This document shows positions 1 to 64,000 of a DNA stretch of 64,000 nucleotides, piece after piece. The translations under genes and the position numbers were made by a program. The DNA is from an uncultured Enterobacteriaceae bacterium (lineage in GTDB: Bacteria > Myxococcota_A > UBA9042). Where the stretch lies: positions 812 to 64,811 of the forward strand of contig CAZLMW010000025.1 in NCBI GenBank assembly GCA_964560875.1. The letters run 5' to 3'. The notes under the pieces are model-generated. The model did not search any database and was not told where the DNA came from. It worked only from the letters and a program-made list of their open reading frames with translations. Position 1 is the first letter of the stretch. Each line of letters opens with the position of its first letter.

Positions 1-1089
1 CGGCGCGGTGGGATCGACGGCCGCCTTGGGCGCGAGCGAGGCGCAGAGCTCTTCGGTCATGCCGAGGGAGGCGGTCGTGTGCGGGATTCCAATGGCCTTG
101 CGCAAGCGCAGGATCTCAGACAAGAACGCGTCGAAGTCGCCGCCGGGTAGACCCAAGTAGCGCGAAAGAGCTGCGATGCGATCCTTGATGACGTCGCGGT
201 TGAACGCGAGCACGTAGGGCATCACGACCGCGTTGGTCAGGCCGTGGTGGGCGTCGAGCGCGGCGCCGATCGGGTGGCTCATAGAGTGCATCGCGCCAAG
301 GCCCTTCTGGAAAGCGGTCGCGCCCATTGTCGAGGCGGCCATCATCATGCTGCGCGCCTCGATATCGCCGCCGTCCGCCACAGCCCTTTCAAGCGCCGAG
401 AGGCAGAGACGGATGCCTTCGAGCGCGATGCCGTCGGCCATCGGGTGGAAACCGGGTGCGCAGTACGCTTCGAGGTTGTGCGAGAGCGCGTCCATGCCCA
501 CCGCGGCGGTGATGTGGGCCGGCAGTCCGACGGTCAGTTCCGGGTCGTCGATCACCTTCGCGGGCAGCATCTTCGGGTGGAAGATCACGATCTTGCGCTT
601 GGCGTCTTCGTCGACGATGACCGAGCAGCGTCCAACTTCCGAGCCGGTGCCGGACGTGGTCGGTACACCAACGATGGGCGCGATCTTATCGGGGTCAGCG
701 CGCAGCCAGTTGTCGCCGGCGTCCTCGAAATCCCAGAGCGGTCGATCGTGGCCGGCCATCAGCGCGACCGCCTTGGCTACGTCGAGCGCGCTGCCGCCAC
801 CAAAGGCGATGACCCCGTCGCAGCCCGCGGCTTTGTATGCGGCCACACCGTCATCGACGTTCTTGCCGACCGGGTTGGGTTTGATGTCCGAAAACACCGC
901 GATATCCAAGCCCACGTCGCGACAAACGGCCACGGCGGTGTCGGTTATCGGCAGCTTCGCGAGGCCCGGATCGGTGACCAACAGCGGCGCCGCCATGCCC
1001 AGCTCTTTGCACGCGTCGGCCAGCTCGGAGATACGGCCGGGGCCAAAGCGGATCGGGGTCGGGAAGTTGTAGTTGCAGGTGTAGCTCAT
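1..1089 (-). CDS. Iron-containing alcohol dehydrogenase (3' end runs off the window; not in the ORF track)
   Basis: Manual translation from the ATG at 1089 gives MSYTCNYNFPTPIRFGPGRISEL...GVIAFGGGSALDVAKAVAL...PTTSGTGSEVGR, which are Fe-ADH signature motifs. Confidence 0.92.
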   Translation of the reverse strand, partial: MSYTCNYNFPTPIRFGPGRISELADACKELGMAAPLLVTDPGLAKLPITDTAVAVCRDVGLDIAVFSDIKPNPVGKNVDDGVAAYKAAGCDGVIAFGGGSALDVAKAVALMAGHDRPLWDFEDAGDNWLRADPDKIAPIVGVPTTSGTGSEVGRCSVIVDEDAKRKIVIFHPKMLPAKVIDDPELTVGLPAHITAAVGMDALSHNLEAYCAPGFHPMADGIALEGIRLCLSALERAVADGGDIEARSMMMAASTMGATAFQKGLGAMHSMSHPIGAALDAHHGLTNAVVMPYVLAFNRDVIKDRIAALSRYLGLPGGDFDAFLSEILRLRKAIGIPHTTASLGMTEELCASLAPKAAVDPTAP

Positions 1090-1145
1090 CGAAGTTTTCC
1101 ACTCTGATGGGTTCGTATTCGAGGCGGATGGCGCCGTTGCTGGGC

Positions 1146-2540
1146 CTAACTTGAAATACGGAAGTGAAAGCTCTTGGGGCGCGTGAGGTGTTCGTAGCCG
1201 ACGCGCGAAAGGGTGCACCCGCGGCCCGAATCCTTGACTCCGACCCAGGCGAGCGCGGGATCGAGGTAGTCGCAGCGGTTGAAGAAGACGGTGCCTGTCT
1301 CGAGCTTGTCGGCGATGGCCATCGCGGCGTCGGCGTCTTTGCCCCAGATCGAAGCGGTCAGCCCATAGTGCGAGTCATTCATCAGCGCGATCGCTTCGGC
1401 GTCGCCCTTGACCTTCATGATCCCGACCACGGGGCCGAACGTCTCCTCCGTCATCACGTCCATGCTGTGGTCGACGTCGACCAGGATCTGCGGCCCGAGG
1501 TAGGGCGAGCCGTCCTTTTCGGCGTCAAATGTGCCGGCCGGGATGAGCGGTTTGGCCCCGGCTGCAACGGCGTCCGCGATGTGTTTGCGTACCGAGTCGG
1601 CGTTGCGGGTGCGCACCATGGGGCCGATGGTCGTCTCTTCGTCGCGGGGATCGCCGAGCACGTAGCCCTTCGTGACCTCAGCGGCCTTCGCGATGAAGGC
1701 GTCGTAGTGCGATTCGTGCACGTAGATGCGCTCGATTCCGCAGCAGGACTGTCCGGAGTTGAAAAACGCCCCGTCCACGAGGTTTTCAGCGGCGTGCTCG
1801 GGGTCCGCATCGGCCCGAACGTACGCGGGATCTTTACCGCCCAACTCCAGCCCGACCGCCACGAATCGGCCCGCGGTGGCGGCGTGAACCGCCTTGCCGC
1901 CCTCGACCGAACCGGTGAAGCAGATGTGGTCGACGCGCGCGTCCTTGACGGCATCGGCGACGAGGTCGTGCGTCATGTGCAGGTATTGGAAGACGCCGTC
2001 GGGCAAACCGGCTTCAGCGAGGCATTCGGCGTAGCGTTCGGCCACCAGCGGCGTCTGGTCGGCGTGCTTGAGGATGACCGCGTTGCCGGCGAGGAGGGCG
2101 GGCACGACCGCGTTGACGCTGGTCAGCCAGGGGTAGTTCCAGGGCGCGAGGACGAGCACGACACCCAATGGCTCACGTCGCACGAAGCGCGTGAACCCCT
2201 CTTTCTCTTCGGCGGGTACGTCGGCGAGGGCGTCGCGGGCGATGTGTTTCATGTGCCGGGCGCGCTGGCGGAATCCGAGCAATTCGCCGGCGGCGTAGCG
2301 GGTTGGGCGGCCCATCTGCGCGGTGATCTCGGCAGCGAGCTCGTCCTTGCGCGCCATCACGGCCTCGATCAGCCGCTCCACGATCGCGATTCGGTCGTCC
2401 AGGGAGACGTCGCGCCACGCTTTTTGGGCGTCGACCGCCTTGGTGAGCGCCGCGTCGAGTTGATTCGGGGTGGCGTAGGTGCGCTCGCAAACAACCGAAC
2501 CGTCGGCGGGCGAGATGGTGACAAATCCTGTGGTGCTCAT
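1146..2540 (-). CDS. NAD(P)-dependent aldehyde dehydrogenase
   Basis: Motifs PWNYP, FTGSVEGG, LELGGKDP (catalytic Glu), NSGQSCCG (catalytic Cys) and EETFGP. Confidence 0.95.
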   Translation of the reverse strand: MSTTGFVTISPADGSVVCERTYATPNQLDAALTKAVDAQKAWRDVSLDDRIAIVERLIEAVMARKDELAAEITAQMGRPTRYAAGELLGFRQRARHMKHIARDALADVPAEEKEGFTRFVRREPLGVVLVLAPWNYPWLTSVNAVVPALLAGNAVILKHADQTPLVAERYAECLAEAGLPDGVFQYLHMTHDLVADAVKDARVDHICFTGSVEGGKAVHAATAGRFVAVGLELGGKDPAYVRADADPEHAAENLVDGAFFNSGQSCCGIERIYVHESHYDAFIAKAAEVTKGYVLGDPRDEETTIGPMVRTRNADSVRKHIADAVAAGAKPLIPAGTFDAEKDGSPYLGPQILVDVDHSMDVMTEETFGPVVGIMKVKGDAEAIALMNDSHYGLTASIWGKDADAAMAIADKLETGTVFFNRCDYLDPALAWVGVKDSGRGCTLSRVGYEHLTRPKSFHFRISS

Positions 2541-2670
2541 CGATCCCTCCGCATCACCGCGCCCGGTTATGGGTTGGAGGCGGGTGGCGGCGGAATCTGC
2601 GCCCAGCGGCGCGAAAATGGCAAGCCCGATCAGGCGTTTTGACGCGGAGTTTCTTCACACGAATCACCCA

Positions 2671-4032
2671 TCAGATGATCTCGAAGTAGCGCTTCAGCTC
2701 CCAATCGCTGACGTGCTTGCGGAACTCGCGCGCTTCCCACTCGCGGGTGGCGGCGAAGTGGTCGATGAACGCATCACCGAAAAGGGCGCGGGCAGCGTCG
2801 CTGGCCTTGAGTCGTCGCGCTGCGTCCCAAAGAGTGCGCGGCAAAGCCTGGTGGGCCGGGTGTCCGCCGTCGTACGCGTTGCCGACGACCATGGGATCGG
2901 GTTCGAGCTTATTTTCGATACCCCACAGCCCCGAACCGAGCGCAGCGGCGAGCCCAAGGTAGGGATTGCCGTCGGCGGCTGCGACCCGGTACTCGACGCG
3001 CTGTGAACTCGGACTGCCCCCGATCACGCGCAATGCGCAGGTGCGATTCTCAACGCCCCAGGTCGCGTCGGTCGGCGCCCAGAACCCGGGAACCAGCCGG
3101 CGATAGGAGTTGACTGTAGGCGCGACCATCGCGAGCAGCTCGGGCATCAGCGCCTGCTGGCCAGCAAGGAAGTGCCGCATCGTGTCCGACATGCCGTGAT
3201 CGGCCGCGTCGTCGTGGAACACACTCTTGCCATCGCCGTCGACCAGCGACATGTGGATATGGCCACTCTGACCGGGGTAATCGGTCGACCAGCGCGCCAT
3301 GAAGGTCGCCATCAGGTCGTTTTTCTGCGCGACGATCTTGGTGAACGTCTTGAACAGCGCCGCCTTGTCCGCCGCTGACACGACATCGCCGACGGTGATC
3401 GCCGCCTCCAGCACGCCGGGTCCGGTTTCGGTGTGCAGGCCCTCGATGGGGATGTCCATCGCCTCCATCACGCCGAGCAGCTGGTGATAAAAGCCTGCGT
3501 GCACGGAGTTTCGCAGCACCGAGTAGCCGAAGTTGCCGGGGGTCCACGGCTCCAGGTCGCGCCAGCCCTTCTGTTCGGCGCTGCGGGGCGTCTCGTTGAA
3601 GAGGAAGAACTCGTACTCGCAGGCCGCGTTGCAGGCATACCCGTGCCCGGCCGCGCGCTCGACGACCCGGCGCAACGTTGCGCGTGGACAAACGGCTTCG
3701 GCCCCCTCGGCGAACTCCCCGAGGAACAGCAGCATGTCGCCCTCGTAAGGAAGCTCACGGCATGAGTCGGGAAGCATCCGCACAGGCGCGTCGGGGTAGC
3801 CGGTGTGCCAGCCGGTGTACGTGACGTTGTCATAGAGCTGGTCGTCGCTGTCCCACCCGAGCACGACGTCGCAAAAGCCAAATCCCTTGTCGAGGGCGGC
3901 GGCGAACTTGGCCGCGGACATGTATTTGCCCCGCAGAATCCCGTCGATGTCGAAGACGCCGACTTTGACGTGGGAGAGCTCGCGGTCGTTGATCAGGCGC
4001 AGCGCATCGGCGGCGCTCAGTTGCGTGGTCAT
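2671..4032 (-). CDS. Glutamine synthetase-like protein, probable gamma-glutamyl-amine synthetase (PuuA/GlnA4 type)
   Basis: GS catalytic motifs EYEF, HTETGPG.LE, GQSGHIHMS and RVEYR. The flap reads GFWAP rather than the GYEAP of true GS. It lies directly upstream of the ALDH and Fe-ADH genes. Confidence 0.92.
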   Translation of the reverse strand: MTTQLSAADALRLINDRELSHVKVGVFDIDGILRGKYMSAAKFAAALDKGFGFCDVVLGWDSDDQLYDNVTYTGWHTGYPDAPVRMLPDSCRELPYEGDMLLFLGEFAEGAEAVCPRATLRRVVERAAGHGYACNAACEYEFFLFNETPRSAEQKGWRDLEPWTPGNFGYSVLRNSVHAGFYHQLLGVMEAMDIPIEGLHTETGPGVLEAAITVGDVVSAADKAALFKTFTKIVAQKNDLMATFMARWSTDYPGQSGHIHMSLVDGDGKSVFHDDAADHGMSDTMRHFLAGQQALMPELLAMVAPTVNSYRRLVPGFWAPTDATWGVENRTCALRVIGGSPSSQRVEYRVAAADGNPYLGLAAALGSGLWGIENKLEPDPMVVGNAYDGGHPAHQALPRTLWDAARRLKASDAARALFGDAFIDHFAATREWEAREFRKHVSDWELKRYFEII

Positions 4033-4071
4033 GGCTGTCTCCGTGGTTGCGTTGGGGCGCGGTGGCGGCCG

Positions 4072-5526
4072 TCAAAAGCCAAACAGGCTCTTCATCTTGC
4101 CGAGGATTTGCAGCGCCAGGGTCGCGGTCTCGCCGACATCGGGGTCGGTCTCGTTCAACTCACGTTTGCGGCGGTCGTTGCGGACCTTCCGTTCGGCGAC
4201 TTTTTCGGTGATCGCGGCGGCCAATTGGGGCCGGTTTCCGAGCAGCGGCTGCAGGTCTTTCTTGCGCACCTCGAACATGACGACTTCGGTGGCAGCGCGC
4301 ACGGTCGCCGATCGTGGCTCCCCGGTCAGCAGGCTCATTTCCCCGAAGAACTGGCCGGGCGCGATGCGACCAACTTCGAACTCCGCGCCCTCGATGATCG
4401 CGAACACCTCGAGCAGCCCCTCGACGAGGATGTACATCGAGTCGCCCTGCTCACCCGCCACGACAATGTCCTTTCCGCGCGCCGTCTTGCGCACCTTGAG
4501 GCTCGACGTGAGGGTCTCCAACTCATCGGGTTCCAGCACCGAAAAGAGGTCGACGCGGTGCACGATTTCCTTGCGGTCGTCCGACACGTCGAGCTGCCGG
4601 TTGGGCATCTGCGCCGTGTAGATATCGTGTTTTTCGTAGGCCAGCGTCAGGCCGGCGCGGTGCAGCTGATCGAGCACCGCGGATGCGACGCGATGACGGC
4701 CCTTGGACGGCGATGTGTCGGCCGGGAGCAGCCAGTAGCGGATCTCGTATTCGACCCCGTAGCGGTTTGTGCCGTTGACGCGGACCTTCGGCGGCGGGTC
4801 CTTGAGCACGCCATTCGCGCTGCGCACACCCGCCTCGAGAATACGCATGGCGCGATCGGCCGGAACGCCGAAGTCGAGGCAGAAATAGAGGGAAAAACGG
4901 CTGCGCGGTGTCGGGTTGGTCAGGTTGGTGACGAGGTCCCGCGCGATCCAGCCGTTGGGCACGATGACCATCGTCCCGTCGACGCATCGCAAACGTGTGC
5001 TGCGCCAGTTGGTTTCGACGACCTCGCCGATGATGTGCTCGCGAGCGCGGTTGTGCAGGCGCACCCAGTCGCCGATGACAAAGGGCCGATCGATGTTGAG
5101 CGCGATGCCCGAAAACACGTCGGCGATCATCGATTGAAGCGCGAAGCCGATGACCAGCCCGACGACGCCCGAAGTGGCCCACAACCCGGTCACATCGAGC
5201 CCGAAGACGATGCCCAGGATGCCGGAGATCGCGACCAGGAAGATGATCGTGGCGACCACATCCTTGAGCAGCCGCGGGACTTTGCCGCCGAGACGCCGTC
5301 CGACGATTCCCTGCCAAACCACGACGTCGACGAGCCGGACGATGAACCACGCGATCGCCAGCCAGAGCGCCGAGCTGAGCAACAGGCGCAACACATCGAT
5401 GCTTTGATCGACAAAAGAGCCGCTGACGTCGGCGATCAGGTCGTCCCACATGACAGCGGGCACAACGAGAACGAGCAAAAGGAAAACCGGCCACTTCAAG
5501 TGGGCGAGTCGACTGGGTTGGGCCAT
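4072..5526 (-). CDS. MscS-family mechanosensitive channel with C-terminal cyclic-nucleotide-binding domain (bCNG-like)
   Basis: N-terminal TM helices, GLVIGFALQ..IADVFSGI and PFVIGDWV (MscS core), and a C-terminal FFGEMSLLTGEPRSATV phosphate-binding cassette. Confidence 0.92.
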   Translation of the reverse strand: MAQPSRLAHLKWPVFLLLVLVVPAVMWDDLIADVSGSFVDQSIDVLRLLLSSALWLAIAWFIVRLVDVVVWQGIVGRRLGGKVPRLLKDVVATIIFLVAISGILGIVFGLDVTGLWATSGVVGLVIGFALQSMIADVFSGIALNIDRPFVIGDWVRLHNRAREHIIGEVVETNWRSTRLRCVDGTMVIVPNGWIARDLVTNLTNPTPRSRFSLYFCLDFGVPADRAMRILEAGVRSANGVLKDPPPKVRVNGTNRYGVEYEIRYWLLPADTSPSKGRHRVASAVLDQLHRAGLTLAYEKHDIYTAQMPNRQLDVSDDRKEIVHRVDLFSVLEPDELETLTSSLKVRKTARGKDIVVAGEQGDSMYILVEGLLEVFAIIEGAEFEVGRIAPGQFFGEMSLLTGEPRSATVRAATEVVMFEVRKKDLQPLLGNRPQLAAAITEKVAERKVRNDRRKRELNETDPDVGETATLALQILGKMKSLFGF

Positions 5527-5589
5527 CTCGGGGTTTTGCTACGCGTCCCGCCAGTTTACAACCACCCCGATGAAAGCTTCGGGTCCCTC

Positions 5590-6720
5590 ATGAAAGCTTC
5601 GGCCAACGGCGCCGCACAATCCGCCTCGAGTTCGGCCGCCCATTCGTTGGCGTCGTCGCTGCCGGTGTCCTTGCAGGCGACACGGCACGAGTCCGTCGCG
5701 TTTGTCCGCGAGGCGTGGCACATCGTCTGCACCTCACGCGAGCTCCGATCCAAGCCGATCGCCGCCAAGCTGTTCGGAATGCCGCTGTGCGTGTTCCGCG
5801 ACGCCAATGGCAGCGCTGGTGTGTTGTTGGATCGTTGCCCGCATCGCAACGTGCCGCTCACCGAGGGCCGTGTCGTCGACGGCGATCTCGAGTGCGCCTA
5901 TCACGGTTGGCGCTTTCAAAAGGACGGCGCGTGCACCCGTGTTCCCGGGCTTTGTCGCAAGATGGAGGGCGCCGGTCGCAACGCCCCCGCTTTCGCCGCC
6001 CGCGAGCAAGACGGCTTCGTATGGGCGTGGGGACAGCCGGGCGCCGAACCAACGTCCGAGCCGTACCGATTCCCCGCGCTGAACGACCCCGGCTACACGA
6101 CGGTCCGTCGCATGGTCGACTTTCCCGGCAGCCTCCACGCCACCGCCGAAAACGCGCTCGACGTCCCGCACACCGCGTTCTTGCATCGCGGCCTCTTTCG
6201 CGGAACCGGCAAGACCAACGAGATCACGGCCATCGTGACGCGCGACAAGGCCAGCGCGCAGGCCGAGTACGTCGGTGAACCTCGCCCCGAAGGCCTCGCT
6301 GCCCGCATCCTCTCCCCCGGCGGCGGCGTCGTCGTGCACTACGATCGTTTCCTGCTGCCCGGCGTCGCCCAGGTCGAATACAAGCTCGGCGCCGACACGC
6401 ATTTCCTCGTCACCACCGTGTGCACACCGCTCGAACCGTTCGTGACCCGGGCCTACGCAGTCATCAGCTTCCGCCTGCGCATCCCCGGGTGGCTGATCAA
6501 GCCGTTCCTCGCTCCGGTCGCGATGAGCATCTTCAAACAGGACGCGCGAATCCTCGCCAAACAGACCCAACAGATTCAGCGGTTTGGTGGCGAGAGCTTT
6601 GTTTCCACCGAGGTCGACATCCTCGGCAGCCAGATCTGGCGGCTGCTCAAGCGGGCCGCGGACGGACGACTCGAAGACGACAAGCAGCCCTGGCGGAAGG
6701 AAATTCGGCTCCGGGTTTGA
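5590..6720 (+). CDS. Rieske [2Fe-2S] non-heme iron oxygenase alpha subunit (VanA/KshA-like)
   Basis: CPHR...CAYHGW Rieske motif and ENALDVPHTAFLH mononuclear Fe motif. Start set at ATG 5590 because the upstream part of ORF 3805..6720 is antisense to the MscS gene. Confidence 0.92.
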   Translation: MKASANGAAQSASSSAAHSLASSLPVSLQATRHESVAFVREAWHIVCTSRELRSKPIAAKLFGMPLCVFRDANGSAGVLLDRCPHRNVPLTEGRVVDGDLECAYHGWRFQKDGACTRVPGLCRKMEGAGRNAPAFAAREQDGFVWAWGQPGAEPTSEPYRFPALNDPGYTTVRRMVDFPGSLHATAENALDVPHTAFLHRGLFRGTGKTNEITAIVTRDKASAQAEYVGEPRPEGLAARILSPGGGVVVHYDRFLLPGVAQVEYKLGADTHFLVTTVCTPLEPFVTRAYAVISFRLRIPGWLIKPFLAPVAMSIFKQDARILAKQTQQIQRFGGESFVSTEVDILGSQIWRLLKRAADGRLEDDKQPWRKEIRLRV

Positions 6721-8039
6721 AGCAACTGTCGTCTCGCTATCGCCAAATCGTGGCCCTGGGGCTGCCCGTCATTGGCGGGATGGTGTCCCAGAATGTGCTC
6801 AACATCGTCGACACCGCGATGGTCGGATGGCTCGGCGATGAAGCGCTGGCCGCGGTCGGCACCGGCAGCTTCGTCAATTTCATGGCCGTCGCCTTCGTCT
6901 TGGGGCTGTCCGCCGGTGTCCAGGCTGTCGTCGCCCGCCGGGTCGGTGAAGGTCGGCAAGACGAGGTCGGTGGTGCGCTCAACGCCGCCCTGCTCGTCGC
7001 CGTCGGTTGCGGGTTGCCGATCATGGCCGTGGTTTGGGCCGTTTCTGAGCCCGTCTTCGAGCTGCTGAATCCGGACGCCCACGTCGTCGAATTGGGGGTG
7101 CCCTATCTGCGCCTTCGCCTGTGTGCGGCGGCCTTTGTCGGCATGAATTTCGCGTTCCGTGGCTACTGGAATGGCATCAACCGGCCGAGCGTGTACATGC
7201 GCACCTTGATCGCGATGCACGTCGTCAACATCACCCTCAATTGGGTGTTCATCTACGGCCACCTTGGCGCACCGGCGATGGGGAGTTCGGGTGCGGCGCT
7301 GGCATCAGCGATCGCGGTGACGTGCGGCACGATCTTGTATTTCGCGCAGGCATGGAAGCTGGCCCCCGGGTTCCTGACGCAGCGGCCGAGCGCCGACGAA
7401 TTCATGACGATCGCGCGACTGAGCGCCCCCAACGGCCTGCAGCAGCTGCTCTTCGCGACCGGATTCACGGTGCTTTTCGGCATCATTGGGCGGGTCGGTA
7501 CGGACGCGACGGCCGCCGCGAATGTGCTCATCAACCTGATGCTTGTTTGCATTCTGCCAGGCCTCGCGCTCGGGATCGCGGGTGCATCGTTGGTCGGCCA
7601 GGCGCTCGGTCGCGGCGATGCGGACGACGCGCGGCAATGGGGATGGGACGTCGTCAAAGTCGGCATGCTGGCGATGGGTCTGGCCGGCCTGCCGATGCTC
7701 CTGTGCCCCGAATTCGTGCTGCAGTTCTTCCTGCACGGGCGCGATTCCATCGAGGTGGCGCGCATTCCGCTGCAGCTGATCGGCGCCTCGGTCGCGCTCG
7801 ATGCGGTCGGCATGGTCCTGATGAATTGCCTGGCAGGCGCGGGCGCGACCCGGACGACCGCGGCCATTGTCGTGGGATTCCAATGGCTTCTGTTCCTGCC
7901 GGCCGCCTACGTCGTCGGTCCGGTGTTGGGCTACGGACTGCTCGGGATTTGGATCGCGCAGGTGACCTACAGGTTGCTCCAGGCATCGGTCTTCGCTGTG
8001 GTCTGGCAGCGCGGCAGTTGGCGCAACGTGCACGTATGA
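6717..8039 (+). CDS. MATE family efflux transporter
   Basis: About 12 TM segments and the motifs IVDTAMVGWLG..ALAAVG, NITLNWVFIYGHLGAPAMG..GAA and GQALG. The TTG start overlaps the Rieske stop (TTGA). Confidence 0.92.
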   Translation: MKQLSSRYRQIVALGLPVIGGMVSQNVLNIVDTAMVGWLGDEALAAVGTGSFVNFMAVAFVLGLSAGVQAVVARRVGEGRQDEVGGALNAALLVAVGCGLPIMAVVWAVSEPVFELLNPDAHVVELGVPYLRLRLCAAAFVGMNFAFRGYWNGINRPSVYMRTLIAMHVVNITLNWVFIYGHLGAPAMGSSGAALASAIAVTCGTILYFAQAWKLAPGFLTQRPSADEFMTIARLSAPNGLQQLLFATGFTVLFGIIGRVGTDATAAANVLINLMLVCILPGLALGIAGASLVGQALGRGDADDARQWGWDVVKVGMLAMGLAGLPMLLCPEFVLQFFLHGRDSIEVARIPLQLIGASVALDAVGMVLMNCLAGAGATRTTAAIVVGFQWLLFLPAAYVVGPVLGYGLLGIWIAQVTYRLLQASVFAVVWQRGSWRNVHV

Positions 8040-8114
8040 AACGGCGCGGCTCCCTGGCGCATGGTGGAAGTGGGCTGCGACCCCGGTACCATGCACAGCG
8101 AGAGTTTGCCGGCC

Positions 8115-9263
8115 ATGCGCTACCGAAACACGACAACCTGGAACGCGTTGTTGCGAAGTGTCCTGTTGGGCCGTGTCCTGTTGGGCCGTGTCCTGTTGGG
8201 CCGTGTCCTGTTGGGCCGTGTCCTGCTGGGCCGTGTCCTGCTGGGCCGTGTCCTGCTGGGCAGTGCCCTGTTTGCGTCGTCGGCTTTTGCGGCTGGGCCA
8301 CCGACCGATTCGGCTCCCCACGGCGATGCGTCACGCATTCAGGTTGAGCTGCAGGCGGACGAAGGCGCCAAGTGCCCGACCACCGCCGAGCTTCGCGCCC
8401 AGGTAAACGCCTGCCTCGCCCCCGCGCCGAAGGGCCATATCTGCCCGCGAGCTCACGCCACCGTTCGGGTCCTTCAGTCGGCATCCAGCTTGGACGGCAG
8501 GATCCGCCTTCGCGCGGGCGACAGACAGCTCGGTGAACGCCGCCTTATCGGTCAAAGGAGCTGCAAGCAGGTCGTCGCAGCGGCCGCGCTGGCGATTTGC
8601 ATCGGCCTCGACGCGATGTGCTCGGCCCCGGTCCCGGTAAGCCCCCGACGAATGCAACACGCGCCGCCGCATCGCCAGGATCGCCTCGGCGCCGTCGGCA
8701 CGCTGCCGGCTAGCGCGGGCCCACGCATCGGAATCGCAGTTTTTGGCGCCCGCGGCGCCGCACCGGCTACGTCGGCAGGGCTTGGCTTGTCGATCGCGAC
8801 CGCGACGTGGCCGTGGCGCTTCGCTGCGGAGGCGCGGATCGATGCACCAAGCACGGCGGCGTTCCAGGGCGGAAAGATCGGCGCGTCTCTCGCACTTGGC
8901 GGACTGTCGGTCTGTCGCTCCGTGGCGAGCGTGTCGATTTGCGGCGTCCAGTACGCGGGCTTCAAGCACTTCTTCGGGCTCGGGTTTCCGCGCGAGATCG
9001 AGTCGTGGAACCGCTACTTCGCGTCGTCGCTCCGGGTCTCATGGAACGTGTGGAAGAGCGGCAACACGGGCGCGTCGATGTGGGTCCAGGCGGACGTGCC
9101 ATGGGAAGTGACACCTCACGAGGTGCTGCGCCCGCTCTCGCATGGCGATGCTCCGCAGGCGGGGTGTGAAGCCTTTCCGACAGAGAGCCGCCAAGTGTGC
9201 CAGTGGCGGCCCCCTCGAATCGGCGTGACCGTCGGTCTTGAAATTCATCGAGGTGGGCAGTGA
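8115..9263 (+). CDS. Hypothetical secreted/outer-membrane protein, first gene of an ECF sigma module; signal peptide contains (VLLGR)x7
   Basis: ATG 8115, signal peptide ending in SAFA, paired cysteines and an amphipathic beta-rich C-terminal half. The stop overlaps the sigma factor start (GTGA). Confidence 0.7.
   Translation: MRYRNTTTWNALLRSVLLGRVLLGRVLLGRVLLGRVLLGRVLLGRVLLGSALFASSAFAAGPPTDSAPHGDASRIQVELQADEGAKCPTTAELRAQVNACLAPAPKGHICPRAHATVRVLQSASSLDGRIRLRAGDRQLGERRLIGQRSCKQVVAAAALAICIGLDAMCSAPVPVSPRRMQHAPPHRQDRLGAVGTLPASAGPRIGIAVFGARGAAPATSAGLGLSIATATWPWRFAAEARIDAPSTAAFQGGKIGASLALGGLSVCRSVASVSICGVQYAGFKHFFGLGFPREIESWNRYFASSLRVSWNVWKSGNTGASMWVQADVPWEVTPHEVLRPLSHGDAPQAGCEAFPTESRQVCQWRPPRIGVTVGLEIHRGGQ
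8158..8262. repeat. 15-bp tandem repeat GTGTCCTG(T/C)TGGGCC x7
   Basis: Read directly: 4 copies with T, 3 with C (the last ends in A), then a degenerate partial copy. There are no spacers. Confidence 0.98.
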
Positions 9264-9940
9264 CGGATTCGACCGCCGACCTCCAACACCGTCTTGAGAT
9301 GGAAGCTGCCCGCGTGCTTGAAACGATTTCGACCGCCCCGCCAAGCGGCAGAAGTTTGCGATCCGAGCGCCCGGCGACCGAGAGGACCGTCGCAGCGTCG
9401 GCGCCCGAAACGGCATCGAACGCGGACGCCGAACCGGTCGATTTCGGAGCCGCGTATCGCGAGCACTTCAATCACGTGTGGCACACACTGCGCCGCCTCG
9501 GAGTCGCCGAGCGCGACCTGGAAGATACGGCACAGGAGGTCTTCATCACCGCGCACCGCCGACTCGACAGCTTCGATACGACGCGGCCCATTCGGCCGTG
9601 GCTTTCGGGGATCGCGTGGCGGGCAGCGAGCGATGAACGCAAACGTGCGCGCAATCGACGCGAGCTGGTCGGAATCAAGGCCGAACCGAGCTCGAAGGTG
9701 CCGGACCAGGCCGATCAACTGGCCGCCGCACGATCCCGGGCGTTGGTTCACAGCGCGTTGGCGAGGCTGCCCGAAGAGCAACGCATCGTTTTCATCATGC
9801 ATGAGATCGATGGCTTCTCGATGCCGGAAATCCGCGATGCGCTCGATTTCCCCCTGAACACGCTGTACTCGCGGCTGCGCCTTGCGCGCCGTAAATTCAA
9901 GGACGCGGTCGTAAGCTTACGGCCGCATGGAGGGTCGTGA
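9260..9940 (+). CDS. ECF-type RNA polymerase sigma-70 factor
   Basis: Region 2 reads YREHFNHVWHTLRRLG...EDTAQEVFITAHRRLDSFD...PWLSGIA. Region 4 reads LPEEQRIVFIMHEIDGFSMPEI....PLNTLYSRLRLAR. Confidence 0.93.
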   Translation: MTDSTADLQHRLEMEAARVLETISTAPPSGRSLRSERPATERTVAASAPETASNADAEPVDFGAAYREHFNHVWHTLRRLGVAERDLEDTAQEVFITAHRRLDSFDTTRPIRPWLSGIAWRAASDERKRARNRRELVGIKAEPSSKVPDQADQLAAARSRALVHSALARLPEEQRIVFIMHEIDGFSMPEIRDALDFPLNTLYSRLRLARRKFKDAVVSLRPHGGS

Positions 9941-10851
9941 TGAGCGTCCCCGAAGAACGCCTGGACGCCGATCTCCAGGCCCTGTTGGATGCGGAACGAG
10001 CCGCGCCCAACCCCTCTGCGGAGGTCCAGGCGCGCGTTTGGTCCAACGTGGAAACGAGCATCGCGGCCAGCGGCACTGCTGCGACGGCCTCGACCGGGAC
10101 CGGTGGCGGGGCGACTGCGCCAGCGGTAACCGCGGGCAAGGCGGCGGTCGGAAAATGGGTTGCTGCAGCCGCGTTTGTCGCGGTGGCGGCGGTCGGCGTG
10201 ATCAACCAGGCGCCGGAGCCGGAAGCGACGACCGAAACGCCGGCGCCGGCGGTTGTGGAAGCTGAGGAGCCCGTCGCGCCAGCGCGGATCGCGCCGGTTG
10301 TGCCCAAGGCCACGGCCGAAACGGCGCCGTCGGAAAAGACGGAGCGTGAAGCTCTCGCTGGACATGCGCCTACCCAGCCGACTGTTGCAGAAAGCACCGG
10401 CAACCGTACGGCCGAGCGCGCGGTCGTGGCCGCGGCTGAACCTCCCCGCCCTGCTGCTGAGCAAGCCGCGCCGCAGCCAGCCAAGCCTCGCCCTGTCCCT
10501 GCCGAGCGCCGTGCACCAGCTCCCGAAGCCCCCGCTGCAGAACCGGAAGCACCGCCGGTCGCCGAGTCGGCCGCCGATTTGAAGCGCGAGCTCGCGCAAC
10601 TCCGCGCCGCACGCGCGGCTCTTGTCGCTGGATCTGCGACCGGCGCGCTCAGCCACGCGGAAAAGCACGCGACCGAATTCCCGCGCGGCCAACTCGCCGA
10701 GGAACGTGACGCCCTCCGCATTCAGGCCCTGGCCGCGCTCGGCCGCCACGATGAAGCGCTGCGCCGCGCCGACATATTCCGGCGAACCTATCCCGGCAGC
10801 TTGATGTGGACCGCTGTCAAACGCGCCGTTGCGACCGCAGCCGACCGGTGA
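9937..10851 (+). CDS. Putative anti-sigma factor: single TM helix, Pro/Ala-rich linker, C-terminal TPR-like helical domain
   Basis: Start overlaps the sigma stop (GTGA). One hydrophobic helix (KWVAAAAFVAVAAVGVI) and C-terminal FPRGQLAEERDALRIQALAALGR...YPGS, as in myxobacterial ECF-adjacent proteins. Confidence 0.75.
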   Translation: MMSVPEERLDADLQALLDAERAAPNPSAEVQARVWSNVETSIAASGTAATASTGTGGGATAPAVTAGKAAVGKWVAAAAFVAVAAVGVINQAPEPEATTETPAPAVVEAEEPVAPARIAPVVPKATAETAPSEKTEREALAGHAPTQPTVAESTGNRTAERAVVAAAEPPRPAAEQAAPQPAKPRPVPAERRAPAPEAPAAEPEAPPVAESAADLKRELAQLRAARAALVAGSATGALSHAEKHATEFPRGQLAEERDALRIQALAALGRHDEALRRADIFRRTYPGSLMWTAVKRAVATAADR

Positions 10852-11123
10852 TCAAAAGCCGCGACCTGGCCGATCAACTGCGGCGGTCGGCAACGGCGCC
10901 GGCGCTGCCGATCGGCGAGGGGGCCAACCGACTCAACTCAGGCGAGAAGCGGCAGCGCTTCAACGAGGCGCGGGCCGAAGCGTGCGACGCCGCGGTGGCA
11001 GTGGAGCTGGCCGCGGCGCCTGGTCTGGTGCCGCCCGCCGAAGCCGAACCGCTGCTGGCGGCGGCCGACAAGGTCGCGGCCATGCTCACCGGCCTCATCC
11101 GCAAGCACAGCGGCACCCCGTGA
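10848..11123 (+). pseudogene. N-terminally truncated four-helix-bundle protein (23S rRNA intervening-sequence/bAvd-like family)
   Basis: DLADQLRRSA.....IGEG...EKRQRFNEARAEA...VAAMLTGLIR matches helices 2-4 of the family. Helix 1 is absent and the usual NIAEG reads PIGEG. Confidence 0.6.
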
Positions 11124-11131
11124 GGGCGCGA

Positions 11132-11149
11132 GTTCGGGTTCGGGTTCGG
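11132..11149. repeat. Hexamer microsatellite (GTTCGG)x3 with a degenerate continuation
   Basis: Read directly, just after the four-helix-bundle stop codon. Confidence 0.85.
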
Positions 11150-11320
11150 GTCGCTCGGACTCGGCCCATCGCTCAGTCAGCGACTTCCAGTCGGGCCTGC
11201 GGCGAGCCGCCGGCATTCCATGCAACGACGTTGGAATATGGTACGCTGGCCGGTGCAGGGACAGGTCGCTGGGTCCATCACCCCACTCCACGTATGGACC
11301 CACGCCGAGGAGCCGGCGCG

Positions 11321-12649
11321 ATGACGGGCACCACGCCACGCCGACCGACGAGCCGTTCGCCGCGCACCTGTGTGCCAGCCACCACTTCGTTCGCGTGCGT
11401 GGTTGCGATTGTATCGGCCGCGTTGCTCGCCGGCTGCGTCGCAGAGCGAGGCGTTGTTGTCGGCGTCATTGATGGCGGCGAGACGGCACTTGCCCAGCCC
11501 GTCGAACCCCAACGACGCTCGGACCACACAGCCGCCAAACCGCAGAATCTGCCAGTTCAGCGCCGCGGCACGCCACTTTTGATCGCGCAGCCGTCACAGA
11601 TCGCGGTGAAGTTCGTGCAGATCGGCAAAACCGTGAACCGTTCCGTCATGTTGAAGAACCCGGGGACGGCACAGTTGCGCATCGAGCGCATGGTGCTGAC
11701 CGGCAGCGATTCGTTCTCCGTGCGCCCATCCGGTCCGACGCACTGGACCTTGTCTTCGGCCAGGCAGGCGATCGACTTCGATCCGCCCCTCACCATCGAC
11801 CCGGGCGGCGCCTTGCCCTTGATGGTGCGCTACAAATCAGCATTGACCACGCAGGAGACGGCCGTCCTTCGTGTGCTCAGCAACGACCCGACCCGCGAAA
11901 TCGCGCTCGCCGTTCCGTTGCGCGGCAACATCGCCCCAGCTTGCTTGAAGCTGTCGCCCGCCAAGGTGCTCGACTTCGGCCATGTGGACATCGGTACCTG
12001 TCGCACACGCATCGTGGACGCCCGCAACTGCGGCGATGTTCCGGTCGTCCTGCAGCAGGCCGGATTCGTCAAACCGAAGGTTAACACGCCGTTTTCCGTG
12101 TCTTGGGGAACCGGAATGGCCGACTCGCCGTGGGTCGATCAGCAGCTGACCGGCGGCGGCAACAACGCCGTGCTTGTTGACCCGGGTCAAAAGCACGCCC
12201 TCGCAGTGACCTACTGCCCGGCCAAGGCGCCGGTCGCCTCCATCATCGATAGCGAAGTCCTGACGGTTATCGCCACGGCGCCGGGCATCAACAGCGTGCT
12301 CTGCCGCGGCCAACCGAAGAAGCCGAGCTGCCCGAAGGCCGTCGCCGGAATCAGCCAGGGCGAGATGCCCGAGGTCGGCAAGTCGATGCAGCTCACTGCG
12401 CACGACTCGTTGTCTGCCAAGGGCGTCATCAACGCGTGGTCGTGGACCATGCAGGCGCCGCCTTCGAGCAACGCCAAGCTCTACCCGAGCGCCAAGGTCC
12501 GTTCGCCCACCGTGAAGCTCGACGTCGCCGGTAGCTACACATTCTGCGTCGATGTCTGGGACAGCAAGGGCCGCAAAAGTTGCCACCCGTCTTGCTTCAC
12601 AGCGCACGTCAATGACGTCGCGGCGTACGGCACGCTTCCCGTCTGGTAG
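11321..12649 (+). CDS. Putative lipoprotein with Ig-like (choice-of-anchor D/PapD-like) domains and a C-terminal PKD/REJ-like domain
   Basis: Lipobox LLAGC. Two V.LKNPG/ARNCG-type Ig modules (VLRVLSNDP), then AWSWTMQAPPSS...DVAGSYTFCVDVWD. Confidence 0.72.
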   Translation: MTGTTPRRPTSRSPRTCVPATTSFACVVAIVSAALLAGCVAERGVVVGVIDGGETALAQPVEPQRRSDHTAAKPQNLPVQRRGTPLLIAQPSQIAVKFVQIGKTVNRSVMLKNPGTAQLRIERMVLTGSDSFSVRPSGPTHWTLSSARQAIDFDPPLTIDPGGALPLMVRYKSALTTQETAVLRVLSNDPTREIALAVPLRGNIAPACLKLSPAKVLDFGHVDIGTCRTRIVDARNCGDVPVVLQQAGFVKPKVNTPFSVSWGTGMADSPWVDQQLTGGGNNAVLVDPGQKHALAVTYCPAKAPVASIIDSEVLTVIATAPGINSVLCRGQPKKPSCPKAVAGISQGEMPEVGKSMQLTAHDSLSAKGVINAWSWTMQAPPSSNAKLYPSAKVRSPTVKLDVAGSYTFCVDVWDSKGRKSCHPSCFTAHVNDVAAYGTLPVW

Positions 12650-12653
12650 ACGT

Positions 12654-14090
12654 CTACAGCGATTTCTTAGCCGCGGGCGCGGTCTTCCAAACGAACAGGC
12701 CAAGCGTTCCTTCCGGATGCGCCGCGGTGCCGCCGAACTCCGCGAGACCCGAGACGTCGCCCACGACGTAGCGATTGCCGGCTTTGTCGAACGCGATCCC
12801 GTAGGCGCCGTCTTCTTTCTCCGACCCGGCCAGCACGGTGGATGTGACATTGCCGTCGGTCCCCAACTCGATGATGGCCGCGTCGAGGCTGCCGTAAGCG
12901 GTGCGGCTCTTGGCGCCGATCTTGACCGTGCCTTGGACGTACCCGGCGATGTGCGTATGTCCGGCGCTGTCGACAGCCAGGTCCATCTCCTCGATGGCGT
13001 CGTAGTCCGCAGTCCACTGCGCAGTGGCCCAGAGAGGCTTGCCGGCGGCGTCGAGCCTCGTGACGAACGTCGCGCCCTTGTCGTCGACAGCGACGAGGTT
13101 GGCCGACCCGATCGTCAGCCCTTTTGCGAGCCAGCCAACAACGGTGATCGAGCCATCGGGACCGAAGCGCGGCAGCTCGGCGCCGTCGTCGCCCTGGCCG
13201 GAGAACGTTCGCGCCCAGGAAACGCGCCCAAAAGTGTCGAAGCGCAGAATCATCGGATCGGAGCCGCTCGCCGACGTGAGCACCGAGTTCATCGCCTTGG
13301 CCTGGCCGGAGAACGAACCAGCTGCGACGGCGCCACCGTCGGGCGCGACGTCCACCGCATAGATGTGGTCCTCACCGCTTCCGCCGATTCCGCGGAGCCA
13401 ACGCAGCTTTCCTTTCGCGTCCCACGAGGCCACGAATCCGTCGCTACCGCCGGCGCTCGTGATCTCTTGAGACCCGGATCCCGCCGTGCTGCTGAAATCG
13501 CCGACCACGACGGTCGCGCCGCTGGCGTTGCCACCGATGCTGAACCCGTAGTCCGACGTTGCGCCGGTCACGGTTCGGACCCATTTGAAGGCGCCTGTGC
13601 TGTCGACGTGCGCGACGAAGGCCGCTTTGCCAACGCCGCTGTCGGCGTTGTGTCCCCCGAACGTGGCTTTGCCCTGCAGCGTGCCGCCAACGAACGAGCT
13701 TCCGTTTGCGGCCCGCACGATCCCGTCGCCCGTGGTGGTGCCCTGCCCTGCAGCGACCGCGTGCCATTGAAACTCGCCCCTGGAATCGAGGGCCGCGACG
13801 AAGACGGCCTGGTTGCCGCCGGTCACGATCTTGTTTTTGCCAAGCGTGATGGTTCCGCGCGCGGTCCCGGCGATGATCGCTTCACCCGCGTCAGTGACCG
13901 CCACGTCGTACGCGCCGATCTCTCCGTCCGCTCCCCCAGCGACCGCGACGTACGGAATGCCGGCCGCTTTGTTCTGCTTGGCCCCTTCGGATTCAACCGT
14001 GGTACTGCAAGCCAATGTCGAGACAGACGCGACGCAGATGACGAGCCATTGGGCGCTTGAGAATGCGTGGTGGTTGGCAGGGCGATTCAT
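12654..14090 (-). CDS. Lipoprotein with SBBP-like beta-propeller repeats
   Basis: Lipobox TLAC. Repeated units such as YDVAVTDAGEAIIAG, YAVDVAPDGGAVAAG and YGIAFDKAGNRYVVG, each followed by D.FV...D..G...W. Confidence 0.85.
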   Translation of the reverse strand: MNRPANHHAFSSAQWLVICVASVSTLACSTTVESEGAKQNKAAGIPYVAVAGGADGEIGAYDVAVTDAGEAIIAGTARGTITLGKNKIVTGGNQAVFVAALDSRGEFQWHAVAAGQGTTTGDGIVRAANGSSFVGGTLQGKATFGGHNADSGVGKAAFVAHVDSTGAFKWVRTVTGATSDYGFSIGGNASGATVVVGDFSSTAGSGSQEITSAGGSDGFVASWDAKGKLRWLRGIGGSGEDHIYAVDVAPDGGAVAAGSFSGQAKAMNSVLTSASGSDPMILRFDTFGRVSWARTFSGQGDDGAELPRFGPDGSITVVGWLAKGLTIGSANLVAVDDKGATFVTRLDAAGKPLWATAQWTADYDAIEEMDLAVDSAGHTHIAGYVQGTVKIGAKSRTAYGSLDAAIIELGTDGNVTSTVLAGSEKEDGAYGIAFDKAGNRYVVGDVSGLAEFGGTAAHPEGTLGLFVWKTAPAAKKSL

Positions 14091-14240
14091 GGCGTCTCCG
14101 TGGTCGGTGGCCGCGTCGTGGAGCCGGCCTTACATATCGGACCCGTGGCGTCGACGAAAACCGAAAACGAAAATGTCGTGGCAAATGTAGACGAGGCTGC
14201 GGGTGCGCGCGCGCTGGGTGTCCAATGAACAGGAGGCGCG

Positions 14241-17200
14241 ATGGCGTTCGACGTCGGCTACAACCACAAGGCGACCATGAGCACGGCCCTGACCCCGTCG
14301 AAGGCGCTGCCAGGGGCGGCCGTTCGCGCGTGGTCGGCGGCGATCGTGGGCCATGGTTGCGCCGCGGCGGCCCTTGCGTGGCGGTATCGTGGTTGTCAGC
14401 CCGACGACGAACTGCAGGCTCGGATCACAGCCCATGCCTGTGAGGTCTCGGTCGCTATCCCGACCGCCAGAGATGTCACGTTTGCAGCGGTGGCGGCAGC
14501 CTTCGAAGAGGTCTTGCGGGCGCAGCCTGCCGAGTTGATCGCCGTGTGCGCCCGCGTTGGCCAGGTTTGCGTTCACATCGATGACGTCGACCACGACCGG
14601 ACGCTGCTCTCCGCGACCGTCGACACCAGCAATGGTTTGCGAATCGATGTTTCCGTCTCTCCCTCGGCCAGCTTCTTCGCCGTCCAGCCGCGCGTTGCCG
14701 GCCACTACGAGAGGACCCTCAAGGCGATCGCCGCCGACGACACGAGTGCGATCAGCTCGATCGAGATCATCGGCAGCGACGAAGCAGACGTGTTGCGCCG
14801 CTTCAGCGGGCAGGCGTTCCGCCGGGATCTCGCCGCGCACATCTGCCTCTTTGAGTTGTTCGACGCGACCGTCGACGGAGCCGCCAACCGCCCGGCGCTG
14901 ACGTATCGCGGCATCGATGTGACCTATGCGGAGCTCGAGGCCGACGCGAACCGGATCGCGCGCCACCTTCGCTGTGTCGGCGTACGTACCGGGGACAAGG
15001 TCTCGCTGTGGTTGCCGCGCGGATTGCTTCCGTACGCTGCGATCCTCGGCGCGATGAAGGCCGGCGCTGCCTACGTTCCCATTGACCCGGCGTTTCCCGC
15101 TGACCGCGCTCGTTTTATCAACCAGGACGCGGCCGTGTCCGCCATGATCACGGTCACCGAGCTCGGCGGAATGCTCGACGACTGCGAATCCGCCGTTGTG
15201 CTGCTGGATCGCGATCAGGCGGCCATTGAAAAACTCCCGGCGACGAGACTGTCCGCGTCCGATCCCGTGTTCGCCGACGATCGGGCGCCCATCCCCAGCG
15301 ACCCCGCCTACGTCATTTATACGTCCGGCTCGACCGGCGTCCCCAAGGGGGTGCAGATTTCTCACAGCGCCGCGGCCAACCTCGTTCGCGCGTCCCACCA
15401 TGTCTACGATTCGCGGGCGGACGATCGGGTCTTCCAGGGGTTCTCGCTCGCGTTCGATGCCTCTATTGAAGAGCTATGGCTGGCGTTCTACATGGGCGGC
15501 ACGCTCGTCGTGGGTGATGCCGATGTCGCGATGAGCGGCCCGGAGCTCGCCGGTTTCCTCCGCCGCCAACGCGTCACAGCCTGGTCGACGGTCCCCACCC
15601 AACTCTCGATGATGCAAGATGACGTTCCGTCGCTGCGCTTGCTCATCCTCGGCGGAGAATTCTGCCCCACGGAGCTCTTGCGGCGCTGGTATCGCCCCGA
15701 TCGGCTTGTCGTGAACACGTACGGCCCCACCGAAGCGACCGTGATCGCCACGCATGCGCGCTGTCATCCCGATGACGTCGTCACCATCGGCGTGCCTGTG
15801 CCGAACTACCGCGTTTTCCTGCTCGACGAGGCGCAGCGGCCGGTCCCCCTCGGTTGCGCCGGCGAGATTTGCATTGCGGGCCCCGGCCTGGCCGACGGCT
15901 ACGTGGGGCGCGATGAGCTGAACGCGACATGTTTTGTGGCGCCGCCATTTGAGATTGGCGATGGGCTTGCCCAGCGCGTGTACCGGTCCGGTGATGTGGG
16001 CCGCTACGACGACCGCGGCCGCATCCAGTTCGAAGGCCGGGTCGACAACCAGGTCAAGATCCGCGGCTACCGCGTCGAACTCAGCGAGATCGAGTCCATC
16101 CTCTTGGGCTGTGATGGCGTCGCAGCCGCCGTCGTCACTGTGCGCGAAGAGGACGGCATCAAACGGCTCGTCGCATATCTCGTCGCCGCCGCCGGAGCGG
16201 CTCTAAGCGCCTCCGGGTTGCGCGCGACTCTCCGCGACCTCGTGCCCGGCTACATGGTTCCGTCCGTTTTCGCCGCGATGGATGAGCTGCCGTCGCTACC
16301 CAGCGGAAAGGTCGACCGCCGCCGCCTGCCTCCGCCCGAAGAGTGCGCGATCGTCGACGACCGATCGTACGTCGCACCTCGCAACGCCACCGAACGCGTG
16401 CTGCAGTCCGTCATCACCGAGCTGCTTGGCCCATCGCCCGTGTGCATTCACGACGACTTCTTCGACCTTGGCGGTCACTCGTTGCTCGCCGCACGCGCCG
16501 TTTCGCGTCTGCGCAACGAGCCGGGCATGGACGGGCTGTCGATCGAAGCCATCTACCGGTTCCCGACCATCGCCGAGCTCGCCGTCCACATCGACAAGAC
16601 ATATGGCGCGGCGCCGGTTCGCCAGACCATTCGGGTGATGGCCGTCGCCCCCGAACCCGAGCGCCGCTCCATCGCGCGGGCCGCCGCCATCCAGGCCGCG
16701 GCCCTGTACCCATTGCTGGGGCTCTTTTCACTCGCTCTGCTCGTCCCATGGCTACTCGACCGGCTTTTTCCGGCCATCGACGCGGTTGCGTGGCTTGTCG
16801 CTTCCGGTGCAGGGCTGCTCGCGCTACCGGTCCTGCTTGTTGCCGTTTCGATCGCGACCAAGTGGGCGCTAATCGGTCGCTTCGAGGCCGGACAGTGGCC
16901 GTTGTGGAGCGGCTACTACCTGCGTTTTTGGTTCGTTTGCCGCGTTGTCGACCTGGTCCCCATGCGGCTGCTTCGCGGCACACCGTGGATGGCGGCTTAT
17001 CTGCGCTGGATGGGCGCGGATATCGGGCCTGACGTGCACATCGACAGCGATCGATTCCGCGCGTTCGACTTGGTGCGCATCGGCGCCGCGAGCAGCATCG
17101 GTGGCGACGCTCACATGATGGCCTACGAGGTGCGGGACGGTATTTTGCGGGTTGGGCCGATCTCGGTTGGGGACGGCTGCTTTGTCGGCGCACGCTCGGT

Positions 17201-18773
17201 CGTCTCGCACAGCACGCGGCTTGAAGATAGCGCGCGGCTTGGCGAGCTGTCGTTGTTGCGGCCCGGCCAAACCGTACCCGCCGGCGACTATTGGCACGGC
17301 GCCCCGGCCCGCGCCGTGGCTGAGGCGCCCCCTCTTGGAACGGAAAACGCCGAGAGGTCGACCCCCACCATCGGCTGGTATGGCCTGTTCGCCGTGGCTT
17401 TGGCGTGGGTCCTGGCGGTCCCCGTGATCGCGGTCACCCCGACCGTCTGGCTGATGTTCGAAGCGTGGGTCTCTGCCGGTCTCGGCGCCGCCGTTGCCGC
17501 TTCGTTGCCCGGGTCCTGGTTGTTTGTGGCGTGTTTCCTCGGCCTTGTCGCCGCGACCAAGTGGATAGTTCTCGGTCGCATCGAACCCGGGGCGTGGCCC
17601 GTGCACTCGACGATGTACATCCGCAAATGGCTGGTCGACGCGCTGGTGCAGTCGAGCTTGATGGTTGTGCAGCCGATCTACGGCACGATTTGGTTGCCGC
17701 CATGGCTGCGGATGATGGGCGCCCGTATCGGTCGCCGGGCCGAGATTTCGACGGTGGATCACCTCTCGACCGATCTGCTCGAAGTTGGCGACGAGTCGTT
17801 CATCGCCGATTCCGTAAGCGTCGGTCCGCAACGCGTCCACAACGGAGTTGTCGCGGTGGGCGGTGCCCGAATCGGGCGTCGCAGCTTTGTCGGCAACAGC
17901 GCGCTCCTTCCGGCCTCCAGTGACGTTCCGTCCGGCCAACTCGTCGGCCTGGTGAGCCGTCCGCCAGACTCGGATATCGCGGCGACATCAAGTCACCTGG
18001 TGTGGCTGGGTTCGCCGCCGATGGCCCTGCCCCGTCGCCAAAAAAGCGCGTCGTTCGCCGATGAGGAGACGTTCCATCCGCCCCGCCATCTCGTCTTCGC
18101 GCGCGGGATCGTCGAGCTGTTCAAGATCGGGCTGCCACCCGCGCTGTCGATGTGCGTCTTCGTCATTTCGTATTTTGTGTTGGCGGCGATGGGCAATCGG
18201 CTCGGCGTCGTGGGCTACGTACTTGCCGCGCCGCTTGTGGTCCTTTTCGCTGGCATCTTCGCCTCGGGCGTTGTGGTCGCGGCCAAGTGGGCGCTTGTGG
18301 GCAAATACGTCGAGCGAAACCTGCCGCTCTGGCATCCCCACGTGTGGTTGAGCGAGCTGATCAACGCGCTGTGGGAAAACGTCACCTACCCGTTCTTGTC
18401 CCGGTTCCTGCTGGGCACGCCGTGGATGGCGCCGCTGCTTCGAGCCATGGGATCGCGCATCGGCAAGGGCGTCTACATCGACACCATCGAGGTCACCGAA
18501 TTCGATCTCGTCGACATCGACGACCACGCGTGCATCAATTACGGTGCGACCGTGCAGACGCACCTTTTCGAGGATCGGGTGATGAAGATGGCGGGCCTGC
18601 ATATCGGCAACGGCGCGACCATCGGCCCGATGGCGGTTGCGCTCTACGGGTCGGTGATGGGCGAGCGAGCGTGTCTTGATGGCCTGTCGCTGCTGATGAA
18701 GGGCGAGTCGCTGCCCGCGCGGACGAGGTGGGCCGGTTCGCCCGCCCAAATGGTGCCGTACGTCGGCGTGTAA
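14241..18773 (+). CDS. pls: Pls/PosA-family membrane-bound non-ribosomal peptide synthetase (epsilon-poly-L-lysine synthetase-like)
   Basis: SD AGGAGG at 14231-14236. A domain (YTSGSTGVPKG, FDAS, NTYGPTE, YRSGD, QVKIRGYRVEL, PSGKVDR). T domain DDFFDLGGHS (Ser at 16479-16481). Then three TM-pair plus left-handed beta-helix repeats ending in QTHLFEDR. No canonical C or TE domain. Confidence 0.95.
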   Translation: MAFDVGYNHKATMSTALTPSKALPGAAVRAWSAAIVGHGCAAAALAWRYRGCQPDDELQARITAHACEVSVAIPTARDVTFAAVAAAFEEVLRAQPAELIAVCARVGQVCVHIDDVDHDRTLLSATVDTSNGLRIDVSVSPSASFFAVQPRVAGHYERTLKAIAADDTSAISSIEIIGSDEADVLRRFSGQAFRRDLAAHICLFELFDATVDGAANRPALTYRGIDVTYAELEADANRIARHLRCVGVRTGDKVSLWLPRGLLPYAAILGAMKAGAAYVPIDPAFPADRARFINQDAAVSAMITVTELGGMLDDCESAVVLLDRDQAAIEKLPATRLSASDPVFADDRAPIPSDPAYVIYTSGSTGVPKGVQISHSAAANLVRASHHVYDSRADDRVFQGFSLAFDASIEELWLAFYMGGTLVVGDADVAMSGPELAGFLRRQRVTAWSTVPTQLSMMQDDVPSLRLLILGGEFCPTELLRRWYRPDRLVVNTYGPTEATVIATHARCHPDDVVTIGVPVPNYRVFLLDEAQRPVPLGCAGEICIAGPGLADGYVGRDELNATCFVAPPFEIGDGLAQRVYRSGDVGRYDDRGRIQFEGRVDNQVKIRGYRVELSEIESILLGCDGVAAAVVTVREEDGIKRLVAYLVAAAGAALSASGLRATLRDLVPGYMVPSVFAAMDELPSLPSGKVDRRRLPPPEECAIVDDRSYVAPRNATERVLQSVITELLGPSPVCIHDDFFDLGGHSLLAARAVSRLRNEPGMDGLSIEAIYRFPTIAELAVHIDKTYGAAPVRQTIRVMAVAPEPERRSIARAAAIQAAALYPLLGLFSLALLVPWLLDRLFPAIDAVAWLVASGAGLLALPVLLVAVSIATKWALIGRFEAGQWPLWSGYYLRFWFVCRVVDLVPMRLLRGTPWMAAYLRWMGADIGPDVHIDSDRFRAFDLVRIGAASSIGGDAHMMAYEVRDGILRVGPISVGDGCFVGARSVVSHSTRLEDSARLGELSLLRPGQTVPAGDYWHGAPARAVAEAPPLGTENAERSTPTIGWYGLFAVALAWVLAVPVIAVTPTVWLMFEAWVSAGLGAAVAASLPGSWLFVACFLGLVAATKWIVLGRIEPGAWPVHSTMYIRKWLVDALVQSSLMVVQPIYGTIWLPPWLRMMGARIGRRAEISTVDHLSTDLLEVGDESFIADSVSVGPQRVHNGVVAVGGARIGRRSFVGNSALLPASSDVPSGQLVGLVSRPPDSDIAATSSHLVWLGSPPMALPRRQKSASFADEETFHPPRHLVFARGIVELFKIGLPPALSMCVFVISYFVLAAMGNRLGVVGYVLAAPLVVLFAGIFASGVVVAAKWALVGKYVERNLPLWHPHVWLSELINALWENVTYPFLSRFLLGTPWMAPLLRAMGSRIGKGVYIDTIEVTEFDLVDIDDHACINYGATVQTHLFEDRVMKMAGLHIGNGATIGPMAVALYGSVMGERACLDGLSLLMKGESLPARTRWAGSPAQMVPYVGV

Positions 18774-18821
18774 TCGGCAGAGTCTGGACCGCGCGTGAAT
18801 GCCGCAAACACCATCCATTCC

Positions 18822-19631
18822 ATGCGTCGCGTCGCGATCGTCGCAGCTTTGGTCGTTGCGTTGGGGACCGTGTCGTCCCCTGCGTTCGCCGTCGACACGA
18901 ACGAGACCATCGACCACGGCGCGATGTATTTTGAGTTCTTCGTTGGCTATTACGGCGTGAACAAACCGCTCTTGCAGCAACAGGTTGTTTCCGGCGGCGC
19001 CATGGCGTTCGGCCTGGCCGAGGGGTTTACCGGCTACCTGTCGCTCGCTGGCCGCAGCAACCCCTATTTTGGCGACGGCTACGGGCGGACCGGATTCGGC
19101 TTGCTGTACACGGTCTACAACTCGCCGCACGTGTCGATCGACCTGATGCTCGACGCAGGAACGGGCGGCGCTGGTCCGCAGCCGTTGCTCTTTCATCCAG
19201 CCGCTGAGCTCAACAGCGGTTTCGCGGTGACTCCCGGGCTGGAATTCAACTACGACCACGACGAAGAGATGAATGACTGGGGCCTGTTTGGCGTCGTGCA
19301 GGAGATCGTCACCGGCCGCACGAAGATCGCGTACGACGACGAGCTGAACGAGACCGTGACCTACACCTTCGCGCCGTGGATGCGCCTGACGACGGGCGCG
19401 TACATCACCGCGATACCGGACACAGAACAGTGGTTGATCCAAGCGCTCTGGCGGTGGCGACAGAATCCAGACACGAACCAGGCGACGTTCCAGGTCGATG
19501 GCATTGGCATGGGCTACAACCGCATGCTCAACGACGAGCTGGAAGTCGCGACCGAAATCTACCTCGATATCCCCAACGAGACCGGCGAGGTGTGGGGGAT
19601 CGGGCTCGGCATCGGCGTGCTTCGTTGGTAG
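18822..19631 (+). CDS. Hypothetical secreted protein, probable outer-membrane beta-barrel
   Basis: Sec signal MRRVAIVAALVVALGTVSSPAFA, Gly/aromatic-rich amphipathic strands and a C-terminal GIGLGIGVLRW with terminal aromatic residue. Confidence 0.7.
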   Translation: MRRVAIVAALVVALGTVSSPAFAVDTNETIDHGAMYFEFFVGYYGVNKPLLQQQVVSGGAMAFGLAEGFTGYLSLAGRSNPYFGDGYGRTGFGLLYTVYNSPHVSIDLMLDAGTGGAGPQPLLFHPAAELNSGFAVTPGLEFNYDHDEEMNDWGLFGVVQEIVTGRTKIAYDDELNETVTYTFAPWMRLTTGAYITAIPDTEQWLIQALWRWRQNPDTNQATFQVDGIGMGYNRMLNDELEVATEIYLDIPNETGEVWGIGLGIGVLRW

Positions 19632-20224
19632 CCAGAACGCTCGTCTTGGCCGTGGGGGTTGCGGTCATCGTGGCGCCGATGGATGCGCGGGCGGCGTCGA
19701 AAACGGACCACCAGCGGCTTGAGAAGTACTACTCCGTCCAGCAGACACCCTATTCGTGTTCGATGGCGACAGCGCGCATGGCCATCGGGGCGCTGACCGG
19801 TCGAACCATCACCGAACGCACGCTGCGTAAGGCATCACGTGTCAGCCGCAACGGGATGTCGCTGGGACGGTTGGCGGGGTTTCTGCAGCGCTACCGACCC
19901 AAAGGCGCGCGGCGCGGATTCTGTGTGAAGAAGACGATCGCTCCGTCCAGGAAGCGGTTCGTCGCGCTCCTCAAATCCGTGCAAGCCGATCCCGCGCGTA
20001 TCATGACGTGTCGATGGAAGCTGCCCGATGGCACGACGCACCACTCGCCGATCGCGAAGCTGGGACGCGGCAACAAGCGCGTGTACGTCATGGACGTGGA
20101 TCGTGGACCGCGCTGGATCGGTACCCAGGCGTTCGTGCGCGCCATGCGCAGCCAGCTCACCGGGTGCCTCGTCATCTCGAAGAAGCCCAAACGTCGAGGC
20201 CATCGCAAAGCGGGCTGCCGCTGA
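19625..20224 (+). CDS. Secreted papain-fold cysteine peptidase (C39/phytochelatin-synthase-like)
   Basis: The TTG start overlaps the upstream stop. Signal peptide, QQTPYSC (oxyanion Gln and catalytic Cys), HHSPI (His) and VMDV (Asp), paralleling HFSP...LDV of PCS. Confidence 0.75.
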   Translation: MVARTLVLAVGVAVIVAPMDARAASKTDHQRLEKYYSVQQTPYSCSMATARMAIGALTGRTITERTLRKASRVSRNGMSLGRLAGFLQRYRPKGARRGFCVKKTIAPSRKRFVALLKSVQADPARIMTCRWKLPDGTTHHSPIAKLGRGNKRVYVMDVDRGPRWIGTQAFVRAMRSQLTGCLVISKKPKRRGHRKAGCR

Positions 20225-20280
20225 GCCGAGAATTCGCGCCGAAACTACGGCAAGCGTGCGGGCGCGGCTATCATGACGCC

Positions 20281-20871
20281 ATGCAGCCGATGACTCAGCG
20301 CGATATCAAGACGCCGTTGACCATGGATCGGCGCGCGCGACAACTCCTGACCGCGGTTGTGACCGGCATGCTCGTCGTCGGCACCTGGGGATGCGGATCC
20401 GCGGCGGCGTCGCGAGCGGAAAGGCAAGCGCGGCTGCAGGACAAACTCGCGCGCAACGCGGTTGTGGCGCTGGGCCCCGAGATCATCCGGGTAACGCCAG
20501 GCGATATGTTTACAATCGACGTTCAAGTGCGTGTTATTGAGGGTTTTTACGTTGTCGCCCATGGCGCCGAAGAGCAGGATTTGATGCCGGCGTGGATCGA
20601 CGCGCCCAAGCGGGGAATGCTCGTCACCAGGAAGACCGTTTGGCCCAAGGGAGGGCTGGTCGAGCTGCCGGGTCGGTCCAAACCGCTGCCGTCATACGAC
20701 AAGCCGTTCATCGTTGGCCTGACGGTGCACATCGCGCCCGGTGTGCAGCCCGGTGATCGCACGGTGACGATCCCGTTTCACTACCAGCAGTGCACGGTGC
20801 GTGGCTGTGAAGTGCCGCGAAAAAGGGATGTCCGCGTCAGCCTCGAAGTGCTGCCCAAACCGACCGAATAG
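20281..20871 (+). CDS. Lipoprotein with DsbD N-terminal-like (Ig-fold, redox-active Cys pair) domain
   Basis: Lipobox TWGC, GFYVVAHG, and YQQCTVRGCEVP resembling the nDsbD YQxC-x4-5-CxxP motif. Confidence 0.7.
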   Translation: MQPMTQRDIKTPLTMDRRARQLLTAVVTGMLVVGTWGCGSAAASRAERQARLQDKLARNAVVALGPEIIRVTPGDMFTIDVQVRVIEGFYVVAHGAEEQDLMPAWIDAPKRGMLVTRKTVWPKGGLVELPGRSKPLPSYDKPFIVGLTVHIAPGVQPGDRTVTIPFHYQQCTVRGCEVPRKRDVRVSLEVLPKPTE

Positions 20872-20910
20872 CTGGTCTTCTCTGTGCGGATAGCTCCTCT
20901 TTCTCTGCAA

Positions 20911-21798
20911 TCAGCTCGGCGCCCGACGTCGCCTGGTGGCCGCAAGCACGACCGCGCCCAAGACGATTGCGCAGCCGATAGCGACGGTTGGTTGCACGGT
21001 TTCATCGAGCCACAAGTAGCCGAGAATCGACGCCCCAACTGGCTCCCCGACCGTCGCGATCCCGACGACGACCGGTGTCGTGTGACGCAGCGACCAGGTC
21101 AGCAATCCGTGGCCGACGATTTGCGGCAACAACGCGGCGAGGCCGAGGTAGACAAGCGCTTCGGTGGATGACGGAGCGAGCGACACGCCGGTTGCCAGCG
21201 CGACGACGACCAAGACCCCCGCACCTGAGCCACAGACCACGCCCATGAAGCCGAGCACATTGAGGTCGGGCCGAAGTCCCCGAGCGACGATCATGTAACC
21301 GGCCATGGCAGCGGCGCCCAACAACGCGAGTGCGTCGCCGAGGAGGGCGTCGGGCGAAGACCCGAAGTCGGCGCCACCGATGAGCAAAACGCCGATCAGC
21401 GCGAGGCCGAGGGCGAGCCAGAGGTGTGAATCGGGGCGGTCGCGACCGGTGATGAGCGACACGATCGCGAGCAGCAAAGGGGTTGCCGTGACCAGCGTCA
21501 CCGACGCCGCGACGGTCGTGAGTCCCAGCGACCACACCCACGACCCGAAATGAAGGGCGTACAGCGCGCCTCCAGCGGCCGCGGCACGAAGCTCAGCAGC
21601 GCCCAGGTTTGCGGCCCGAAGCGCGCGAATCGACCACGGCGCCAGCAACACGGCCGCGATGGCGAGGCGCACGGCGGACGCGCCGAGCGGATGGGTTGAC
21701 GCGGCTTTTCGAAAGAAGATCGCGGCGAATGAAATCGCGGTCACTGCGCCAAAGAGCGCAAGAGGCACGAGCCGGGCTCGCGGCGGGTCGGTCGACAC
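20911..21798 (-). CDS. DMT/EamA family transporter
   Basis: About 10 TM segments in two EamA repeats; SFAAIFFR, HFGSWVWSL.LTTVAAS and GEPVGASIL motifs. Confidence 0.92.
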   Translation of the reverse strand: MSTDPPRARLVPLALFGAVTAISFAAIFFRKAASTHPLGASAVRLAIAAVLLAPWSIRALRAANLGAAELRAAAAGGALYALHFGSWVWSLGLTTVAASVTLVTATPLLLAIVSLITGRDRPDSHLWLALGLALIGVLLIGGADFGSSPDALLGDALALLGAAAMAGYMIVARGLRPDLNVLGFMGVVCGSGAGVLVVVALATGVSLAPSSTEALVYLGLAALLPQIVGHGLLTWSLRHTTPVVVGIATVGEPVGASILGYLWLDETVQPTVAIGCAIVLGAVVLAATRRRRAPS

Positions 21799-21845
21799 CT
21801 TGCAGGCGCGTGTTGCGAGATATCGCGGCGAAAGCCGGCGCTCGG

Positions 21846-23237
21846 CTACAGGCCCATGTACAAGCGCGCCACGCCGTCCAGACCTGCGGGCGGGTATCCG
21901 CGCGGGCCGGCGTACTTCATGCCGTTGATGAACACGCTCGGCGTGCCCGAAATGCCGGCGCGGCTGCCCTCCTGCGAGTCGGCGTCAACGAACGCCTTGT
22001 GCTTGCGCGACGACAACGCGTCCATGAAGCGCGGCATGTTCAGGCCGATCTCCTTGGCGTAGCGGATGAGGTCGTCCTTCTTGAGCGCCTGCTGATTCTC
22101 GTACAGCTTGTCGTGGTACTCCCAGAACTTGCCCTGCGCGTCCGCCTCCTGGGCCGCTTCTGACGCGAGCTGAGCTTCGGGGTGAATGCTGTTGAGCGGC
22201 ATGTGCTTGTAGACGATCTTGACCTTCTTGGGGTTCTTCTTGGCGAAGAGCTTCAGGTTCGGCGCCAGCTTGCTGCAGAAGGGGCACTGGAAGTCCTCGA
22301 ACACGACGACTTCAACTTTGGCGTCGCGCGGGCCAAACGTCGGGCTGTTCTTGGTGTTGAAGCTGAGGCGACGGCCTTCGGTCTGCGGGAAGAACTTGCC
22401 GCCCGAGATCATGCGGTCGTAGACGTCCTTGGGCGCGGTGCCCTTCGACGTGAGCTCCTCGGATTTCTTCAGCACCTTCTCAACGAGCGCTTTGAGGTTG
22501 GTGTAATCCTTCGGCTTACCGATGCGGATGCCGTTGGCGAGGATGTTGGGGAAGGAGTGACTGCCTGTCTCGTTGGCGATGACCGAGTCGCGCGTGAGAA
22601 TGCCGTACGTCTCGTGCGAATCGAGGCAGCGTTTCCACTTGCGGTACTTCAGCTTGAGCTCCTTGGCGTAACCCTCGAGCGCGCTGCGGCCGATGTTGAA
22701 CGGGTTGTCCATCAGCTTGTTGTGGAAGGCCCAGAACTTGCCCTGCTTGTGGGCGCACATCGCGGCTTCAGCGGCCTCGACCGAGTCGGGATGCTGCGGC
22801 GGGATGATCTTGTGCTTGAAGCGGAACTGCACTTTGCCCTTGTACTCGTCGTACACGCGCTTGGCGTCGTTCCAGAAATCGGTGCACGCCTGGCAGCCAA
22901 AGCCCGACAAGATGACGACCTTCACGGGCGCGCTGTCCTTGCCCAATGTCGGGTCGGTGCTGTGGATCTTCACGCGCCAGACCTGGTCGGGCTTGGGCGC
23001 GGCGGGTGGCGGCGGCGGCGCGGGAGGCGGAGGTGCGGCCGGCGGTGCTGCGACCGGAGGCGGCGCGGGGGAAACCGCACCGGGCTGAGCTGCAGCGACG
23101 GCACCCGGGTTCGCCGCGACGCCAACGGGGGCGGCTGCGACGGCTTGGGCTGCGGGCTGTTTCGACGTCGCGCGACCGGCGATGTAGCCGATGACGAATA
23201 CCGCGACGAACAGGATGTAGGCCTGTTCCTTCTTCAT
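21846..23237 (-). CDS. Membrane-anchored protein with two DsbA-like thioredoxin domains
   Basis: N-terminal TM helix and Pro-rich linker. Domain 1 has GFGCQAC and SFP; domain 2 has FEDFQCPFC and GISGTPS. Confidence 0.92.
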   Translation of the reverse strand: MKKEQAYILFVAVFVIGYIAGRATSKQPAAQAVAAAPVGVAANPGAVAAAQPGAVSPAPPPVAAPPAAPPPPAPPPPPAAPKPDQVWRVKIHSTDPTLGKDSAPVKVVILSGFGCQACTDFWNDAKRVYDEYKGKVQFRFKHKIIPPQHPDSVEAAEAAMCAHKQGKFWAFHNKLMDNPFNIGRSALEGYAKELKLKYRKWKRCLDSHETYGILTRDSVIANETGSHSFPNILANGIRIGKPKDYTNLKALVEKVLKKSEELTSKGTAPKDVYDRMISGGKFFPQTEGRRLSFNTKNSPTFGPRDAKVEVVVFEDFQCPFCSKLAPNLKLFAKKNPKKVKIVYKHMPLNSIHPEAQLASEAAQEADAQGKFWEYHDKLYENQQALKKDDLIRYAKEIGLNMPRFMDALSSRKHKAFVDADSQEGSRAGISGTPSVFINGMKYAGPRGYPPAGLDGVARLYMGL

Positions 23238-23297
23238 CTGTCTTTCCTTGGGCTCTGAACGCGGGACTGCTCTGGATCCCCCGTGTAAGGGGCGCGT

Positions 23298-23326
23298 ACT
23301 ATAACGGCGGTCCGTAGCCCCTACAA
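23298..23326 (-). promoter_or_regulatory. Putative sigma70 promoter for the dsbA-like gene
   Basis: The minus strand reads TTGTAG-N17-TATAGT about 60 nt upstream of the ATG at 23237. Confidence 0.55.
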
Positions 23327-23391
23327 GCGCACGGGAACACGTTGTATTCCCAACCTGTTGCGCGGATCGCTGTCGGCGCGCAGTGGCCCTT

Positions 23392-24627
23392 TCAGACCGA
23401 TGCCGACGCCGCCACTGCGCCCCTCGAAACGCGCAATCTGCGGTTGCGAATGAGCGCGATCAAGAGCTGTTCGATCCAGCGCCGCTCCGCATTCTTGCGA
23501 TCTCCGATGGACGTTTGCTTGAGCGCGAGGTCGGCCTCGTGGACCGTCTGCACCGCCCGCTCGAGCGTCCCTTTGCGCATTCGCGTGAGCTGTTCGCAGA
23601 GCTTGCGCGTGCGGAAGGGGTGCAGTTTCAGGCGGCTCGCGATGTCATCCGGTCGATGCAGGCCTTCTTGCATCACCGCGTCGACGCGCATGAGCGTCCG
23701 GTAGTGCGACGCGAGCGAACCGACGATCACCAGCGGGTGTTCGCCGTGTTCGAGCAACAAGTGAACGACAGTTAGCGCACGGGTGATGTCGCGCGCCGTG
23801 ATCGCGTCGGTGATGGCCCAGACCTGGGACTCGCGATCGAACGGCACCAAGTCGTCGACGGCTGCGCCCGTCAGGTGACCGCCGACGCCTACATCGAGCA
23901 AGAGCCGATCGGCCGTCTGTCGCAAACGCGCGGGGTCGCCGCCGCCAAGATGGTCCCAAAGCCGCTGAGCAACGGACCGGTCGACGCGGATGTTGTGCGC
24001 CCGCGCGACCTCTTCGATGTGGGCTTGTAACGATCGTGGGCTCGGCGGCTCGACTTCGACGATCGCCCCGCGGGCTGCCAGCTCTTTGAACGCGCGCTTG
24101 CGTCGATCGAATCGTTCGGCCTGCAGGATGATCACGATCGGCGGGTTGCCCCCGGTCGGCAGGGACGTGAGCAGCAGCTCGAGCGGGTCGCCGCCCTTGG
24201 GCGCGCGCTTCTTCTTGGCGTTCTTCCGCGGTTTTCGTTTGGGCGCCTTGTCGAAATCCAGGCCGTCGGCGTGGGTGACGCTCACGACGCGGCGGCTGCC
24301 GAAAAGCGAGGTCGATCGCGCCTCGTTGGCGATCACGGCGTGCACGCCGATGCCGCTGTTGTCGTCGGTGTAGTCGATGAGCGCGTGGTCGACGCTGCGG
24401 TCGCAGCCCTTGAGCGCGATGTTCTCGATCGCGCGCCGCGCGGCGATCAGTTCGCCCGGGTCGGCCGGTGGCGGGGCTTGCCGACGACGGCGATCGGGCG
24501 GCGCGGATGCGGTTGTGACCAGGTAGACAGGCAACAACGCCTCGTCGGCCAGGTGGTGTCGCAGCGCCCTGCCTGCGGCGATCGTTCGCGCCTTGGGGGT
24601 GCGCTTGCTGGTCTTCGCTGTCGCCAC
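23392..24627 (-). CDS. holA: DNA polymerase III delta subunit
   Basis: Motifs SLFGSRRVV, FDRRKRAFK, VWAITDAI, EHPLVIVGSL, LKLHPFR and ADLALK. GTG start at 24627 has an SD-like AGGTGAT; the alternative start is 24657. Confidence 0.85.
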   Translation of the reverse strand: MATAKTSKRTPKARTIAAGRALRHHLADEALLPVYLVTTASAPPDRRRRQAPPPADPGELIAARRAIENIALKGCDRSVDHALIDYTDDNSGIGVHAVIANEARSTSLFGSRRVVSVTHADGLDFDKAPKRKPRKNAKKKRAPKGGDPLELLLTSLPTGGNPPIVIILQAERFDRRKRAFKELAARGAIVEVEPPSPRSLQAHIEEVARAHNIRVDRSVAQRLWDHLGGGDPARLRQTADRLLLDVGVGGHLTGAAVDDLVPFDRESQVWAITDAITARDITRALTVVHLLLEHGEHPLVIVGSLASHYRTLMRVDAVMQEGLHRPDDIASRLKLHPFRTRKLCEQLTRMRKGTLERAVQTVHEADLALKQTSIGDRKNAERRWIEQLLIALIRNRRLRVSRGAVAASASV

Positions 24628-24631
24628 AGAA

Positions 24632-27600
24632 TCACCTGGGATCGAGGTCGGGCGCATCGTAGCAGACCGCGTCGCCGTTGGAGTCGGCGCGCCGGACCGC
24701 GATCAAGATGGTGGTCGCGAGCAGCACCAGGAGCAGCCAGGCGATGGATTGGCCCGGACCGACTGGCCTGGTGCGCGCGCTGCAGCCGTTTTCTTCGTCC
24801 GAGGGCTGTTTGGTCTGCGTCTTTTCCGCGTCTTTGCGCTTGCCGTCATCGCGCACACCGGGTGGTCCACAGGTCCCATCTGACTTGGGCGCCTCGTCGT
24901 CTGCGCACATCAGCACCTCGAGCTCCGCGCCGGCGAGGTGGCCGCCGTAGTCGCTGACCAGCAGCTCTACTTTGTAGCGACCAGCCGGCAGCACCTTGCC
25001 GTCGGGTGGCCCGACGATGTTCGGAGCGTCGACCCGCATGATCCACGTGTGATTGAGCTTGTAGGTGGCCGTCGCGAGCGGCTTCTGGAAGCGATAGACC
25101 AACTTTCCGCTGGTATCTCGCATCGTGAGTCGGGCGCTCGCGAGGCGCGTCTTGTCGGACAGGTCGGCCTTGAGGACGGTCGTGAAGACCTTGCGCGACA
25201 CTGTCGCTGGCTCCGCGCGGAAGTTGGTGATGTGTGGCGCTGACAGGTCCACGACCTTGACGCCGTCGGACGCCCGTGGACCGGAGAAGGAGCGGCTGGC
25301 GCCCGCCTTCGTGTAGCCCAGCACCTCAGCTCGGTAGAGCGTGTTGGGCTGCAGGTGAAGCTTGTTGACCGTCGTCCCGGTCACGTTGCCGACGTCCTTG
25401 AGCGAGCTCACGACGGCCCCGTCCTGGTCGAGCAGCCGGATCGCGTAGCCATCGGCCTTGTCGAGCTTGGCCCAGTTGACGTGGACGGCGTCGGTCGTCT
25501 CCTGGAAGTCGAGGTCGGCCGCGTCGGTCAGGGCCGGGCCGGTTCCCGCGTTTTCGCGCACCCATGCGGGCGGCTTCAGCGCGTCCTGCCCGAGCACGGA
25601 GAGGTACCCGTCAGGGGTGCCCACAACCACCTCGAGCAGGTTGTCACCGTCGAGATCCGCGGCGATTGTGCCCGCGACAGTGCCGGAGAAAGCGAGCGAC
25701 CAGACGACATCGCCGGTCAGGGCACGGGCCGCATAGAGCCGGCCTTCCGTCGTCGAGAAGAGCAACGCCGACTTGCCCGTTCCGTCCAGGTTGCGCACAC
25801 CGATGAGGCCATCGTTGGTCACGCCGCCTGGCGCCTGTGTCCCCGGCGGCAGCGCTTTTCCGGCGGCGTAGCCACGGTCCCAGATGGGTTTGCCGGTCTT
25901 GCCGCTGAGCGCGCGCAGGGCGGATGTGCCGTGCTTTGTCGTCACCACGCGGGGCAGCTTGCCGTCGGTCCAGGCGACGGCCCGGCGGTGGTAATAGAGC
26001 GAGCTCTTGTCGGTCCACAGTTGCCCGAACTTGGGGCCGACGTAGGCGCCGATGCCGCCTGCGCCTGATGCGATGATGGGGTCGAGCGGCGGCTTGGTGT
26101 CGAGGTCGAAGAGCATCGGGATGCCGTACGTCACGTTGCCCTGCTGCACGTAGTTGAGCTGCTTGCCGGTCTTGAGGTCGCAGCGCCACCGGTAAACATA
26201 CGCCGACGCGACGGCGACGGGCGACGCACCGGACGTGTCGATGGCGATCGGTCGGCCGGCCATGGCGCTGGCGCACTCGGCGGATGCAGGCCACATCAGT
26301 TTGCCGGTTTTACCGTCGAGAACGCGGAAGAACGTGCCCTCGGGTGCCGGGTTGATGGGCGTTGTGAACGACGCGATCACGTCGATCGCGCCATCGCCGT
26401 TGACGTCGTGCAACGCAAACGCGTCCCCTTCGGTCCACCGCGCCCAGTTCATGCTTTCATTGGCGTGTTTGAAGGTCCAAAGGGCGGTTTTCGACGCGAG
26501 CTTGGTCCCGTCGAACGCTGTCAGCCAGGGGCGGCCGTCTGCGCCGCTGTGACGCACGAGCAGGTCGAGTTTGCCGTCGCCGTTGACGTCGGCGAGGTTG
26601 GCGCGCACCCAGCCGCGGAACCGGTCTTTGAAGCGTTGCACCGGCGCGTCGGTCGGGCCGGCCTTGGCCGCGTCCAGCATCCACACCCACGAGCCCGCGC
26701 TCACGGCCATAGCGGTCGCGCCGCCTTTCGGGTCGCGATCCACGATCACGTACGGGTTTGTTTGTCCGCCGTAGCGCAGATCCGCGACCCCATCTTTGTC
26801 ACCGTCGTTGATGCGCTGGAGTTTGCTGTCTAGCAGCTCGGTTTCGCCGTTGCCGAGCAGGATCGCGGGGAGTTTCAGGTCGCCCTTGCGCAACATGACG
26901 CGCGCCATCGGGCTCGCCGCCAGCGTTCCCGACGCTGTGACCTTCGCCTGTCCGTCCGGCGTGACGGCGAGCAGCGCAACCGCGTCGTCGAACCCATCGC
27001 CATCGGTGTCGGCTGTGCGGAGCAAGTGCCCGGCCGTGTCGAGTCCGTCGATAGTGAGCAGTTGGCTGGGACGCGGGAACACGGTCGCGGGCACGGCTTT
27101 GGGGCGGACCGCGGCGTAGCGCCCCTTGGTCAGCTCCCCCATTGCCTGGAAGCCCAGGCTTCGCGACCACAGCACAAAGGCGTGCGGCAACGCTTCGATC
27201 GTGGCCTTCGTGCCGCGTTTCTCGGCGAGCAGCAGCACTTTCTTCGAACCGGCCATCGACCATGCGTTCGTCAGCGCGTAGCCGAGGCCAGATGTCGCGG
27301 GTAGGTCGTGGAGCATCGAGCCCGACAACGCATCGAACGCGCGCAGCCGCCACCCGGACGCGGTGCGGGTCGACGCGATGACCTCGGCTTTGCCGTCGCC
27401 GTCGAGGTCGCCGATTGCCGCGGCGGGCGCCCGAATCGCGTTTTTCTTGGGATCGCCGGCGTTGACGATCCAAAGGCGCTTGATCTCCTTGCCGACAAGC
27501 TGAAACGCCGCGACGGCGCGCTGGTTGTTCTTGAGGCCGGACGTTAGGCGGTCGGCGACGCAAATGACGACAGGGTTGGCGTTTTTCTGGGGGAGGCTCA

Positions 27601-28387
27601 CCGCGTCATCACAGCGGACGATGCCGAGGTCTGCGGAATGACCCAGCGCTTTGCCGGTCAAACCGGACCATGCGAACGCCCGTCCGCCGTTCTTCTCGGT
27701 CGCCAGCGCGCTGAACACATCGGGCAGCCCGTCGCCGTCGACGTCCACAACCAGCTGCTCATGCGCAAAGACCTTGTCGCCGAGGGCGGTGGTATCCGAC
27801 GTCACCGCCAGCTCCTTGGCGCCGGACTTGAACGTAAAGATGCGGGTCTTGCCGCCGAGGGATTGGCCATACGAGCCGCCGTTGGCCACCGCGACCTCGG
27901 CCAGGCCGTCGCCGTCGAAGTCCGCAAGCGCCATGAACGCGCGGTACTTAAAAGCGCCGTCCTTGGGCGCCCACACGGTCTTTCCGGTGGTTGTCGACAC
28001 CAACACGACGCCCGCTGGGGTGCGGCACAGCAGTTCATCGAGCTGATCGCCATCCACATCCCCGCGGCCCGGGCACGCGTCGATTCCAAGCGAAGCTGTG
28101 CGCCACAGAACGGTTCCGTCGGTGCCCCGCGCGGTGGCGGCGCCGGCCTCGATCGCCAACACGTCGTCATAGCCGTCAAGATCGGCATCCAGCGGACGCA
28201 ATCCGGTGGCGCTGCCGCCCAAAAAGAGGCGCCATTTCAGCGCCGGGACGGTGATCTTGCCCTTGCCTTCGGTGAACGAGGAGTTGTTCGAATCGTGCCG
28301 CTGCAGCTGCCAGGTCTGCGCAAACCCGAGGTTGCCCATGCCCAGCACGGTGGCGAGGATCACAATCGCTATGGAGGACTTGAACAT
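24632..28387 (-). CDS. Large secreted FG-GAP/VCBS-repeat beta-propeller protein with FN3-like and FlgD-Ig-like domains and a MYXO-CTERM-like C-terminal anchor
   Basis: Signal peptide, about 12 D.DGDG..D/E Ca-binding repeats, and C-terminal GCS...WLLLVLLATTILIAVRR. Start uncertain (28387, 28483 or 28513). Confidence 0.88.
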   Translation of the reverse strand: MFKSSIAIVILATVLGMGNLGFAQTWQLQRHDSNNSSFTEGKGKITVPALKWRLFLGGSATGLRPLDADLDGYDDVLAIEAGAATARGTDGTVLWRTASLGIDACPGRGDVDGDQLDELLCRTPAGVVLVSTTTGKTVWAPKDGAFKYRAFMALADFDGDGLAEVAVANGGSYGQSLGGKTRIFTFKSGAKELAVTSDTTALGDKVFAHEQLVVDVDGDGLPDVFSALATEKNGGRAFAWSGLTGKALGHSADLGIVRCDDAVSLPQKNANPVVICVADRLTSGLKNNQRAVAAFQLVGKEIKRLWIVNAGDPKKNAIRAPAAAIGDLDGDGKAEVIASTRTASGWRLRAFDALSGSMLHDLPATSGLGYALTNAWSMAGSKKVLLLAEKRGTKATIEALPHAFVLWSRSLGFQAMGELTKGRYAAVRPKAVPATVFPRPSQLLTIDGLDTAGHLLRTADTDGDGFDDAVALLAVTPDGQAKVTASGTLAASPMARVMLRKGDLKLPAILLGNGETELLDSKLQRINDGDKDGVADLRYGGQTNPYVIVDRDPKGGATAMAVSAGSWVWMLDAAKAGPTDAPVQRFKDRFRGWVRANLADVNGDGKLDLLVRHSGADGRPWLTAFDGTKLASKTALWTFKHANESMNWARWTEGDAFALHDVNGDGAIDVIASFTTPINPAPEGTFFRVLDGKTGKLMWPASAECASAMAGRPIAIDTSGASPVAVASAYVYRWRCDLKTGKQLNYVQQGNVTYGIPMLFDLDTKPPLDPIIASGAGGIGAYVGPKFGQLWTDKSSLYYHRRAVAWTDGKLPRVVTTKHGTSALRALSGKTGKPIWDRGYAAGKALPPGTQAPGGVTNDGLIGVRNLDGTGKSALLFSTTEGRLYAARALTGDVVWSLAFSGTVAGTIAADLDGDNLLEVVVGTPDGYLSVLGQDALKPPAWVRENAGTGPALTDAADLDFQETTDAVHVNWAKLDKADGYAIRLLDQDGAVVSSLKDVGNVTGTTVNKLHLQPNTLYRAEVLGYTKAGASRSFSGPRASDGVKVVDLSAPHITNFRAEPATVSRKVFTTVLKADLSDKTRLASARLTMRDTSGKLVYRFQKPLATATYKLNHTWIMRVDAPNIVGPPDGKVLPAGRYKVELLVSDYGGHLAGAELEVLMCADDEAPKSDGTCGPPGVRDDGKRKDAEKTQTKQPSDEENGCSARTRPVGPGQSIAWLLLVLLATTILIAVRRADSNGDAVCYDAPDLDPR

Positions 28388-28578
28388 GTGTCGACTCCCG
28401 CCGGCGCCGCAGCGTCCGGTCGTTCCCGCCTCTAAAGCCGTTGTCGGGCTCAAACTGAAGGTTGCAAGAAGGAGTATGTACATAACCCGTCCGGGATCGG
28501 CTACGGCTCCCACGCGGGCGATCGAGATCTGCTACCATCGTGGCTGTGACGCCGATTGGAATCCCCTGCCGGATCGCG

Positions 28579-31500
28579 ATGATGAACCGTCCAAGCGCCC
28601 GCCCTGAGCTCGCGGGCTCATGGCTTCGTACGATCGTTCCGATCGCTGTTGCTGCAGCGCTCGCGGTCGCGTGTTCGGACGAACCGGGCGAGGAGTCGAC
28701 TCCCGCCAACGACACGCTGGTCTTCAACGTCCCGGATGCGGGGCCGAATTTCACCGGCGACGATGTGGTCGAAGCCGATGTCGCCGACTCCAACCAACAG
28801 GTCGATGACGCCGACGCGGCCGCCGACACTGGCCCGATCAAGTGCGACGACCCGGGCGGGTGGGGATGTCCGTGCAAGGGCAATGCCGACTGCAACAGCG
28901 GCTACTGCGTCGAAACGGCCGAAGGCAAACAGTGCAGCAAGCTGTGCGTCGAAGACTGCCCGGGCGACTGGCAATGCGTCGGAGTCAAGGGTTCCACCGG
29001 CGATCTGACGTTCATCTGCGCGGCGCCGTACGTGACCCTGTGCCGGCCCTGCGCCAAGGACGGTGATTGCGAGCAGTTGGGCGCGGAAATCGGCGTTCAC
29101 CGCTGCATTCCCATCGACGGTCCCGACGGCAGCCTGGTCGGCTCGTTCTGCGGCTACGGATGCGCGAACGGAGGCAACTGCCCGACCGGGTTCTCGTGCA
29201 CGAAGCTGTCGATCGGCGGCAGCACGATTGAACAATGCAGGCCCGACAACGGCACGTGCAGCTGCAGCAAGCAGGCGACGGCGGGCGGATTTGCGACCAA
29301 GTGCACGACGAAGAACGCGTTTGGAACCTGCGGCGGTCAGCGAACCTGCACCGACAAGGGACTCTCGGCTTGCGACGCGCCCGTCCCGGCGACCGAGGTG
29401 TGCGATGGCAAGGACAACGACTGCGACGGCGAGACCGATGAGGGCTACATCCACAACGACTTCGGCGTGACCAAACCCATCGGAAAACCATGCGGAGCGG
29501 GCGCGTGTGCCGGCGGCGAGGTCGTTTGCGCCAAGGACGGGAAGGCGGCGATTTGCAGTACCGGCGGCGGCAACGTCGAGCTCTGCGATGGGGCGGACAA
29601 CGACTGTGACGGCGCCACGGACGAGGCCAACGAGCTCGATCCGAAAGCGGCCAAGTGTTTCGACAAAGGCGTCTGCGCCGCTGGCGGGGCCAAGGCCACG
29701 TGCATCAAGGGGTCGTGGTCGTGCGACTACGCCGGGGTCAAGCTGTACGAAGCCACGACCGAAGTGTCGTGCGACGGCAAGGACAACGACTGCGATGGGA
29801 GCACGGACGAAGACTTCACCGTCGGCGCTGGCGGCAAGAAGCTGCCGGTCGGAGCGGCGTGTGGCGGCATCGGCATCTGCAAGAAAGGCATCGTCGAGTG
29901 CAAAGACGGTGTCGCGGGCGTGGCGGTCTGTTCAACCGGGGCGGGCGGCAGCAATGACGGCAGCAAGGGCGAGCGGTGCAACGATCTCGATGACGATTGC
30001 GACGGTGAGGTCGACGAGGGGTGCGACGACGACGGCGACGGCTTCTGCGACGTGCTCATGAAGATGGAAGGCGCGCCCAAGATCTGCGGCCAGGGCGGCG
30101 GCGACTGCGACGACAACAACAAGTTCGTCAATCCCGGCGCGACCGAGCTTTGCGACAACATCGACAACGACTGCAAGGCCGGCATCGACGATGGCTGCGA
30201 CGTCGACGGGGACGGCCACTGCTCCGACAAGATGACGATTGTGGGCAACCCATCGGTCTGCAAGAAGCTTGGCTTTGACTGCAACGACAAGGACAAGGCG
30301 ATTCATCCTGGCGCCAAAGAGGTCTGCGACGGGATCGACAACGACTGCAACGGCCAGGTGGACGCCGCGGATCTCAAGCTCAAGGACGTCGCGCCCAAGT
30401 GCGGCAATCAAAAGGGCGTCTGTGCCGGGTCGCTGCGACCTGCGAGCAAGTGCAACAACGGCAAGTGGCTCGCTTGCGATACGGCGGCGTATTTCGCCCA
30501 TCACGGTGCGTACGAAAACGCGCAATCTGAAAAGAGCTGTGACGGCGCCGACAACAACTGCGACGGCAAGATCGACGAGGGCTGTGACGACGACGGCGAC
30601 GGCCATTGCGACGCGGCCAAGGACACCAAGGGCGACCCGAAAATCTGCCCAAAAGGCGGCGGAGACTGTAACGACAAGGATGCTAAGGTCCATCCGGACG
30701 CCGTCGAGCTGTGCAACGGCAAAGACGACGACTGCAACAAGCTCGTGGACGCGAGCGACCCGAAGCTCGCCGCCAAACGGCCTCCATGCGAGAACCAAAA
30801 GGGTGTGTGCAAGGGCGCGCTCAAGCCCGTGTCGCTGTGCAAGAAGGGCAAGTGGAAGGCGTGCACCGATACCGAATACAGCAAGCATTCGCCGTTTCAC
30901 GAGCTCGGCCTGAGCGACCAGACCTGCGACGACATCGATAACAACTGCAACGGCAAGATCGACGAGGGCTGCGACGTCGATGGCGATGGCTCGTGCGGCA
31001 AGCTCAAGAAGGTGAAGGGGACGCCGAAGGTCTGTCCCAAGGGCGGCGGCGACTGCAACGACAACAACAAGGCGGTCAATCCGCACGCGCCCGAGGTGTG
31101 CGACAAGGCTTTCGTCGACGAAAACTGCAACGGAAAGGTGGGTGAGGCCGGCGCCAAGGGGTGCACCAGCTACTACTACGACGGCGACTCCGATGGCTAC
31201 GGGTCCAAGGGCTCAACGCCGATCTGCCTGTGCCAACCCGACGCCGTGAAGAAGCTGACCGCGCTCAAGTCCGACGACTGCAACGACGGCAACTTCAACG
31301 TCAATCCCGGCGCCAAAGAGACGTGCGCGACGGCCGGTGACGACAACTGCAACAACAAGGCGCAGGAGCTCGGCGCCGCGGGCTGCAAGATCTATTGGTA
31401 CGACCCTGACTTCGACGGTTTTGGCAGCGTCACCCACCCGCCGCGATGCCAGTGCTACCCCGACGCACAGACCAAGTACACGGCGACCAAACCCGGCGAC

Positions 31501-32724
31501 TGCGACGACGGCAAGGGCAACATCGGGCCCAACAAGACCGAGACATGCGCGACGCCGTTCGACGACAACTGCGACGGGAGCGACAACGACATCAACGCGA
31601 TCGGGTGCACGAAATTCTACGTCGACGCCGACAAAGACGGCTATGGCAAGAAGGGCAGCAACGCCGTCTGCATGTGCAAACCCATCGTGGCGAGCAACTT
31701 CACCGCGAAGAACAACAAGGACTGCAACGACGGCAACAAGAACGTGAAGCCGGGGGTCAAAGATACGTGCAAGACACCGGGCGTGGACGACAACTGCGAC
31801 GGCAAGACAGACCCGGAGAACTCGACCGGCTGCAAGAAATTGTACTACGACGGCGACGGCGACGGGTGGGGTGTCGGCGCGGCTCGGTGTTTCTGCAACT
31901 CACTCCCTCAGCTCAAGTTCACAGCGACGAAGGCCGGCGATTGCGACGACAAGGTCAAGACGCGGCGCCCAGGCGCGCCCGAGCTCTGCAACGGAATCGA
32001 CGACGACTGCGACAAAGTGGCCGACGAGGGGGCATCCAACTCGTGCAAGAAGGTGTCCGGGGCTGGCGTTATCTGCTCGGGCGGCAAGTGCAAGGTGAAC
32101 ACGTGCGGGTTCGGTTGGTTTGACGTCGACGGCAGCTACGCCAACGGCTGTGAGTGCAGGGCCGATGCGTACTACCTCGCGAAGAAGGGCAACTCCTGCA
32201 AGTCGGCTGTTGCCATCGCGACGGTCCCCGACAACGGCACCGTGCGGTACGTCGGCGGCAACATCATGCTGGGCGAATCGGGCGACTGGTATCGCGTCCA
32301 CGCGCAGGACCTGACCGATTCGGGCTCGTCGCGCTGCGATCGGTTCAACTTCACCGCCAAGCTGACCAGCAACCCGGGCAGCCAATTCCGGCTCGACATG
32401 TACCGCGGCACCTGCTCAGGCAGCGGGCTGCACTGCGCTGGCCAGACAACCGCCGGCTGGACGACGCGCTTTTACGGGCTTCCCTACGGTCCCCATCACA
32501 AGACGGGCACGGTCCGCGGACTGCACCGCAAGAGCCCCAACCCGCCGCGCGCTGGTGAATGCAAGTGCACGACGTCCAACGCCAGTGGCCAGAGCGGACC
32601 TGGACTGCCGGGGCTGAATATGTGCAGCAACAACTCGGCGACGTTCTACATCCGCGTGTACCGAAAGCCGGGTGCGAAGGCGACTTGTCAGAATTACACG
32701 CTCGCCGTCAGCAACGGCAAATAG
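28579..32724 (+). CDS. Giant Cys-rich lipoprotein with putative metal-binding (MopE-like) E.CDG.DNDCDG repeats and a C-terminal PPC-like beta-sandwich
   Basis: Lipobox LAVAC. Many ExCDGxDNDCDGxxDEG and YYDxDxDGYG units, roughly 115-120 Cys by eye count, and C-terminal DWYRV...FYIRVYR...YTLAV. Confidence 0.9.
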   Translation: MMNRPSARPELAGSWLRTIVPIAVAAALAVACSDEPGEESTPANDTLVFNVPDAGPNFTGDDVVEADVADSNQQVDDADAAADTGPIKCDDPGGWGCPCKGNADCNSGYCVETAEGKQCSKLCVEDCPGDWQCVGVKGSTGDLTFICAAPYVTLCRPCAKDGDCEQLGAEIGVHRCIPIDGPDGSLVGSFCGYGCANGGNCPTGFSCTKLSIGGSTIEQCRPDNGTCSCSKQATAGGFATKCTTKNAFGTCGGQRTCTDKGLSACDAPVPATEVCDGKDNDCDGETDEGYIHNDFGVTKPIGKPCGAGACAGGEVVCAKDGKAAICSTGGGNVELCDGADNDCDGATDEANELDPKAAKCFDKGVCAAGGAKATCIKGSWSCDYAGVKLYEATTEVSCDGKDNDCDGSTDEDFTVGAGGKKLPVGAACGGIGICKKGIVECKDGVAGVAVCSTGAGGSNDGSKGERCNDLDDDCDGEVDEGCDDDGDGFCDVLMKMEGAPKICGQGGGDCDDNNKFVNPGATELCDNIDNDCKAGIDDGCDVDGDGHCSDKMTIVGNPSVCKKLGFDCNDKDKAIHPGAKEVCDGIDNDCNGQVDAADLKLKDVAPKCGNQKGVCAGSLRPASKCNNGKWLACDTAAYFAHHGAYENAQSEKSCDGADNNCDGKIDEGCDDDGDGHCDAAKDTKGDPKICPKGGGDCNDKDAKVHPDAVELCNGKDDDCNKLVDASDPKLAAKRPPCENQKGVCKGALKPVSLCKKGKWKACTDTEYSKHSPFHELGLSDQTCDDIDNNCNGKIDEGCDVDGDGSCGKLKKVKGTPKVCPKGGGDCNDNNKAVNPHAPEVCDKAFVDENCNGKVGEAGAKGCTSYYYDGDSDGYGSKGSTPICLCQPDAVKKLTALKSDDCNDGNFNVNPGAKETCATAGDDNCNNKAQELGAAGCKIYWYDPDFDGFGSVTHPPRCQCYPDAQTKYTATKPGDCDDGKGNIGPNKTETCATPFDDNCDGSDNDINAIGCTKFYVDADKDGYGKKGSNAVCMCKPIVASNFTAKNNKDCNDGNKNVKPGVKDTCKTPGVDDNCDGKTDPENSTGCKKLYYDGDGDGWGVGAARCFCNSLPQLKFTATKAGDCDDKVKTRRPGAPELCNGIDDDCDKVADEGASNSCKKVSGAGVICSGGKCKVNTCGFGWFDVDGSYANGCECRADAYYLAKKGNSCKSAVAIATVPDNGTVRYVGGNIMLGESGDWYRVHAQDLTDSGSSRCDRFNFTAKLTSNPGSQFRLDMYRGTCSGSGLHCAGQTTAGWTTRFYGLPYGPHHKTGTVRGLHRKSPNPPRAGECKCTTSNASGQSGPGLPGLNMCSNNSATFYIRVYRKPGAKATCQNYTLAVSNGK

Positions 32725-32730
32725 GGCCTT

Positions 32731-32913
32731 GATCATCGTTGCGTCCGTTCGGACTCCACGACGATGGTCTCGGTTGTTGTTTCGTTGAGGGGCCGACGCC
32801 AGGCCCCTGGTGCCAAAAAAGTGTCATTTTTCGGCACCTTCCCACAGCGTGCGGCGCACTTGCGCCTTGCGTACCTCGGCCTCTCATCTCGGTCCGTGGA
32901 CCAAACGATGATC
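32731..32913. ncRNA. Candidate structured intergenic element (ncRNA or MITE-like), 183 bp
   Basis: Termini GATCATCGTT (32731-32740) and AACGATGATC (32904-32913) are a perfect inverted repeat, extended by GTCC/GGAC and CGGAC/GTCCG pairings. Internal hairpins at 32788-32808, 32809-32838 and 32853-32866. It lies between convergent genes. Confidence 0.3.
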
Positions 32914-32966
32914 GCCGCCGTAAACAGCCAGCATAGCCAGCATTCGCCGGACGCTCCCCGCGCGGT

Positions 32967-33674
32967 TCATTCTCGGCGCGATGACGCCGCGTCCACGTCA
33001 TAGTCGCCGTGTCGGTGCGGGGCCTGGAGCTGCTCGCGACCGATGAGTTTGCTGCGGATCCGCTCGACGATAACGCCGATAGCGACCGCGTTGTTGCCGC
33101 CCTCGGGGATGATGAGGTCGGCCTTGGACTTGCTCGGCTCGACGAACGCGATGTGCATCGGTCGGACGGTCTCGTAGTACTGCTGGCGGACCTCTTCGAA
33201 CGTTCGGCCTCGCATCCGCATGTCGCGACGCACGCGGCGGAGGACGCGAATATCGGGCGGGGTATCGACGAACAGGCGCACGTCCATCCGCTCGGTCAGG
33301 GCGGGGTCAGCGAAGATCAAGATACCTTCGATGAGCACGATGGGCGTTGCATCGACGGACTTGGTCGGCTCTTTGCGCAGGTGTGTGACGAAGTCGTATT
33401 CGGGCATCTCGACGCTGCCGCCGGCGATGAGCGTGTCGAGCTGTTCGATCAAGAGCCCGTTGTCGAGGCTGTCGGGGTGGTCGTAGTTGACGGCGCGTCG
33501 TTCGGCGTCGTTCAGATCGGGCCGATGGCGGTAGTATGCGTCGTGTTGGATGTGTGTGACATCGCCCGGTCGGAAGCTGCCCACGATGCGCTGGGCAACC
33601 GTGGTTTTGCCGCTGCCAGAACCGCCAGCGATGCCGATCACGAGGGGCTTGTCGAGGGCTGCGTGGTCGTTCAT
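32967..33674 (-). CDS. udk: Uridine kinase
   Basis: GIAGGSGSGKTT P-loop, NYDHPDS, YDFVTHLR, RRVRRD...RGR and FVEPSK..AD.IIP. Confidence 0.97.
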   Translation of the reverse strand: MNDHAALDKPLVIGIAGGSGSGKTTVAQRIVGSFRPGDVTHIQHDAYYRHRPDLNDAERRAVNYDHPDSLDNGLLIEQLDTLIAGGSVEMPEYDFVTHLRKEPTKSVDATPIVLIEGILIFADPALTERMDVRLFVDTPPDIRVLRRVRRDMRMRGRTFEEVRQQYYETVRPMHIAFVEPSKSKADLIIPEGGNNAVAIGVIVERIRSKLIGREQLQAPHRHGDYDVDAASSRRE

Positions 33675-33720
33675 GGGCCGATGTATAGCGCCGCGAGAAG
33701 TGTCCGGCTATACCCCGTGC

Positions 33721-34575
33721 GTGCCTCCGCTTTGCCACACCGTTCTTGCGCCGCCATCGGCGGTTGGAAGTCGTTGCGCTGCGACCCTTTGGTTGCTCCA
33801 TGGGATCCTTGGATCTCGCCGAAATTGGCGGAGTTTTGGGCGCCGGCTCGCCGCGGCGGAGCGCGTCAACGTTGTTACGATCGATCTGCGCGGTCATGGT
33901 GACAACGACACCCGCCCTGCCCCGCACACGCTCGCGTCATGCGCCGATGATCTGGACGAATTGGCAGCCGCGATCGGTCCGCCAGACGTCATTTGTGGTC
34001 ACTCCTTTGGCGGGAAAGTGGCGATCTGCTGGGCCGCTCGGGCTCCCGAACGCCTGCGCGAAGCTTGGATCCTCGACAGCCCGCCCGGCGCCGGTGCCAC
34101 GCTGCCCGGCCAGATCACCCGGCTCATCGATGTGCTGTGGTCGATTCAGACGCCGGTCGCCGCGCGTGCCGAGGTTGCCGACATGCTGTTAGCCGCCGGA
34201 TTCCCCCGGTCGATCGCAGGCTGGATGACGACCAATCTCAAGCGCGTGCCCGCCTCCGAACTCCAAGGCGGCGGTTTGGTCTGGCGCTTTGACCTCGACG
34301 TCATCGCCGAGCTGCTCGCCGATTATTTCCGCGTCGATGCGTGGCCGATGCTCGCCGATCCGTCCTGGCGCGTTCGGCGACGGCTGCTGCGAGGCGCTCT
34401 GTCGGATCGATTCGACGCGCAAGCGGTCGCCAGGCTCGACGCACTCGACAGCGACGGGCTCGTCCACCACGCTGTCCTGGCCGACGCCGGACACTGGGTG
34501 CATGTCGACAACCCGACGGGCCTGCTCGCGTGGATGGCGACGGCGTGCAAGGAGTTGCCTGGTGACGACGCTTAG
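33721..34575 (+). CDS. Alpha/beta-fold hydrolase (YbfF/ABHD11-like esterase)
   Basis: LHGILGS..NW, DLRGHG, GHSFGG nucleophile elbow and AGHWVH. Start GTG 33721 inferred. Confidence 0.9.
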   Translation: MPPLCHTVLAPPSAVGSRCAATLWLLHGILGSRRNWRSFGRRLAAAERVNVVTIDLRGHGDNDTRPAPHTLASCADDLDELAAAIGPPDVICGHSFGGKVAICWAARAPERLREAWILDSPPGAGATLPGQITRLIDVLWSIQTPVAARAEVADMLLAAGFPRSIAGWMTTNLKRVPASELQGGGLVWRFDLDVIAELLADYFRVDAWPMLADPSWRVRRRLLRGALSDRFDAQAVARLDALDSDGLVHHAVLADAGHWVHVDNPTGLLAWMATACKELPGDDA

Positions 34576-35845
34576 CCAGAGCCGCCCGCTGCGGTTGGCG
34601 ACACTGTGCGTGCTCTATTTCGCGCAGGGCGTGCCCTATGGTTTCGTGGCGATCACCCTACGAGCCTTCTTCACGGCCGGCGGGATGAGCCCCGAGACGC
34701 TCGGGATGTTCATCGCCATCGCCCATGCTCCGTGGGCATTCAAGCCCGCGTGGGCGCCGATCATCGACACCCTGCGGATGCCGTCGCTCGGGCAACGCAG
34801 ACCGTGGATCCTCGTCGCGCAGGTCATGATGACGCTGACAGTGGCGGCCATGCTCACCATCGACGAGCTCGCTGCCGAGATTGTGCTGCTCGGCTGGTTG
34901 GTGGCGATTCACAACACCTTCAGCGCCCTGCAAGACGTTGCCACCGACGCCATGGCGATCGAGCTCCTGCACGCCGACGAACAAGGCCGCGCGAACGGGT
35001 TCATGTACGGCTCCAAGGTCCTCGGTGCGGCCGTTGGTGGCAGCGGCCTTGCGCACATCGCGGACAGCTACAGCATGTCGATGGCGCTGGTCATGTTGAC
35101 CGCCATGATGTGTGCCGCCGCTGCGTTCCCCGCCGTTGTGCGCGAGCGACCCGGCGATCGACTCTTTCCGTGGTCGCCCGGAAAAACACAGGCCGTCACG
35201 TCCGACACATCCACCCGCCTTGCGACGCTCTTCTTCGGCCTGCCCCGGGCGTTCTCGATGCGTTCGACAGTGCTCGGTGGCGCATTCGCTGTCGGCGCGT
35301 ACCTCGGCGCAGGCGTGCTCTCCATCGTGGGCGCCGTGCTCTACATCGAACGGCTCGGATGGTCCAAGACGATGCACGCCGACTGGACGACCTGGGGCAT
35401 GGTCGTTGGCGTCTTCGGGTCGATTCTCGGTGGCTGGGCCGCTGATCGCATCGGGCCGCGCCGCGTAATGGCGATCGCCACATGCTGCCTTGGTGGCTCG
35501 TGGGTCGTCTTCGGCCTGTCCCAGCAACTGTGGTCTCAGCAGTGGTTCGCCGGTGGCCTTATCGTCGTCGAAGCCGTCTTCCTGTACGCGTTGACGGCGG
35601 GCGCGTTGGCGCTCTTCATGCGCTTGTCATGGCCGGTCGTCGCCGCGACGCAGTTCACCATCTACATGGCGTTGTTCAACTTCTCGACGACGGTTGGCAG
35701 CGGATTGGGGGGATGGCTTAGCGCGCACGTTTCGTACCCGACGCTGTTCGTCACCGCGGGGCTGCTGCAGTGCGCGCTCCTGCTAGTCCTGCCGTGGATC
35801 GATGTCGACCAGACGGCGCGGGAGCTCGGGCCGCAGAGCGCTTAG
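34562..35845 (+). CDS. ampG: AmpG-like MFS permease (muropeptide/siderophore transporter family)
   Basis: LYFAQGVPYG, KPAWAPIID, RRPWIL..Q and ALQDVATDA motifs with about 12 TM segments. The GTG start overlaps the hydrolase 3' end. Confidence 0.82.
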   Translation: MTTLSQSRPLRLATLCVLYFAQGVPYGFVAITLRAFFTAGGMSPETLGMFIAIAHAPWAFKPAWAPIIDTLRMPSLGQRRPWILVAQVMMTLTVAAMLTIDELAAEIVLLGWLVAIHNTFSALQDVATDAMAIELLHADEQGRANGFMYGSKVLGAAVGGSGLAHIADSYSMSMALVMLTAMMCAAAAFPAVVRERPGDRLFPWSPGKTQAVTSDTSTRLATLFFGLPRAFSMRSTVLGGAFAVGAYLGAGVLSIVGAVLYIERLGWSKTMHADWTTWGMVVGVFGSILGGWAADRIGPRRVMAIATCCLGGSWVVFGLSQQLWSQQWFAGGLIVVEAVFLYALTAGALALFMRLSWPVVAATQFTIYMALFNFSTTVGSGLGGWLSAHVSYPTLFVTAGLLQCALLLVLPWIDVDQTARELGPQSA

Positions 35846-36779
35846 CTTTCTTGGCGGTGGCGATCTTGGATCCCGGCCCCTGCGTCTGAAGCCACGGCTG
35901 GCCGCTGAACAGGCGCGTTACGCGATACTTGACGCGTTCCCAGACGATGTCGCCACCCAGGGCGGTCAGGTGGTAGCCATCGCGGGCGCGACGCGGCTCC
36001 TTGCGCTCGATCGGATCGGCGATGTGCATGGAGTCCCCGCTCGCCGAGACAGCCACACCGCACTTGCTGGCCCGCGCTCCTTCGATCTGCAGGCGGCGGA
36101 CGCGAACCAAGCGCTTCTGGAGGCTCTCCCAGCGGACGTCGGCGGGCGTCAAGATGGCCACATGCGGCGCTCCGAGCGCGCACAGCGCGTTGATCAGCAT
36201 GGTGACGCGTTCGCGGTACTTGTCGTGCCATCCGGACTGGTGAAACCGAATCCACTTGTCGCGGGTCTTGCGCTCGTGCGGGTAGAGCCAGATGCCCTGC
36301 GGGTCGTTGACGCCGACATAAACGATGACGCCGGCTGTCTTGTCGCCGATGGGCAGGTCGGTGATCGCGTCAAACCAGTCGTAGTAGTCCAAGCGCGACA
36401 AGCCGCTCGCCGAACGTCCCCAACGCGTCGCCTTGAATCCGCTCCGCTCCAGGCCTGCGGAGAGGCGACGACCGAGCGCTCCTTTCACCGAAGACGAGCC
36501 GATGATGATCACTTCGTTGCGCCGTTCACGCTTTCGCAGCTCGATCAGCCGCGCCCGTTCCGCTGCGCGTTGCGCCTTCAATCTCTGTTCTTCTTCGCTG
36601 CCGACGCGGGCGTTTGTGTCGAGCTTCTTTTCGAGCGTCGTCGCGTCGTCGACCGCCACGGGTTTGGGCGCTGGATCGGCGAAAGCGGGCGCAATGACCA
36701 GCGTGCATGCCACCGAACAGACGAGCGCTACGAGCGTCGCGTACCGTCGGATTTGTGCTGGAGATACGTAGACTTGCAT
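35751..36779 (-). CDS. Secreted SGNH-hydrolase-like protein (DUF459 family)
   Basis: Signal peptide ending in PAFA; IIGSSS (block I), SGLSRLDYYDW, VGVND (block III) and DGYH (block V). Confidence 0.8.
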   Translation of the reverse strand: MQVYVSPAQIRRYATLVALVCSVACTLVIAPAFADPAPKPVAVDDATTLEKKLDTNARVGSEEEQRLKAQRAAERARLIELRKRERRNEVIIIGSSSVKGALGRRLSAGLERSGFKATRWGRSASGLSRLDYYDWFDAITDLPIGDKTAGVIVYVGVNDPQGIWLYPHERKTRDKWIRFHQSGWHDKYRERVTMLINALCALGAPHVAILTPADVRWESLQKRLVRVRRLQIEGARASKCGVAVSASGDSMHIADPIERKEPRRARDGYHLTALGGDIVWERVKYRVTRLFSGQPWLQTQGPGSKIATAKKAKRSAARAPAPSGRHRSTAGLAGARTAAAPR

Positions 36780-36931
36780 CAATTGCGAGAAGACAGGGTT
36801 GAGTGAATATGGCACCGCGCGCTACCGCCGAGCCTAGCACATCGACAATCGGCCATCACAAAGTCTCGATAATGCTGTTTTACTCTGCCGGTGGGGCAGG
36901 CATTCGGGGGGCTTCGTGGCATACTCCGGCG

Positions 36932-39900
36932 ATGACCGAGCAGCTCGGATCGTACGAGTTGGTGCGACGCATTGTGACCGGCGATACAGCCGATCTCTAC
37001 CTTGGCCGACGCCACGGCGCGGCCGGGTTTACGCGTGAGTGCGTCGTCAAACGGCTCCACCCGCAGCTCGCCGCCGACGACGCCGCCGTCCACAGCTTCC
37101 TGTTTGAAGCGCGACTGACAGCGACGCTCCAGCATCGGAATATCGCCCAGGTGCTCGATTTGGGCCGCATTGGCGGTGCGTACTACGCCGCTCTCGAGCT
37201 GATCGATGGGCCGGACCTCGAACGTGCCCTGCCCCGCGTGGACGCCAAGGACCCGCTGCGTCCCGATCTCGCCGCCTGGATCGTCGCGCGCGCCGCCGAT
37301 GGCGTCCATTTCGCTCATGAATTCCGCGACCCGCTCAGCGATGAGCCCCTCGAGCTCGTGCATGGCCACCTCAGCCCGCGTTCCATCGTCATTTCGCGGC
37401 AAGGCGACGTAAAATTGCACGGCTTTGGACGCCTCGGTTCCGGGCGCGCCCACAATCGGCCCGGGTACGCAGCTCCCGAGTTCGTCAACGGTGCGGTGGT
37501 CGATCGACGCGCTGATGTCTACGCGTTGGGCCTGCTCTTGCGCGCATTGACAGCCCACGACTCCGATCCCGGCCTGGAAGCCATCATCGGCAAAGCCACC
37601 GCCGATGATCCCCGGGATCGCTACGAGCATGCCGGCCACCTGGCAACCGCGCTGATGCGTTGGCTGATCATGGCCGGACAGCCCGACTGCACGGCCGCGC
37701 TTGGCCAGTGGGTGGCCGCCAACCTCGATGACCTGTGTCCCAGCTTCTCGGACACCAAGCCGGCGGGGAAGCGAGGCAAACGGCGCCGTCGCCGCGAAAC
37801 GCTGGAGCTGGACGGGCGCGAAATCACCTCCGAGATCTTCGAGTCGAGCCAGCACGCCATCCCGCGCCATAACCTGCCCGACGGCAAACCTCCACGCCTG
37901 TACGGTCGCACCGCTGAGCTGGGTCGTGTCGCGGATCATCTCGATGCCGGTGCAAGGGCGGTGGCGCTCGGAGGGGTGGCTGGCATCGGCAAGAGCCGCA
38001 TCGCCCGGTCGATCGCACGCAGCCACGTTGATGCTGGCGGGTCGGCGTGGGTCGTCGACCTCAGCGACGTCGCTACCGCCGAGGCCGCCGCCGGTCGCGT
38101 CGCCAATGCCCTCGGTGTCGGGATGTCCGGCAACACGACCAAGGACGCCGCGATCGCGCACATCGGACGCGCCCTGGCTCGAGCACCGTTGCCGCTCTTG
38201 GTCCTTGACGGCGTGGATCTGCTCGTCGATGACGCGCCCGGCGTGATCCCGCCACTGCTGTCCGAATGCCCGCCGCTGCGGATGCTCATCACGACACGTC
38301 GTCGCGTCCAGGTGGATGGCGTCGTCAGCGTCGTCGTTCAGCCTTTGTCGATCCCATCCGAGCCCCGAAAAGCCGCTCGGTCAGACGCGGTCCGCTTCTT
38401 CGTGTCGCGGGTGCGCCGCGTGCGCAAGGATTACCGCCCAAAACGCAGCGAAGTGACTACGATCGTTGGTATTCTGCGTCGCCTCGACGGGATTCCATTG
38501 GCGATCGAGCTGGCCGCCGCCGTCATGGCTGACTGCACCGCGCGCCAGCTCCTGCAGCGCCTCGAGACGCCGTCTGAGGTGCTCGAGGTCACCGGGCGTT
38601 CCAGCCGGGCTCGCATGGGCAAGCGCGCGCGGACCTTGCGCGACGCCATCGCGCTTTCTTGGACACAGCTATCAGACTCCGAGCGCGAAAACCTCCAGCA
38701 GTTGGTTGTCTTTCGGGGCGGTTTCGACGCCGAGGCTGTCGGGGCGGTGCTCGGCGAGGGCGTCGACGCATCCGCTGTGATCGACGGCCTTGTCGCCCAT
38801 TCGATGGTGCGCGAGGTCGATGAGACCCAGCGTTGGGGAGGCGACAAGGCCCGCAACGCAGCAAGCTCTCCCCGCCGGCCGCGGTTTGTCATGTTCGAGA
38901 GCGTGCGGGCATTTGTTTACGAGCAACCTGTCGATCCCGAGGCGCGCACGCTCACGCTGCAACGGCACGGCCGATACTACGTCGAGGAAGGCGAGCGCAA
39001 CGCTTCCCTGGTGACGACCCACGATGGTCCACCGGCCGTTGCGTGGCTCATGGACGACCGCGACAACCTCGCGGCGGTGCATCGACGCGCTCTCCGCGGC
39101 AAAGGGGAAGCCGAAGGTGGCGCCGAAACCGCCCTGCGTATCTGCCTGCTGCTGTCCCGCGTTATGATCCTGCGCGGCCCCAAGGCTACACTCATGGCGA
39201 TGTACGACGACGCGATCGACGCCCTGAACGGTCTCAGCACCACCGATGTCGCGCAGATGGATCAGACTTTGCTGGCGCGCTCATTGGCTCGCTACGCCGA
39301 GTACCAGGCGCTTGGCGGCAACGCTCGCGACGGCGAAAAATATGCCAAACGCGCCACGCAGATCGCCCGCGCAACCGGGGATATCGGCGCCATTGCGGCT
39401 GCGCACTATGGTCGTGGCGTGTGTTATCGGCTCAGCGGGCGAACCGAGCAGGCCATCGCCGCAACCACCCGCGCCCGATCCCTTGCGCAACGGGTCGAGG
39501 ACATCGCGCTCGAGGCCGAAGCGCTCAACATCACGGGCAGCGTCTACTACGACATGTGCGAGCGGAACGTCGCCGCGAAATGCTTCGTCGCCGCCCAGGC
39601 CGCCGCTCGGCACGTCGGACACGGCGAGCTGGTGGCGCAGCTCACGTGCAACCTCGGTTGCGTGTGCGTGGAACGTGGCAATACCGACCGCGCGCTCGCG
39701 TACTTCCACGAGGCGCTCGGCCAGGCCCGAACCGAAGGCGACATCCGCCTCGAAGGAAGCATCCACCTGTACATGGCGGTCGCGGCGCAGGAACGCGGCG
39801 ATATGGGCCTGTCGCGGATGCACTTTCAGCGCTCGATCGACCTGCTGGACAAGGTCGGATTCCGCCATCGCAAGGTCTACGTCGAGGGATTGCGGGCGTG

Positions 39901-40357
39901 GTTCTTCCTCGAATGCGGAGAGCGCCGTGACCTCGCGCGCGTCAAGGAGACGTTTGAGCGCATCGTCGACCACTTCGTCGACAAAGGTGACTGGCGATGG
40001 CGGTCGATGTTCCTGGCCACACTCGCCCTCATCGCGTCCCGAACGGGAGACGATCGCCGCGCCAAGGTGCTGCTGGATGAGTCGCGCCGGCTCGCCGACG
40101 GTCAACACGATCCCGCTGCCGGTGGCGTCTACGAGGTCTTCGCGGCCGGCGTTGAGCTGATCCAGGCAGACTCCGCAGCCAAGCCTGCAACCACGCAACG
40201 GCTCCGCAAGAGCGCCGCTCATCGGCTCGATTCGGTGCGATTGCCCCGCGACGGTCACACGATGGGAGGGGGCACCAAACCGCCCTTGACCGAGATGTGC
40301 TGCGAGGTTCGAACCGCGCTTCGGATCGTCGAGGCGATGGGGCTGACGCCCGCCTAG
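36932..40357 (+). CDS. Ser/Thr kinase-like (pseudokinase) domain + STAND/NB-ARC-like ATPase + TPR repeats
   Basis: Kinase fold (VVKRL, FEAR, HRNI, GYAAPE, DVYALG) with HGH replacing HRD and GFG replacing DFG. Walker A GVAGIGKS, Walker B LLVLDG, DGIPLAIELAAA, then TPR-like helices. Confidence 0.9.
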   Translation: MTEQLGSYELVRRIVTGDTADLYLGRRHGAAGFTRECVVKRLHPQLAADDAAVHSFLFEARLTATLQHRNIAQVLDLGRIGGAYYAALELIDGPDLERALPRVDAKDPLRPDLAAWIVARAADGVHFAHEFRDPLSDEPLELVHGHLSPRSIVISRQGDVKLHGFGRLGSGRAHNRPGYAAPEFVNGAVVDRRADVYALGLLLRALTAHDSDPGLEAIIGKATADDPRDRYEHAGHLATALMRWLIMAGQPDCTAALGQWVAANLDDLCPSFSDTKPAGKRGKRRRRRETLELDGREITSEIFESSQHAIPRHNLPDGKPPRLYGRTAELGRVADHLDAGARAVALGGVAGIGKSRIARSIARSHVDAGGSAWVVDLSDVATAEAAAGRVANALGVGMSGNTTKDAAIAHIGRALARAPLPLLVLDGVDLLVDDAPGVIPPLLSECPPLRMLITTRRRVQVDGVVSVVVQPLSIPSEPRKAARSDAVRFFVSRVRRVRKDYRPKRSEVTTIVGILRRLDGIPLAIELAAAVMADCTARQLLQRLETPSEVLEVTGRSSRARMGKRARTLRDAIALSWTQLSDSERENLQQLVVFRGGFDAEAVGAVLGEGVDASAVIDGLVAHSMVREVDETQRWGGDKARNAASSPRRPRFVMFESVRAFVYEQPVDPEARTLTLQRHGRYYVEEGERNASLVTTHDGPPAVAWLMDDRDNLAAVHRRALRGKGEAEGGAETALRICLLLSRVMILRGPKATLMAMYDDAIDALNGLSTTDVAQMDQTLLARSLARYAEYQALGGNARDGEKYAKRATQIARATGDIGAIAAAHYGRGVCYRLSGRTEQAIAATTRARSLAQRVEDIALEAEALNITGSVYYDMCERNVAAKCFVAAQAAARHVGHGELVAQLTCNLGCVCVERGNTDRALAYFHEALGQARTEGDIRLEGSIHLYMAVAAQERGDMGLSRMHFQRSIDLLDKVGFRHRKVYVEGLRAWFFLECGERRDLARVKETFERIVDHFVDKGDWRWRSMFLATLALIASRTGDDRRAKVLLDESRRLADGQHDPAAGGVYEVFAAGVELIQADSAAKPATTQRLRKSAAHRLDSVRLPRDGHTMGGGTKPPLTEMCCEVRTALRIVEAMGLTPA

Positions 40358-40370
40358 AGCCGCCTAGAGC
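40350..40370. repeat. Perfect 10-bp tandem duplication CCGCCTAGAG x2 at a convergent gene junction
   Basis: Read directly. Each copy contains CTAG; the two copies supply the TAG stops of the two convergent genes. Confidence 0.9.
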
Positions 40371-41233
40371 GGAAAGGCGAACACGAAGCCACGATTGCGC
40401 TTGGAGTCGCTGTCTCGCGTTGCCATCGCCTTGTAGAGCAGCTCCACAGGGACCCAGAACGGCGGGTATTTGTACCGCGCGACGTCGAGGATGAGCACGC
40501 TGTCGGTGGGCGCGTGGTAGGCGGCCAGGGGCGAAAAATGGCCGCCTCCCTTGCCGTTGTCGCTGAGAACGCCGCGCTTGAAGTTGACCGCCATGTGCCA
40601 GCCGGGACGGCCGAGGAAAAGCTTGACCCGTTTGCGAAACGCCGCCGCCGAATCGACGGTCTCGCAGTCATTCGGTCCGCTCGTGGCCGGTTTCGTCCCG
40701 CCGGCATGGGCACAGCCGGCGCGCACACCGTTGGTCTGCAGCAACATCCGGTTCTGTTGCAGCGTCATGCCCCTTCGCGAGACACGGTCTGGGTTGACGT
40801 GTTCGCGCGCGCCCTTGTGAAAGATGTTGCACTGCGTGAACCACGGATACGGCGCATAGGGCTGGGTGCAGGGTTTGCTGCCGTCCATGGAGTTGAGGAT
40901 CGTGGTCGCCGTTGCAACGCCGCAGAAAGACTGGGTGATTTGCTGCTCGGTATAGGCTTGGAGTCGCGCCTTGTCAGCGCAGTGGGTGCATTCTTCGAGC
41001 CGCCGCTGTCCCTCCGTCGTCAGGATCGACAACAAGCGCGACGGCAGCTTCTTGGCCCGGCATTGCTTCGGCGCGGGCCGGAAACGTTTCACGCAGGACA
41101 TCGGTCCGGGCGCGGGCGACGGACCGGATTTCTGAACCGGGGTGGAACACGCTGCAAACGCACCGACGAGTGCGATCGCGATCAAGTGCGCATGTCGGTC
41201 GCGCCGAATGGGAGCAAGCATCGATTCATCCAT
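40364..41233 (-). CDS. Phytochelatin synthase-like lipoprotein (peptidase C83, papain fold)
   Basis: Lipobox FAAC. QITQSFCGVA (Gln/Cys), GGHFSPLAAY (His) and LILDVARYKYPPFW (Asp) give an intact triad. Confidence 0.93.
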   Translation of the reverse strand: MDESMLAPIRRDRHAHLIAIALVGAFAACSTPVQKSGPSPAPGPMSCVKRFRPAPKQCRAKKLPSRLLSILTTEGQRRLEECTHCADKARLQAYTEQQITQSFCGVATATTILNSMDGSKPCTQPYAPYPWFTQCNIFHKGAREHVNPDRVSRRGMTLQQNRMLLQTNGVRAGCAHAGGTKPATSGPNDCETVDSAAAFRKRVKLFLGRPGWHMAVNFKRGVLSDNGKGGGHFSPLAAYHAPTDSVLILDVARYKYPPFWVPVELLYKAMATRDSDSKRNRGFVFAFPL

Positions 41234-42008
41234 TGAGCTCAGCGAGCGGATCGATCTGCAGGTAGCCGCGAAGCCAGCGCACGCCCATGTAGAACGGCAC
41301 GGTGTCGATCAGCGCGCAGACGAACTTGAACACATACCCCGAGGCGATGAGCGCGAACAACTGCGGCCAGATGGGTTGGTCGGCCTGGATCGGCAGCGCC
41401 TTGGCGTAGAAGTGGGTGATGAGGATGACCGCGGTGGAATCGACGAGCTGGCTCGCGAGGGTCGACGCGTTGTTGCGAAGCCACAGGTGCTTGCCTTTGG
41501 TCACGCGTTTCCAGAAGTGAAAGATGTACACATCACACATCTGCGCGGCCAGGTAGGCGATCATCGACGCGGCGACCGCGCCAAATGCCAGCGCGCGGAT
41601 TTCGTAGAACACGGGAACGCGGCCGGCGGCGTCGCGGACCAATTCTCCGGTCGTTGGGTCGATCGCCTCGTAGCCCGGCAAGATGCCGCCCGACCAGAGC
41701 ACTGCCACGACCCACACATTCAGCGCCAACCCCATCCACACGACGGCGCTGGCGCGGGCACGCCCGTAGAATTCGCTGATGAAATCGGTGCAGAGGAAGG
41801 TGACTGGATACGGCAAGACGCCCACGGCCAACACAAACGGGATCTTTGTGCCCGCCACCTCGAAGCTCATGTCGATGAAGCGGCTGATGCCGAGGATGTT
41901 GAGCATCGTCAACGAGCCGAGAAATAGCCCCGTCAGCACCAGAAACACGCGTTCACGGCGCGCGTGAAGGGCCGAAGCCTCGATCGGATGTAGCGCGGGT
42001 TCAGCCAT
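41226..42008 (-). CDS. yhhQ: Queuosine precursor transporter (YhhQ/VUT family)
   Basis: YPVTFLCTDFISEFYG, ASMIAYLAAQ..D...FH and WLRNNASTLASQLVDS motifs. Confidence 0.92.
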   Translation of the reverse strand: MAEPALHPIEASALHARRERVFLVLTGLFLGSLTMLNILGISRFIDMSFEVAGTKIPFVLAVGVLPYPVTFLCTDFISEFYGRARASAVVWMGLALNVWVVAVLWSGGILPGYEAIDPTTGELVRDAAGRVPVFYEIRALAFGAVAASMIAYLAAQMCDVYIFHFWKRVTKGKHLWLRNNASTLASQLVDSTAVILITHFYAKALPIQADQPIWPQLFALIASGYVFKFVCALIDTVPFYMGVRWLRGYLQIDPLAELNG

Positions 42009-42654
42009 CGGCACGTTCGACGCGCAGCGTTGCCAGGGCTGTGTCGACGAGGTGCTCTTCAAGCGCCTTGATCAGACCGCTGTCGTCGCCATCGGGCAGG
42101 TCGAGGTCCAGCAGTGCGGCCAGTCCTTCGGCATCGGCGAGGGCGTAACGAATCGCGAGGAAGATCACGTTGGCGAGCTCAAGCCGCACACGGCGCAACG
42201 GTCGACCGGTTGCCGCCGCCACGAGCTCTCCGGCGACCTTGATGAACGGCGTCAGGACATCCGCGTCGGCGTTGTTGGGATCGCCCGCGAGCGCGCCGTG
42301 ATCCACGACCTGGCGCATCACGAGTCGGACGGCATCTCGCCGCTGCCTGGCGAACTGGAACGCCACGCGGACGCACTTGTCGATCAGCGTGGCGAGGTCA
42401 TCATCGGCGGCTACGGCTTCCTCGAACGCGGTAGTGACGGAGCCGAGGTCTTCCCAAAGCGCGCCAACCGCTACGGTGTAGAGCGAATCCTTGGTCCCGA
42501 AATAGTGGTGCAGGGTGGCGACCGAGACATCGGAGGCGCGGGCGATGTCGCGGGTCGAAACCCCGGTTGCTCCGCGCCGGCTGAACAAGCGCGTGGCAGC
42601 GGTGAGGATCCGAGCGCGCGTCGCTTCGGCATCAGCGTTACGAGGTCTAGCCAT
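42001..42654 (-). CDS. TetR/AcrR family transcriptional regulator
   Basis: N-terminal HTH RARILTAATRLFSRRG...STRDIARASDVSVATLHHYFGTKDSL. Confidence 0.93.
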   Translation of the reverse strand: MARPRNADAEATRARILTAATRLFSRRGATGVSTRDIARASDVSVATLHHYFGTKDSLYTVAVGALWEDLGSVTTAFEEAVAADDDLATLIDKCVRVAFQFARQRRDAVRLVMRQVVDHGALAGDPNNADADVLTPFIKVAGELVAAATGRPLRRVRLELANVIFLAIRYALADAEGLAALLDLDLPDGDDSGLIKALEEHLVDTALATLRVERADG

Positions 42655-42697
42655 TAGCCCATCGTCAACAACAGGGGCACGGATATCAAGGAATAGA

Positions 42698-44998
42698 TCA
42701 GATGCCCAGTTCGGGACTCTTGGCGATCCGCATCGGTCCGAGCTTGATGAGCGCCGGCACGAGCATGAGGTCTGCCAACAGCGCGACCACGAGCGTCATC
42801 GGTAGCATCGTCCCCATGATCTTCGTGGAGAAATAGTCGCTGGTCGCGTTGGGCAAGAAACCGATGACCAGGATCGCCGTCGTCATCACGATGGCGCGCC
42901 CGGCGAAGAGGAACGTGCGGCTGATGGCCTCGTCGTCGTTGGCGGCGCGTTGGGCCTCGACCCGGTAGCGCGACACGAAATGGATGGTGTCATCGACGCC
43001 GATGCCGATCGCCAGCATCGCGACGGCAAGGGTGTCCGAATCGACCGGATCCCAGGCGAGCCCGACGTACCCACCCAGGGTCAGCAGCGGCAGCATGTTG
43101 GGCAACATCGACCAGAGGCCAACGCGCACGGATCGGGCCACGAACATCATCATGAACGCGATGATGGCGAACGACAGCGCCAGGCCCTGCGCCTGTCCGG
43201 CGAGGATTTCGTCGAGCCAGCTGCCCATCAAGTACCAGCCGCCGGTGACCTCCAGCTTGAGGTCGGGGCCCAGGTGTTTGGCTGCGAGGGCTCGGACCTG
43301 TCCACCGGCGCGCCGGGCCTCGCGAAACGCCGTTGTGTTCATGCGCACCGCGATGCGCAAAGACTTGCGATCGAAGTCGATCACCCGTGAAAGATCGCTG
43401 CCGCCGCCCATCTCGAAGAGCAGCAGGTACTGGGCGAACGCCTCGCGCGAGGTGGGGAGGCTGCCCTTGGGCGCATCGGCGAAGCTGTGGTGAATGCGCC
43501 GCATCAGGTCGACGAGCGACATCGCGGTGTCCACGTCCTCGAGCGCAACGACAGCGTCTTGAAAAGCCGCGACTCGCTTCATCGCGTCCGCCTCGAGGAT
43601 TTGCCCGGGGCCGCTGCTGTGCACATACACCTCGAGCAGCGCGCTGCCCGAAAAGTGCCTCTCGAAGTAGCGCTGGTCGACGCGAACCACGTTATCTTCG
43701 GCCATCCGCGCCTGCATGTCGGCGTCGATGTTCATGACGCTGATGCCGTAGAGCGAAACAGCGAGGACGACCGCCCACATCGCCACGGTGGCCACCGGTT
43801 TGTCGGTCGAAAAGCGCCGCATCGCCGCGAGGACGCGGTCGATCGAGGCGTAAGCGCGGGATTGGTCGCTCCAGCGGTGATAGTCGGGGGCCGGCAACAG
43901 CGACAACAGCACGGGCATCGCGGTCACCGCGATCAGCAGCGCGACGGCGACGCCGAACCCGAGCACGATGCCCAGCTGCCGAAACATCGGCGTTGGGACT
44001 AGCGACAGACACATGAAACCGACAAATGTCGTCATGGACGTGTAGAGGCAGGCCCGTCCGACATCGCTGGCGCTGCGGATGATCGCGTCGTGTTGGCTGT
44101 GTCCCTCGCCGAGCTCGAGCAGGTAGGCGCTGTACAGGTGAACCACGTCTGAGAAGCCGACGATCATCACCACGGCTGGGACCATCGCGAGCATCACGTT
44201 GATCTCGGGGTTGAGGAACACGGAAAACGCCACGGTCCACGAGATGGCCAGGACGCTGACCCCGCCCGTGACAAAGACCGGCAGCAGCGCGCGGAAGAGC
44301 ACGAAAACAACGAGCAAAAGCGCGACGACGATGAACGGAAAGCGCGCTGTGAGGGTGCGCTTGCTCTCTTCGATCACCTCGAAAACCGTGGCGACCATGC
44401 CCGCCTTGTGCAGCTGCTCGCCCTTGATTCCGGCTTTCTCGAAGATATCGAGCATCGCCTTGATCAGCTCGGGGCCACGTTCGGCTGGCCGATCCACGTT
44501 GGGGGTCAGTTCGACCACGATGGCGATATGGCGCGCGTCGGCTGACAGCAATGTGCCGCGGATGTACTCGTCGTTTTGGAGCGCGGCGAGGACTTCGGGG
44601 GTCTTGTCCGGTTCGTCTTCAGCGGCGCGGGCGTAGCGTTTCACCTTGAGCATGCCGCCGCTCGCCCGGATCTCCTGTGCGTTGTAGATGCTGTCGACGC
44701 GCTGCACGTCCTCGAGTTCGAGGATCGCGTCGATCGCGTTCTGCATCGCCTCGATGCGCTCCAGCGCGAGGGGCTCGTCGGCTTTGAAGCCCCAGATCAG
44801 AACTTCGTCGCTGCTGAACTCGCGCGCGAGGTCCAAGAAGCGGTGGAAGTCGGGGTTGTCCCCCATGAACATCGCGGCAAGAGACGTCGCGATGACGGCG
44901 CGGCTGGAGGTGTACCAAGCCGAAAAGACCGAGATGCCGAGCACGATCGCCAGCGTGGCGATTCGGTGGCGCAGGATAAAGCGGAACCACGCCTGCAT
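42698..44998 (-). CDS. MMPL/RND superfamily lipid transporter
   Basis: Two repeats of TM1, periplasmic domain and 5 TM helices; GFSDVVH and GIGVDDTIH proton-relay motifs. Confidence 0.92.
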   Translation of the reverse strand: MQAWFRFILRHRIATLAIVLGISVFSAWYTSSRAVIATSLAAMFMGDNPDFHRFLDLAREFSSDEVLIWGFKADEPLALERIEAMQNAIDAILELEDVQRVDSIYNAQEIRASGGMLKVKRYARAAEDEPDKTPEVLAALQNDEYIRGTLLSADARHIAIVVELTPNVDRPAERGPELIKAMLDIFEKAGIKGEQLHKAGMVATVFEVIEESKRTLTARFPFIVVALLLVVFVLFRALLPVFVTGGVSVLAISWTVAFSVFLNPEINVMLAMVPAVVMIVGFSDVVHLYSAYLLELGEGHSQHDAIIRSASDVGRACLYTSMTTFVGFMCLSLVPTPMFRQLGIVLGFGVAVALLIAVTAMPVLLSLLPAPDYHRWSDQSRAYASIDRVLAAMRRFSTDKPVATVAMWAVVLAVSLYGISVMNIDADMQARMAEDNVVRVDQRYFERHFSGSALLEVYVHSSGPGQILEADAMKRVAAFQDAVVALEDVDTAMSLVDLMRRIHHSFADAPKGSLPTSREAFAQYLLLFEMGGGSDLSRVIDFDRKSLRIAVRMNTTAFREARRAGGQVRALAAKHLGPDLKLEVTGGWYLMGSWLDEILAGQAQGLALSFAIIAFMMMFVARSVRVGLWSMLPNMLPLLTLGGYVGLAWDPVDSDTLAVAMLAIGIGVDDTIHFVSRYRVEAQRAANDDEAISRTFLFAGRAIVMTTAILVIGFLPNATSDYFSTKIMGTMLPMTLVVALLADLMLVPALIKLGPMRIAKSPELGI

Positions 44999-45037
44999 GA
45001 CGCGACGATGCGGGATTGTTGGTGGCTGGGCAAGCCG

Positions 45038-46525
45038 TCAGCGCGCGGCGAGGAAGTTGCCGTGAAAGGTCATCGGGACGTGGTGGTCGAAATGGCAGCG
45101 GGCGAGCGCTTCACGGCTGGGATCGGCGGCGTCGAGTACGGCGACGTGGCTGGTGTCGATGACCGGATCGTAGACGAGCGTCAGCAACCAGCCGTCGTCT
45201 TCGGCGGTCGCGCCGGGTCGCGGCACGAACACGGGTTCGCTGGGCCAGCAACCGGGGCGAGATTGGCTCGCGATGGCGTCTCCCGTCTGTGAATCGACCT
45301 TGATGATGCGCTCGTCGGCGAAGTCACCCGCGTCGCCCTGGCACATCCACACGTACCGGTGCGCCCTGCCCTCGACGCGCGGATTGACGCGCGCGAACTC
45401 GCCGTAGACTTCGCCCACATCGGTGGTGGTCATCGTCTTGGCCGACAAATCGATCCGGCATTGTGCGTAGCGCCCTTTGTAGTCTCCGCGCGGATTCGTG
45501 GGCCGTGTCGTCGCGTCGTTGCCGGCGTGGATTAGATCGCCGACGCCCTGCATCGAGTCGAAGTTGTCGTAACGGCACAGGTCGAAGCGAATCGTCCCGT
45601 CGTCCGTCGAAAAGCCGTTGCCGAAGTGCCAGACCCAGAACGGATCGGCCTCAAAACGCGTGACGTTGGCTGGGTCATCGAGCGGCACGACGACAACTTC
45701 CATGCCGAGATCTGGCCGCCAAGCGAATGTCTTGTGGGCTGGTCGCATCATCGCGAGCGCTCGCCAGACGTTGATCTTCACCGGTGAGATGAGGGCCACG
45801 AGGTGGTTTTCGGTGGCGACGAAGTCGTGAATCATCGTCGGAAAACGCAGGGCAACCGTGCTGATCCGGCGCGCCGGTCGCTGCGCATGCCACGCGTAGA
45901 AATCCAGGTGCGACGTGACGCCGTAGCGCACGCCGATATTGAAGACCGTGTCGAGCGCGTCGACCCGATGCGGATGGGCGGAAAACGGGCCCACGACAGC
46001 CCCGCCGAGATCGGTTTCGCCGATGGTTTGCAGCGTGTCGGGATCGAGCTCGTAGGGTTTGCCGACTTCCATCAGCGCAAAGAGTCGCCCCTGCCACGGC
46101 AAGACATTCGTATTCGCCGCGTTTTTGATCTTGCCAGTCCATGCCTTGCTGATGCGCGACCACAACGGGGCCGACCAGCCATAGCGAAGTCCCCCTGCCG
46201 CGCGCTCTTCCAGCAGTCCGTCGGTTTGCACGAGCGCAGCCGCGCCCTCTGCTCGTCCGTCGCCGAAACGAACGGCAACCACGCCCCCGTCGCCTTCGAA
46301 CCAGTGGCTGTACACATCTCCAAACGGTGCGACCTGCATGGCCCCGTTTCGATACAGCGTGCCCTGCAGCCCAGCGGGGAGTTCGCCCTCGATCCGCAGC
46401 TGCTCGAATCCGTGTTCGCGCGGCAGGTTGCGCATGACCGACGTCCAGTCCCGGTTCGGATCGCCCGTCTGGGCATCGGTGTTGGTGGTCGACGAGGACT
46501 TTTTTTGCATGGCGTCGAAGGGCAT
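45038..46525 (-). CDS. Carotenoid/stilbene cleavage oxygenase family (RPE65-like)
   Basis: HWFEGDG, four Fe-ligand His motifs (FSAHPH, MIHDF, VWHF, TFHG), EFARVNP and EPVFVPRP. Start ATG 46525 inferred. Confidence 0.93.
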   Translation of the reverse strand: MPFDAMQKKSSSTTNTDAQTGDPNRDWTSVMRNLPREHGFEQLRIEGELPAGLQGTLYRNGAMQVAPFGDVYSHWFEGDGGVVAVRFGDGRAEGAAALVQTDGLLEERAAGGLRYGWSAPLWSRISKAWTGKIKNAANTNVLPWQGRLFALMEVGKPYELDPDTLQTIGETDLGGAVVGPFSAHPHRVDALDTVFNIGVRYGVTSHLDFYAWHAQRPARRISTVALRFPTMIHDFVATENHLVALISPVKINVWRALAMMRPAHKTFAWRPDLGMEVVVVPLDDPANVTRFEADPFWVWHFGNGFSTDDGTIRFDLCRYDNFDSMQGVGDLIHAGNDATTRPTNPRGDYKGRYAQCRIDLSAKTMTTTDVGEVYGEFARVNPRVEGRAHRYVWMCQGDAGDFADERIIKVDSQTGDAIASQSRPGCWPSEPVFVPRPGATAEDDGWLLTLVYDPVIDTSHVAVLDAADPSREALARCHFDHHVPMTFHGNFLAAR

Positions 46526-46575
46526 CGTGCTCTCCCGAATCGATGGAGTTGTGGCCGGCAGGAAGTTGCGTCGGC

Positions 46576-46596
46576 AATGTAAGCGCTGATAACATT
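46576..46596. promoter_or_regulatory. Putative TetR operator, imperfect palindrome AATGTAAGCGCTGATAACATT
   Basis: AATGT-N11-ACATT dyad in the spacer between the divergent oxygenase and TetR genes. Confidence 0.6.
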
Positions 46597-46702
46597 CGCA
46601 GCGACGACCTTGCAATGCCCGGTGCCGACGGGCATTGGAGCAAAGGGGTCGGGTCGCCCCGCCGAAGCGACAGACAAAGACCGTACAGCTACGAGGGAAA
46701 CG

Positions 46703-47377
46703 ATGAACCGGCCCAGCTATCACCACGGCAACCTCCGCGCGGCTCTCGTCGCCGCGGGCACCGAACTCATCGCCGAGTCGGGCGTCGAAGCGGTCAATAT
46801 GCGCGAACTGGCGCGTCGGGCTGGGGTGTCATCGGCGGCGCCGTATCGCCATTTCGCGGACAAGGACACGCTGCTCGCGGCCATCGCCGCCCAGGGTTTT
46901 GAGCGCCTCGTCGATCGCATGCGGGAAGTGGTCGCTGATGCCGACGATGCGTCGGAGGGGTTCGCGCGCCAGGGGATGGCGTTCAGCACGTTCGCGATCG
47001 CCAACCCCGCGCATTTTCGGGTGATGTATCTGCCGCACCTGCACGACGAAGAGCGGTTTCCGGACGTCGTTGCGCTGTCGCAGGAGGCAACTGGGCTGCT
47101 GTTCGGTCAGATCAAGGCCGCGCAACAGGCTGGGTTGGTTGCCAACTTCGATGTGCAACATATCGCGCTGGCCGCGCTCGCCCTCGTCTACGGCACCGCC
47201 CGTCTCTTCGTCGATGGCGTGATCCCCGATTCGGACCCTTGCATCGCGCAGCAGGTGACCGCCGCGGTGATCGAGGTCATGGGCAAAGGCATCGCGCCGC
47301 GGGCTGGCCAGGACTCCGAGCGCCCTCAATCCATCGCGACGATCCAGGCGCGCCTGATGCCCTTCGCGGGCGAGTGA
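46703..47377 (+). CDS. TetR/AcrR family regulator (WHG-type C-terminal domain)
   Basis: YHHGNLRAAL...LARRAGVSSAAPYRHFADK HTH; NPAHFRVMY and ALVYG C-terminal motifs. Confidence 0.93.
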   Translation: MNRPSYHHGNLRAALVAAGTELIAESGVEAVNMRELARRAGVSSAAPYRHFADKDTLLAAIAAQGFERLVDRMREVVADADDASEGFARQGMAFSTFAIANPAHFRVMYLPHLHDEERFPDVVALSQEATGLLFGQIKAAQQAGLVANFDVQHIALAALALVYGTARLFVDGVIPDSDPCIAQQVTAAVIEVMGKGIAPRAGQDSERPQSIATIQARLMPFAGE

Positions 47378-47380
47378 GTG

Positions 47381-48028
47381 TCAGGCGATCGGCCCGGTGA
47401 TTCGTCCCGTGAGCTGGTCGGTGAGCGCCAGCAGGACAACGCGGGTCGCCAGGACGAGATCGTCCAGCTGCCAGGTCATGCCACCGACCGAGCGCGGTTT
47501 GCCCGGCATCGGCAGGTGCACAAACAGCGTCAGGGGACGTGGATCGAGGCGTTCCGCGATCTCGAGCGCGGCAAAGTAGGTGCTGTTGCAGACGTAGCGG
47601 CCGGCGTCGTCTGAGACGCGGGCGGGCAGACCATGGCGTCGAATTCTGGCTGCGATTGCGCCGGTGGCGATGCTCGATTCCAGTTTGTCTGCGATTCCAA
47701 ATCCGCAATGACAGCGTTCACCCATCGGCAGGACGTTGTCGACGTCGGGGCGCGACGCAGTTCGTTCGTTGGCCGCCAGCCGTTCGACGCGGATCTCGGT
47801 CGCGTTGACCGCCACGCCGAGGTGAAGGCCGATCGCAGGCCGCATTTCGCTGTAGCTGCGTTGAATGCAAGCCGCTGCACGTTCGAAGGAAACCGGCAGC
47901 GTCGTCGACCGGATCGCAAACCCCGGCCGGCGTCGACCGTCGAGCGCGGTCGCGACGCGCGCCGTGGGGTTGTCATCGACCCCTGGAAAAGGGCCAAAAC
48001 CGGTCAGCCAAATGGTCCGTGTCGTCAC
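47381..48028 (-). CDS. pcp: Pyroglutamyl-peptidase I (peptidase C15)
   Basis: TGFGPF...NPT, HLGV, ERLAAN (Glu), SDDAGRYVCN (Cys) and FVHLP (His). Confidence 0.93.
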   Translation of the reverse strand: MTTRTIWLTGFGPFPGVDDNPTARVATALDGRRRPGFAIRSTTLPVSFERAAACIQRSYSEMRPAIGLHLGVAVNATEIRVERLAANERTASRPDVDNVLPMGERCHCGFGIADKLESSIATGAIAARIRRHGLPARVSDDAGRYVCNSTYFAALEIAERLDPRPLTLFVHLPMPGKPRSVGGMTWQLDDLVLATRVVLLALTDQLTGRITGPIA

Positions 48029-48082
48029 ATCGCCATGATACCGTAGCCGCGCGCGGGTCGACGAAAACTTCGCGAGGTTCCG

Positions 48083-49135
48083 TTGAAGCTTTCAAGGTTA
48101 TTGCGGTTTTCTTCGTCGTACGCGGCGGGCCACGAGCTCCGCGGGGTTGGGTTGAACCTGACTCGGCGGTGCAACCTGTCGTGCAGCTACTGCCGCATTG
48201 TCGACAACAGCAAGGCCAAGGCGCGACGCGAACTGTCGGTGGCCCAGTGGCGCGATGTCATCGATCGGTTTGTGAAGCATAAGCACGCACATTTTATCTT
48301 TACCGGCGGAGAACCAACGCTTTTTCGCGGTCTGCCAGATCTCGTGGACCACGCCTCCAAGCGGGCGCTGACGTCGATGATCTCGCACACGGGGCTGTTG
48401 GATGACGCGCTGTTCGACCGACTGCGAAACCTCGACTTCCTGTGCATGTCCTTCGATACGATGCGCGGCGCGGCCCGTCCAAACGATGCCGATGGCTTGC
48501 AAAAGGACCCAAGCCAGCGCCTCGCCTATCTCGCCGGGAAATGCCGCGCACACAGCATCGAATTGAGCGCGATCGTCACGGTAACTTCTCGAAACGTAGA
48601 TGAAATTGTGCCGATCGCCGAGCTCCTCGATAGCCATGGTGTCGCCGTGCAGATGTCGCTGATTCACTCCGATCCAGGTCACTGGGATTTCCGCAACCAC
48701 ACGCCCGGGCTCGAGTTCCGCACTGCTGAGCAGCACGCCGCACTCTCTGCGCTCGCCGAGACGCTCATCGGGATGCGCAAACGCGGCGTGAACATCGCCG
48801 AATCCGAAGCGTGGCTGCGCGCGATGCCCGAGTACGCCGCCGGACGCTTCGAGATCGACTGTCCCGCCGCCGATCCGTTCGTCACCGTGGACTACGACGG
48901 CCGCATCAAGGCGTGCCACGACACACCGGCATCGGACGTCAGCGCGCTGGAGTTCACCGATATCCGCGCGATGCGTCGCGAGGTCCGGACGACGGTCAAG
49001 CCCGGCTGCAACTGCTTGTACGACTGCTATTTCGAAGCCCGCCGCGGCCCGGCAGCCGATCTTCAGCGGTTCGCGCGACGCATTCGCACAACGGCCATGG
49101 CGTCGGTCCGAGGGGCATCAAGCGCTTTGGGTTGA
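48083..49135 (+). CDS. Radical SAM protein with a C-terminal twitch/SPASM-like Cys cluster
   Basis: CNLSCSYC, FTGGEP and C-terminal CPAA...DG.IKAC...CNCLYDC. Confidence 0.9.
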   Translation: MKLSRLLRFSSSYAAGHELRGVGLNLTRRCNLSCSYCRIVDNSKAKARRELSVAQWRDVIDRFVKHKHAHFIFTGGEPTLFRGLPDLVDHASKRALTSMISHTGLLDDALFDRLRNLDFLCMSFDTMRGAARPNDADGLQKDPSQRLAYLAGKCRAHSIELSAIVTVTSRNVDEIVPIAELLDSHGVAVQMSLIHSDPGHWDFRNHTPGLEFRTAEQHAALSALAETLIGMRKRGVNIAESEAWLRAMPEYAAGRFEIDCPAADPFVTVDYDGRIKACHDTPASDVSALEFTDIRAMRREVRTTVKPGCNCLYDCYFEARRGPAADLQRFARRIRTTAMASVRGASSALG

Positions 49136-49903
49136 CGCGATCACGCGTGCGGCCGCGATGAGCTCTTCTTCGCCGAGTTTCAGGTCAAAGAGCGTGGCGC
49201 GCGTGGCACCCGGGATGTCGCCGAGCATGTCGAGCAGGTCGATGCGGCGCTCCGTGACGAGGGCTCGACCGACCAGGTGCACGAGCTCACTTTCCATCTC
49301 GAGGCGTTTGGGGACCGCGCAGGAGAAATCGCATGCGCTCGGCAGGTCGCCGCAATGCACGCAGAACGTGGAGCAGCTCAGCAGCATGTGTCCGTACGCG
49401 ATCACGTCGCGGGCGATGTTGGCGTCGGCTTCGAGCAGCGAGCGGCGCAGAAATCGGGGACGAACGTACGCGACGGGGGCGATGGCCTGCGCGACCTCGG
49501 CGGCTGCGGGGTTGGCGATGTCGGCGTGAAGCACGTGCGTCTTTGCTGGCGCGCTCTCCGCCAAGCGCGCGAGAAACCCGATGTCGCCGCAGATCCACCC
49601 GTCGACGTCGTCCTGCAGCGCTTCGCAGAGCCGCCACAAAGCCGCCCATTCGCCCTGTTTGACGGTCACCGGTAGCTGCAGAAGAAGCGCTCGACCTGCG
49701 CCGCGAACGTGGTCGCGCAGTCGTCGCCAACCGCCGCGCGCCGCCGCGTCGCCAAGCATGTGTTCGAGGCGAAACGTGCACGACGGATCGCCGATAACCA
49801 CCGTATCGAGCGCGCCGCGGATCGATGCGTCCAGATCAAATCGATCGAGTATCGAGCGGGCGCGCCCGTAATCGAAGTTGAGGGCCTGGTAGGTGAGCTT
49901 CAC
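49118..49903 (-). CDS. ubiV: U32-family Fe-S protein, UbiV-like
   Basis: By-eye alignment to E. coli UbiV: DTVVIGDPSCTFR vs DVIYLGEAVCSKR, YGHMLLSCSTFC vs YGHLPLAYSARC, and SACDFSC vs DECETCC. All four Fe-S Cys positions are present. Orthology is unproven. Confidence 0.72.
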   Translation of the reverse strand: MKLTYQALNFDYGRARSILDRFDLDASIRGALDTVVIGDPSCTFRLEHMLGDAAARGGWRRLRDHVRGAGRALLLQLPVTVKQGEWAALWRLCEALQDDVDGWICGDIGFLARLAESAPAKTHVLHADIANPAAAEVAQAIAPVAYVRPRFLRRSLLEADANIARDVIAYGHMLLSCSTFCVHCGDLPSACDFSCAVPKRLEMESELVHLVGRALVTERRIDLLDMLGDIPGATRATLFDLKLGEEELIAAARVIASTQSA

Positions 49904-49921
49904 GCGGACGTCACATTCGCT

Positions 49922-51022
49922 TCAGGGCAACGGCCCACGCCACATCGGTACGGGATCCTGGCCACTGCCAACACCGCGCGCGGCCGCCGCTTTCAGCTGG
50001 TCGAGCATTGCAGTGCCGCCGCCGGTCTGCAGGCCATTGGCGATCGTGTCGGCCGCGAACCGCAGCGCGTTTTCGACACCCGGGGATGCATGCTGGTCGC
50101 GCGTGTAATCGCCTTCGACGTAGCGTCCGTCGGTCACTTCGAAGCCGAGAGCCTGGTTGTGCAGCGCCCGCGTCCAGCGCTGCGCGACGGTGTATCGCTC
50201 GCCGCGTGTTCGGCACGCCTTGGCGTGGTCGATCGCCTCCCGAAAAACGGAGGTCACGGCGCGAACGAACGCTTCGGACCGGTGCCGACCCTCGATTTTA
50301 AGAACATCGATCCCGTAATGAAGACATAGCGGAAGATAGCGAAGAATCGCGTAGTACTTCATAAATATGGGGCGCTCGCCGAAACGCTGGGCCTCGGTGT
50401 CTGCGGCCTCGTCCACCGCGCTGGGTGAACCTGGTCCGGGCAAGACGCGGACCTTCTGAGCGCAGTGCACGTTGCATGGGCTGCCCGACCAGTGGTCGCC
50501 CATGTAGCAAACAGAATCGCGGGCGTTGCACATGTAGCCGTACGCGAACAGCTCCACTTCCACGCCAGCCTCGGCGATGGCGGCGGCTTCGAGGAGCGTC
50601 GTGTCGCGGTCGAGCACGACACGATGGGCGCCGATCGCGGCGAGATGGCGGGCTGTCTCGCGGTTTGTGCACTGGCCCTGGACCGAAAATGTGATCCGCA
50701 GTCCCGGGTGGTTTTCGGCCGTCCAGCTCAGCAGCCCGGGATCGGCCACGATGACGCCGGTGATGCCCTGCCCTGCCACGCGATCGATGCGCTCTTTGAC
50801 GGCGGCAAGCTCCGCCGGCGGGTACGACGAATTGAACGTCAGCAACACATCGGCGCGTGTCTTGGCCGCGGAAACCAGCGCGCGAAGCTCATCGAGATCG
50901 AGGTTGCGGCACTGGCTGCGTTGATGTGGCAGGTCGGAAAAACCCACGTAGACGGAGTCGGCGCCCGCGTCGATGGCGGCAAGCGCGCTCGATAGGGATC
51001 CTGCAGGCGCGTTCAAGAGCAT
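49922..51022 (-). CDS. ubiU: U32-family Fe-S protein, UbiU-like
   Basis: APAGS...AAIDAGADSVYVG, SVQ, ELFAYGYMC......C, CNVHC and LKIEGRHRS. The C-terminal FREAID...W...L...G resembles UbiU. Alternative start at 51088. Orthology is unproven. Confidence 0.78.
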   Translation of the reverse strand: MLLNAPAGSLSSALAAIDAGADSVYVGFSDLPHQRSQCRNLDLDELRALVSAAKTRADVLLTFNSSYPPAELAAVKERIDRVAGQGITGVIVADPGLLSWTAENHPGLRITFSVQGQCTNRETARHLAAIGAHRVVLDRDTTLLEAAAIAEAGVEVELFAYGYMCNARDSVCYMGDHWSGSPCNVHCAQKVRVLPGPGSPSAVDEAADTEAQRFGERPIFMKYYAILRYLPLCLHYGIDVLKIEGRHRSEAFVRAVTSVFREAIDHAKACRTRGERYTVAQRWTRALHNQALGFEVTDGRYVEGDYTRDQHASPGVENALRFAADTIANGLQTGGGTAMLDQLKAAAARGVGSGQDPVPMWRGPLP

Positions 51023-51184
51023 GGCAGCGTTGGCCTCGGGGTGTGGAAGATCGCCCACCGGCCTATACTGCACGTCCGGTTGCCGCACTCAAAGCGCCAC
51101 CGGCCCGCTCGCCCCACCATTTGAGCCCCGCACGGCGCCGTCCTGGCCGTGGTCGGTCGCTCGCATCGAACCGGCTTTCCCGCC

Positions 51185-51637
51185 ATGACCGACGTCACAC
51201 GCGACCGCAACGCTTACCGATTCCACACCGAGGTGCGCGTGCGTCTCAGCGAGACCGACGCTGTAGGAATCGTCTTCTTCGGCAGCTACTCCACATACAT
51301 GGACGTCGGTCGGATGGACTACCTGGAAAACCTCGGCCTGACGCGGCTGGGTGGGGCGGTTCGTGACCTGATCCCGGGCGCTGTGGTGGCGTCGTCGGCG
51401 CAATTTCACCGGCCGGCTCGCTACAATGATGTGCTGGAGCTGAATGTGCGCGTCTCGCGGCTTGGGACGACCAGCTATACGTTCCACTTTCTCATCGCGA
51501 ACAAACGCTCGGCGGAGACCGTGGCCACCGGGGCGCTGACGCTTGTTTGGCTGGACGACGACTTCAAACCGACGTCGCTCCCCGAGGAATTTCGCGACGC
51601 GATCGTCGGCTTCGAGGGCACCAACATCGACGCCTGA
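51185..51637 (+). CDS. Acyl-CoA thioesterase (4HBT/YbgC hotdog fold)
   Basis: VRVRLSETDAVGIVFFGSY..YMDVGR and FHRPARYND motifs. Confidence 0.92.
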   Translation: MTDVTRDRNAYRFHTEVRVRLSETDAVGIVFFGSYSTYMDVGRMDYLENLGLTRLGGAVRDLIPGAVVASSAQFHRPARYNDVLELNVRVSRLGTTSYTFHFLIANKRSAETVATGALTLVWLDDDFKPTSLPEEFRDAIVGFEGTNIDA

Positions 51638-51643
51638 CGCCGA

Positions 51644-52381
51644 TCAGAAGCCAATGCGGCGCATCACGAATCGCGGCAGCTGCCGGATCACCAACATCAC
51701 GAGGCCCCAAATCGGCGGCGCGTAGACGACCGGTGTGCCCTTGTCGATCGCCTTGAGCACGGTTTTGGCCACGCCCTCGGGTTCTCCCGCGAACGGGGGA
51801 GGCTTCAAGCCAGCGGTCATCGATGTCTTCACGAAGCCAGGCCGCACAGCGACCGTCACGAGTCCGTCGGCTCGGAATTTGTGGTCGAGGCCGTCGAGAT
51901 AATGGGTGAGGCCGGCTTTGGTCGCGCCGTACAAGATGACGGGTTTGCGCGCTCGATCCCCAGCCACAGACGAGAACACGCACAGGGTCCCGCCGCCTCG
52001 TGCCAGCAGCCGCTTACGGATGTGCTCGCACAGGACGATCGTGTTGGTGAAGTTGGCATCGAGTACGTCGCGGGTGCGGTCGGTGTCGTCTTCCAGCGCT
52101 TGCTGGGTGCCGAACTGGGCTGCGGTGATGATGGCGCAATCAAATGTGCCAAGGGCCTCGTCGGCGGCATCGAGCGCGGGCAAGAAGGTCGCGGGATCGG
52201 CGAGATCGCAGGTGCCGATCGCTACCCTTGCGCCGTTGCCGCGCACCCGGAGGTCGGCGGCGCTCTTTTCGAGGTCAGCGGCGTTGCGTCCCAGGAGCAC
52301 GAGATCGTCCCCGCGCTCGGCCATCAAGCGGGCCAACGAACGTCCCATGCCGCGCGTCGCGCCGAGGATCACTGCTTTCAT
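51644..52381 (-). CDS. dprE2: Short-chain dehydrogenase/reductase, DprE2-like
   Basis: ILGATRGMG, SSVAGDRAR, YGATKAG (YxxxK) and RPGFVKTSMT. It lies directly downstream of the DprE1-like gene. Confidence 0.82.
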   Translation of the reverse strand: MKAVILGATRGMGRSLARLMAERGDDLVLLGRNAADLEKSAADLRVRGNGARVAIGTCDLADPATFLPALDAADEALGTFDCAIITAAQFGTQQALEDDTDRTRDVLDANFTNTIVLCEHIRKRLLARGGGTLCVFSSVAGDRARKPVILYGATKAGLTHYLDGLDHKFRADGLVTVAVRPGFVKTSMTAGLKPPPFAGEPEGVAKTVLKAIDKGTPVVYAPPIWGLVMLVIRQLPRFVMRRIGF

Positions 52382-52438
52382 GGTGGGTCTCGATGAGCGT
52401 CATGTTCTGTCGCCCCGATGCGGGACGCAGACCGGTCT

Positions 52439-53806
52439 TCAGGTGGGGTCGCCCAGAAGACGCACACTCTGCGCGCTCCGTATGCGGCGGTCCGGGTCCC
52501 ACTTGTCGCGCACCGCGGCGAACCTTGGCAAGCGGGGCTCCATGGCGGCGAGGTGTTCGGGCCGCGTGAAGCGGTCCTTGGCGAGATAAATGCGGCCGCC
52601 GGTGGCGATGACGGCTTCGTTGAGCTTGTCGACCAGCGCCTGGGTGTCGTCGCGGCACGGGATGTCCAGCGCGATCGACGTGCCGGGCCGGGGAAACGAC
52701 AGGATCCCGTCACCTTCGGGGCCGCAGTCCTTGAGCACGCAGAGAAAAGACGCGCCGCCCAGGCCGGTGAGCACCTCGAGGAACTGGCGAACAGCGCCGA
52801 GGCCAGCGTCGTCGGGGATGACACATTGGAACTGCGTGAAGCCGCGAGGGCCGTACAGCAGGTTCCAGTGCAGGACGCGATCGAGCGGATACCAAAAGGC
52901 TTCCGGGTGCACGATCGCCTTGCGCATGCCGCGGCCGTGCTTGTGGTAGATGAGCCAGTTGAAGAGCCGCATCGTCAGGCCGTTGAGCAACCACGACGGG
53001 GTCTCGAACGGCGCGCGCAGCTGCAAGGGTGGCTTGGGGAAGTGTTTGGGCGCGATTTCCCTGGCCGCCCACCGACCGCGAAAGAGGATGCCGCGGCCCA
53101 TGTTCTCGCCGCGTTGCAGGCAGTCGATCCAGCCCATCGTCATCGGCCAATTGGCGCTCGCATCCTTCAACCCGGCGATGAAGTCGTCGAAGTTGTCGAA
53201 ACGCTCCGTCTCCTGTTCGACCCACGGGCTGGTCACGCGATGCATCCGAAAGCTGACCTCGAGGATATGGCCAGTGAGCCCCATGCCGCCGATCGTGGCG
53301 CGAAAGAGCTCGCCTTCCTCATCCCGCGAGCACCAGATCAGGCCGCCGTTGGGGACGCGGAGCAGCAGGCGTGTCACGTGGGCGCCGAAACAGCCGTTGA
53401 CGTGGTGATTCTTGCCGTGGACATCCGCCGCGACCATGCCGCCGACCGTCACGAACGCGGTGCCGGGCGACACGGGTACGAACCAGTTGCGCGGCAGGAA
53501 GATGCGGTTGAGCTCGCGCAGCGAAAGGCCGGCTTCGACGTGGATGTCGCCGGTTTGCTCATTGAACGCGAGGATCCGATCGGCAAGGCGTGTGCCGGCG
53601 ACGTCCAGCGTGCCGACGGGCGGCAAAGACGAGTCGCCGTACGAGCGACCGAGACCGCGCGTGAGGATCATCCCATCGGTCAACGAGCCGAGGTCTTCGC
53701 CAACCAGCTCGCGTCCGGGCCCGAAAATGCGGCCCCAGCCGGCGAGCTGTGGAACGTCGGTGGATTTGGGCGCCGAGAGCGCGCTGTCGGTAGGAGATGC
53801 GCTCAC
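52439..53806 (-). CDS. dprE1: FAD-binding oxidoreductase, DprE1-like (decaprenylphosphoryl-ribose 2'-oxidase family)
   Basis: RGLGRSYGD, VSPGT.FVTVGG..A.DVHGKNHH, GGMGLTG, YGPRGFTQFQ, LSFP and GRIYLAKD. Start GTG 53806 inferred. Confidence 0.88.
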   Translation of the reverse strand: MSASPTDSALSAPKSTDVPQLAGWGRIFGPGRELVGEDLGSLTDGMILTRGLGRSYGDSSLPPVGTLDVAGTRLADRILAFNEQTGDIHVEAGLSLRELNRIFLPRNWFVPVSPGTAFVTVGGMVAADVHGKNHHVNGCFGAHVTRLLLRVPNGGLIWCSRDEEGELFRATIGGMGLTGHILEVSFRMHRVTSPWVEQETERFDNFDDFIAGLKDASANWPMTMGWIDCLQRGENMGRGILFRGRWAAREIAPKHFPKPPLQLRAPFETPSWLLNGLTMRLFNWLIYHKHGRGMRKAIVHPEAFWYPLDRVLHWNLLYGPRGFTQFQCVIPDDAGLGAVRQFLEVLTGLGGASFLCVLKDCGPEGDGILSFPRPGTSIALDIPCRDDTQALVDKLNEAVIATGGRIYLAKDRFTRPEHLAAMEPRLPRFAAVRDKWDPDRRIRSAQSVRLLGDPT

Positions 53807-53834
53807 AGGTGCACCGGGAAAGGGCTGGGCCGGC

Positions 53835-55343
53835 TCAGCTGCAGACGCCGCCGATGTTCTTGCACTTCTTGTCCTTCGAGCACGCGTCGGACTTGGCGCA
53901 GTCGGCGTCGGTAAGGACGGTGCAGACCTGGTCTTTGAGCGAGCAGTGGCCATCTTTCTTGCATCCTTCGGACTGTTCGCAGTCAGACTTGCTGCCCACG
54001 ATGCACTTTTCGTTGCCCAGCGTGCACCAGCCCTTTTTCTGGCAAAACGACGACCCTTTGCAGTCCGCGCTGGTCTTGGCGATGCAGGCGCCGTCTTTGG
54101 CTCCGCACTCGCCCCAGTCGAAACACGCGATGGAGCTCTTACAATCCGCGTCGCCGCCGACCGTGCAGCTGCCGGCTTTAAGCGTGCACTTTCCGTTCTG
54201 CACACAGTTCTGGCTCTTCTTGCAGTCCGCGCCGATGACGGCAACGCATACGCCCTGCTTTTCGCCGCATTTTCCGTCGAACTTGCAGGTGTCGGATTGC
54301 TTGCAGTCGGCCGTGCTTCCGACGCGGCAAACGTTGCCCTTGAGGGTGCAGAAGCCCGCCGTCTTGCAGAGCTTGGACTTGGCGCAATCCGCGCCGCTGA
54401 CGGCGACGCACTTGCCGCCGGTGAAGCCGCACAGACCCTCGTTCACGCACAGGTCGGACGGCTTGCAGTCCTTGGCGTCTCCCACCACGCACTTGCCGTC
54501 TTTGGCGGTGCACTTGCCCTGCGTCGTGCACGCGACCGCGCCCTTGCAGTCCACGCACTTGCCCTTCTCGGCGATGCATTTGCCGTCGTTCTTGCAGACG
54601 TTGGCGCCCTTGCAGTCGGCGTGGGAGAGCACGGCGCACTTGGTGCCTGAGACCGAACACGCGCCGTAGGACGTGCAGTCATTGCTCTGCTTGCAGTCGG
54701 CGTCGTTGCCCGCGATGCACTCACCGCCGGACAGGGTGCACTTGCCGCTCTCTTTGCAGCCCGATTCTTTCTTGCAGTCGAGCGTTTTGCTGTGCACGCA
54801 TGAGCCGTTCTTCGCGAAGCACTTTCCGAACGTGTTGCAGTCGCTCTTGCAGTCCTGGTCGCATTCGATGGATTTCTTGCGGAAGCCGGCTTCGGTCTTG
54901 CAGTACTGGTCGCCGCTCGTCGTGCAAACGAGCCCCTCTTTGCAGTCGTTGCTGTACTCGCAGAGCTGGCATAGACCCTTGCCCGGGCCGGTCGCTTCGC
55001 CGTCCTCGCCGCTGGTCGCATCGCCACCGGTCGCGCCGCCATCAGCTTGGGCCGCAGCTCCGCACAACGTGATCTTCTTGCCGGCGCTGTCGGTCGACGC
55101 GACGCATTGTTTGCCGCCGGTGCACGTCTCGATCTTCGTCCAGGTGCCGCCGGTGCACTTCAACCTCGTGAAACCGACGCACGCTTCGGTGTCTTTGGCC
55201 TGGTCGCAGGCGTATCCCGGGTAGATTTTGGCCGGAATGTTCGCCGTCTCTTCCTCGCCGCCACATCCGACGAGCAAAACGAGCACCGCAGCGCCGAGCC
55301 ACCCACCAGCCACCGCCGTACGGGATGTCGTGAAGTTGGCCAT
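53835..55343 (-). CDS. Cys-rich tandem-repeat lipoprotein (13 x about 27-aa C-x5-C-x5-C-x6-C units)
   Basis: Lipobox LLVGC. Repeats such as ADCKQSDTCKFDGKCGEKQGVCVAVIG occupy about 53838-54863. Confidence 0.88.
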   Translation of the reverse strand: MANFTTSRTAVAGGWLGAAVLVLLVGCGGEEETANIPAKIYPGYACDQAKDTEACVGFTRLKCTGGTWTKIETCTGGKQCVASTDSAGKKITLCGAAAQADGGATGGDATSGEDGEATGPGKGLCQLCEYSNDCKEGLVCTTSGDQYCKTEAGFRKKSIECDQDCKSDCNTFGKCFAKNGSCVHSKTLDCKKESGCKESGKCTLSGGECIAGNDADCKQSNDCTSYGACSVSGTKCAVLSHADCKGANVCKNDGKCIAEKGKCVDCKGAVACTTQGKCTAKDGKCVVGDAKDCKPSDLCVNEGLCGFTGGKCVAVSGADCAKSKLCKTAGFCTLKGNVCRVGSTADCKQSDTCKFDGKCGEKQGVCVAVIGADCKKSQNCVQNGKCTLKAGSCTVGGDADCKSSIACFDWGECGAKDGACIAKTSADCKGSSFCQKKGWCTLGNEKCIVGSKSDCEQSEGCKKDGHCSLKDQVCTVLTDADCAKSDACSKDKKCKNIGGVCS

Positions 55344-55397
55344 GGCTCCTCCTCGGGCGACAGATGGTGCGTCGCGCGGACCGTTTCCTGCACCACC

Positions 55398-55928
55398 CTA
55401 CGGAACGCCGACGACGTCGATAGTGGCTTTGTTGCGGCGCAGGGCTGTCCAGGTCGTGGTCTCGACCTCCAACTCGCTGGTCTCGGGCAGCAATCCAGCG
55501 CGCAGCAGCCACCGATCCGATGGCAGGCCGCCCTTGGTGAGTTCACCGACCCGGCGGTTCAACTCCGCGGTGATGAAAAGCCGCAATCTGGGCAGCCACT
55601 TGGAGACGTCGCGTTCGATCGGAAAGACGTCCACGAAGATGACGTTCGGCTCGTCTTCGCCGGCCCATGGCACGTCGTTGGCGCTGGGCACGCGATGAGC
55701 CTGTGGGTGGAAGTGAACCTGCACGAGCTGGCGATATTCAGAGCCGGCGTCCGCCCCGCTGACCACGCTGTCATGCGGTCGCGCATTGACGGGCGTGTCG
55801 GCGAAATGCACCGCGAGATGGACGCGTGCGCCGCCTTGCTCGCCGACCGCTGTTTCGAGGTCGCTGTACTTGAGCGGGTGATGAACGGTGCGAGGCGATC
55901 GGCCTCGGGTGACGTGTTTGATGATCAT
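55398..55928 (-). CDS. Hypothetical protein
   Basis: The 176-aa ORF fills the gap between co-oriented genes (about 51 and 54 bp spacers) and has globular composition. No motif recognised. Confidence 0.6.
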   Translation of the reverse strand: MIIKHVTRGRSPRTVHHPLKYSDLETAVGEQGGARVHLAVHFADTPVNARPHDSVVSGADAGSEYRQLVQVHFHPQAHRVPSANDVPWAGEDEPNVIFVDVFPIERDVSKWLPRLRLFITAELNRRVGELTKGGLPSDRWLLRAGLLPETSELEVETTTWTALRRNKATIDVVGVP

Positions 55929-55979
55929 GGGCCGATGGTATCCGACCGCCCCGATCCCGCCAACTGGGGCGCCATGGGC

Positions 55980-58754
55980 TCACCGAGCGGCGATTTTGCG
56001 CGCGCACCGTCCGTTGGTATCGCCGAGAACCGCACATCTTTTGAGCAGCATCTTCGCGACGCTGGGGCGTCCGTCGGCGAATTGCAGCAACGCTCGGGCG
56101 TACAGCGCGCGGGGATCGTCGGGTCGTTTGGCGGCGACGTGTTCGGCGACTTTCTGGGCTTGCTGGTAGTGGCGTTCGCGAACGAGGGTGAAGAGCAGAT
56201 CGACGGCGAAGGGGTCTCCCGCGGTGGCGAGCAGGTGCGGCACGAGACTGCGGCGAAATCGAGGTGGCGCGCCGCGAAAACGGGTGTGCAGCTTGTAGAT
56301 GGCACGCAATTGGGACGTTTTCACCGGGCGGATGGCGTGTAGGTGTTCGATCAGCAGGCCTGTCCCGGCGGGCGGCCACTGGCGGGCGTCGGAGCGGTTG
56401 ATTGCGGTCGCCTGGTGGCCGGCAAAGAGCGCGCGCGGTGCCTTGAATTCGAGCACGGGATGGCGGTCGGTCAGCGGGGGCGAAGCCTTGGGGATGACTG
56501 CCGCGGCGGTTGTCGCGGGGATCGCTTCGAGGCTTAGCAAGGCGGCCAGGTCTGGGACATCAACACGGGCAAGATCGGCGGCGATCGGCGCGGAGAAGCG
56601 GCCGTCAACGCGGCGGAAAAGGCGCGCGGAATCCGCGATGCCGTCGACGTTCCTCGCGATCGACAGGACGTCGCCCTGGTGGAGCACGAAGATGCGCAGA
56701 TCGTCGAATACGCTGTGGGCTGTTCCGATCACCGACAAGAGCAGCTCGTCGGTCATCTCGTAGGCGTGAAACCACTGCGCCAAGACGCCGCCGGGCGTGA
56801 GTCGGGACCTTGCGAGCTCAAAGAACTCCTCCGTGAAAAGCGCCGCGTTGCCGGCGACCCACGGGTTGGACGGCTCGCTGATGATGACGTCGTAGCGGTC
56901 GGTCCGTCGGCTCAGCCAGGCGCGGGCGTCATCGATGTGCAGGTGGATGTTGGGATCGTCGAGCGCCTCGCGATTGGCGCTGCCGAAGAAACGCGCGGCG
57001 TCGGCGACGGCACGGCTGATCTCCACGACGTCGACCCGGGCCCCGTGCAGGGCCGCTGAGCCTGCTGTCACGCCGCTGCCCAGGCCGATGACGAGCACCC
57101 GCTTGCGGTTGCTGGCGAGGAGCAGCGGGACGTGGGCGCTCGCGACCTGGGTGAGCATATCGCCGTGGGTGCTGGCGTCGGGTTTGCCGTTCACTTTGAG
57201 GGTCAGGCCGCCGTCGCGCGCGGTGACGATGGCGGTTGCGTCGGGTCCATCGGCCGCGAATCGGAGCTCATCGCGTTTAAGGGATCGCTCAAACCGCTGC
57301 CACGACGGCACCGTGTCTTTGCGCCATCGAAACGCGGTCGCGGACAGGACGCGATGATCCCACGTCGGCGGCGCGATGAACGCGACAAGCAGCACGGCGG
57401 CTACGATCCCGATGACCGGCCTGGGGATGAGCTGGGCGGAGCCGCCTGTCGAACGCGCGTCGATCGCAGCTGCAATGGCCGCTACGCCAAGAAGCACGCC
57501 GGATGCTGTGAACGCCCCGTCCAGGCCAACGTGCGGGAGCAACACTGTGCCGCCGAGCGCGGCGCCAAGACTCGCGCCGACCGTGTTGAAAGCGAGCGTC
57601 TTTGCGGCCGCCGAGGCGTTTGGTTGTCCGTCGTCGACGAGTTTGGCGATCGCGAGCGGCAAAAAAGCGGCGGCGCCGGCAACCGGCACAAACAGCGCCA
57701 TGATGACGAGCCCGAGCTTGGCGGCTTCGAAGAGCATCCAGTCGCCAAAGCTGTCGCCGAGCGACGTCCTCATGTGGGCAAGGATCCACGGGGCCCGCTC
57801 GCCGAAGTGGGCGATCACAAGCAGCGCGAGACCGGCGCCGGCCGACGCGACAACGGGATCCCACTGCGTGCTGGTGGACTCGATGCGGGAACGCGCGCGC
57901 TCCGAACCCACGACGATGGCCAGGATGAAGGCAGCCACGACCGCCGAAAACGAATACGTCGACGAACCCATGACCACGCCGAACAGGCGGAGCGAGGCGG
58001 TCTGAATGGTCATGGATGCGGCGCCGACAATGGCGACGGCGAGGAGCAGTCCAAAGCGCGGTCTGGCCGTTGACGTGTTCGTGTCACCCGGAGTTCGTTC
58101 CGGCGCGATCAGCTGCGACGGCCGTGGATCAGCCGAACCCGATCGAAGCCACGCGGCGACCGCCACGATCGCGTTGAGTGTCCAGGCGGCAGCTGCTGTC
58201 GCGTCGAGCCCCAACCAACCGAGCAGCACGTAGCCTGAGGCCAGGCAGCCCAGCACGGCACCGCAGCTGTTCGCGGCGTACAACCGGGCCACGGAAGCGC
58301 TGTCGTCGTCGCGACCAATCGCCCGAACGAGCGCGGGGAGGGTGCCGCCCATCAGGATCGTCGCGGGCAACAGCACGAGGCCGGCAAGCACGCCTCGCGC
58401 GGCCATTGACGCGCTCGAATCGGCGGGCACGACAGCGTTCACAAGCTCGCCGACATGGGGGAGGACGAAGCGCGTCGCGACCGCCAAGACAACAATGCCG
58501 GCCTCGAGCCATGCGTACATGCGCAGCGGACAATCGGAAGCGGCGGCGCGGCGGCCCAGACAGACGTAGCCGACGCCCTGTCCGGCCATGAACGTGGTCA
58601 AGACGGCGGCGTGGGACAGCGACGTGTTGCCGAGATAGAGGATGAGTTCGCGCGCCCACGTGACCTCGTAGACGAGGCTGCAGGCGCCGGTGGCGACGAG
58701 AAAAGCAGCAAGCTCGCCGCGGCGCCGCGATCGTGGGACCGACGGACGGGTCAC
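55980..58754 (-). CDS. Fused membrane (MFS-like) / spermidine synthase-like SAM-dependent transferase
   Basis: About 13 TM helices (LVYEVTW.R, LYAANS.GAVLG), then VNGKPDAS, VLVIGLGSGVT, VEIS..V, DDAR and YDVIISEPSNPW. Confidence 0.9.
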   Translation of the reverse strand: MTRPSVPRSRRRGELAAFLVATGACSLVYEVTWARELILYLGNTSLSHAAVLTTFMAGQGVGYVCLGRRAAASDCPLRMYAWLEAGIVVLAVATRFVLPHVGELVNAVVPADSSASMAARGVLAGLVLLPATILMGGTLPALVRAIGRDDDSASVARLYAANSCGAVLGCLASGYVLLGWLGLDATAAAAWTLNAIVAVAAWLRSGSADPRPSQLIAPERTPGDTNTSTARPRFGLLLAVAIVGAASMTIQTASLRLFGVVMGSSTYSFSAVVAAFILAIVVGSERARSRIESTSTQWDPVVASAGAGLALLVIAHFGERAPWILAHMRTSLGDSFGDWMLFEAAKLGLVIMALFVPVAGAAAFLPLAIAKLVDDGQPNASAAAKTLAFNTVGASLGAALGGTVLLPHVGLDGAFTASGVLLGVAAIAAAIDARSTGGSAQLIPRPVIGIVAAVLLVAFIAPPTWDHRVLSATAFRWRKDTVPSWQRFERSLKRDELRFAADGPDATAIVTARDGGLTLKVNGKPDASTHGDMLTQVASAHVPLLLASNRKRVLVIGLGSGVTAGSAALHGARVDVVEISRAVADAARFFGSANREALDDPNIHLHIDDARAWLSRRTDRYDVIISEPSNPWVAGNAALFTEEFFELARSRLTPGGVLAQWFHAYEMTDELLLSVIGTAHSVFDDLRIFVLHQGDVLSIARNVDGIADSARLFRRVDGRFSAPIAADLARVDVPDLAALLSLEAIPATTAAAVIPKASPPLTDRHPVLEFKAPRALFAGHQATAINRSDARQWPPAGTGLLIEHLHAIRPVKTSQLRAIYKLHTRFRGAPPRFRRSLVPHLLATAGDPFAVDLLFTLVRERHYQQAQKVAEHVAAKRPDDPRALYARALLQFADGRPSVAKMLLKRCAVLGDTNGRCARKIAAR

Positions 58755-58763
58755 TGGCGGGTT

Positions 58764-61151
58764 CTACCGGCGGCGACTGGCTTTGCTTTTGCGCCCAGCA
58801 CCGGCTGCCGCTGCAATGCGCAGATCGAGCGCCGGAATCGCAGAGCCGGTGTAGAGCATCCGGTAGCGAATCCAGGACGTGACAACGCTCTTGACGTAGC
58901 GGCGGTTTTCGCGAAACGGAATGCGCTCAACGAACTCATCGAGCGCCGCGCGACGCCATCGTTTCAGCCACTTCTTGGTGTTGTGTGGACCGGCGTTGTA
59001 GCCCGACGCGATGAGCGGGTACTGACCGCCGGTGATGTCGAGCAGCCGTCGCATGTACGCGGTGCCGAGGCGGATGTTCAGCGCGGGTTGGGTGAGCGAA
59101 GCGCGCGTGATGGGGCCCTTGTGTCCGATTCGGCGCGCGACGGCCTTGCCGGTTCCCGGCATCAACTGCAGCAGGCCAGTGGCGAGCACAGGGCTGGTCG
59201 CGCGGGGGTTGAAGCGTGACTCCGACCGCATGATGGCCCAGATGAATGCCTCGTCCACGCGGTACCTCTTTGCCTCGCGCGTCACAGCGTCGCGGAATCC
59301 GCCGGGGCGGGGGTACGCGAGCTCCCAACGCTGCCGATTGCCGTCGACCGCAGGCCGCCGATCGAAAGAGTGATCGCGGCTGGCGATGGCGGTTGCCCGG
59401 GTGTGTTCGCCGACCGCGCCGTGGAGCATCGCGCGAAACATCTGCTGGTCCGGCTTGCGCTTGTCCCATTTTACAGCCGCCATCTCGGCGGCGGCGGAAG
59501 TAGCCATGCCAAGTCGAAGCAGCTCGATGCCCGCGAGCAGGTGGTCGTTGTCGAGCAGCTGCCGATTGGCCGCGAGCAGATCCGGGCTGCCCGCCCCGCT
59601 GCCGGTTTTCGGCGTGTGCTTGATACCGAGGTCGCCGAGCCGTCGCTGCGCCAGCATCCCGTACCAGGTCCATGGCGTCTGGTTGTTCACCGACTTGTAG
59701 CTCGCGATCGCGGCTTTGCGCTTGCCCGACCGCTGTTCACAGACGCCCTGCCAGTAACGAATCCGTCCGACGTTGTAGATCTTGGATTCGCCGCGCGTGG
59801 CAGCTGTGGCGCGTTTGGCCGTTGAAATGCAGCGCTTCCACATCCGCGCCTGGACGTCCCGCCACAGCAGGTCCCAGCCGGCGTACTCGACCATATCGCC
59901 GCCCAGCGTCAGGATCTTGGCAAGCATCTTGTCCGCGGCGGCCTGGCGGCCCATGGAGCGGAGAATTCGCGCCCGGTAACGCATGGTGTCATCGACCAAC
60001 GTGGATTGCGGGGCGACCGCCGCGACTTCAGCGAACAGCTCGATCGCGCGGCGCCCGGAGGCCGAATTCATCTGACGTTTCGCCGCCCGATAGCGGAGTT
60101 TGGCGGACCACGCGGTCTTTGGACACGTCTTGGCAAGACGGTCATAGAGCGCAGCGGCTTCCTTTCGGCGCGGCCACCACGTCTCGAGCGCTCGGGCCTT
60201 CACGACTCCAGCGTCGCACCACGTGCGGGACGCCTTCTTCGCGGCTTTCATCGCCTCGTCGGCGGTTGCGATGGCGAGCTTGCGCTTGTGTCGTTTGCGG
60301 GCGTTGCTTGCGCGCTGCAGCAGCTCTTTGGCCGACAAGCGTGCGTGTTCCCCGGGCAAGTCCTCGAGACGCTTTTCAGCCTGCTTGGCTGCGCTGGTGC
60401 CCGGGTGCTGGACCGAAATCGCGCGCAACCAGCGCGCTTCCTGTTTGGGTTTTCCCGCACCCGCCGCGGCCTCAGCGGTTTCGAGCAGCAACGACGCGGT
60501 CGCCCTGCCCGAACCGGCCGCTGTCGTGTAGGCCTTGAGAGCCTTGGCATGGTCGCCCTTCTGACGCCATGCGCGCCCGCGGACCTCGGTCGCCCGCCGT
60601 TTTCGCGCGTAGCCGTTTGAAATGCGGTCGAGGGCCTTCAGGGCGCGGTCGGGATCGCCCGCTGCGAGCCACGTCTCGGCTGCTCGAAGTGAGAGGTGGT
60701 CGCCCAGGAGCGGCGCGTTCTTGGCGAGCGCGTCGTAACCGCGTGCCGCGGCGCGAGGATGGCCGGCGTGTTCCTGGCACAGGTGCATCAGGATCGCAGC
60801 TTGTCGTCTTTGCGGGTGCCTGGCCTGGTCGGCGAGAAGCTTCGCGAAACCGGCTGCGCATCCGGCCCAGTCGCGCTTGTCGAACGCTTTGCGAGGCGCC
60901 GTTGCAGCGAGGTACGGCCGCATCTTGGCCGCCGCGTCACCCTCGCTCAGCAGCGTCTTCTTGACCGCCGCTTTGCTCGCTCCATCGGGGACTTCAGGCA
61001 GCGGCACATCGGCATTCACCGCCTTCGCGGGTATCGAAGGCGCGCCCGGGGTTGCCGGTCCTGCTGCTTGTTTGGCCACGGACTTGCCACAGGCCATCGA
61101 CGCCACCGAGGCGGCGATCACAAATACGCCGATCGCTCTCATGTTCCACAT
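58764..61151 (-). CDS. slt: Slt70-like soluble lytic transglycosylase with TPR/alpha-superhelical N-terminus (probable lipoprotein)
   Basis: Lipobox SMAC (alternative start 61142). AIMRSESRFNP.A.S...A.GLLQLMP.T, ASGYNAGP and ERIPFRENRRYVK. Confidence 0.92.
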   Translation of the reverse strand: MWNMRAIGVFVIAASVASMACGKSVAKQAAGPATPGAPSIPAKAVNADVPLPEVPDGASKAAVKKTLLSEGDAAAKMRPYLAATAPRKAFDKRDWAGCAAGFAKLLADQARHPQRRQAAILMHLCQEHAGHPRAAARGYDALAKNAPLLGDHLSLRAAETWLAAGDPDRALKALDRISNGYARKRRATEVRGRAWRQKGDHAKALKAYTTAAGSGRATASLLLETAEAAAGAGKPKQEARWLRAISVQHPGTSAAKQAEKRLEDLPGEHARLSAKELLQRASNARKRHKRKLAIATADEAMKAAKKASRTWCDAGVVKARALETWWPRRKEAAALYDRLAKTCPKTAWSAKLRYRAAKRQMNSASGRRAIELFAEVAAVAPQSTLVDDTMRYRARILRSMGRQAAADKMLAKILTLGGDMVEYAGWDLLWRDVQARMWKRCISTAKRATAATRGESKIYNVGRIRYWQGVCEQRSGKRKAAIASYKSVNNQTPWTWYGMLAQRRLGDLGIKHTPKTGSGAGSPDLLAANRQLLDNDHLLAGIELLRLGMATSAAAEMAAVKWDKRKPDQQMFRAMLHGAVGEHTRATAIASRDHSFDRRPAVDGNRQRWELAYPRPGGFRDAVTREAKRYRVDEAFIWAIMRSESRFNPRATSPVLATGLLQLMPGTGKAVARRIGHKGPITRASLTQPALNIRLGTAYMRRLLDITGGQYPLIASGYNAGPHNTKKWLKRWRRAALDEFVERIPFRENRRYVKSVVTSWIRYRMLYTGSAIPALDLRIAAAAGAGRKSKASRRR

Positions 61152-61248
61152 CCGCGCCGAATGTCGCACAGAACCGGCGATGCGCAAGTCGATCCGCGTT
61201 CATCGGCTCGACACGTCGGTGCTACCCGCCAAATCGGGGCCAGGGGCG

Positions 61249-62319
61249 CTACGACTCGTCTTTTCGGCCGGTGACGCCGACCACCATGTCCGATTTGCGC
61301 CGCTCGCCGATCCCCGAGCTTCGCCGACGCCCATACGAAGACGTGGATCGAACACCTGTAATCGATGAAGTGCGGCGCCCTGTGAGGTCGGAATCGCGCC
61401 GACCCATCGTCTCGGAAACCCGCCGCGCCGCGCCAACATCCGAGGTGCGCCGGACCCCGCCGACGTCCGATGGTCGGCGATTGACAGTCAGGGCCGACGT
61501 CCGCCGCATCGATGCGCGACTGCCCGGCGCCTGGTCCTTGACGACATCGAGCCGTCCGACGATGTCGATCGCGAGAGGGTGGCTCATCATCGCGGCGCCG
61601 CGTGCCTTGGCTTCGTCCATGCCCGATACGACCTGCGCGACCGCGAACGTATGGATGTCGACCACATCGCCAGGCGTGCCACCCAGCCGCTGAATCGTGG
61701 TCGCGATGTGGCGCAGCGGCGCGCGTGATTGGCGTTTTCCTTCGCGTCGGTTGCGGACCCATTCCACAAGCACCTGGGCGTAGGCATCGACGGTTTCCTT
61801 GAACTTGTCCGGTCGCGATTGGCGCAGCAGCGGGTTCCAGCCCTTTGTCGCCGTGAGCCACCCGTTGACGATGTGTGTGCTGACCAGTTCGTAGGCCGTT
61901 GCCCGTCGTTCCGCGAGCCTCGCATCGTTCATCCGGTGCTGCCCGATCACCGAGCTGACCAAGAGGCGCGCCGACACGGCATTCAGTCGCTTTTCGTGCA
62001 TGACATCGGACGCACCGGCCTGGAGGCAGAGGGCCTCGAAGCCGTCCGCCTCGCCACCGTAGACAACGGCCGTCGGCAGATCCGGGCGCGCCGAAAGGAA
62101 CTGGCGCAACGCCTGTTCGATGGCCGGGTCGGGTTCGGTGAGATGCAGCAGCAACAGGTCGCCGCGGTTGGCGCGGATATAGTCCAGCGCCCCCGCATAC
62201 GTCTCGACCCAGCCGATCTCGTATTCGTTGCGTCGGTCGCGATCGAAAAGCCGCGTGTACATGGACCGCTCGAGCTGACTGGCCGCGCGGATCGTGAGTC
62301 TCCAGGTGTTGATTGCCAT
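61249..62319 (-). CDS. Pseudo-receiver domain + KaiA-C/RsbU-N-like helical domain + RRxS-repeat tail
   Basis: Receiver fold lacking the acidic pair (RAAS), the phospho-Asp (DLLLLHL), the Thr and the Lys. Then GDVVDIH and LAIDIVGRL, and about 8 RRxS motifs in the last 90 aa. Confidence 0.75.
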   Translation of the reverse strand: MAINTWRLTIRAASQLERSMYTRLFDRDRRNEYEIGWVETYAGALDYIRANRGDLLLLHLTEPDPAIEQALRQFLSARPDLPTAVVYGGEADGFEALCLQAGASDVMHEKRLNAVSARLLVSSVIGQHRMNDARLAERRATAYELVSTHIVNGWLTATKGWNPLLRQSRPDKFKETVDAYAQVLVEWVRNRREGKRQSRAPLRHIATTIQRLGGTPGDVVDIHTFAVAQVVSGMDEAKARGAAMMSHPLAIDIVGRLDVVKDQAPGSRASMRRTSALTVNRRPSDVGGVRRTSDVGAARRVSETMGRRDSDLTGRRTSSITGVRSTSSYGRRRSSGIGERRKSDMVVGVTGRKDES

Positions 62320-62424
62320 CGATTTCCATCGGTGAGTTCGAGAGGGGCCAATGAGGCGTGTAAGCATAGCGCTGACAACAGCGAGCGTCATGTTCTAACG
62401 CCTTGGTTGCCGCTTTGCTAGCTA

Positions 62425-64000
62425 TCAGTGCTGCTGTTTGCGCTCGGTCACGCCGTTTTTGCGGCGCTGTCGCTCCTCTTTTTGGTCGTATCGAAGCCAC
62501 TTGAGGCGCAACAACTGCGCATCCGTGCCTGTTCCACCCGTGTAGCGATCTGCCGGGTACAGCCGATGCCCGGCCCAGATCGCATCAAGCCATGCGTACC
62601 AGCGCTCGAGTTGGCAGGCATCCAGCGGAAACGACCCATCGGAAAGCAACCGCGCTTTGTCTTCGCAGAGCTGGGGGAGCGTGCCCAGCGGGATCGTGCG
62701 GCGGCTCTTGGCTGACTGAACGTACGCGCTGCGTCGCCCGGTTCGACCGACCAGGAATGCAAAGCGGCGCCGATCTCCAAACACCGAGTAGCCGAGAAAG
62801 GAGTTGTCGAGCTTGGCGGTGTCCAAGCCCAACAGGTGCAGCATCGTGGGCGCGAGGTCGAGCTGGCTGCTCAAGACATCGACGGTCGCCGGCAGAGCGT
62901 GCAGCGGGTCGTGGATCAGCAAGGGCATTTGCGCAAACGCGCCGAAAAGCGCGTCGTTGCCGATGAGACGTTGGATCTTGCGTGTCGGCAGCTGGGCGTG
63001 GTCGCCGGTGATAACGACCAGCGTGCTGTCCCAAAGCCCCTTGGCCCGCAGCCCCGCGAGGATGCGGTCAACCGCCAGGTCGGTGCAGTAGAACCCGGAA
63101 AGCACACGTTCTCCGGCGATTTCAGCCGGCGGCTCACACGCAGGGTCCACGAAGCCCGGAAGGTGGCTGTCCACCGTCAACAGCGCGTAAAACCAGGGTT
63201 TTTGAACGTCTCTGAGACGGTCGAACTCGGTGAGCATGAAGTCGGCGAGGGTCCGGTCGAAGTAGCCCCAACTGTTGGTCGGCCGGTTCGGGAACAGGTG
63301 CTTGAGGTCTTCGCGCCCTGTCACGGCGTCAAATCCGTGGCCGCGCAAGATCGCCTCGGCCCCCATGTAGACCTTGCTCGCGCCACGAGCGAAATACGTT
63401 GCATAGCCGGCGTCTCGCAGCACATCGGCGATGCAACGGTAGGCGGCGCCACCATCGACAGTCCCGCCGACGTCGATATCCTGGACAGCGGCCGCGGGCA
63501 CGGTTGAACACATGCTTGCGATCAGGCCGTTGGCGGTCGGGGACGCGATGTTGTGAAAGCCTCGCACGTGCGTCATCGACTCTGCGCTGCGTTCGAGCCG
63601 CGGCATGACCCCGGCGTTTTTGCTGGCCGCGTGCAGGCCGGTGAACCCGACGTTGAGGGATTCGACGTGGATCAGCAGCACGTTGGGCGGTCGCTTCCCG
63701 GTATTCCTCCCGGCGGCCTCGGCGATCGGCGCAAGATTCGCCACCGTTGCTGTTGCGCGCCGTGGCAGGGCATCAACCGCACCGAATCCCGTTCGGCGGA
63801 CTGGCCATGGTCCGTTTGGTTTGGCGTTGGGCGCGATGATCCCGGCTCGGCGCATGACGGCCACGTCTTCCTCGGACAGCTTGGGAATGGTGACTGAGGC
63901 CGGGTCCGCGGGTTTGCCGTCGTCGGCAAGACTGCCGGCAAGTGTGTACAGCGCGTTGATTTCCGGGACGATGGCCCAGTGATGCGGGTGTTGAGGCTGG
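62425..64000 (-). CDS. LTA-synthase/alkaline-phosphatase-superfamily sulfatase-like transferase (5' end off the window)
   Basis: PNVLLIHVES, SPTANG (Thr nucleophile), DSHLPG, TGDH and SQLDLAPT. The frame stays open from 63864 to the window edge. Confidence 0.88.
   Translation of the reverse strand, partial: QPQHPHHWAIVPEINALYTLAGSLADDGKPADPASVTIPKLSEEDVAVMRRAGIIAPNAKPNGPWPVRRTGFGAVDALPRRATATVANLAPIAEAAGRNTGKRPPNVLLIHVESLNVGFTGLHAASKNAGVMPRLERSAESMTHVRGFHNIASPTANGLIASMCSTVPAAAVQDIDVGGTVDGGAAYRCIADVLRDAGYATYFARGASKVYMGAEAILRGHGFDAVTGREDLKHLFPNRPTNSWGYFDRTLADFMLTEFDRLRDVQKPWFYALLTVDSHLPGFVDPACEPPAEIAGERVLSGFYCTDLAVDRILAGLRAKGLWDSTLVVITGDHAQLPTRKIQRLIGNDALFGAFAQMPLLIHDPLHALPATVDVLSSQLDLAPTMLHLLGLDTAKLDNSFLGYSVFGDRRRFAFLVGRTGRRSAYVQSAKSRRTIPLGTLPQLCEDKARLLSDGSFPLDACQLERWYAWLDAIWAGHRLYPADRYTGGTGTDAQLLRLKWLRYDQKEERQRRKNGVTERKQQH

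Follow-up and report, generated by a model that had tools for sequence, protein, structure and literature searches.

The closest described systems are the Streptomyces albulus epsilon-poly-L-lysine synthetase Pls (BAG68864.1; A-domain structure 7WEW) and the Acinetobacter baumannii delta-poly-L-ornithine synthetase PosA (ATY43264; structures 8G95-8G98), the latter characterised in 2023. In Streptomyces, the peptidase gene pldII is translationally coupled to pls (PMC9223678). Although the specificity code of PosA was initially taken to be Lys-like, the enzyme has a 160-fold preference for Orn, so code-based calls in the Pls/PosA family have failed before. Lys length is proposed to be set by Ala at code position 2, under a published chain-length rule running from F (Dap/Dab) through M (Orn) to A (Lys), and a PosA M218A mutant gains Lys activity. 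Genes of this kind already have a class of their own, NAPAA, in antiSMASH.

Gene structure and family assignment

The DNA analysed, referred to as the window, is a stretch of 64,000 nucleotides. The synthetase gene and its parts are located as follows.

14231..14236, + strand: Shine-Dalgarno-like AGGAGG, 4 nt 5' of the ATG at 14241 (read from sequence)
14241..18773, + strand: Pls/PosA-family single-module NRPS, 1510 aa, predicted epsilon-poly-L-lysine synthetase (TIGR02353; PosA collinearity)
14241..14825, + strand: vestigial C-terminal lobe of a condensation domain plus C-A linker, residues 1 to ~195 (profile matches)
14859..16328, + strand: adenylation (A) domain, residues ~207-696, code DAESIGTVIK (Pfam/NCBIfam matches, motif-anchored extraction)
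16401..16589, + strand: thiolation (carrier, T) domain, residues 721-783 (PF00550 PP-binding, E 2e-7)
16656..17345, + strand: repeat unit 1 (TM1, TM2, LbH), residues 806-1035 (Hexapep at 974-1004; LbH/gamma-carbonic-anhydrase-like PDB matches)
17346..18092, + strand: repeat unit 2 (TM3, TM4, LbH), residues 1036-1284 (TM prediction, repeat alignment, LbH PDB matches)
18093..18770, + strand: repeat unit 3 (TM5, TM6, LbH), residues 1285-1510, carrying the family-invariant QTHLFEDRVMK motif

Judged from its sequence, the ORF at 14241-18773 is a full-length, intact Pls/PosA-family single-module NRPS, and its product is most likely a positively charged polylysine-type polymer. The protein scored 594.7 bits against NCBIfam TIGR02353 ('Pls/PosA family NRPS'; curated cut-off 423.1 bits), with residues 817-1502 covering profile positions 2-695 of 695, and 403 bits against AA-adenyl-dom. 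Together with 33% identity to the active PosA over residues 193-1508, this bears out the Pls-like NRPS proposed in the first-pass annotation. The architecture given there, A-T-(TM2-LbH)x3, holds for the core, which has six TM segments and three LbH repeats, but is incomplete, as a truncated condensation C-lobe of ~195 residues precedes the A domain.

The frame runs uninterrupted through 1510 codons with gene-like codon bias, and its GC3 of 0.81 is typical for real genes in this 65% GC window. The AGGAGG upstream of the ATG supports translation of the N-terminal extension. Some 250 positions are invariant among 12 relatives, each only 38-48% identical to the window synthetase, which argues for purifying selection, and the same protein was present on contigs from several independent samples.

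Adenylation and carrier domains

AMP-binding was matched at residues 207-554 (E 4e-84) and AMP-binding_C at 616-690, and all of the A-domain core motifs are intact: A3 (360), A4 FDAS (405), A5 NTYGPTE (492), A7 (581), A8 (599) and A10 K690. In the carrier domain, the phosphopantetheine site is Ser747 within GGHS (codon 16479-16481; GGHSL at residue 744), and the clade alignment shows no variation at either H746 or S747. No PPTase gene, the usual neighbour of such synthetase genes, was found within the 64-kb window.

The code DAESIGTVIK, first extracted by hand, was reproduced by motif-anchored extraction, for which recovery of the published PosA code DMEHNGTVSK served as the positive control. 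It shares 9/10 positions with the code of S. albulus Pls (DAESIGTVVK), an enzyme whose use of Lys is experimentally proven, the one difference being I for V at position 9; the same code is listed, as predicted Lys only, in Supp. Table 2 of PMC10522769 (Patel & Gulick). These two matches uphold the earlier call of a lysine-type code, for which S. albulus Pls is a better comparator than the BacB originally chosen. Glu at code position 3, the residue that holds the side-chain amine, is retained in the window synthetase, and Ala at position 2 accords with the chain-length rule for Lys. A profile of the clade A-T region scored higher against generic NRPS A domains (ApnA, 540 bits; PheA, 505 bits) than against that of Pls (416 bits), and the match to the Pls structure 7WEW was 259 bits, with unrelated NRPS A domains scoring no worse.

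The family and chemistry could be the same with a cationic monomer other than L-lysine, such as L-ornithine, beta-lysine, D-lysine, arginine or hydroxylysine, and PosA, whose code is closest to a Lys code and which nonetheless prefers Orn, is a precedent. We consider this unlikely: although the pocket differs from Pls at position 9 and is listed only as predicted Lys, and although the clade A domain resembles that of Pls no more than it does generic ones, positions 1-8 and 10 match the proven Pls code, and at least three positions, position 2 among them (M, F or G, not A), separate the window code from known codes for Orn, Dab, Dap and beta-Lys. The V-to-I change is itself conservative, and V- and I-type codes are mixed among close relatives.

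Polymerisation domain and N-terminal region

Six hydrophobic segments occur in three pairs (~817-840/848-872, 1042-1066/1085-1108 and 1293-1316/1322-1348), and LbH-fold PDB matches were obtained in all three repeat units, whose TM2+LbH sequences are 24-31% identical to one another. The QTHLFEDRVMK motif of repeat unit 3 is also present in PosA. For this family, the polymerisation domain has neither a solved structure nor a defined set of catalytic residues.

A profile built from the N-terminal region of nine relatives matches condensation domains in their C-terminal halves only: McyB at 236-467 (E 8e-13), Txo1 at 233-453, TycB at 228-453 and SrfA-C at 217-450. The whole-clade profile likewise aligns continuously with the C-lobe-A-T portions of SrfA-C, LgrA, TycB and BmdB. 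The HHxxxDG motif is absent from the extension, and Pfam Condensation was undetected with the single synthetase sequence as query. This "long form" with an N-terminal C-lobe was found in 51 of 130 relatives. The first ~195 residues are a catalytically dead condensation-domain leftover, whose only role is most likely to buttress the A domain.

Downstream genes

Three genes follow the synthetase on the same strand.

18795..19631, + strand: d278, signal-peptide protein, predicted ~12-strand outer-membrane beta-barrel (AF2 model, Foldseek)
19625..20224, + strand: d190, exported papain-fold (clan CA) cysteine peptidase/transpeptidase, phytochelatin-synthase/C39-like (Pfam Phytochelatin)
20281..20871, + strand: d196, putative lipoprotein, last gene on the strand before a convergent EamA gene

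The first of these, d278, starts 21 nt past the synthetase stop, and d190, with its likely TTG start at 19625 (the start called was the GTG at 19652), overlaps the end of d278; this spacing is consistent with a single operon. No Pfam or NCBIfam match was found for d278, which has a signal peptide and, in all homologues, a C-terminus ending in (K/R)W. Its AF2 model is all-beta, of medium confidence (pLDDT 65.6, pTM 0.61), and the best Foldseek matches were FapF, OmpG, NanC, COG4313 and autotransporter barrels (E ~1e-7, TM 0.53-0.57). The d190 product matched Pfam Phytochelatin at E 3.7e-8 (33.3 bits; cut-off 24.9), and its conserved Q30, C36, H130 and D148 (numbered from 19652) align with the catalytic residues of the window's canonical PCS-like protein. 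A low-confidence structure model matches C39, C70 and SpeB peptidases. The window d190 has a signal peptide, while its homologues at loci L084 and L085 have lipoboxes. For d196, no Pfam or NCBIfam family match was found, and as it is not conserved in relatives its membership of the system is doubtful. The half-C domain and the conserved downstream genes had both been overlooked in the first-pass annotation.

Among 91 loci, a d278 homologue lies 3' of the synthetase at L084, L085 and L087, and the other 84 non-window loci have none there. The loci with d278 beside the synthetase make up exactly one NJ sub-clade, the closest one, in genomes of 65%, 69% and 41% GC. L084 and L085 keep a d190 gene, and L086 has a remnant of one; at locus P0004, d278 is absent and d190 is only a fragment. 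The roles proposed for the accessory genes rest on synteny in only four or five independent loci, together with the medium-confidence d278 model and the low-confidence d190 model. The loss at P0004, the visibly degraded N-terminal domain and the missing nearby PPTase gene would fit an inactive relic or silent gene with d278 and d190 as unrelated neighbours. This is very improbable given the uninterrupted, gene-like frame with all catalytic motifs intact, the invariant positions, the recurrence of the protein in independent samples, and a d278 synteny maintained between 41% and 65-69% GC genomes.

Predicted pathway

The barrel and peptidase genes suggest export and trimming of a polymer in a diderm cell. 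We assign a probability of about 0.7 to the locus encoding a functional inner-membrane synthetase of the Pls/PosA family (cationic homo-poly-amino-acid synthetases, NAPAA), predicted to make epsilon-poly-L-lysine, with trimming by d190 and export by d278. On the strength of the code, the A domain would adenylate L-lysine and load it as a thioester onto the phosphopantetheine arm of Ser747, which would be installed by a PPTase encoded elsewhere in the genome. The six-TM/three-LbH domain would then work iteratively, with the epsilon-amine of free lysine or of the oligomer attacking the thioester. By homology with Pls and PosA, this would yield isopeptide-linked epsilon-poly-L-lysine, made without a template or a thioesterase; neither its regiochemistry (epsilon or alpha) nor its chain length is readable from sequence. 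In the sub-clade of the window, the polymer would probably emerge on the periplasmic side. Judging by conserved synteny and predicted localisation, d190 would trim or process it, in analogy to PldII, and d278 would carry it through the outer membrane.

Phytochelatin synthases catalyse transpeptidation through an acyl-enzyme on a papain-fold cysteine. With its full triad retained, d190 might accordingly be a transpeptidase rather than a hydrolase, and short oligolysine might be transferred onto a lipid, lipoprotein, peptidoglycan or exopolysaccharide as an envelope modification. The PosA product consists of only 7-12-mers, d190 homologues are membrane-anchored lipoproteins, and neighbouring genes encode envelope proteins (lipoproteins, EamA), all of which would suit this reading. 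It appears improbable, however, as the cassette is without conserved acceptor-synthesis genes, an outer-membrane channel is better suited to export, and cyanobacterial PCS-like enzymes are mainly hydrolases.

Distribution and host

More than 7,600 relatives belong to the Pls/PosA family, and Pls/PosA-type genes are common in Gram-negative bacteria. An identical code occurs in 105 of the 130 closest relatives, in Verrucomicrobia, Planctomycetes, Bacteroidota, Holophagaceae, Bacillus and two Myxococcales MAGs, and in dozens of diderm genomes. The significance claimed earlier for a diderm producer was overstated, because the family is this large, the code is this frequent, a Gram-negative PosA has been characterised and the NAPAA class exists. 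Only the two conserved partner genes, for the predicted outer-membrane channel and exported protease, are unusual here. As for the proposed myxobacterial host, the sole organism-named relative of the window HolA is from a Myxococcota MAG (46% identity), and the gene content (MopE repeats, FG-GAP, STK-NB-ARC-TPR, ECF sigma) also fits; a Myxococcota origin is plausible but weakly supported.

Comparison with known systems

Structurally, the d278 model comes closest to FapF (5O65), the 12-strand outer-membrane polypeptide transporter of the Pseudomonas functional-amyloid system (E 1.3e-7, TM 0.53-0.57). Each is a small barrel of the outer membrane, predicted in the case of d278, and its gene shares an operon with a secreted polymer-forming system. 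Sequence identity is only ~11%, however, and the d278 model is of medium confidence; the likeness is that of a generic barrel, as OmpG, NanC and autotransporter barrels score almost equally.

Uncharacterised long-form homologues (~1490-1570 aa), such as those from Pedobacter cryoconitis, P. lusitanus, Hymenobacter, Taibaiella and Janthinobacterium, share the C-lobe remnant and have an identical or almost identical Lys-type code, at 40-45% identity to the window protein. Where checked, the gene downstream of them is usually that of a PPTase, not barrel and peptidase genes.

PosA, the diderm member, is collinear with the window protein (33% identity, residues 193-1508) and shares with it the polymerisation-domain motifs KWxLxGR, GTP and QTHLFEDR, as well as the Asp and Glu that bind the two amines. 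PosA favours Orn and has Met, not the Ala of the window code, at position 2; it also lacks the N-terminal C-lobe and is encoded in a single-gene operon without neighbours.

Pls has the A-T-(TM2-LbH)x3 core and TIGR02353 in common with the window protein, although their A domains are divergent (259 bits to 7WEW). The vestigial condensation-domain lobe gives the window protein ~190 aa more than Pls at the N-terminus; the window's host is a diderm, and its locus has an additional gene for an outer-membrane barrel. Each system couples its synthetase gene to one for a peptidase, pldII there and d190 here, the former encoding a metallopeptidase and the latter a predicted papain-fold cysteine enzyme.

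The synthetase and its family

The synthetase is encoded by an uninterrupted ORF of 1510 codons (14241-18773, +) with a GC3 of 0.81, as in the other real genes of the window, which has a uniform GC content of approximately 65%. The sequence AGGAGG lies 4 nt 5' of its ATG. Pfam searches placed four domains in the protein:

Pfam domains of the synthetase, by residue
207-554, AMP-binding (E 4e-84)
616-690, AMP-binding_C
721-783, PP-binding
974-1004, hexapeptide repeat

The NCBIfam profile TIGR02353, 'Pls/PosA family non-ribosomal peptide synthetase', was matched by residues 817-1502 over profile positions 2-695 of 695, with 594.7 bits, above the curated cut-off of 423.1. The protein has a single A domain and a single PP-binding domain, and neither Pfam nor NCBIfam gave a TE domain. 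Hydropathy analysis indicated six TM segments, paired three times and separating three left-handed beta-helix (LbH) domains; the three units of a TM pair and a soluble part are 24-31% identical to each other and have the motifs KWxLxGR, GTPW and LRxMGxxIG in common. PDB sequence matches to the C-terminal 700 residues were all LbH proteins and were spread over all three units. Based on these domain, TM, repeat and LbH matches, the A-T-(TM2-LbH)x3 architecture that the first-pass annotation had given this ORF is real, and its description as a Pls-like NRPS was upheld by the match to the full TIGR02353 profile. The synthetase is a member of the Pls/PosA family, the NAPAA class of antiSMASH. When the PDB was searched for structures of the polymerisation domain, only generic LbH proteins were returned, and no cryo-EM structure of this domain was found in a literature search.

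All of the A-domain core motifs are intact, as is the carrier Ser747 in its GGHS motif. A scan for promoters and terminators was uninformative, with 0 promoters and with terminators at no more than chance level. Given the open reading frame and its preserved motifs, we consider a dead gene very improbable.

Specificity code and predicted substrate

Using a motif-anchored extraction, the 10-residue specificity code of the window protein was determined to be DAESIGTVIK, identical to that read manually in the first-pass annotation. As a positive control, the same extraction carried out on PosA (sequence from PMC10522769 Supp. Table 3) yielded the published code DMEHNGTVSK. In the first-pass annotation this code was compared with that of BacB; S. 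albulus Pls, for which the Lys code DAESIGTVVK has been validated by experiment, is a more suitable reference (PMC10522769 Supp. Table 2). The two codes are equal at 9 of 10 positions, including Ala at position 2, and since the window protein has Ile instead of Val at position 9 the match is near rather than exact. A homologue from Acidobacteria with exactly DAESIGTVIK was entered as predicted Lys by Patel and Gulick (PMC10522769 Supp. Table 2). These authors proposed that position 2 of the code sets the length of the substrate (Phe for Dap or Dab, Met for Orn, Ala for Lys), and their PosA M218A mutant gains Lys activity (PMC10522769). The window protein keeps both residues that bind the amines of a diamino acid, Asp at position 1 for the alpha-amine and Glu at position 3 for the side-chain amine, and the Glu is common to all characterised family members.

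The code of PosA was first taken as Lys-like, yet the enzyme favours Orn 160-fold, and Lys as the substrate of the window synthetase is therefore a strong prediction rather than a fact. The PosA case is also what speaks for a different cationic monomer, an alternative that we regard as unlikely beside the Ala at position 2 and the similarity to the Pls code. The Pls A domain was not the closest relative of the window A domain in PDB searches with either the single sequence or the clade profile: the single sequence matched the Pls structure 7WEW with 259.5 bits, and the clade profile matched it with 416 bits, less than it scored on PheA (505 bits), ApnA A1 (540 bits) and further generic A domains.

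N-terminal half condensation domain

Approximately 195 residues precede the A domain. Whole-protein PDB alignments reach back to residue ~130-150, into the condensation-domain ends of LgrA, McyA, TycB and PvdL. A profile built from this region of nine relatives matched NRPS condensation domains only, and only their C-terminal halves (about residues 225-465): McyB 236-467 (E 8e-13), Txo1 233-453, TycB 228-453 and SrfA-C 217-450. The whole-clade profile gave an unbroken alignment to the 'C-lobe-A-T' portion of SrfA-C (221-1042), LgrA, TycB and BmdB, the C-lobe being the C-terminal half of the condensation domain. Pfam and NCBIfam searches of the N-terminal 206 residues alone gave no match, including none to Pfam Condensation, and the C-lobe was detectable only with the profile of relatives. 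Since it comprises the C-terminal lobe only, not both lobes, and has no HHxxxDG motif, the extension is a catalytically dead half condensation domain. A role as the partner of an upstream NRPS was considered and rejected, as there is no other NRPS gene within the window.

The extension is present in 51 of the 130 closest relatives, and was also found in cultured strains of Pedobacter and Hymenobacter as well as in MAGs of Janthinobacterium and Taibaiella, indicating that it marks a 'long form' that recurs within the family and is not peculiar to the window. The simplest reading of this vestigial half domain is that the family may have originated by fusion of an ordinary C-A-T elongation module to a membrane polymerase, with the short forms having lost the remnant.

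Genes downstream of the synthetase

Three genes follow the synthetase on the same strand, and after them comes a convergent EamA gene:

18795-19631 (+), d278, predicted outer-membrane barrel, 21-nt gap after the synthetase
19652 (called start)-20224 (+), d190, exported papain-fold cysteine peptidase
20281-20871 (+), d196, putative lipoprotein

An alternative TTG start for d190 at 19625 overlaps the stop of d278 (19625-19631, TTGGTAG, with d278 ending TGG-TAG), and gives d190 a signal peptide that the automatic call, a GTG at 19652, cuts off. This overlap suggests translational coupling of d278 and d190.

No family was assigned to d278 by Pfam or NCBIfam, and an exhaustive HMMER scan gave 368 representative clusters for its family. 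The protein has a signal peptide and ends in (K/R)W, as do its homologues on longer contigs (L084, L085 and L087) but not the partial-contig homologue P0140. An AF2 model based on a 4-sequence alignment was all-beta with 12-13 strands (pLDDT 65.6, pTM 0.61). Foldseek analysis of this model against the PDB gave 158 matches at E <= 0.001, of which the best 50 were all outer-membrane barrels or scaffolds derived from them; the best was the 12-strand polypeptide transporter FapF (E 1.3e-7, TM 0.53-0.57), followed by OmpG, NanC, COG4313 and autotransporter barrels. With its signal peptide, its C-terminal aromatic residue and an all-beta barrel whose strands come from the model, d278 is predicted to be an outer-membrane beta-barrel of a small uncharacterised family.

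The d190 protein scored 33.3 bits with Pfam Phytochelatin (PF05023; cut-off 24.9) and weakly matched Peptidase_C39, while a direct sequence search of the PDB gave no match. In an alignment with the canonical phytochelatin-synthase-like protein of the window, its Gln30, Cys36, His130 and Asp148 coincide with the catalytic residues, providing the Cys-His-Asp triad and oxyanion Gln of clan CA in addition to the PF05023 score. A single-sequence model of low confidence (pLDDT 51) had clan-CA cysteine peptidases (C39, C70, SpeB) as its first matches, and homologues of d190 carry lipoboxes. The canonical protein is a paralogue of d190 in fold, with 26% identity only, and its gene and an overlapping gene for a Vut_1 transporter of the queuosine/vitamin-uptake type are encoded as follows:

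40364-41233 (-) and 41226-42062 (-), phytochelatin-synthase-like gene (PF05023, E 2.6e-54) overlapping Vut_1 transporter gene

Linkage of d278 and d190 to the synthetase

HMMs of d278 and d190 were run on every ORF of 91 loci. Only the synthetases of the window lineage and of L084 (relative P0002), L085 (P0003) and L087 (P0005 cluster) are adjoined by d278, and d190 turned up in no loci but those of the window lineage, L084 and L085, apart from a fragment in L086 (P0004). As the GC contents of these loci are 65%, 69% and 41%, the linkage holds across unrelated genomes. In a neighbour-joining tree drawn without bootstrap values, P0001-P0012 form one clade, which is exactly the d278-associated set.

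By tblastn and HMM searches, d278, d190, d196, the upstream 478-aa lipoprotein and EamA were all absent from non-window loci outside this sub-clade. Lacking such counterparts, neither d196 nor the beta-propeller lipoprotein nor EamA was accepted as a component of the system. Outside the clade, it is usually a 4'-phosphopantetheinyl transferase (PPTase) gene that lies downstream, as an immediate neighbour of the synthetase gene or fused to it at L001, L007, L009, L022, L030, L055, L058, L077 and L088-L091; the fusion (PF01648) was seen in P0039, P0050 and P0089. No PPTase motif was found in the 64-kb window.

Distribution of the family

A protein search gave 7,606 relatives of the synthetase at E <= 1e-10. 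Exact DAESIGTVIK was present in 105 of the 130 full-length sequences retrieved as the closest of these, and the Pls code in 11. A scan of species-representative genomes gave at least 589 confirmed loci; DAESIGTVIK was dominant among the best 80, and was found in 26 of 87 loci in all when seven metagenome contigs of the window lineage or its close relatives were included. Carriers of this code include Bacteroidales, Pedobacter, Verrucomicrobia, Tepidisphaerales, Isosphaeraceae, Schlesneria, Holophagaceae, Binatia, Elusimicrobia, Bacillus rhizoplanae and Clostridia, as well as two Myxococcales-labelled MAGs (L005 and L061). A Pls/PosA-like gene with the unusual code DFEGEGTITK was also present on a contig assigned by binning to a methanogenic archaeon (L032, Methanothrix sp. 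MAG, PMNG01000181.1); either the archaeon truly carries the gene or the contig was wrongly binned.

The closest non-self relative of the window protein in the protein search was only 50% identical, and among the matches listed in the genome scan none exceeded 45% identity. The window synthetase thus belongs, as a divergent member from an uncultured lineage, to a family already known and very widely distributed, for which genome-mining tools already have a class (NAPAA) and of which a Gram-negative member, PosA, has already been characterised biochemically and structurally. A literature search found no dedicated study of a myxobacterial Pls or NAPAA. The suggestion that a diderm, predator-type host would be notable did not hold, given PosA and the occurrence of the same code in many diderm taxa and in Myxococcales MAGs. 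The synthetase gene alone leaves knowledge of polylysine-type synthetases unchanged; the residual interest lies in the half condensation domain and in the barrel and cysteine peptidase cassette specific to the sub-clade.

Host and other genes of the window

The host was earlier called a probable myxobacterium, which is acceptable as a guess but is not proven. The sole organism-named relative of the window DNA polymerase III delta subunit (HolA) was from a Myxococcota MAG (46% identity), closer matches (61-64%) being metagenome proteins, and no rRNA, tRNA or Rfam element was found within the window. The gene content, including a MopE-repeat protein, an FG-GAP protein, a Ser/Thr kinase-NB-ARC-TPR fusion and an ECF sigma operon, fits Myxococcota without proving it. 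These and further genes are:

1146-4032 (-), glutamine-synthetase-like gene adjoining an aldehyde dehydrogenase gene
8061-12649 (+), four-gene operon including an ECF sigma factor (9260-9940) and an Ig/ASH-domain protein
12654-14090 (-), divergent SBBP beta-propeller lipoprotein gene directly upstream of the synthetase
24632-28513 (-) and 28540-32724 (+), divergent pair of giant secreted-type proteins: a 1293-aa FG-GAP/beta-propeller protein and a 1394-aa protein with at least 8 MopE-type Cu-binding repeats (E 3.7e-85)
36803-40357 (+), 1184-aa STAND-type signalling protein with Ser/Thr kinase, NB-ARC/AAA ATPase and TPR repeats
55980-58754 (-), 924-aa protein with a spermine/spermidine-synthase domain

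Neither the ECF sigma operon nor the SBBP lipoprotein gene is kept beside relatives of the synthetase, and MopE-repeat proteins are also encoded beside the closest Pls-like relatives (L084 and L086). The glutamine-synthetase-like and aldehyde dehydrogenase genes are possibly a gamma-glutamyl-polyamine catabolic pair. Several polycation-related genes thus occur in the same window as the synthetase.

Proposed mechanism

Read from its sequence, the locus encodes a family member with intact catalytic motifs, a Lys-type pocket and the expected membrane topology, in an apparent operon with two exported proteins. The A domain would adenylate Lys and load it on Ser747, and in the six-TM/three-LbH domain the epsilon-amine of free Lys or of the oligomer would repeatedly attack the thioester, as in Pls and PosA, so that the polymer comes out on the periplasmic side. 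There d190 may trim or transfer it, and d278 could be its way across the outer membrane. With a probability of roughly 0.3, the synthetase, d278 and d190 would together make up an envelope-spanning system dedicated to this task and of a type not described so far, by which a diderm would make a polycationic isopeptide at its inner membrane, trim or transfer it in the periplasm and export it through its own outer-membrane channel with its own envelope unharmed. Transfer by d190 would also suit a product attached to the envelope and made by transpeptidation, which we find quite unlikely, and rather less likely than a change of monomer. For trimming by an exported peptidase encoded in the operon there is a functional precedent: in S. 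albulus, translation of pldII, the gene for an epsilon-PL-degrading endopeptidase that works outside the membrane, is coupled to that of pls (PMC9223678).

A membrane-active polycation must cross the outer membrane of a Gram-negative producer, and the barrel-plus-peptidase cassette is a testable lead on this passage and on length control in such producers, with relevance to the heterologous production of epsilon-polylysine-like preservatives in Gram-negative hosts.

Comparison with known systems

The window protein is collinear with PosA over residues 193-1508, with 33% identity. In classical Pls and PosA (~1320 aa) the A domain is at the very start, unlike the window protein with its N-terminal extension. 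The fold of d190 likewise differs from that of S. albulus PldII.

Follow-up and report, generated by a model that had tools for sequence, protein, structure and literature searches.

Poly-lysine-type polymers serve as commercial preservatives and are candidate antimicrobials, and Pls-type synthetases are widespread in double-membraned bacteria and archaea. In Streptomyces albulus, the pldII gene is translationally coupled to pls, and its product, an enzyme working outside the cytoplasm, is required both for self-protection and for chain length (PMC9223678). Among diderms, a single member of the family has been characterised: PosA, the delta-poly-L-ornithine synthetase of A. baumannii. It is encoded by a single-gene operon, and the passage of its polymer across the outer membrane was not addressed (PMC10522769). 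Across the literature searched, the exit of a membrane-damaging polycation from a diderm cell and the survival of its producer are not addressed, and no description of a module such as the one presented here was found.

The locus analysed here resembles the pls-pldII pair in possessing a synthetase of the same family with the same predicted lysine specificity, and a gene for an extracytoplasmic peptidase tightly coupled to the synthetase gene. It differs in that S. albulus is a monoderm producer and its system has no outer-membrane component. Moreover, PldII is a zinc metallopeptidase, whereas the enzyme of this locus is of the Cys-His-Asp papain-fold type, and the resemblance between the two would be functional and positional only. 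The synthetase shares its domain architecture with PosA, but the specificity code of the latter, DMEHNGTVSK, specifies ornithine (PMC10522769).

Organisation of the locus

The locus lies in a 64-kb window, which is the whole stretch of DNA that was analysed, and comprises four co-directional open reading frames:

g1, 14241..18773, + strand: 1510 aa, single-module NRPS of the Pls/PosA family (TIGR02353, AMP-binding, PP-binding and Hexapep matches)
g2, 18822..19631, + strand: 269 aa, secreted, acidic, predicted outer-membrane beta-barrel (AF2 model, Foldseek and synteny)
g3, 19625..20224, + strand: exported phytochelatin-synthase-like papain-fold enzyme (PF05023 and active-site residues)
g4, 20281..20871, + strand: 196 aa, exported, of uncertain membership in the module

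All four are real as described, and their coding status is backed by a third-position GC content of 0.75-0.83. The initial annotation had reported this layout, with gaps of 48 and 56 nt and an overlap between the second and third genes, and its coordinates hold: the spacings of g1-g2, g2-g3 and g3-g4 are 48, -7 and 56 nt. Taking the GTG at 18795 as the start of g2 would shorten the first gap to 21 nt, and g3, read from its TTG start, shares 7 nt with the end of g2. For g3, the start chosen by public gene callers is an alternative GTG (19652), which would delete the charged n-region of its signal peptide. The scan for promoters and terminators gave nothing above chance; a weak terminator-like hairpin is located at 20862-20877, at the end of g4.

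The reported lack of an adjacent PPTase extends to the entire 64-kb window, where a profile HMM built from 25 Pls-linked PPTases found no match at E<=10. The M1 metallopeptidase said to be missing from the vicinity was likewise not found: no metallopeptidase was detected in g2-g4 or in the neighbouring genes scanned, and the scan of the remaining window covered part of it. Two genes further downstream, an EamA exporter (20911-21798) and a DsbA-like gene (21846-23237), were considered as members of the module and rejected, both being convergent and conserved in no other locus.

A Pls/PosA-family synthetase with a lysine code

The description of the first gene as Pls-like was borne out. The g1 protein matches the TIGR02353 model ("Pls/PosA family NRPS") with 594.7 bits, against a cut-off of 423.1, over model positions 2-695 of 695. 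Its Pfam content is restricted to AMP-binding, AMP-binding_C, PP-binding and Hexapep, and canonical condensation and thioesterase domains are lacking. An N-terminal extension of ~190 aa is followed by the A domain, the T domain with its carrier motif GGHS at residue 744, and a region of six transmembrane helices and three tandem hexapeptide-repeat polymerisation domains; the six hydrophobic segments form three transmembrane pairs (~821-871, 1048-1112 and 1290-1345). The extension was discarded as a marker of the clade, since Pls genes with no g2 neighbour have comparable ones, and no similarity among these sequences could be detected from one lineage to another.

The Stachelhaus code of g1, DAESIGTVIK, is identical at nine of its ten positions to the code DAESIGTVVK of S. 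albulus Pls, for which lysine is proven (PMC10522769 supplement). Its positions 1 and 3 are Asp and Glu, as for a diamino-acid substrate, and position 2 is Ala, the residue that marks the lysine-activating members of the Pls/PosA family (PMC10522769). The enzyme is thus predicted to activate lysine. Both the architecture and the code can be read from the protein, and the product to which they point is most likely epsilon-poly-L-lysine.

A predicted outer-membrane barrel without a described family

The g2 protein has no family match in Pfam or NCBIfam, and the search of its profile against PDB sequences was empty at E<=10. It displays a signal-peptide-like N-terminus, strands in which hydrophobic and polar residues alternate, giving them an amphipathic character, and a C-terminal end reading ...LRW; in the family alignment, the last residue is W in 19 of the 20 members and Y in the other one. 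The protein is acidic (pI 4.2), as are its relatives: the high-GC members have values of 4.2-4.3, and the others range over 4.4-6.2.

An AF2 model computed from the 20-sequence alignment consists entirely of beta hairpins and reached a pLDDT of 74.2 and a pTM of 0.70; an earlier model from three sequences was too poor for use (pLDDT 39.8). Comparison of the newer model with the PDB in Foldseek gave 171 matches at E<=0.001, and all of the 50 that were listed are outer-membrane barrels, in line with the initial annotation of this protein as a probable barrel. Among the matches listed, the leading ones are FapF, NanC, OmpG and the beta-domains of autotransporters, with E-values of 6e-8 to 7e-7 for FapF and NanC and TM-scores of up to 0.61 for FapF (query-normalised) and up to 0.74 for NanC (target-normalised). 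Accordingly, g2 is predicted to form a roughly 12-stranded outer-membrane beta-barrel, closed in the prediction, with a strand count of ~12 that derives from secondary structure rather than from coordinates and a model of moderate confidence.

FapF, the secretion barrel for functional amyloid in Pseudomonas, and the NanC/KdgM porins are instructive as structural counterparts. Each is a small barrel, encoded together with the pathway of its cargo, through which a linear polymer or a charged oligomer moves; the 12-stranded FapF and NanC convey unfolded polypeptide or charged oligosaccharide. They differ from g2 in that no sequence similarity is detectable and in that the cargo of g2 would be a polycationic isopeptide; in addition, the N-terminal plug and coiled coil of FapF are absent from the g2 model. 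In the predicted lumen the net acidity is only mild, and some of the residues are invariant arginines.

Linkage of the barrel to one Pls clade

A word-index search with g2 retrieved two close relatives, and the same search with g3 returned only the cluster of the query itself; more distant relatives were reached only by an exhaustive HMMER run and a profile search. A metagenome scan with the g2 profile yielded two loci. Altogether, the g2 loci counted were those of the window, L090-93, L094, L084-89, L104, L004, L005, L095-L099 and L101-L103, whose hosts are high-GC bacteria and low-GC Fibrobacterota; for the window itself, the gene content makes the earlier suggestion of Myxococcota plausible. 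In all 15 g2 loci with upstream DNA, the g2 homologue stands directly 3' of a Pls gene, while the flanking genes differ. In a tree of 84 homologues, those Pls genes that have g2 after them fall into a single monophyletic group. The second gene therefore co-occurs with Pls as the initial annotation anticipated, in a strict association with a single clade, and g2 defines a family, unrepresented in Pfam and NCBIfam, whose members were found only directly downstream of that clade. In this respect the locus departs from S. albulus, since the constant partner of Pls is here the barrel gene and not the peptidase gene.

It had also been argued that a polymer made at the inner membrane of a diderm must find a way across the outer membrane. 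A relative of g2 is, however, missing from 78 of the 80 Pls loci nearest to g1, many of which come from diderms, and PosA has no co-transcribed partner. Hence, Pls synthetases of diderms do not in general need a dedicated barrel.

Of the complete Fibrobacterota loci, most consist of Pls, g2, a gene for a 469-aa secreted protein and a convergent gene for a Peptidase_C39_2 lipoprotein; in L101, the contig ends within the convergent gene. A large secreted W-rich repeat protein is an addition seen in this phylum. The fourth gene of the window follows a different pattern. A homologue that is 57% identical to g4 lies directly after g2 in L094, the sole close relative with this gene, and g4 is absent from L084 and from the Fibrobacterota loci. 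The protein begins with either a hydrophobic anchor or a non-canonical lipobox (VGTWGC) and bears the C-terminal motif YQQC-x4-C; it has no Pfam or NCBIfam match even at E<=10, no sequence match in the PDB and no relation to the 469-aa family. Its former label "DsbD-N-like" thus finds no sequence support, and g4 is probably a lineage-specific neighbour rather than a core part of the module.

This merely local synteny of g4 is what would be expected if the downstream genes were envelope genes with no tie to Pls that came to stand next to it by accident. As an account of the locus, such chance proximity is extremely improbable: Pls is directly upstream in every one of the informative g2 loci, across at least two very different lineages with differing flanks, and the synthetases concerned form one clade. 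Genomes that are distant from one another share this gene order, so the arrangement is not fortuitous.

The same linkage bears on the direction of transport. The barrel could instead let polymer from outside or shed by the cell, or oligomers of lysine, into the periplasm for the peptidase to degrade in recycling or defence, a role in keeping with the 12-stranded NanC and COG4313 relatives, which are uptake channels, and with the catabolic function that a periplasmic peptidase would suit. Yet the strict linkage is to a synthetase and not to catabolic genes, and no inner-membrane uptake transporter conserved in the module was found, so that import appears highly doubtful.

Papain-fold partners of the synthetase-barrel pair

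The initial annotation of the third gene as an exported papain-fold enzyme with a Cys-His-Asp triad was upheld. The g3 protein matches PF05023 (Phytochelatin) with 33 bits, above the gathering cut-off of 24.9, and remains below the cut-offs of the Peptidase C39 and C39_2 models (15.5 and 15.8 bits against 22 and 24). Residues Gln39, Cys45, His139 and Asp157 are invariant in the family alignment, and the His-Asp spacing of 18 residues is that of PCS enzymes. Only seven relatives turned up among 1.84 billion representatives, and the profile of the family matches Nostoc Alr0975 (2BTW) at E=1.4e-41.

This Nostoc enzyme, NsPCS (Alr0975; MEROPS C83, PF05023), thus belongs to the same fold family and shares the conserved Gln, Cys, His and Asp, but g3 is ~40 residues shorter, has a pI of 11.7 and lacks the acceptor-cavity loop with Lys206 and Tyr207. 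In g3 and in P0002, a three-residue deletion removes the Lys-Tyr pair (DVDRG---PRW vs DVSRYKYPPVW), and the position of NsPCS Arg173 is occupied by Lys. The chemistry of g3 cannot be read from NsPCS, since this loop is missing. Phytochelatin synthase cleaves and forms the peptide bond at the Cys alpha-carboxyl group, not a gamma-Glu isopeptide bond, which weakens its earlier use as a precedent for isopeptide cleavage.

The claim that the third gene travels with Pls stands in part. Homologues of g3 come after Pls-g2 in two other related contig sets (L084-L089 and L104); g3 is absent from the close relative L094, and the Fibrobacterota carry the C39-like lipoprotein instead. The three C39-like partners scanned all exceed the PF13529 cut-off of 24, with 33 bits in L004 and 26.5 bits in L005, and a PDB sequence search with their family was empty or marginal. 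Comparison of the two peptidase families by hhalign was not significant (probability ~1%). A papain-fold partner accompanies the Pls-barrel pairs in both lineages found.

These observations must be weighed against a narrower reading, in which only Pls and the barrel are coupled and the g3 and C39-like genes act on other substrates, for instance glutathione-like thiol peptides, the substrates of canonical bacterial PCS-like enzymes, or a maturing envelope protein. The absence of g3 from L094 and the lack of demonstrable orthology between the two families would fit it, as would a canonical PCS-like paralogue, 26% identical to g3 and located 20 kb away in the same window, which implies that PF05023 proteins have other roles in the organism. 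The extreme basicity of g3 (pI ~11.7, with functional counterparts at pI 9-10) also speaks in its favour, as it was unexpected and fits a polycationic substrate poorly. Nevertheless, two different papain-fold families were recruited beside Pls and the barrel in phyla that are far apart, among variable flanks, which would be difficult to account for if they had no role in common, and the 7-nt overlap of g3 with g2 suggests translational coupling. On balance, we regard the narrower reading as rather unlikely.

Several of the same features can be read as signs of a polymer that stays at the cell surface. The barrel might anchor or present it, changing charge, adhesion or capsule, and the papain-fold enzyme might be a transpeptidase that joins it to an envelope acceptor. 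PCS-type enzymes are natural transpeptidases that form an acyl-enzyme and then transfer to an amine (PMC3855540), although g3 is without the Lys206/Tyr207 of the acceptor cavity. The partners in other loci are membrane-held lipoproteins, the basicity of g3 would be in keeping with a negatively charged donor or membrane surface, and the W-rich repeat protein of the Fibrobacterota is a possible binding partner; on the other hand, no acceptor or anchor motif was identified, and the known polymers of the Pls family are released to the medium (PMC9223678). Surface retention seems distinctly unlikely.

Proposed function and significance

The reading that we favour is a clade-specific module uniting a lysine-polymerising synthetase, outer-membrane passage and periplasmic processing, and the case for it appears about evenly poised. 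In this module, g1 would activate L-lysine in the inner membrane and polymerise it into a cationic isopeptide polymer. The g2 barrel, judging from its modelled likeness to FapF and NanC, would allow the linear polymer to pass through the outer membrane. By analogy with the zinc peptidase PldII beside pls in Streptomyces, g3 would most likely cleave or transfer polymer lingering in the periplasm, for self-protection or chain-length control, with the C39-like lipoprotein filling its slot in the Fibrobacterota. The functions of export and trimming are those that we infer for the two partners. A more far-reaching proposal, to which we lend somewhat less than even credence, treats the g2 family as the first conduit dedicated to carrying a cationic isopeptide polymer of non-ribosomal origin through the outer membrane. 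The barrel and a membrane-associated papain-fold enzyme would then make up a previously unrecognised envelope system for poly-lysine secretion and self-protection, common to Fibrobacterota and a high-GC diderm lineage, in which the peptidase slot was filled independently by two cysteine-peptidase families.

A barrel family that is inherited strictly with one synthetase clade offers a concrete candidate for the outer-membrane step, and the recurring exported cysteine peptidase is a candidate for protecting the producer or for setting chain length. Neither the barrel nor the peptidase family is annotated at present, and both would be of use in genome mining and when such polymers are to be produced heterologously in Gram-negative hosts.

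Organization of the locus

Four co-directional genes lie exactly where the initial annotation placed them, and their third-position GC content of 0.75–0.83, in a window of about 65% GC, supports coding in each. The intergenic gaps are 48 nt (g1/g2), −7 nt (g2/g3) and 56 nt (g3/g4).

12654–14090, minus strand: SBBP beta-propeller lipoprotein gene, upstream of the block and divergent
14241–18773, plus strand: g1, Pls/PosA-type synthetase
18822–19631, plus strand: g2, predicted outer-membrane barrel
19625–20224, plus strand: g3, exported phytochelatin-synthase-like (papain-fold) enzyme
20281–20871, plus strand: g4, 196-aa exported protein

The 3′ flank of the block carries a convergent EamA transporter gene and a DsbA/thioredoxin-like gene, and the region is present nearly identically on three metagenomic contigs. 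No Sfp-type PPTase is encoded anywhere within the 64-kb window. Elsewhere it encodes large FG-GAP and MopE-repeat proteins (24632–32724), a 1184-aa protein with Ser/Thr kinase, NB-ARC and TPR-repeat parts (36803–40357, plus strand) and a spermine/spermidine-synthase-domain protein of 927 aa (55980–58763, minus strand), content typical of Myxococcota-like genomes.

The synthetase

Judged by its sequence, g1 is a genuine member of the Pls/PosA family. It covers the whole TIGR02353 model at 594.7 bits (cut-off 423.1), also contains A and T domains with the carrier motif GGHS, and has hydrophobic helices in three pairs. Aligning 84 sequences gave its specificity code as DAESIGTVIK; in Streptomyces albulus the enzyme proven to use lysine reads DAESIGTVVK (PMC10522769 supplement), the ornithine enzyme PosA has DMEHNGTVSK, and Dab and Dap enzymes carry Phe at position 2 (PMC10522769). 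Comparison with these characterised codes predicts lysine as the monomer, the sequence giving neither the linkage nor, with it, the exact polymer.

Residues 1 to ~190 of g1 (14241–14820) form an extension N-terminal to the A domain, without a Pfam match. Several Pls clades, some of them without g2, have extensions of about this length, and the sequences of these are unlike one another. Because its final ~20 residues resemble a C-A linker, the g1 extension may be the remnant of a condensation domain.

A predicted outer-membrane barrel

The g2 protein has a signal-peptide-like N-terminus and no match in Pfam, NCBIfam or PDB sequences. The mature form has a pI of 4.2 (31 acidic and 10 basic residues), contains no cysteine and ends in ...LRW. 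A first model, from a three-sequence alignment, was unusable (pLDDT 39.8); the model from a 20-sequence family alignment reached pLDDT 74.2 and pTM 0.70, with beta hairpins throughout. Foldseek returned 171 PDB matches to the latter at E ≤ 0.001, and all 50 of the matches listed are outer-membrane barrels, the best being the FapF polypeptide transporter, NanC, OmpG, the COG4313 channel and autotransporter beta-domains. Hydrophobic and polar residues alternate along the strands, as a membrane barrel needs. The barrel initially proposed for this protein is borne out as a prediction, with a probable strand number of about 12, estimated from secondary structure and the best matches rather than counted on coordinates.

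Linkage of the predicted barrel to one Pls clade

Two surveys, one outward from Pls and one from g2, delimit this association. Among the 80 nearest Pls loci in GTDB species representatives (many phyla, ≤45% identity to g1), g2 relatives were found in two; these are the two best matches, Fibrobacterota MAGs with g2 directly 3′ of Pls. An Sfp-type PPTase adjoins Pls in 25 of the 80 loci and is directly 3′ in 24. The Pls homologues of Methanosarcinaceae and Methanothrix MAGs (L049, L077, L078) are 39–42% identical to g1, with a PPTase gene directly 3′.

The profile search outward from g2 recovered 20 family clusters, and Pls lies directly 5′ of the g2 homologue in every locus with upstream DNA. 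These loci comprise the window, L090–L093 and L094 (g2 56–59% identical), L084–L089 and L104 (31–37%), and the Fibrobacterota/Chitinivibrionales loci L004, L005, L095–L099 and L101–L103. Flanks outside the block vary, with nitroreductase, Sua5, GH9 or DUF1622 upstream and FAD oxidoreductase, ferritin, cyclase or histidine kinase downstream. Among 84 Pls homologues placed in a neighbour-joining tree, those followed by g2 form an exclusive clade, and all of them share one specificity code. The constant 5′ position of Pls and this exclusive clade show that g2 and this Pls clade were inherited together. The downstream genes were initially expected to travel with Pls; this holds for g2 within its own family, but the other 78 nearest Pls loci lack it, and g2 does not accompany diderm Pls genes in general.

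Of the six L084–L089 contigs (GCA_964410605.1 and JGI/ENA contigs), five break off inside Pls, and the sixth, L087, starts within the g2 homologue. The triplicated C1–C3 repeats or strain variation are possible causes.

The fourth gene is narrower in distribution. Beyond the window, g4 has a homologue in a single close relative, L094, where it is 57% and g2 56% identical, and it counts as an uncertain, lineage-specific member of the module. It has no family match even at E ≤ 10, none in the PDB, and a non-canonical lipobox; the sole ground for its earlier DsbD-N label is a YQQC-x4-C motif.

Exported papain-fold enzymes

The g3 protein passes the Pfam Phytochelatin threshold (33 bits against 24.9). 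Exhaustive HMMER searching of 1.84 billion representatives yielded only seven relatives, whose profile matches Nostoc Alr0975 (2BTW) at E=1.4e-41. Gln39, Cys45, His139 and Asp157 are invariant in the family, with His and Asp spaced 18 residues apart, as in AtPCS1 (His162/Asp180) and NsPCS. In PCS enzymes a Lys206/Tyr207 loop shapes the acceptor cavity; this loop is missing from g3 and from its closest relative. The analogy first drawn with phytochelatin synthase acting on gamma-Glu bonds is looser than claimed, because that enzyme's target is the Cys alpha-carboxyl bond and not the gamma-Glu bond. If translation begins at the TTG at 19625, the g3 product carries a normal signal peptide that ends ARA/AS; P0002 and P0003, two of its relatives, carry signals of the lipoprotein type.

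A second, canonical phytochelatin-synthase-like gene lies at 40364–41308 (minus strand; PF05023 183.7 bits, full-length) and keeps the YKY acceptor loop; g3 is 26% identical to it. A Vut_1 transporter gene (41226–42071) is next after it on the same strand.

The order Pls, g2, g3 recurs on six contigs with P0002, the closest g3 relative (42% identical), and in L104 with a further relative. In L094 (1213–1440) the g4 homologue directly follows g2, leaving no room for g3, which was thus either recently gained or recently lost. Most of the complete Fibrobacterota loci encode Pls, g2, a 469-aa secreted protein and a convergent Peptidase_C39_2-matching lipoprotein with invariant Cys (GWCAE) and His (LDHF); L101 stops inside the convergent gene. 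Profile comparison found no significant likeness between the g3 and C39-like families, so an exported cysteine peptidase of the papain-fold class, rather than a single orthologous gene, recurs with the Pls-barrel pair.

The ~469-aa family (L004:14999–16405, L095:8988–10397, L096–L099, L101–L103) is secreted, repeat-like and Trp-rich (20–23 Trp), and has no Pfam match; in Fibrobacterota its gene is invariably flanked by the g2 homologue on one side and the gene for the C39-like lipoprotein on the other. Like the g2 family and the g3 subgroup, it has no annotation.

In Bacteroidota Pls loci, the gene after the PPTase gene encodes a secreted protein of roughly 290 aa that carries no annotation (L008:14633–15502, L010:6482–7363, L012:6815–7693, L033:14855–15796). 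The protein shows beta-strand-like alternation toward its C-terminus and could be the counterpart of an envelope partner in another Pls clade. The secreted partner in Verrucomicrobiota loci is a different one; the single member scanned gave a weak, sub-threshold PepSY match.

Proposed role of the module

Several observations count against a polymer-handling module. The majority of diderm Pls loci have no g2, and the operon reported for PosA consists of one gene (PMC10522769). The inferred g2 lumen is only mildly acidic and contains invariant arginines. An enzyme acting on a polycation is not expected to be as basic as g3 (pI about 11.7; P0002 about 10.2; C39-like lipoproteins 9–9.8). A speculative reconciliation would place these basic proteins on anionic membrane surfaces, to which the polymer binds as well.

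For these polymers in diderms, the literature searched offers no account of partner genes or of any step at the outer membrane; the PosA paper is silent on both export and the outer membrane (PMC10522769). The structure of the polymerisation domain is known from models only (PMC10522769). A precedent for the cysteine enzyme is Streptomyces pldII, which is translationally coupled to pls, works outside the cytoplasm and is needed for self-protection and normal polymer length, 25–35 residues (PMC9223678). The analysis establishes the domain architectures, the predicted fold, the conserved active site and the synteny; the polymer, the channel role and the substrate of the peptidase are inferred. 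In the best-supported reading, Pls would polymerise lysine at the inner membrane, the polymer would arrive in the periplasm and cross the outer membrane via the g2 barrel, and the exported cysteine enzyme would process stray or nascent polymer.

Follow-up and report, generated by a model that had tools for sequence, protein, structure and literature searches.

Rare UbiU/UbiV-like U32 proteins encoded beside a convergent SPASM/twitch radical SAM gene

Introduction

Why should a genome with menaquinone genes encode two proteins that resemble an anaerobic ubiquinone hydroxylase? No enzymes other than U32 oxidases are known to use an organic oxygen donor, prephenate, and just three kinds of substrate are known for them: ubiquinone precursors, U34 of tRNA, and C2501 of rRNA. 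Most U32 subfamilies are uncharacterised (PMC10990095, PMC11574389). Every U32 oxidase characterised to date hydroxylates its substrate independently of O2, taking the oxygen from prephenate (PMC10990095, PMC6747719, PMC6599085, PMC5727448, PMC11574389); hydroxylase activity in vitro has not been shown directly for any U32 protein (PMC10990095). UbiU-UbiV (E. coli YhbU/YhbV) is the prephenate-dependent hydroxylase of the ubiquinone ring (Pelosi 2019, PMC6747719; PMC10990095), and the cluster of UbiU is ligated by C169, C176, C193, and C232 in a CX6CX16CX38C pattern (PMC6747719). TrhP (YegQ) and TrhP1/TrhP2 (YrrO/YrrN) hydroxylate C5 of tRNA U34, the latter as a tandem paralogue pair of which both genes are required (PMC6599085). 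RlhA (YdcP) hydroxylates C2501 of 23S rRNA (PMC5727448).

The locus considered here lies within a 64,000-nucleotide stretch of DNA (the window) from a MAG. A prior examination of the letters and open reading frames of this stretch (the sequence-only reading) had described two genes as a UbiU/UbiV-like pair in a lineage expected to use menaquinone. Both ORFs exist at the positions claimed, on the minus strand (Table 1). The proteins that they encode, U32-A and its partner, are rare, undescribed relatives of UbiU and UbiV, and in the assessed loci they are always accompanied by a radical SAM gene.

Table 1. Positions of the three linked genes and of the adjacent divergent gene in the window.
Feature	Position	Strand	Evidence
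SPASM/twitch-type radical SAM protein (350 aa)	48083..49135	+	Pfam Radical_SAM, Fer4_12; alignment A3
Partner (putative small U32 subunit, UbiV-like, 261 aa, P0002)	49118..49903	-	Profile comparison, cysteines, AF2 model
U32-A (putative large U32 subunit, UbiU-like, 366 aa, P0003)	49922..51022	-	Pfam, hhalign, alignment A1, trees
4HBT-type hotdog thioesterase, divergent from U32-A	51185..51637	+	Pfam 4HBT, 4HBT_2

The UbiU-like protein U32-A

The longest ORF for U32-A (49922-51088, minus strand) begins with a GTG at 51088. The start was set at the ATG at 51022, on which homologues and gene callers agree. U32-A belongs to the U32 superfamily, as seen from its match to Pfam Peptidase_U32 (PF01136; 132 bits, E 3e-38). 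This was the sole Pfam domain found, and the U32 C-terminal domain (PF16325) was not detected. The top NCBIfam model for U32-A is that of UbiU (NF047963), with a score of 151 bits that lies under the equivalog cut-off of 440, and the TrhP model (NF011996) gives 87 bits against a cut-off of 534. UbiU is also the best pairwise match (28% identity end to end, E 5e-29), with RlhA weaker (E 3e-18). At the profile level, U32-A aligns with residues 1-326 of the 331 residues of E. coli UbiU (hhalign probability 99.9, E 4e-36). A sequence search of the PDB with the U32-A profile returned 5d88 only (E 8e-4).

The cysteines of U32-A form a CX6CX10CX3C motif (C165-x6-C172-x10-C183-x3-C187). Among the 18 family members, C165, C172, and C183 are universal and C187 is found in all but one. 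In a MAFFT alignment, C187 occupies the third-cysteine position shared by UbiU and TrhP (C193), C183 is a family-specific cysteine within an S-P-N motif, and the canonical fourth position (TrhP C197) holds a noncysteine residue. UbiU C232 has no cysteine counterpart in the family, and the UbiU pattern is not kept. The U32-A motif is a third variant, which fits neither UbiU nor the canonical pattern. The sequence-only reading had noted a C-x6-C...C-x3-C spacing and considered it closer to TrhP and RlhA. The spacing is as it described, but the motif is not simply TrhP/RlhA-like, with C183 being specific to the family and the fourth position lacking a cysteine.

The U32-A family consists of about 18 proteins and forms its own clade in the U32 tree (support 100/100). 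With UbiU it shares only the side of the tree away from TrhP and RlhA, being excluded both from the UbiU clade (100/99) and from the clade of TrhP and RlhA-like proteins (97/89). Two Bacillaceae proteins with U32 and U32_C domains (P0129 and P0123, which are not B. subtilis YrrO/YrrN themselves) carry the canonical cysteine motif and score 173-175 bits against the family profile, as compared to at least 463 bits within the family.

The UbiV-like partner

The start codon of the partner gene is located 18 nt downstream of the U32-A stop codon. The partner has no match in Pfam, and its pairwise BLASTP comparison with UbiV gives an E of only 0.012, so that the link to UbiV rests on profile comparison. 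A profile of 17 partner sequences matches UbiV over 211 columns (hhalign probability 83.5, E 8e-6), whereas the probability is only 44.7 for UbiU; against the U32-A family it is 91.8 (E 7e-7). C42, C181, C191, and C195 of the partner align with C39, C180, C193, and C197 of UbiV and are invariant across the 17 partner sequences. These residues form a CXnCX9CX3C motif, whose nine-residue spacer is longer in a few relatives. The layout, in which the first cysteine lies far upstream and is followed by C...C-x3-C, is that of UbiV, whose own motif is CXnCX12CX3C with a first cysteine located outside the U32 domain.

Other comparisons of the partner point to the U32 superfamily with less detail. PRK15447 was the sole U32/UbiV-type model to match (12 bits, E 0.099, cut-off 283), and the UbiV model NF047965 (curated cut-off 275 bits) gave no match. 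Distant short relatives of the partner match UbiV models only, the partner profile matches both halves of ~800-aa two-domain U32 proteins, and the nearest Atlas clusters are U32. The AF2 model of the partner (pLDDT 92) has a TIM-barrel fold and matches the U32 structure 5d88 with a Z of 13.6. Foldseek and VIA-align returned generic TIM barrels for this model, among which 5d88 was only tied, making the predicted fold consistent with U32 but not discriminating. A sequence search of the PDB with the partner profile gave chance matches only (E at least 1). By profile comparison, the partner is a divergent U32 protein that is closest to UbiV. The proposal of a UbiU-like and UbiV-like pair is borne out by these comparisons; the accompanying claim that the second protein aligns with UbiV at all four cysteines holds for profiles but not for pairwise BLASTP.

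Linkage to a radical SAM gene

The sequence-only reading had treated the U32 pair as a stand-alone unit. The conserved unit is instead a triad of genes that includes a convergent radical SAM gene. This arrangement was found in all eight genomes or contigs assessed (the window, L001/L002, L003/L004, L005, L008, L026, L027, and split contigs of the Polyangia MAG G402), a count from which the contexts of the closest relatives, P0004 and P0005, and of the basal low-GC P0017, P0024, and P0025 were left out. Across these loci, the proteins are only 36-52% identical. In the window the two U32 genes lie next to each other; in L001 and L005 they share 1 to 4 nt. In the window, the radical SAM gene and the partner gene meet tail to tail, with their 3' ends overlapping by 18 nt. 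The radical SAM gene is convergent on the pair and not co-transcribed with it, a point against a joint module. Of 400 further genomes sampled from the phylum, none had the U32-A gene, a distribution more in keeping with an accessory function than with a core one. The triad probably forms a conserved, patchily distributed three-gene accessory module. We found no paper describing a module composed of a radical SAM protein and a U32 pair.

The radical SAM protein has a CX3CX2C motif (C30, C34, and C37), a C260-x12-G273-x4-C278 element, and a C-terminal C309-x-C311-x3-C315 element, which are invariant in the six aligned sequences (A3) and place the protein in the SPASM/twitch subgroup; the Pfam SPASM model itself gave no match. 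These elements are shared with PqqE, AhbC/AhbD, NirJ, MoaA, SkfB, and anSME. However, no NCBIfam equivalog was identified for the protein, with the best models (AhbC, PqqE, MoaA, and NirJ) scoring 45-60 bits and all matches to the families named above 30-60 bits, an order of magnitude under every equivalog cut-off. The best matches in the PDB and NCBIfam together include SkfB, PqqE, anSME, and PapB. To our knowledge, none of the enzymes sharing these elements pairs with U32 proteins.

Every related locus has an orthologue of the radical SAM protein (48-52% identity) that is encoded in the same convergent arrangement. A MarR regulator stands at the head of the radical SAM operon in five loci. 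Relatives at 36-45% identity occur in four other genomes of the phylum with no U32 neighbour; their genes follow a class I methyltransferase gene and are near glycan-transfer genes, a context that is only suggestive as a clue to function.

Host genome

The source genome appears to be myxobacterium-like, as checked indirectly. Its RpoB fragment shares 68-69% identity with those of two named Myxococcota MAGs and 59% with that of E. coli. The expectation of menaquinone is matched by the classical menaquinone genes MenA and MenD, which are adjacent on contig C4. Four UbiA-superfamily matches were found in the genome (CtaB, MenA, decaprenyl-phosphate phosphoribosyltransferase, and one unclassified protein), with no 4-hydroxybenzoate prenyltransferase (UbiA) among them. 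No UbiG over the curated cut-off was found in the genome either, the maximum being 54 bits as compared to 103. As the MAG is 94.6% complete and in 256 contigs, these ubi genes are to be considered not found rather than proven absent. No SCP2/UbiT protein is encoded near the pair, which is on contig C25. The three SCP2 matches of the genome are on contigs C54, C1, and C222, and none was found in the related loci. That no ubiT or other ubi gene lies beside the pair, as the sequence-only reading stated, is therefore confirmed. That reading had also named two outcomes as counting against it, namely a complete ubiquinone pathway together with complementation of ubiUV, and placement of the proteins within TrhP1/TrhP2. 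With no UbiA or UbiG found and with U32-A outside the UbiU, TrhP, and RlhA clades, these outcomes were not seen in the sequence comparisons, in which the two Bacillaceae proteins stood in for TrhP1/TrhP2.

The TrhO N-domain and CmoB were likewise not found in the genome. U32-A and the partner are its only U32 proteins, and a long two-domain U32 protein that occurs in 14 of 17 same-family relatives is missing from it. The Polyangia MAG has the triad along with other U32 genes, including one for a long two-domain protein.

Neighbouring genes

The genes flanking the triad vary between loci. tblastx comparison of the flanks was noisy and added a single genuine match, to an SDR in L005 whose context is unrelated. 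The window has a 4HBT gene next to U32-A, and in L001, L003, L026, and L027 one is found ~5 kb away from the triad. The identity is only 29%, no better than to a paralogue beside the men genes, and we rejected 4HBT as a fourth gene of the module; a role for the thioesterase as an accessory gene is possible but weakly supported. A 132-aa ORF (51089-51487, minus strand) that had seemed to be translationally coupled to U32-A was rejected as a gene, being an antisense frame of the 4HBT gene with no homologue in related loci. Comparison of the 143 small ORFs located up to 1.5 kb from the triad in six loci yielded no candidate RiPP precursor, the only conserved ORFs being antisense MarR frames. Several loci have cysteine-rich lipoproteins near the triad: one with 65 cysteines in 502 amino acids in the window (53835-55343), one with 104 cysteines in L008 (4120-6774), and a 749-aa lipoprotein with a MopE motif in L001/L003. 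L005 has no cysteine-rich neighbour.

Discussion

The U32 pair resembles UbiU-UbiV in having a U32 protein of ~330-360 aa followed in tandem by a shorter, divergent U32 protein, and in the far-upstream first cysteine of the latter (C42 in the partner, C39 in UbiV). However, both proteins fall below equivalog cut-offs, the motif of U32-A departs from that of UbiU, and the C...C spacer is 9 residues in the partner and 12 in UbiV. The systems differ as well. The pair occurs in a myxobacterium-like host in which no ubiquinone pathway was found, has no ubiT, and has a radical SAM gene as its constant companion, while UbiUVT has none and is found in alpha-, beta-, or gammaproteobacteria. The likeness to TrhP consists of U32 membership and of cysteines that align at the first, second, and shared third positions, and TrhP1/TrhP2 are likewise tandem paralogues; U32-A lacks PF16325 and the fourth cysteine, and lies outside the TrhP-like clade. 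RlhA, too, combines two U32-like domains in an Fe-S protein of this family, but as one fused chain of 653 aa with a CX6CX15CX3C motif, and U32-A is outside its clade.

We consider it likely, with a probability of roughly 60%, that the triad encodes a heterodimeric U32 Fe-S enzyme and a SPASM/twitch radical SAM enzyme, which together constitute an accessory module for a nonquinone substrate. U32-A and the partner would be the large and small subunits, respectively, each predicted to bind one [4Fe-4S] cluster through its four conserved cysteines. If UbiU-UbiV, TrhP, and RlhA are a guide, the pair is most likely an O2-independent oxidase or hydroxylase, and probably depends on prephenate. The radical SAM enzyme would act on the same substrate in an adjoining step. 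This substrate would be something other than ubiquinone, and probably other than a housekeeping RNA. Because the flanking genes differ between loci, any guess at its identity is weak. An envelope-linked, lipid, or aromatic small molecule is the class to which we lean, at somewhat below even odds; a cysteine-rich peptide or protein is a tentative second, and an RNA is improbable.

One alternative is that the proteins are true but divergent UbiU and UbiV, which hydroxylate ubiquinone or another prenylated quinone without O2, with ubiT and the other ubi genes being unassembled or replaced. UbiU as the top NCBIfam and pairwise match of U32-A, the position of the family on the UbiU side of the tree, and the UbiV-type cysteines of the partner all agree with this, as do the unclassified UbiA-like prenyltransferase and the SCP2 proteins elsewhere in the genome. 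We nevertheless give it little credence, as the scores are far under cut-offs, the cysteine pattern of UbiU is lost, U32-A is outside the UbiU clade, MenA and MenD are present while UbiA, UbiG, and an adjacent ubiT were not found, and the radical SAM companion is foreign to the UbiUVT system. The triad could alternatively encode a two-subunit RNA hydroxylase like TrhP1/TrhP2 or RlhA, with the radical SAM enzyme adding a further RNA modification. RNA is the target in two of the three characterised U32 functions, one of which involves a tandem pair (PMC6599085), and the source genome has no other U32 protein where most of its relatives have the long two-domain one. The Polyangia MAG carries both, so there is no clean pattern of the pair replacing the long protein. 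The position of U32-A in the tree, the missing PF16325, the failure to find CmoB or TrhO, and the scarcity of the gene in the phylum also argue against an RNA hydroxylase, and a MarR regulator would be unusual for RNA-modification genes. This explanation is improbable as well, if less so than that of a divergent UbiU/UbiV.

Peptides are the usual substrates of SPASM/twitch radical SAM enzymes, and the best matches of the radical SAM protein include enzymes of this type. The triad might therefore modify a ribosomally made peptide or a cysteine-rich lipoprotein that is secreted, with the radical SAM enzyme introducing cross-links and the U32 pair hydroxylating an aromatic residue without O2. The cysteine-rich lipoproteins near several triads are in line with this, but such repeat proteins are abundant in these genomes and their proximity may be due to chance, L005 being an exception to it in any case. 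Furthermore, no small ORF within 1.5 kb of the triad is conserved across loci, and the 3' end of the radical SAM gene abuts the partner gene, leaving no space for a downstream precursor. We regard peptide tailoring as unlikely, though worth keeping in view. By comparison, it is scarcely credible that the genes encode peptidases, or that the partner is an inactive leftover that has no function in common with U32-A. The U32 family has historically been annotated as 'collagenase', and one database source names the homologues 'putative protease', but U32 proteins with cysteines are now assigned to Fe-S oxidases (PMC6747719, PMC11574389). Four cysteines are conserved in each of the two families, and both genes and their adjacency have been kept although the proteins are now only 36-54% identical.

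In a more specific form of the heterodimer and radical SAM module, substrate activation, for instance through hydrogen abstraction or cross-linking, would fall to the radical SAM enzyme, after which the U32 heterodimer would transfer an oxygen atom taken from prephenate. We consider such a new oxygen-free hydroxylation system speculative. If it exists, U32 chemistry would extend beyond quinone and nucleobase rings, to a residue in a protein, a glycan linked to a polyprenyl carrier, or a lipid.

The locus presents a putative heterodimer of the UbiU/UbiV type in a genome that has genes for menaquinone but in which no ubiquinone pathway could be detected. Its fourth cluster ligand is a different one, and its radical SAM neighbour appears to be obligate. 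U32-A offers a natural variant for probing which cysteine positions are tolerated by the cluster, and the triad provides a compact three-gene system in which a fourth class of U32 substrate, and the interplay between radical SAM and U32 enzymes, may be tested.

Gene organization

The window has a G+C content of 65%. The large UbiU-like U32 protein (U32-A) and its small UbiV-like partner are encoded in that order on the same strand with a gap of 18 nt, and the 3' end of the partner gene overlaps that of a convergent radical SAM gene by 18 nt. We refer to these three genes as the triad. A 132-aa open reading frame (51089-51487, minus strand) was rejected as a gene, being the antisense frame of the 4HBT thioesterase.

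Coordinates of the triad, its neighbors, and related features at other loci
Locus	Feature	Coordinates	Strand	Remarks
Window	Radical SAM gene	48083-49135	+	350 aa
Window	Partner	49118-49903	-	261 aa
Window	U32-A, longest ORF	49922-51088	-	388 aa
Window	U32-A, called gene	ATG at 51022	-	366 aa, P0003; start used by gene callers and all homologues
Window	4HBT/hotdog thioesterase	51185-51637	+	divergent from U32-A
Window	SDR	within 51644-53806	-	directly upstream
Window	Cys-rich lipoprotein	53835-55343	-	65 Cys in 502 aa
Host contig C57	Decaprenyl-phosphate phosphoribosyltransferase homologue	35562-35966
L001	MarR-family regulator	12106-12618	-	directly upstream of radical SAM gene, co-oriented
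L003	MarR-family regulator	11434-11946	-	as in L001
L008	MarR-family regulator	about 3394-3942	-	as in L001
L001	Cys-rich lipoprotein	12773-15022	+
L008	Cys-rich lipoprotein	4120-6774	+	104 Cys in 885 aa, DUF4215 repeats
L058	Methyltransferase and radical SAM relative	7894-9764	-
L059	Methyltransferase and radical SAM relative	5234-8184	-
L060	Methyltransferase and radical SAM relative	1948-3695	+
L061	Methyltransferase and radical SAM relative	7965-9986	+

The large subunit belongs to a separate U32 subfamily

U32-A matches Pfam Peptidase_U32 (E 3e-38) and is the sole PF01136 match in the host genome (8.15 Mb, 256 contigs, 94.6% complete). Neither of its two top NCBIfam models was reached (UbiU, 151 bits vs cut-off 440; TrhP, 87 bits vs cut-off 534). 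A word-indexed single-sequence search of 5.8 billion proteins returned ~15 proteins at 42-54% identity, after which the score stepped from 278 to 119 bits. The family profile recovered ~18 proteins at 463 bits or more, followed at 199 bits or less by both UbiU-like proteins of 330-350 aa and proteins of ~410 aa with U32 plus U32_C. This profile aligns end to end with E. coli UbiU (probability 99.9, E 4e-36); in pairwise comparison, U32-A is 28% identical to UbiU (E 5e-29), with E values of 3e-18 for RlhA and 2e-16 for TrhP.

In a U32 phylogeny, a check proposed by the sequence-only reading, the U32-A family has 100/100 support on a long stem (maximum likelihood, LG+C20 PMSF, 48 rows, unrooted). 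It falls outside the UbiU clade (support 100/99) as well as the group of TrhP and RlhA-like proteins (97/89). Quick trees concur. This support and position identify the family as a subfamily of its own, located on the UbiU side of the tree and inside none of its characterised clades.

Three cysteines of U32-A (C165, C172, and C183) are kept in 18 of 18 family members and a fourth (C187) in 17, forming the motif CX6CX10CX3C. The motif of UbiU is CX6CX16CX38C, that of UbiV CXnCX12CX3C, and that of most other U32 families CX6CX15CX3/4C (PMC6747719). In a MAFFT alignment with UbiU, TrhP, RlhA, and relatives, C187 falls on the common third cysteine (UbiU C193, TrhP C193), C183 lies within a conserved S-P-N motif at which no other group has a cysteine, and the window's U32-A has a valine where TrhP has its canonical fourth cysteine (C197). 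If the loop is correctly aligned, the fourth ligand would be shifted to a third kind of position, specific to this family; if it is not, the motif would be canonical except that its loop is shortened by five residues. Under both alignments, the motif differs from the UbiU arrangement.

The small subunit resembles UbiV

The partner has no Pfam match and hits the UbiV-type NCBIfam model PRK15447 only at E 0.099. Its family has few members: a search of 1.84 billion representatives gave 9 clusters at E <1e-30. The next matches are short proteins (~270 aa) that match only UbiV models in NCBIfam, and more distant still are two-domain U32 proteins (~800 aa). Four cysteines (C42, C181, C191, and C195) are invariant in a 17-sequence alignment, and in the profile alignment with E. 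coli UbiV (probability 83.5, E 8e-6, 211 columns) they fall on C39, C180, C193, and C197. The earlier claim that this protein aligns with UbiV, including the four ligands, thus holds at the profile level only (pairwise BLASTP, E 0.012). The profile matches the U32-A family with probability 91.8 and UbiU with 44.7, the latter over the N-terminal half only.

The AlphaFold2 model of the partner (pLDDT 92) consists of a TIM barrel and a C-terminal beta domain. Fold searches returned many TIM barrels, among which the only solved U32 structure (5d88, Z 13.6) tied with others. In the ESM Atlas, U32 proteins account for 19 of the 30 clusters closest to the partner in sequence features and also for the closest structural clusters (TM-scores 0.73-0.76).

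The triad is conserved

The radical SAM protein has the core motif CX3CX2C (C30, C34, C37) and C-terminal cysteines arranged as CX12GX4C (C260 to C278) and C309-x-C311-x3-C315, which by sequence is of the SPASM/twitch type. It reaches no NCBIfam equivalog (AhbC, PqqE, MoaA, NirJ, viperin, and peptide maturases at 35-60 bits vs cut-offs of 180-650), and PDB and Atlas searches returned nothing specific. The order U32-A, partner, convergent radical SAM gene occurs at every related locus with sufficient sequence: L001/L002, L003/L004, L005, L008 (a Myxococcota MAG), L026, L027, and the Polyangia MAG G402, in which it is divided between two contig ends. This order is kept over considerable divergence (identity to the window's proteins of 43-46% for U32-A, 35-38% for the partner, and 48-53% for the radical SAM protein) while flanking genes vary. 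We take the triad as the putative functional unit, with the caveat that the radical SAM gene is convergent to the pair.

Host pathways and distribution

The host genome encodes MenD (342 bits, above cut-off) adjoining MenA, and four UbiA-superfamily proteins: heme O synthase, MenA, decaprenyl-phosphate phosphoribosyltransferase, and a prenyltransferase without class. The best UbiG match has 54 bits vs a cut-off of 103, and searches of this 94.6% complete assembly for MqnA, the TrhO N-domain, and CmoB gave no match. From this gene content, the host appears to use the classical menaquinone pathway; neither a ubiquinone nor a cmo5U pathway was detected. This agrees with the sequence-only reading, which expected menaquinone and had seen no ubiT beside the pair; the three SCP2 proteins all lie on other contigs. 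The Myxococcota placement assumed there is consistent with, though not proven by, an RpoB fragment (68-69% identity to two named triad-carrying Myxococcota MAGs vs 59% to E. coli). The window's 4HBT thioesterase has one host paralogue (27% identity), beside menD and menA on contig C4, which may be the DHNA-CoA thioesterase.

Of 400 further genomes sampled across the phylum, 28 of them in the host's own family, none had U32-A at E up to 1e-40, and a pattern scan located it in only two of ~185,000 species representatives. U32 proteins in general are widespread, occurring in 80 of 201 genomes of the phylum. A long two-domain U32 protein (open frames of ~870-930 aa; N-terminal U32 domain strong, second weak) occurs in 14 of 17 same-family relatives (e.g., G009, G052, and G058; loci L039-L045), and the host is without it. 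The pattern is not one of clean replacement of this protein by the pair, as G402 carries both. Such a rare and patchy distribution suggests that the triad has an accessory role.

Clues to the substrate

Envelope-glycan genes are often near the triad. DprE2-like (the SDR, 151 bits vs the DprE2 model) and DprE1-like genes are directly upstream in the window, and together with the phosphoribosyltransferase homologue they may complete a polyprenyl-phospho-arabinose route in this diderm host. GT2 and membrane protein genes are directly upstream in L005, and GtrA is nearby in L001. Four other genomes of the phylum have radical SAM relatives (36-45% identity) with no U32 neighbor; these are translationally coupled behind a class I SAM methyltransferase, with Bac_transf or GT-C glycosyltransferase genes near. 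The L005 radical SAM gene also has a methyltransferase beside it. G018 has two tandem copies; in G036, one radical SAM relative (C304:2673-3698; L055/L060) contains a single in-frame TGA, which could be a sequencing error, pseudogene, or selenocysteine.

In L001, L003, L008, L026, and L027, the first gene of the radical SAM operon encodes a MarR regulator, which is conserved in one sub-clade of triad loci and absent from the window and L005. Four loci have a 4HBT thioesterase ~5 kb from the triad (only 29% identity). Cys-rich lipoproteins lie a few kb away in the window, L008, and L001/L003 but not L005, which could be chance, as these genomes are rich in such proteins. No conserved small ORF for a precursor peptide was found near the triad across the loci compared. 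These clues, all of them weak, favor as putative substrate a small molecule (envelope-linked, lipid, or aromatic), ahead of a cysteine-rich protein and then RNA.

Proposed mechanism and relation to known systems

From family membership and gene linkage, we infer the mechanism as a whole. By homology, the four cysteines of each subunit would ligate a [4Fe-4S] cluster, and the subunits would associate as a heterodimer in the manner of UbiU-UbiV (PMC6747719). The pair would oxidise its substrate, the intermediate being quenched by hydroxide released from prephenate; this proposed U32 chemistry is not yet demonstrated in vitro (PMC10990095). The radical SAM enzyme would perform a radical step before or after the pair.

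The closest known system is UbiU-UbiV, and of its defining features only the UbiV-type cysteine layout holds here. Scores lie below both equivalog cut-offs, the large subunit has neither the cysteine motif of UbiU nor a place in the UbiU clade, no ubiT accompanies the pair, and no ubiquinone pathway was detected in the host. Membership of U32-A in TrhP or RlhA fails on score, domain content, and clade. In the searchable literature, the substrates of characterised U32 oxidases are only ubiquinone precursors and RNA (PMC11574389), and our search returned no paper that treats U32 and UbiV together with a radical SAM module. The triad is a real, conserved module, undescribed in the searchable literature.

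Follow-up and report, generated by a model that had tools for sequence, protein, structure and literature searches.

A candidate stand-alone member of the KaiA superfamily with a degenerate receiver and an RRxS tail in a myxobacterium-like lineage

Described KaiA-type proteins and the layout of the window gene

It is through KaiA that the KaiBC hourglass becomes a self-sustained clock, and the pseudo-receiver of KaiA senses oxidised quinone. Before the description of KaiA3, KaiA was regarded as exclusive to cyanobacteria. Canonical KaiA (PDB entries 1r8j, 4g86, and 5c5e; C-domain 1v2z, 1q6a, and 5jwr) combines a pseudo-receiver with a helical bundle, an architecture that is shared by the protein reported here. 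KaiA3, which is represented by Sll0485 of Synechocystis sp. PCC 6803 and its orthologues (Koebler et al. 2024, PMC11372060), also resembles the present protein in its layout, with an N-terminal receiver-type domain followed by a linker and a C-terminal bundle like that of KaiA; the kaiA3 gene lies directly upstream of kaiB, which is usually followed by kaiC. The N-domain of Bacillus subtilis RsbU (PF08673) belongs to the four-helix-bundle fold class of KaiA-C and has an "I-x-I-H"-type motif in its third helix; it is N-terminal to a PP2C phosphatase, whereas the bundle considered here is C-terminal to a receiver.

The gene described in this study lies on the minus strand of the window, by which we mean the whole 64-kb stretch of DNA that was analysed, and comprises 356 codons and a stop codon (61249–62319). 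It was taken from the list of open reading frames, and its start was set by alignment with homologues. The ATG at 62319 was preferred to an upstream ATG at 62391 because the homologues align with the window protein from residue 1; all five of those compared start with "MA..". The identical product of 356 residues has been called on seven metagenome contigs. Four parts can be distinguished in the protein: a receiver-like domain, a helix that serves as linker, a helical bundle, and a disordered tail. The preliminary description assigned a KaiA-like protein to positions 61549–62319, which correspond to residues 1–257. This span does belong to the gene but ends within the last helix of the bundle, so that the C-terminal 91 residues were left out. 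The architecture that it proposed, a pseudo-receiver followed by a bundle of the KaiA-C type, is borne out by mapping of the receiver residues, by profile comparisons with the KaiA3 family, and by Foldseek, and the window protein is very probably a member of the KaiA superfamily.

Homology of the helical bundle with the KaiA3 family

The bundle comprises residues 170–265 (61525–61812, minus strand), as delimited from the translation, the AF2 models, Foldseek, and hhalign. It is preceded by a long linker helix of low model confidence (residues 113–156; 61852–61983, minus strand; AF2 helices H114–156 and H2–29) and holds the motifs GDVVDIH and LAIDIVGRL together with an invariant basic loop, GKRQSRAPLRH. 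Curated libraries do not recognise it. The preliminary description had proposed comparison with the KaiA-C and RsbU N-domain profiles, PF07688 and PF08673, and neither was matched, since a Pfam search with the window protein returned no family at E ≤ 10. The NCBIfam library gave one weak match to the receiver of LuxO and nothing else, and a phmmer search of PDB sequences with the window protein returned receiver matches only. When the bundle profile of the subfamily to which the window protein belongs was searched against the PDB, the sole match was to EME1 (E 0.045) and was considered spurious. Direct comparison by hhalign of the six-sequence subfamily with single KaiA or RsbU sequences gave an E-value of 0.32, which is not significant, in alignments that nevertheless had the expected register.

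The relationship emerged when 1.84 billion representatives were searched exhaustively by HMMER with a profile of residues 128–268. Only three clusters of the protein's own kind were found (P0004, P0006, and the 34%-identical P0007), and these were followed by 83 proteins with E-values from 1.4e-7 to 1e-3. In the latter, the matched region is nearly always formed by the 100 residues at the C terminus, and the proteins are often about 270–300 residues long. The N-terminal parts of this family are varied; in a scan of 84 sequences, true receivers were recognised in 49, PAS domains in about 17, and GAF domains in five, and MEDS, MASE3, and HAMP domains also occur. The C-domain has the consensus TA..G..PLR...P..F..L...Y..LL ... 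GPRDVVDxH..AL ... EGRLLxLELMGxLVxYYR, for which there is no NCBIfam model. Comparison by hhalign of the window subfamily with the whole family gave a probability of 99.6% and an E-value of 1.7e-23, and comparison with the two main subgroups of the family gave E-values of 1.9e-16 and 1.9e-18; given these values, which span 1e-16 to 1e-23, the homology is secure.

Four kinds of evidence identify this family. When its profile was searched against PDB sequences, KaiA C-domains took eight of the top nine places (1v2z, E 0.0019; 1q6a, 0.0023; 5jwr, 0.0037; then 5c5e, 1r5q, 1r8j, 5n8y, and 4g86), and its comparison by hhalign with a two-sequence KaiA alignment gave an E-value of 6e-5. Genome scans were run with alignments of the subgroups. 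At named genome loci, kaiB is directly downstream of the family member, within about 100 nucleotides, in 77 of 80 cases, and kaiC then follows in 54 of the 80; the genomes include those of Microcystis, Crocosphaera, Synechocystis, Roseiflexus, Chloroflexaceae, Blastocatellia, and Desulfobacterales. Of the metagenome loci from the subgroup nearest to the window protein, 33 extend far enough downstream, and 32 of these have kaiB in that position, with kaiC next where the length of the contig permits. Three members that were chosen at random are all directly upstream of kaiB, with kaiC next in two of them. The published taxa and synteny of KaiA3, including the presence in Microcystis and Synechocystis of a gene without an adjacent kaiC, agree with these observations (PMC11372060). 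On the basis of the PDB ranking, the hhalign comparison, the kaiB and kaiC context, and the published distribution, the large family that the search uncovered is the KaiA3 family. The KaiA3-type domain represents a large family without a Pfam or NCBIfam model that is fused to PAS, GAF, and other sensors and that adjoins kaiBC in many phyla. As far as profiles can tell, the link between the window protein and KaiA is transitive, by way of this family.

The core of the family is retained in the window bundle as the P..F segment, Tyr180, the P-x-D-V-V-D-I-H sequence (P-x-D-V-V-D-x-H in KaiA3), and a helix with the pattern D/E-x-x-G-x-L. The stretch of highest conservation in the subfamily is VNGWLTATKGWNPLLRQSRPDKF (residues 151–173; 61801–61869, minus strand), which was defined from the translation, invariant columns, and the hhalign registers. 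It aligns with TA..G..PLR...P..F of KaiA3-type proteins, and its P..F corresponds to PDRF (residues 173–176) of Synechococcus elongatus KaiA in the hhalign register. The GDVVDIH motif (61651–61671, minus strand) has as its equivalents the (T)KVVEIH sequence that ends at His237 of KaiA and, in KaiA3-type proteins, GPRDVVDxH. The preliminary description noted this motif correctly, although the range given for it, 61651–61668, covers DVVDIH only. LAIDIVGRL, which was also reported there, is present at 61549–61575 (minus strand) and corresponds to (T)LIDVIAHL of KaiA and to LaLElMGyL of KaiA3-type proteins. The KaiA strings with which these motifs had been compared agree with the sequences of PDB entries 5n8y, 4g86, and 1r8j. 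KaiA and the window protein thereby share VV(D/E)IH and (A/L)ID(I/V)..(R/H)L in one register: in profile alignments His223 of the window protein matches His237 of KaiA, and A250-IDIVGR-L257 matches L265-IDVIAH-L272. The KaiA-like spacing that had been suggested for the two motifs was also found, because the interval from His223 to Ile251-Asp252 differs by only one residue from that between His237 and Ile266-Asp267 of KaiA, where there is a one-residue insertion between the His and "ID" motifs relative to the window protein.

Divergent features of the window protein

The N-terminal domain (residues 1–112; 61984–62319, minus strand) was assigned from profile matches, from the mapping of individual residues onto CheY and onto receivers of the KaiA3 type, and from the AF2 model, which has a β-α pattern in residues 1–80 with pLDDT values of 70–86. 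A profile of six homologues matches solved receiver domains (6oap, E 5.5e-6; 3kht, 1e-4; several CheY structures, 1e-3). Alignment with CheY and with the receivers of eleven KaiA3-type proteins places Ala, Ala, His, Tyr, and Glu of the window protein at the positions of Asp12, Asp13, Asp57, Thr87, and Lys109 (CheY numbering), in agreement with the earlier claim that every phosphorylation residue of the receiver is lost. Asp57 and Thr87 are absent from all six close homologues, whereas the eleven KaiA3-type relatives retain all five residues. Judged by these substitutions, the domain is a pseudo-receiver and in this respect like that of canonical KaiA. For the KaiA3 proteins of Microcystis and Pleurocapsa, too, loss of the phospho-acceptor Asp has been reported (PMC11372060); the window protein differs in the loss of all five receiver residues and not of this Asp (Asp65 of Sll0485) alone.

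The bundle has also been altered at sites that KaiA and KaiA3 have in common, since two of their three shared motif clusters are changed, and fixed in the changed form, in the window subfamily. Arg262 of KaiA, the Arg that precedes the last helix in both groups, is replaced by an invariant His (His247), and the terminal Tyr276-Arg277, which is part of the YYR sequence of KaiA3, is replaced by Lys261 followed by Asp or Glu at position 262. The position of KaiA His271 is occupied by an invariant Arg (Arg256) in the subfamily and by Tyr, His, Asn, Leu, or other residues in KaiA3-type proteins; in S. elongatus KaiA this His lies at the centre of the dimer concavity and is functionally essential. 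From the near-invariant KaiA3 motif R-L-L-x-L-E-x-M-G-x-L-x-x-Y-Y-R, the subfamily keeps Asp252, Gly255, and Leu257 (D/E, G, and L).

The most distinctive feature of the subfamily, and one that is absent from the preliminary description, is the C-terminal tail (residues 266–356, 91 residues; 61252–61524, minus strand), which was characterised from the translation, motif counts, shuffled sequences, and pLDDT values of about 30. The tail of the window protein has nine RRxS sites as compared with an expected 0.74, and none of 5000 shuffles of the tail reached nine. All seven members of the subfamily have five to nine such sites in tails of 79–141 residues, and the sites are almost absent from the folded body of these proteins; the feature is kept even in P0007. 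The tail of the window protein closes with a conserved motif, RRKSDMVVGVTGRK, for which the general form in the subfamily is RRKSDMVVxVxGRKxE. None of the KaiA3-type sequences inspected has an RRxS tail; they end shortly after YYR. The tail is an addition relative to canonical KaiA as well. The possibility that RRKSDMVVGVTGRK mimics the tail of KaiC, as a pseudo-substrate in cis, was considered and rejected, the C termini of KaiC3-type proteins (...FRNVTGILSG...ERLSxLF..) being unlike it.

Genomic context, predicted fold, and alternative readings

In contrast to kaiA3, the window gene has no adjacent kaiB or kaiC, and the kaiBC cluster associated with canonical kaiA is likewise missing. As had been stated earlier, neither gene is present in the window (tblastn gave nothing below E 0.7), and at ten subfamily loci neither was found in the 10 kb around the gene. 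The gene is flanked by a sulfatase gene and an SLT lytic transglycosylase gene, in the order sulfatase, window gene, SLT, all on one strand with gaps of 24–138 nucleotides, and this order is found at every subfamily locus with enough DNA. A region of about 20 kb round the gene is syntenic among the relatives, so the neighbours may mirror shared ancestry instead of function, and the sulfatase and the transglycosylase were for this reason discounted as functional partners. The subfamily is rare, with seven known sequences in three clusters at 50% identity, and scans of GTDB representative genomes and of JGI metagenome contigs found no members. The sequencing runs in which the gene occurs are metagenomes of the subsurface. 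The source lineage is myxobacterium-like on sequence grounds: the closest named relative of the HolA encoded in the window is from a "Myxococcales bacterium" (49% identity). Also encoded in the window are FG-GAP and MopE-repeat proteins and, at 36803–40357, a STAND Ser/Thr kinase; these are typical of myxobacterium-like genomes. The window protein differs from KaiA3 in its occurrence in such a subsurface lineage. The presence of a KaiA-superfamily protein in an aphotic, myxobacterium-like lineage indicates that the KaiA module has spread and been rebuilt further than has been described; here it is parted from kaiBC, is without receiver chemistry, and carries a tail for putative multisite Ser phosphorylation.

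The best explanation for these features, to which as a whole we assign a probability of roughly 0.6, has two parts: the evidence above shows that the window protein is a divergent KaiA-superfamily member, of KaiA3 descent and standing alone, and we further propose that it acts as KaiA does. The latter part of this reading is by analogy: the protein probably acts like KaiA, in that the bundle would form a dimer, grip a stretch of peptide from a partner enzyme, and switch the activity of that enzyme. The likeliest such stretch would be the C-terminal A-loop or tail of an ATPase of the KaiC family whose gene lies elsewhere in the genome, although we name a KaiC-type ATPase as the partner only tentatively, at odds well below even. 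With respect to input, phosphorylation of Asp would no longer be possible, and its place could be taken by the action of a basophilic Ser/Thr kinase that phosphorylates Ser residues at multiple sites of the RRxS tail. Such kinases are abundant in this type of genome, and we regard tail phosphorylation as a plausible input whose chances are a little short of even. The output is proposed to be a stress or hourglass-type switch, and not a light-driven circadian clock, because the samples are from the subsurface. Most myxobacteria are reported to possess between one and seven kaiC homologues in which an A-loop-like sequence is kept, to lack kaiA, and to have kaiB only rarely; the KaiC homologues are also described as having no KaiB-binding loop (PMC11832031). 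It is conceivable, though doubtful, that the window protein is the missing KaiA-type activator of the KaiC homologues of myxobacterium-like bacteria and that the multisite RRxS tail, in place of a two-component phosphorylation site, ties it to eukaryote-like Ser/Thr kinases; if this were true, a KaiC-based timer or stress switch would be at work in the dark subsurface. The window protein represents a concrete candidate with which the regulation of orphan KaiC homologues could be tested, and the finding would matter more if co-occurrence in genomes, or binding, tied it to a KaiC homologue.

The principal alternative is that the window protein descends from KaiA3 and no longer acts on KaiC, its remodelled bundle, with the invariant His247, Arg256, and Lys261 and the basic loop GKRQSRAPLRH, having been adapted to bind another partner. 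Candidates for such a partner would be a Ser/Thr kinase or phosphatase, the protein's own tail in a phosphorylated form, or the adjoining cell-envelope enzyme. This alternative draws on the location of the gene outside a kaiBC operon at every subfamily locus, on the loss of the Arg and YYR positions that KaiA and KaiA3 have in common, on the gain of a conserved tail that was not seen in KaiA3-type sequences, and on the constancy of the sulfatase and SLT neighbours. The neighbours lie within the larger syntenic region that may reflect common ancestry, and myxobacterial kaiC is usually not beside kaiB either (PMC11832031). The residues that form contacts between KaiA and KaiC are poorly conserved even in functional KaiA3 (PMC11372060), and because of this the changes in the motifs do not decide between KaiC and a new partner. 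We consider a complete departure from KaiC to be unlikely on balance, while continued action in the manner of KaiA remains the preferred reading.

The predicted structures also favour a KaiA-type protein. The AF2 model of the full-length protein has an overall pLDDT of 57, with values of about 66–85 over the bundle and about 30 over the tail. When it was compared with the PDB by Foldseek, full-length KaiA ranked first (4g86, E 3.3e-4; 1r8j, 5.7e-4), with about 300 columns aligned; the TM-scores are low because the orientation of the domains differs. The bundle modelled alone has a pLDDT of 77 and a pTM of 0.70, with pLDDT values of 83–94 over residues 170–265. Its best matches include KaiA-C in the form of 1v2z (TM-score 0.71, rmsd 3.1 Å, probability 0.97) and of 5jwr, 1q6a, and 5n8y, at E-values (0.5–1.2) that are weak, as is usual for small bundles. 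The fold comparison with KaiA-C that the preliminary description suggested thus came out in favour of KaiA for both models.

The preliminary description also named RsbU and an RsbT-like kinase as an alternative to KaiA and a KaiC-like partner, and the window protein would then be an adaptor resembling the RsbU N-domain. The two domains are certainly related in form, as KaiA-C and the RsbU N-domain have one fold and an equivalent site for partner binding (PMC11372060). A KaiA3-type relative, P0012, has a sub-threshold match to RsbU_N (E 0.014), and comparison of the family with the N-domain of B. subtilis RsbU by hhalign gave an E-value of 0.002 across 74 columns, with the register as expected. 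For the window bundle itself, however, the alignment with RsbU is weak, although in register, and there is no significant match in sequence or fold. No RsbU chain was found in PDB sequence searches at E ≤ 10, in the top 50 Foldseek matches of the bundle, or in the list for the full model, whereas KaiA dominates. Pfam identifies no PP2C domain in the window protein, no HATPase_c or STAS gene is present among the 30 open reading frames of the window that were scanned, and the relatives are nearly all in the kaiBC context described above and not beside rsb genes. The RsbU reading therefore found no support and is very improbable.

Hardly credible is the notion that KaiA-like motifs have arisen by coincidence in a generic linker of helices that follows a degenerate receiver: the bundle is recognised by no curated library and small helical bundles yield many weak fold matches, here including globins and designed bundles, but the profile statistics reject chance, with an E-value of 1.7e-23 against the KaiA3-type family and values down to 1.4e-7 in the library of 1.84 billion at the C-terminal domain, and KaiA heads the matches of the full model and KaiA-C is among the best for the bundle.

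KaiA3-type C-terminal domains and orphan genes

The C-terminal domain of the KaiA3-type proteins defines a large family (loci L007-L086 and L094-L130; proteins P0008-P0120) for which neither Pfam nor NCBIfam has a model. Its fusion partners are receivers and also PAS, GAF, MEDS, MASE3, and HAMP modules, and kaiB, or kaiB followed by kaiC, lies directly downstream of KaiA3-type genes in Chloroflexota, Chroococcales, Blastocatellia, Desulfobacterales, Ca. Moanabacter, and others. The range of the family exceeds that published for KaiA3. At two loci from Chthonomonadaceae/Chthonomonadales metagenome-assembled genomes (L050 and L054), kaiB and kaiC are absent within 6 kb of the KaiA3-type gene, and both are likewise absent from the approximately 1 kb of downstream DNA at a third locus (L106). 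Orphan KaiA-like genes are therefore not confined to the subfamily of the window protein, the seven divergent KaiA-like sequences without adjoining kaiB or kaiC.

Gene calling at three other loci places the KaiA-like domain in a short gene of its own, directly behind a receiver or PAS gene (L004, 7300-8618; L005, 7494-8363; L006, 2967-4188). The start of the L004 product falls in the middle of a receiver. Gene splitting, a frameshift, or a misassembly accounts for these separate calls.

Gene neighborhood in the window

The KaiA-like gene is flanked by two co-directional genes, one encoding a sulfatase-family protein (62425-63999, minus strand), which extends past the end of the window and has about 690-730 residues at homologous loci, and the other an 807-residue TPR-SLT lytic transglycosylase (58764-61187, minus strand); the gaps are 105 and 61 nt, respectively. 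The order sulfatase, KaiA-like gene, SLT lytic transglycosylase is kept at all loci of the subfamily with sufficient flanking sequence. Elsewhere in the window, the plus strand encodes an NRPS-like protein with adenylation, carrier, and hexapeptide regions (14229-18773) and a 1412-residue protein that carries eight or more MopE-type metal-binding motifs (28486-32724). The minus strand encodes a cyclic-nucleotide-binding domain fused to an MscS channel (4072-5538), a 1299-residue FG-GAP repeat protein (24632-28531), a phytochelatin-synthase-like protein (40364-41308), and an RPE65-type carotenoid oxygenase (45038-46828).

Basic loop and candidate kinase

Helices 1 and 2 of the KaiA-type bundle are joined by the strongly basic loop GKRQSRAPLRH (residues 194-204; 61708-61740), in which Lys195 to His204 are invariant among six close homologues, whereas the corresponding loop of KaiA3-type proteins is unlike it in sequence. 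KRQS represents a further basophilic kinase-type site. A candidate to act on the C-terminal RRxS tail is a large STAND-type Ser/Thr kinase with Pkinase, NB-ARC/AAA_16, and TPR domains (36803-40357, plus strand), although such kinases are probably common in genomes of this kind. A similar kinase gene is located 9 kb away from the homologue of the window protein at locus L001.
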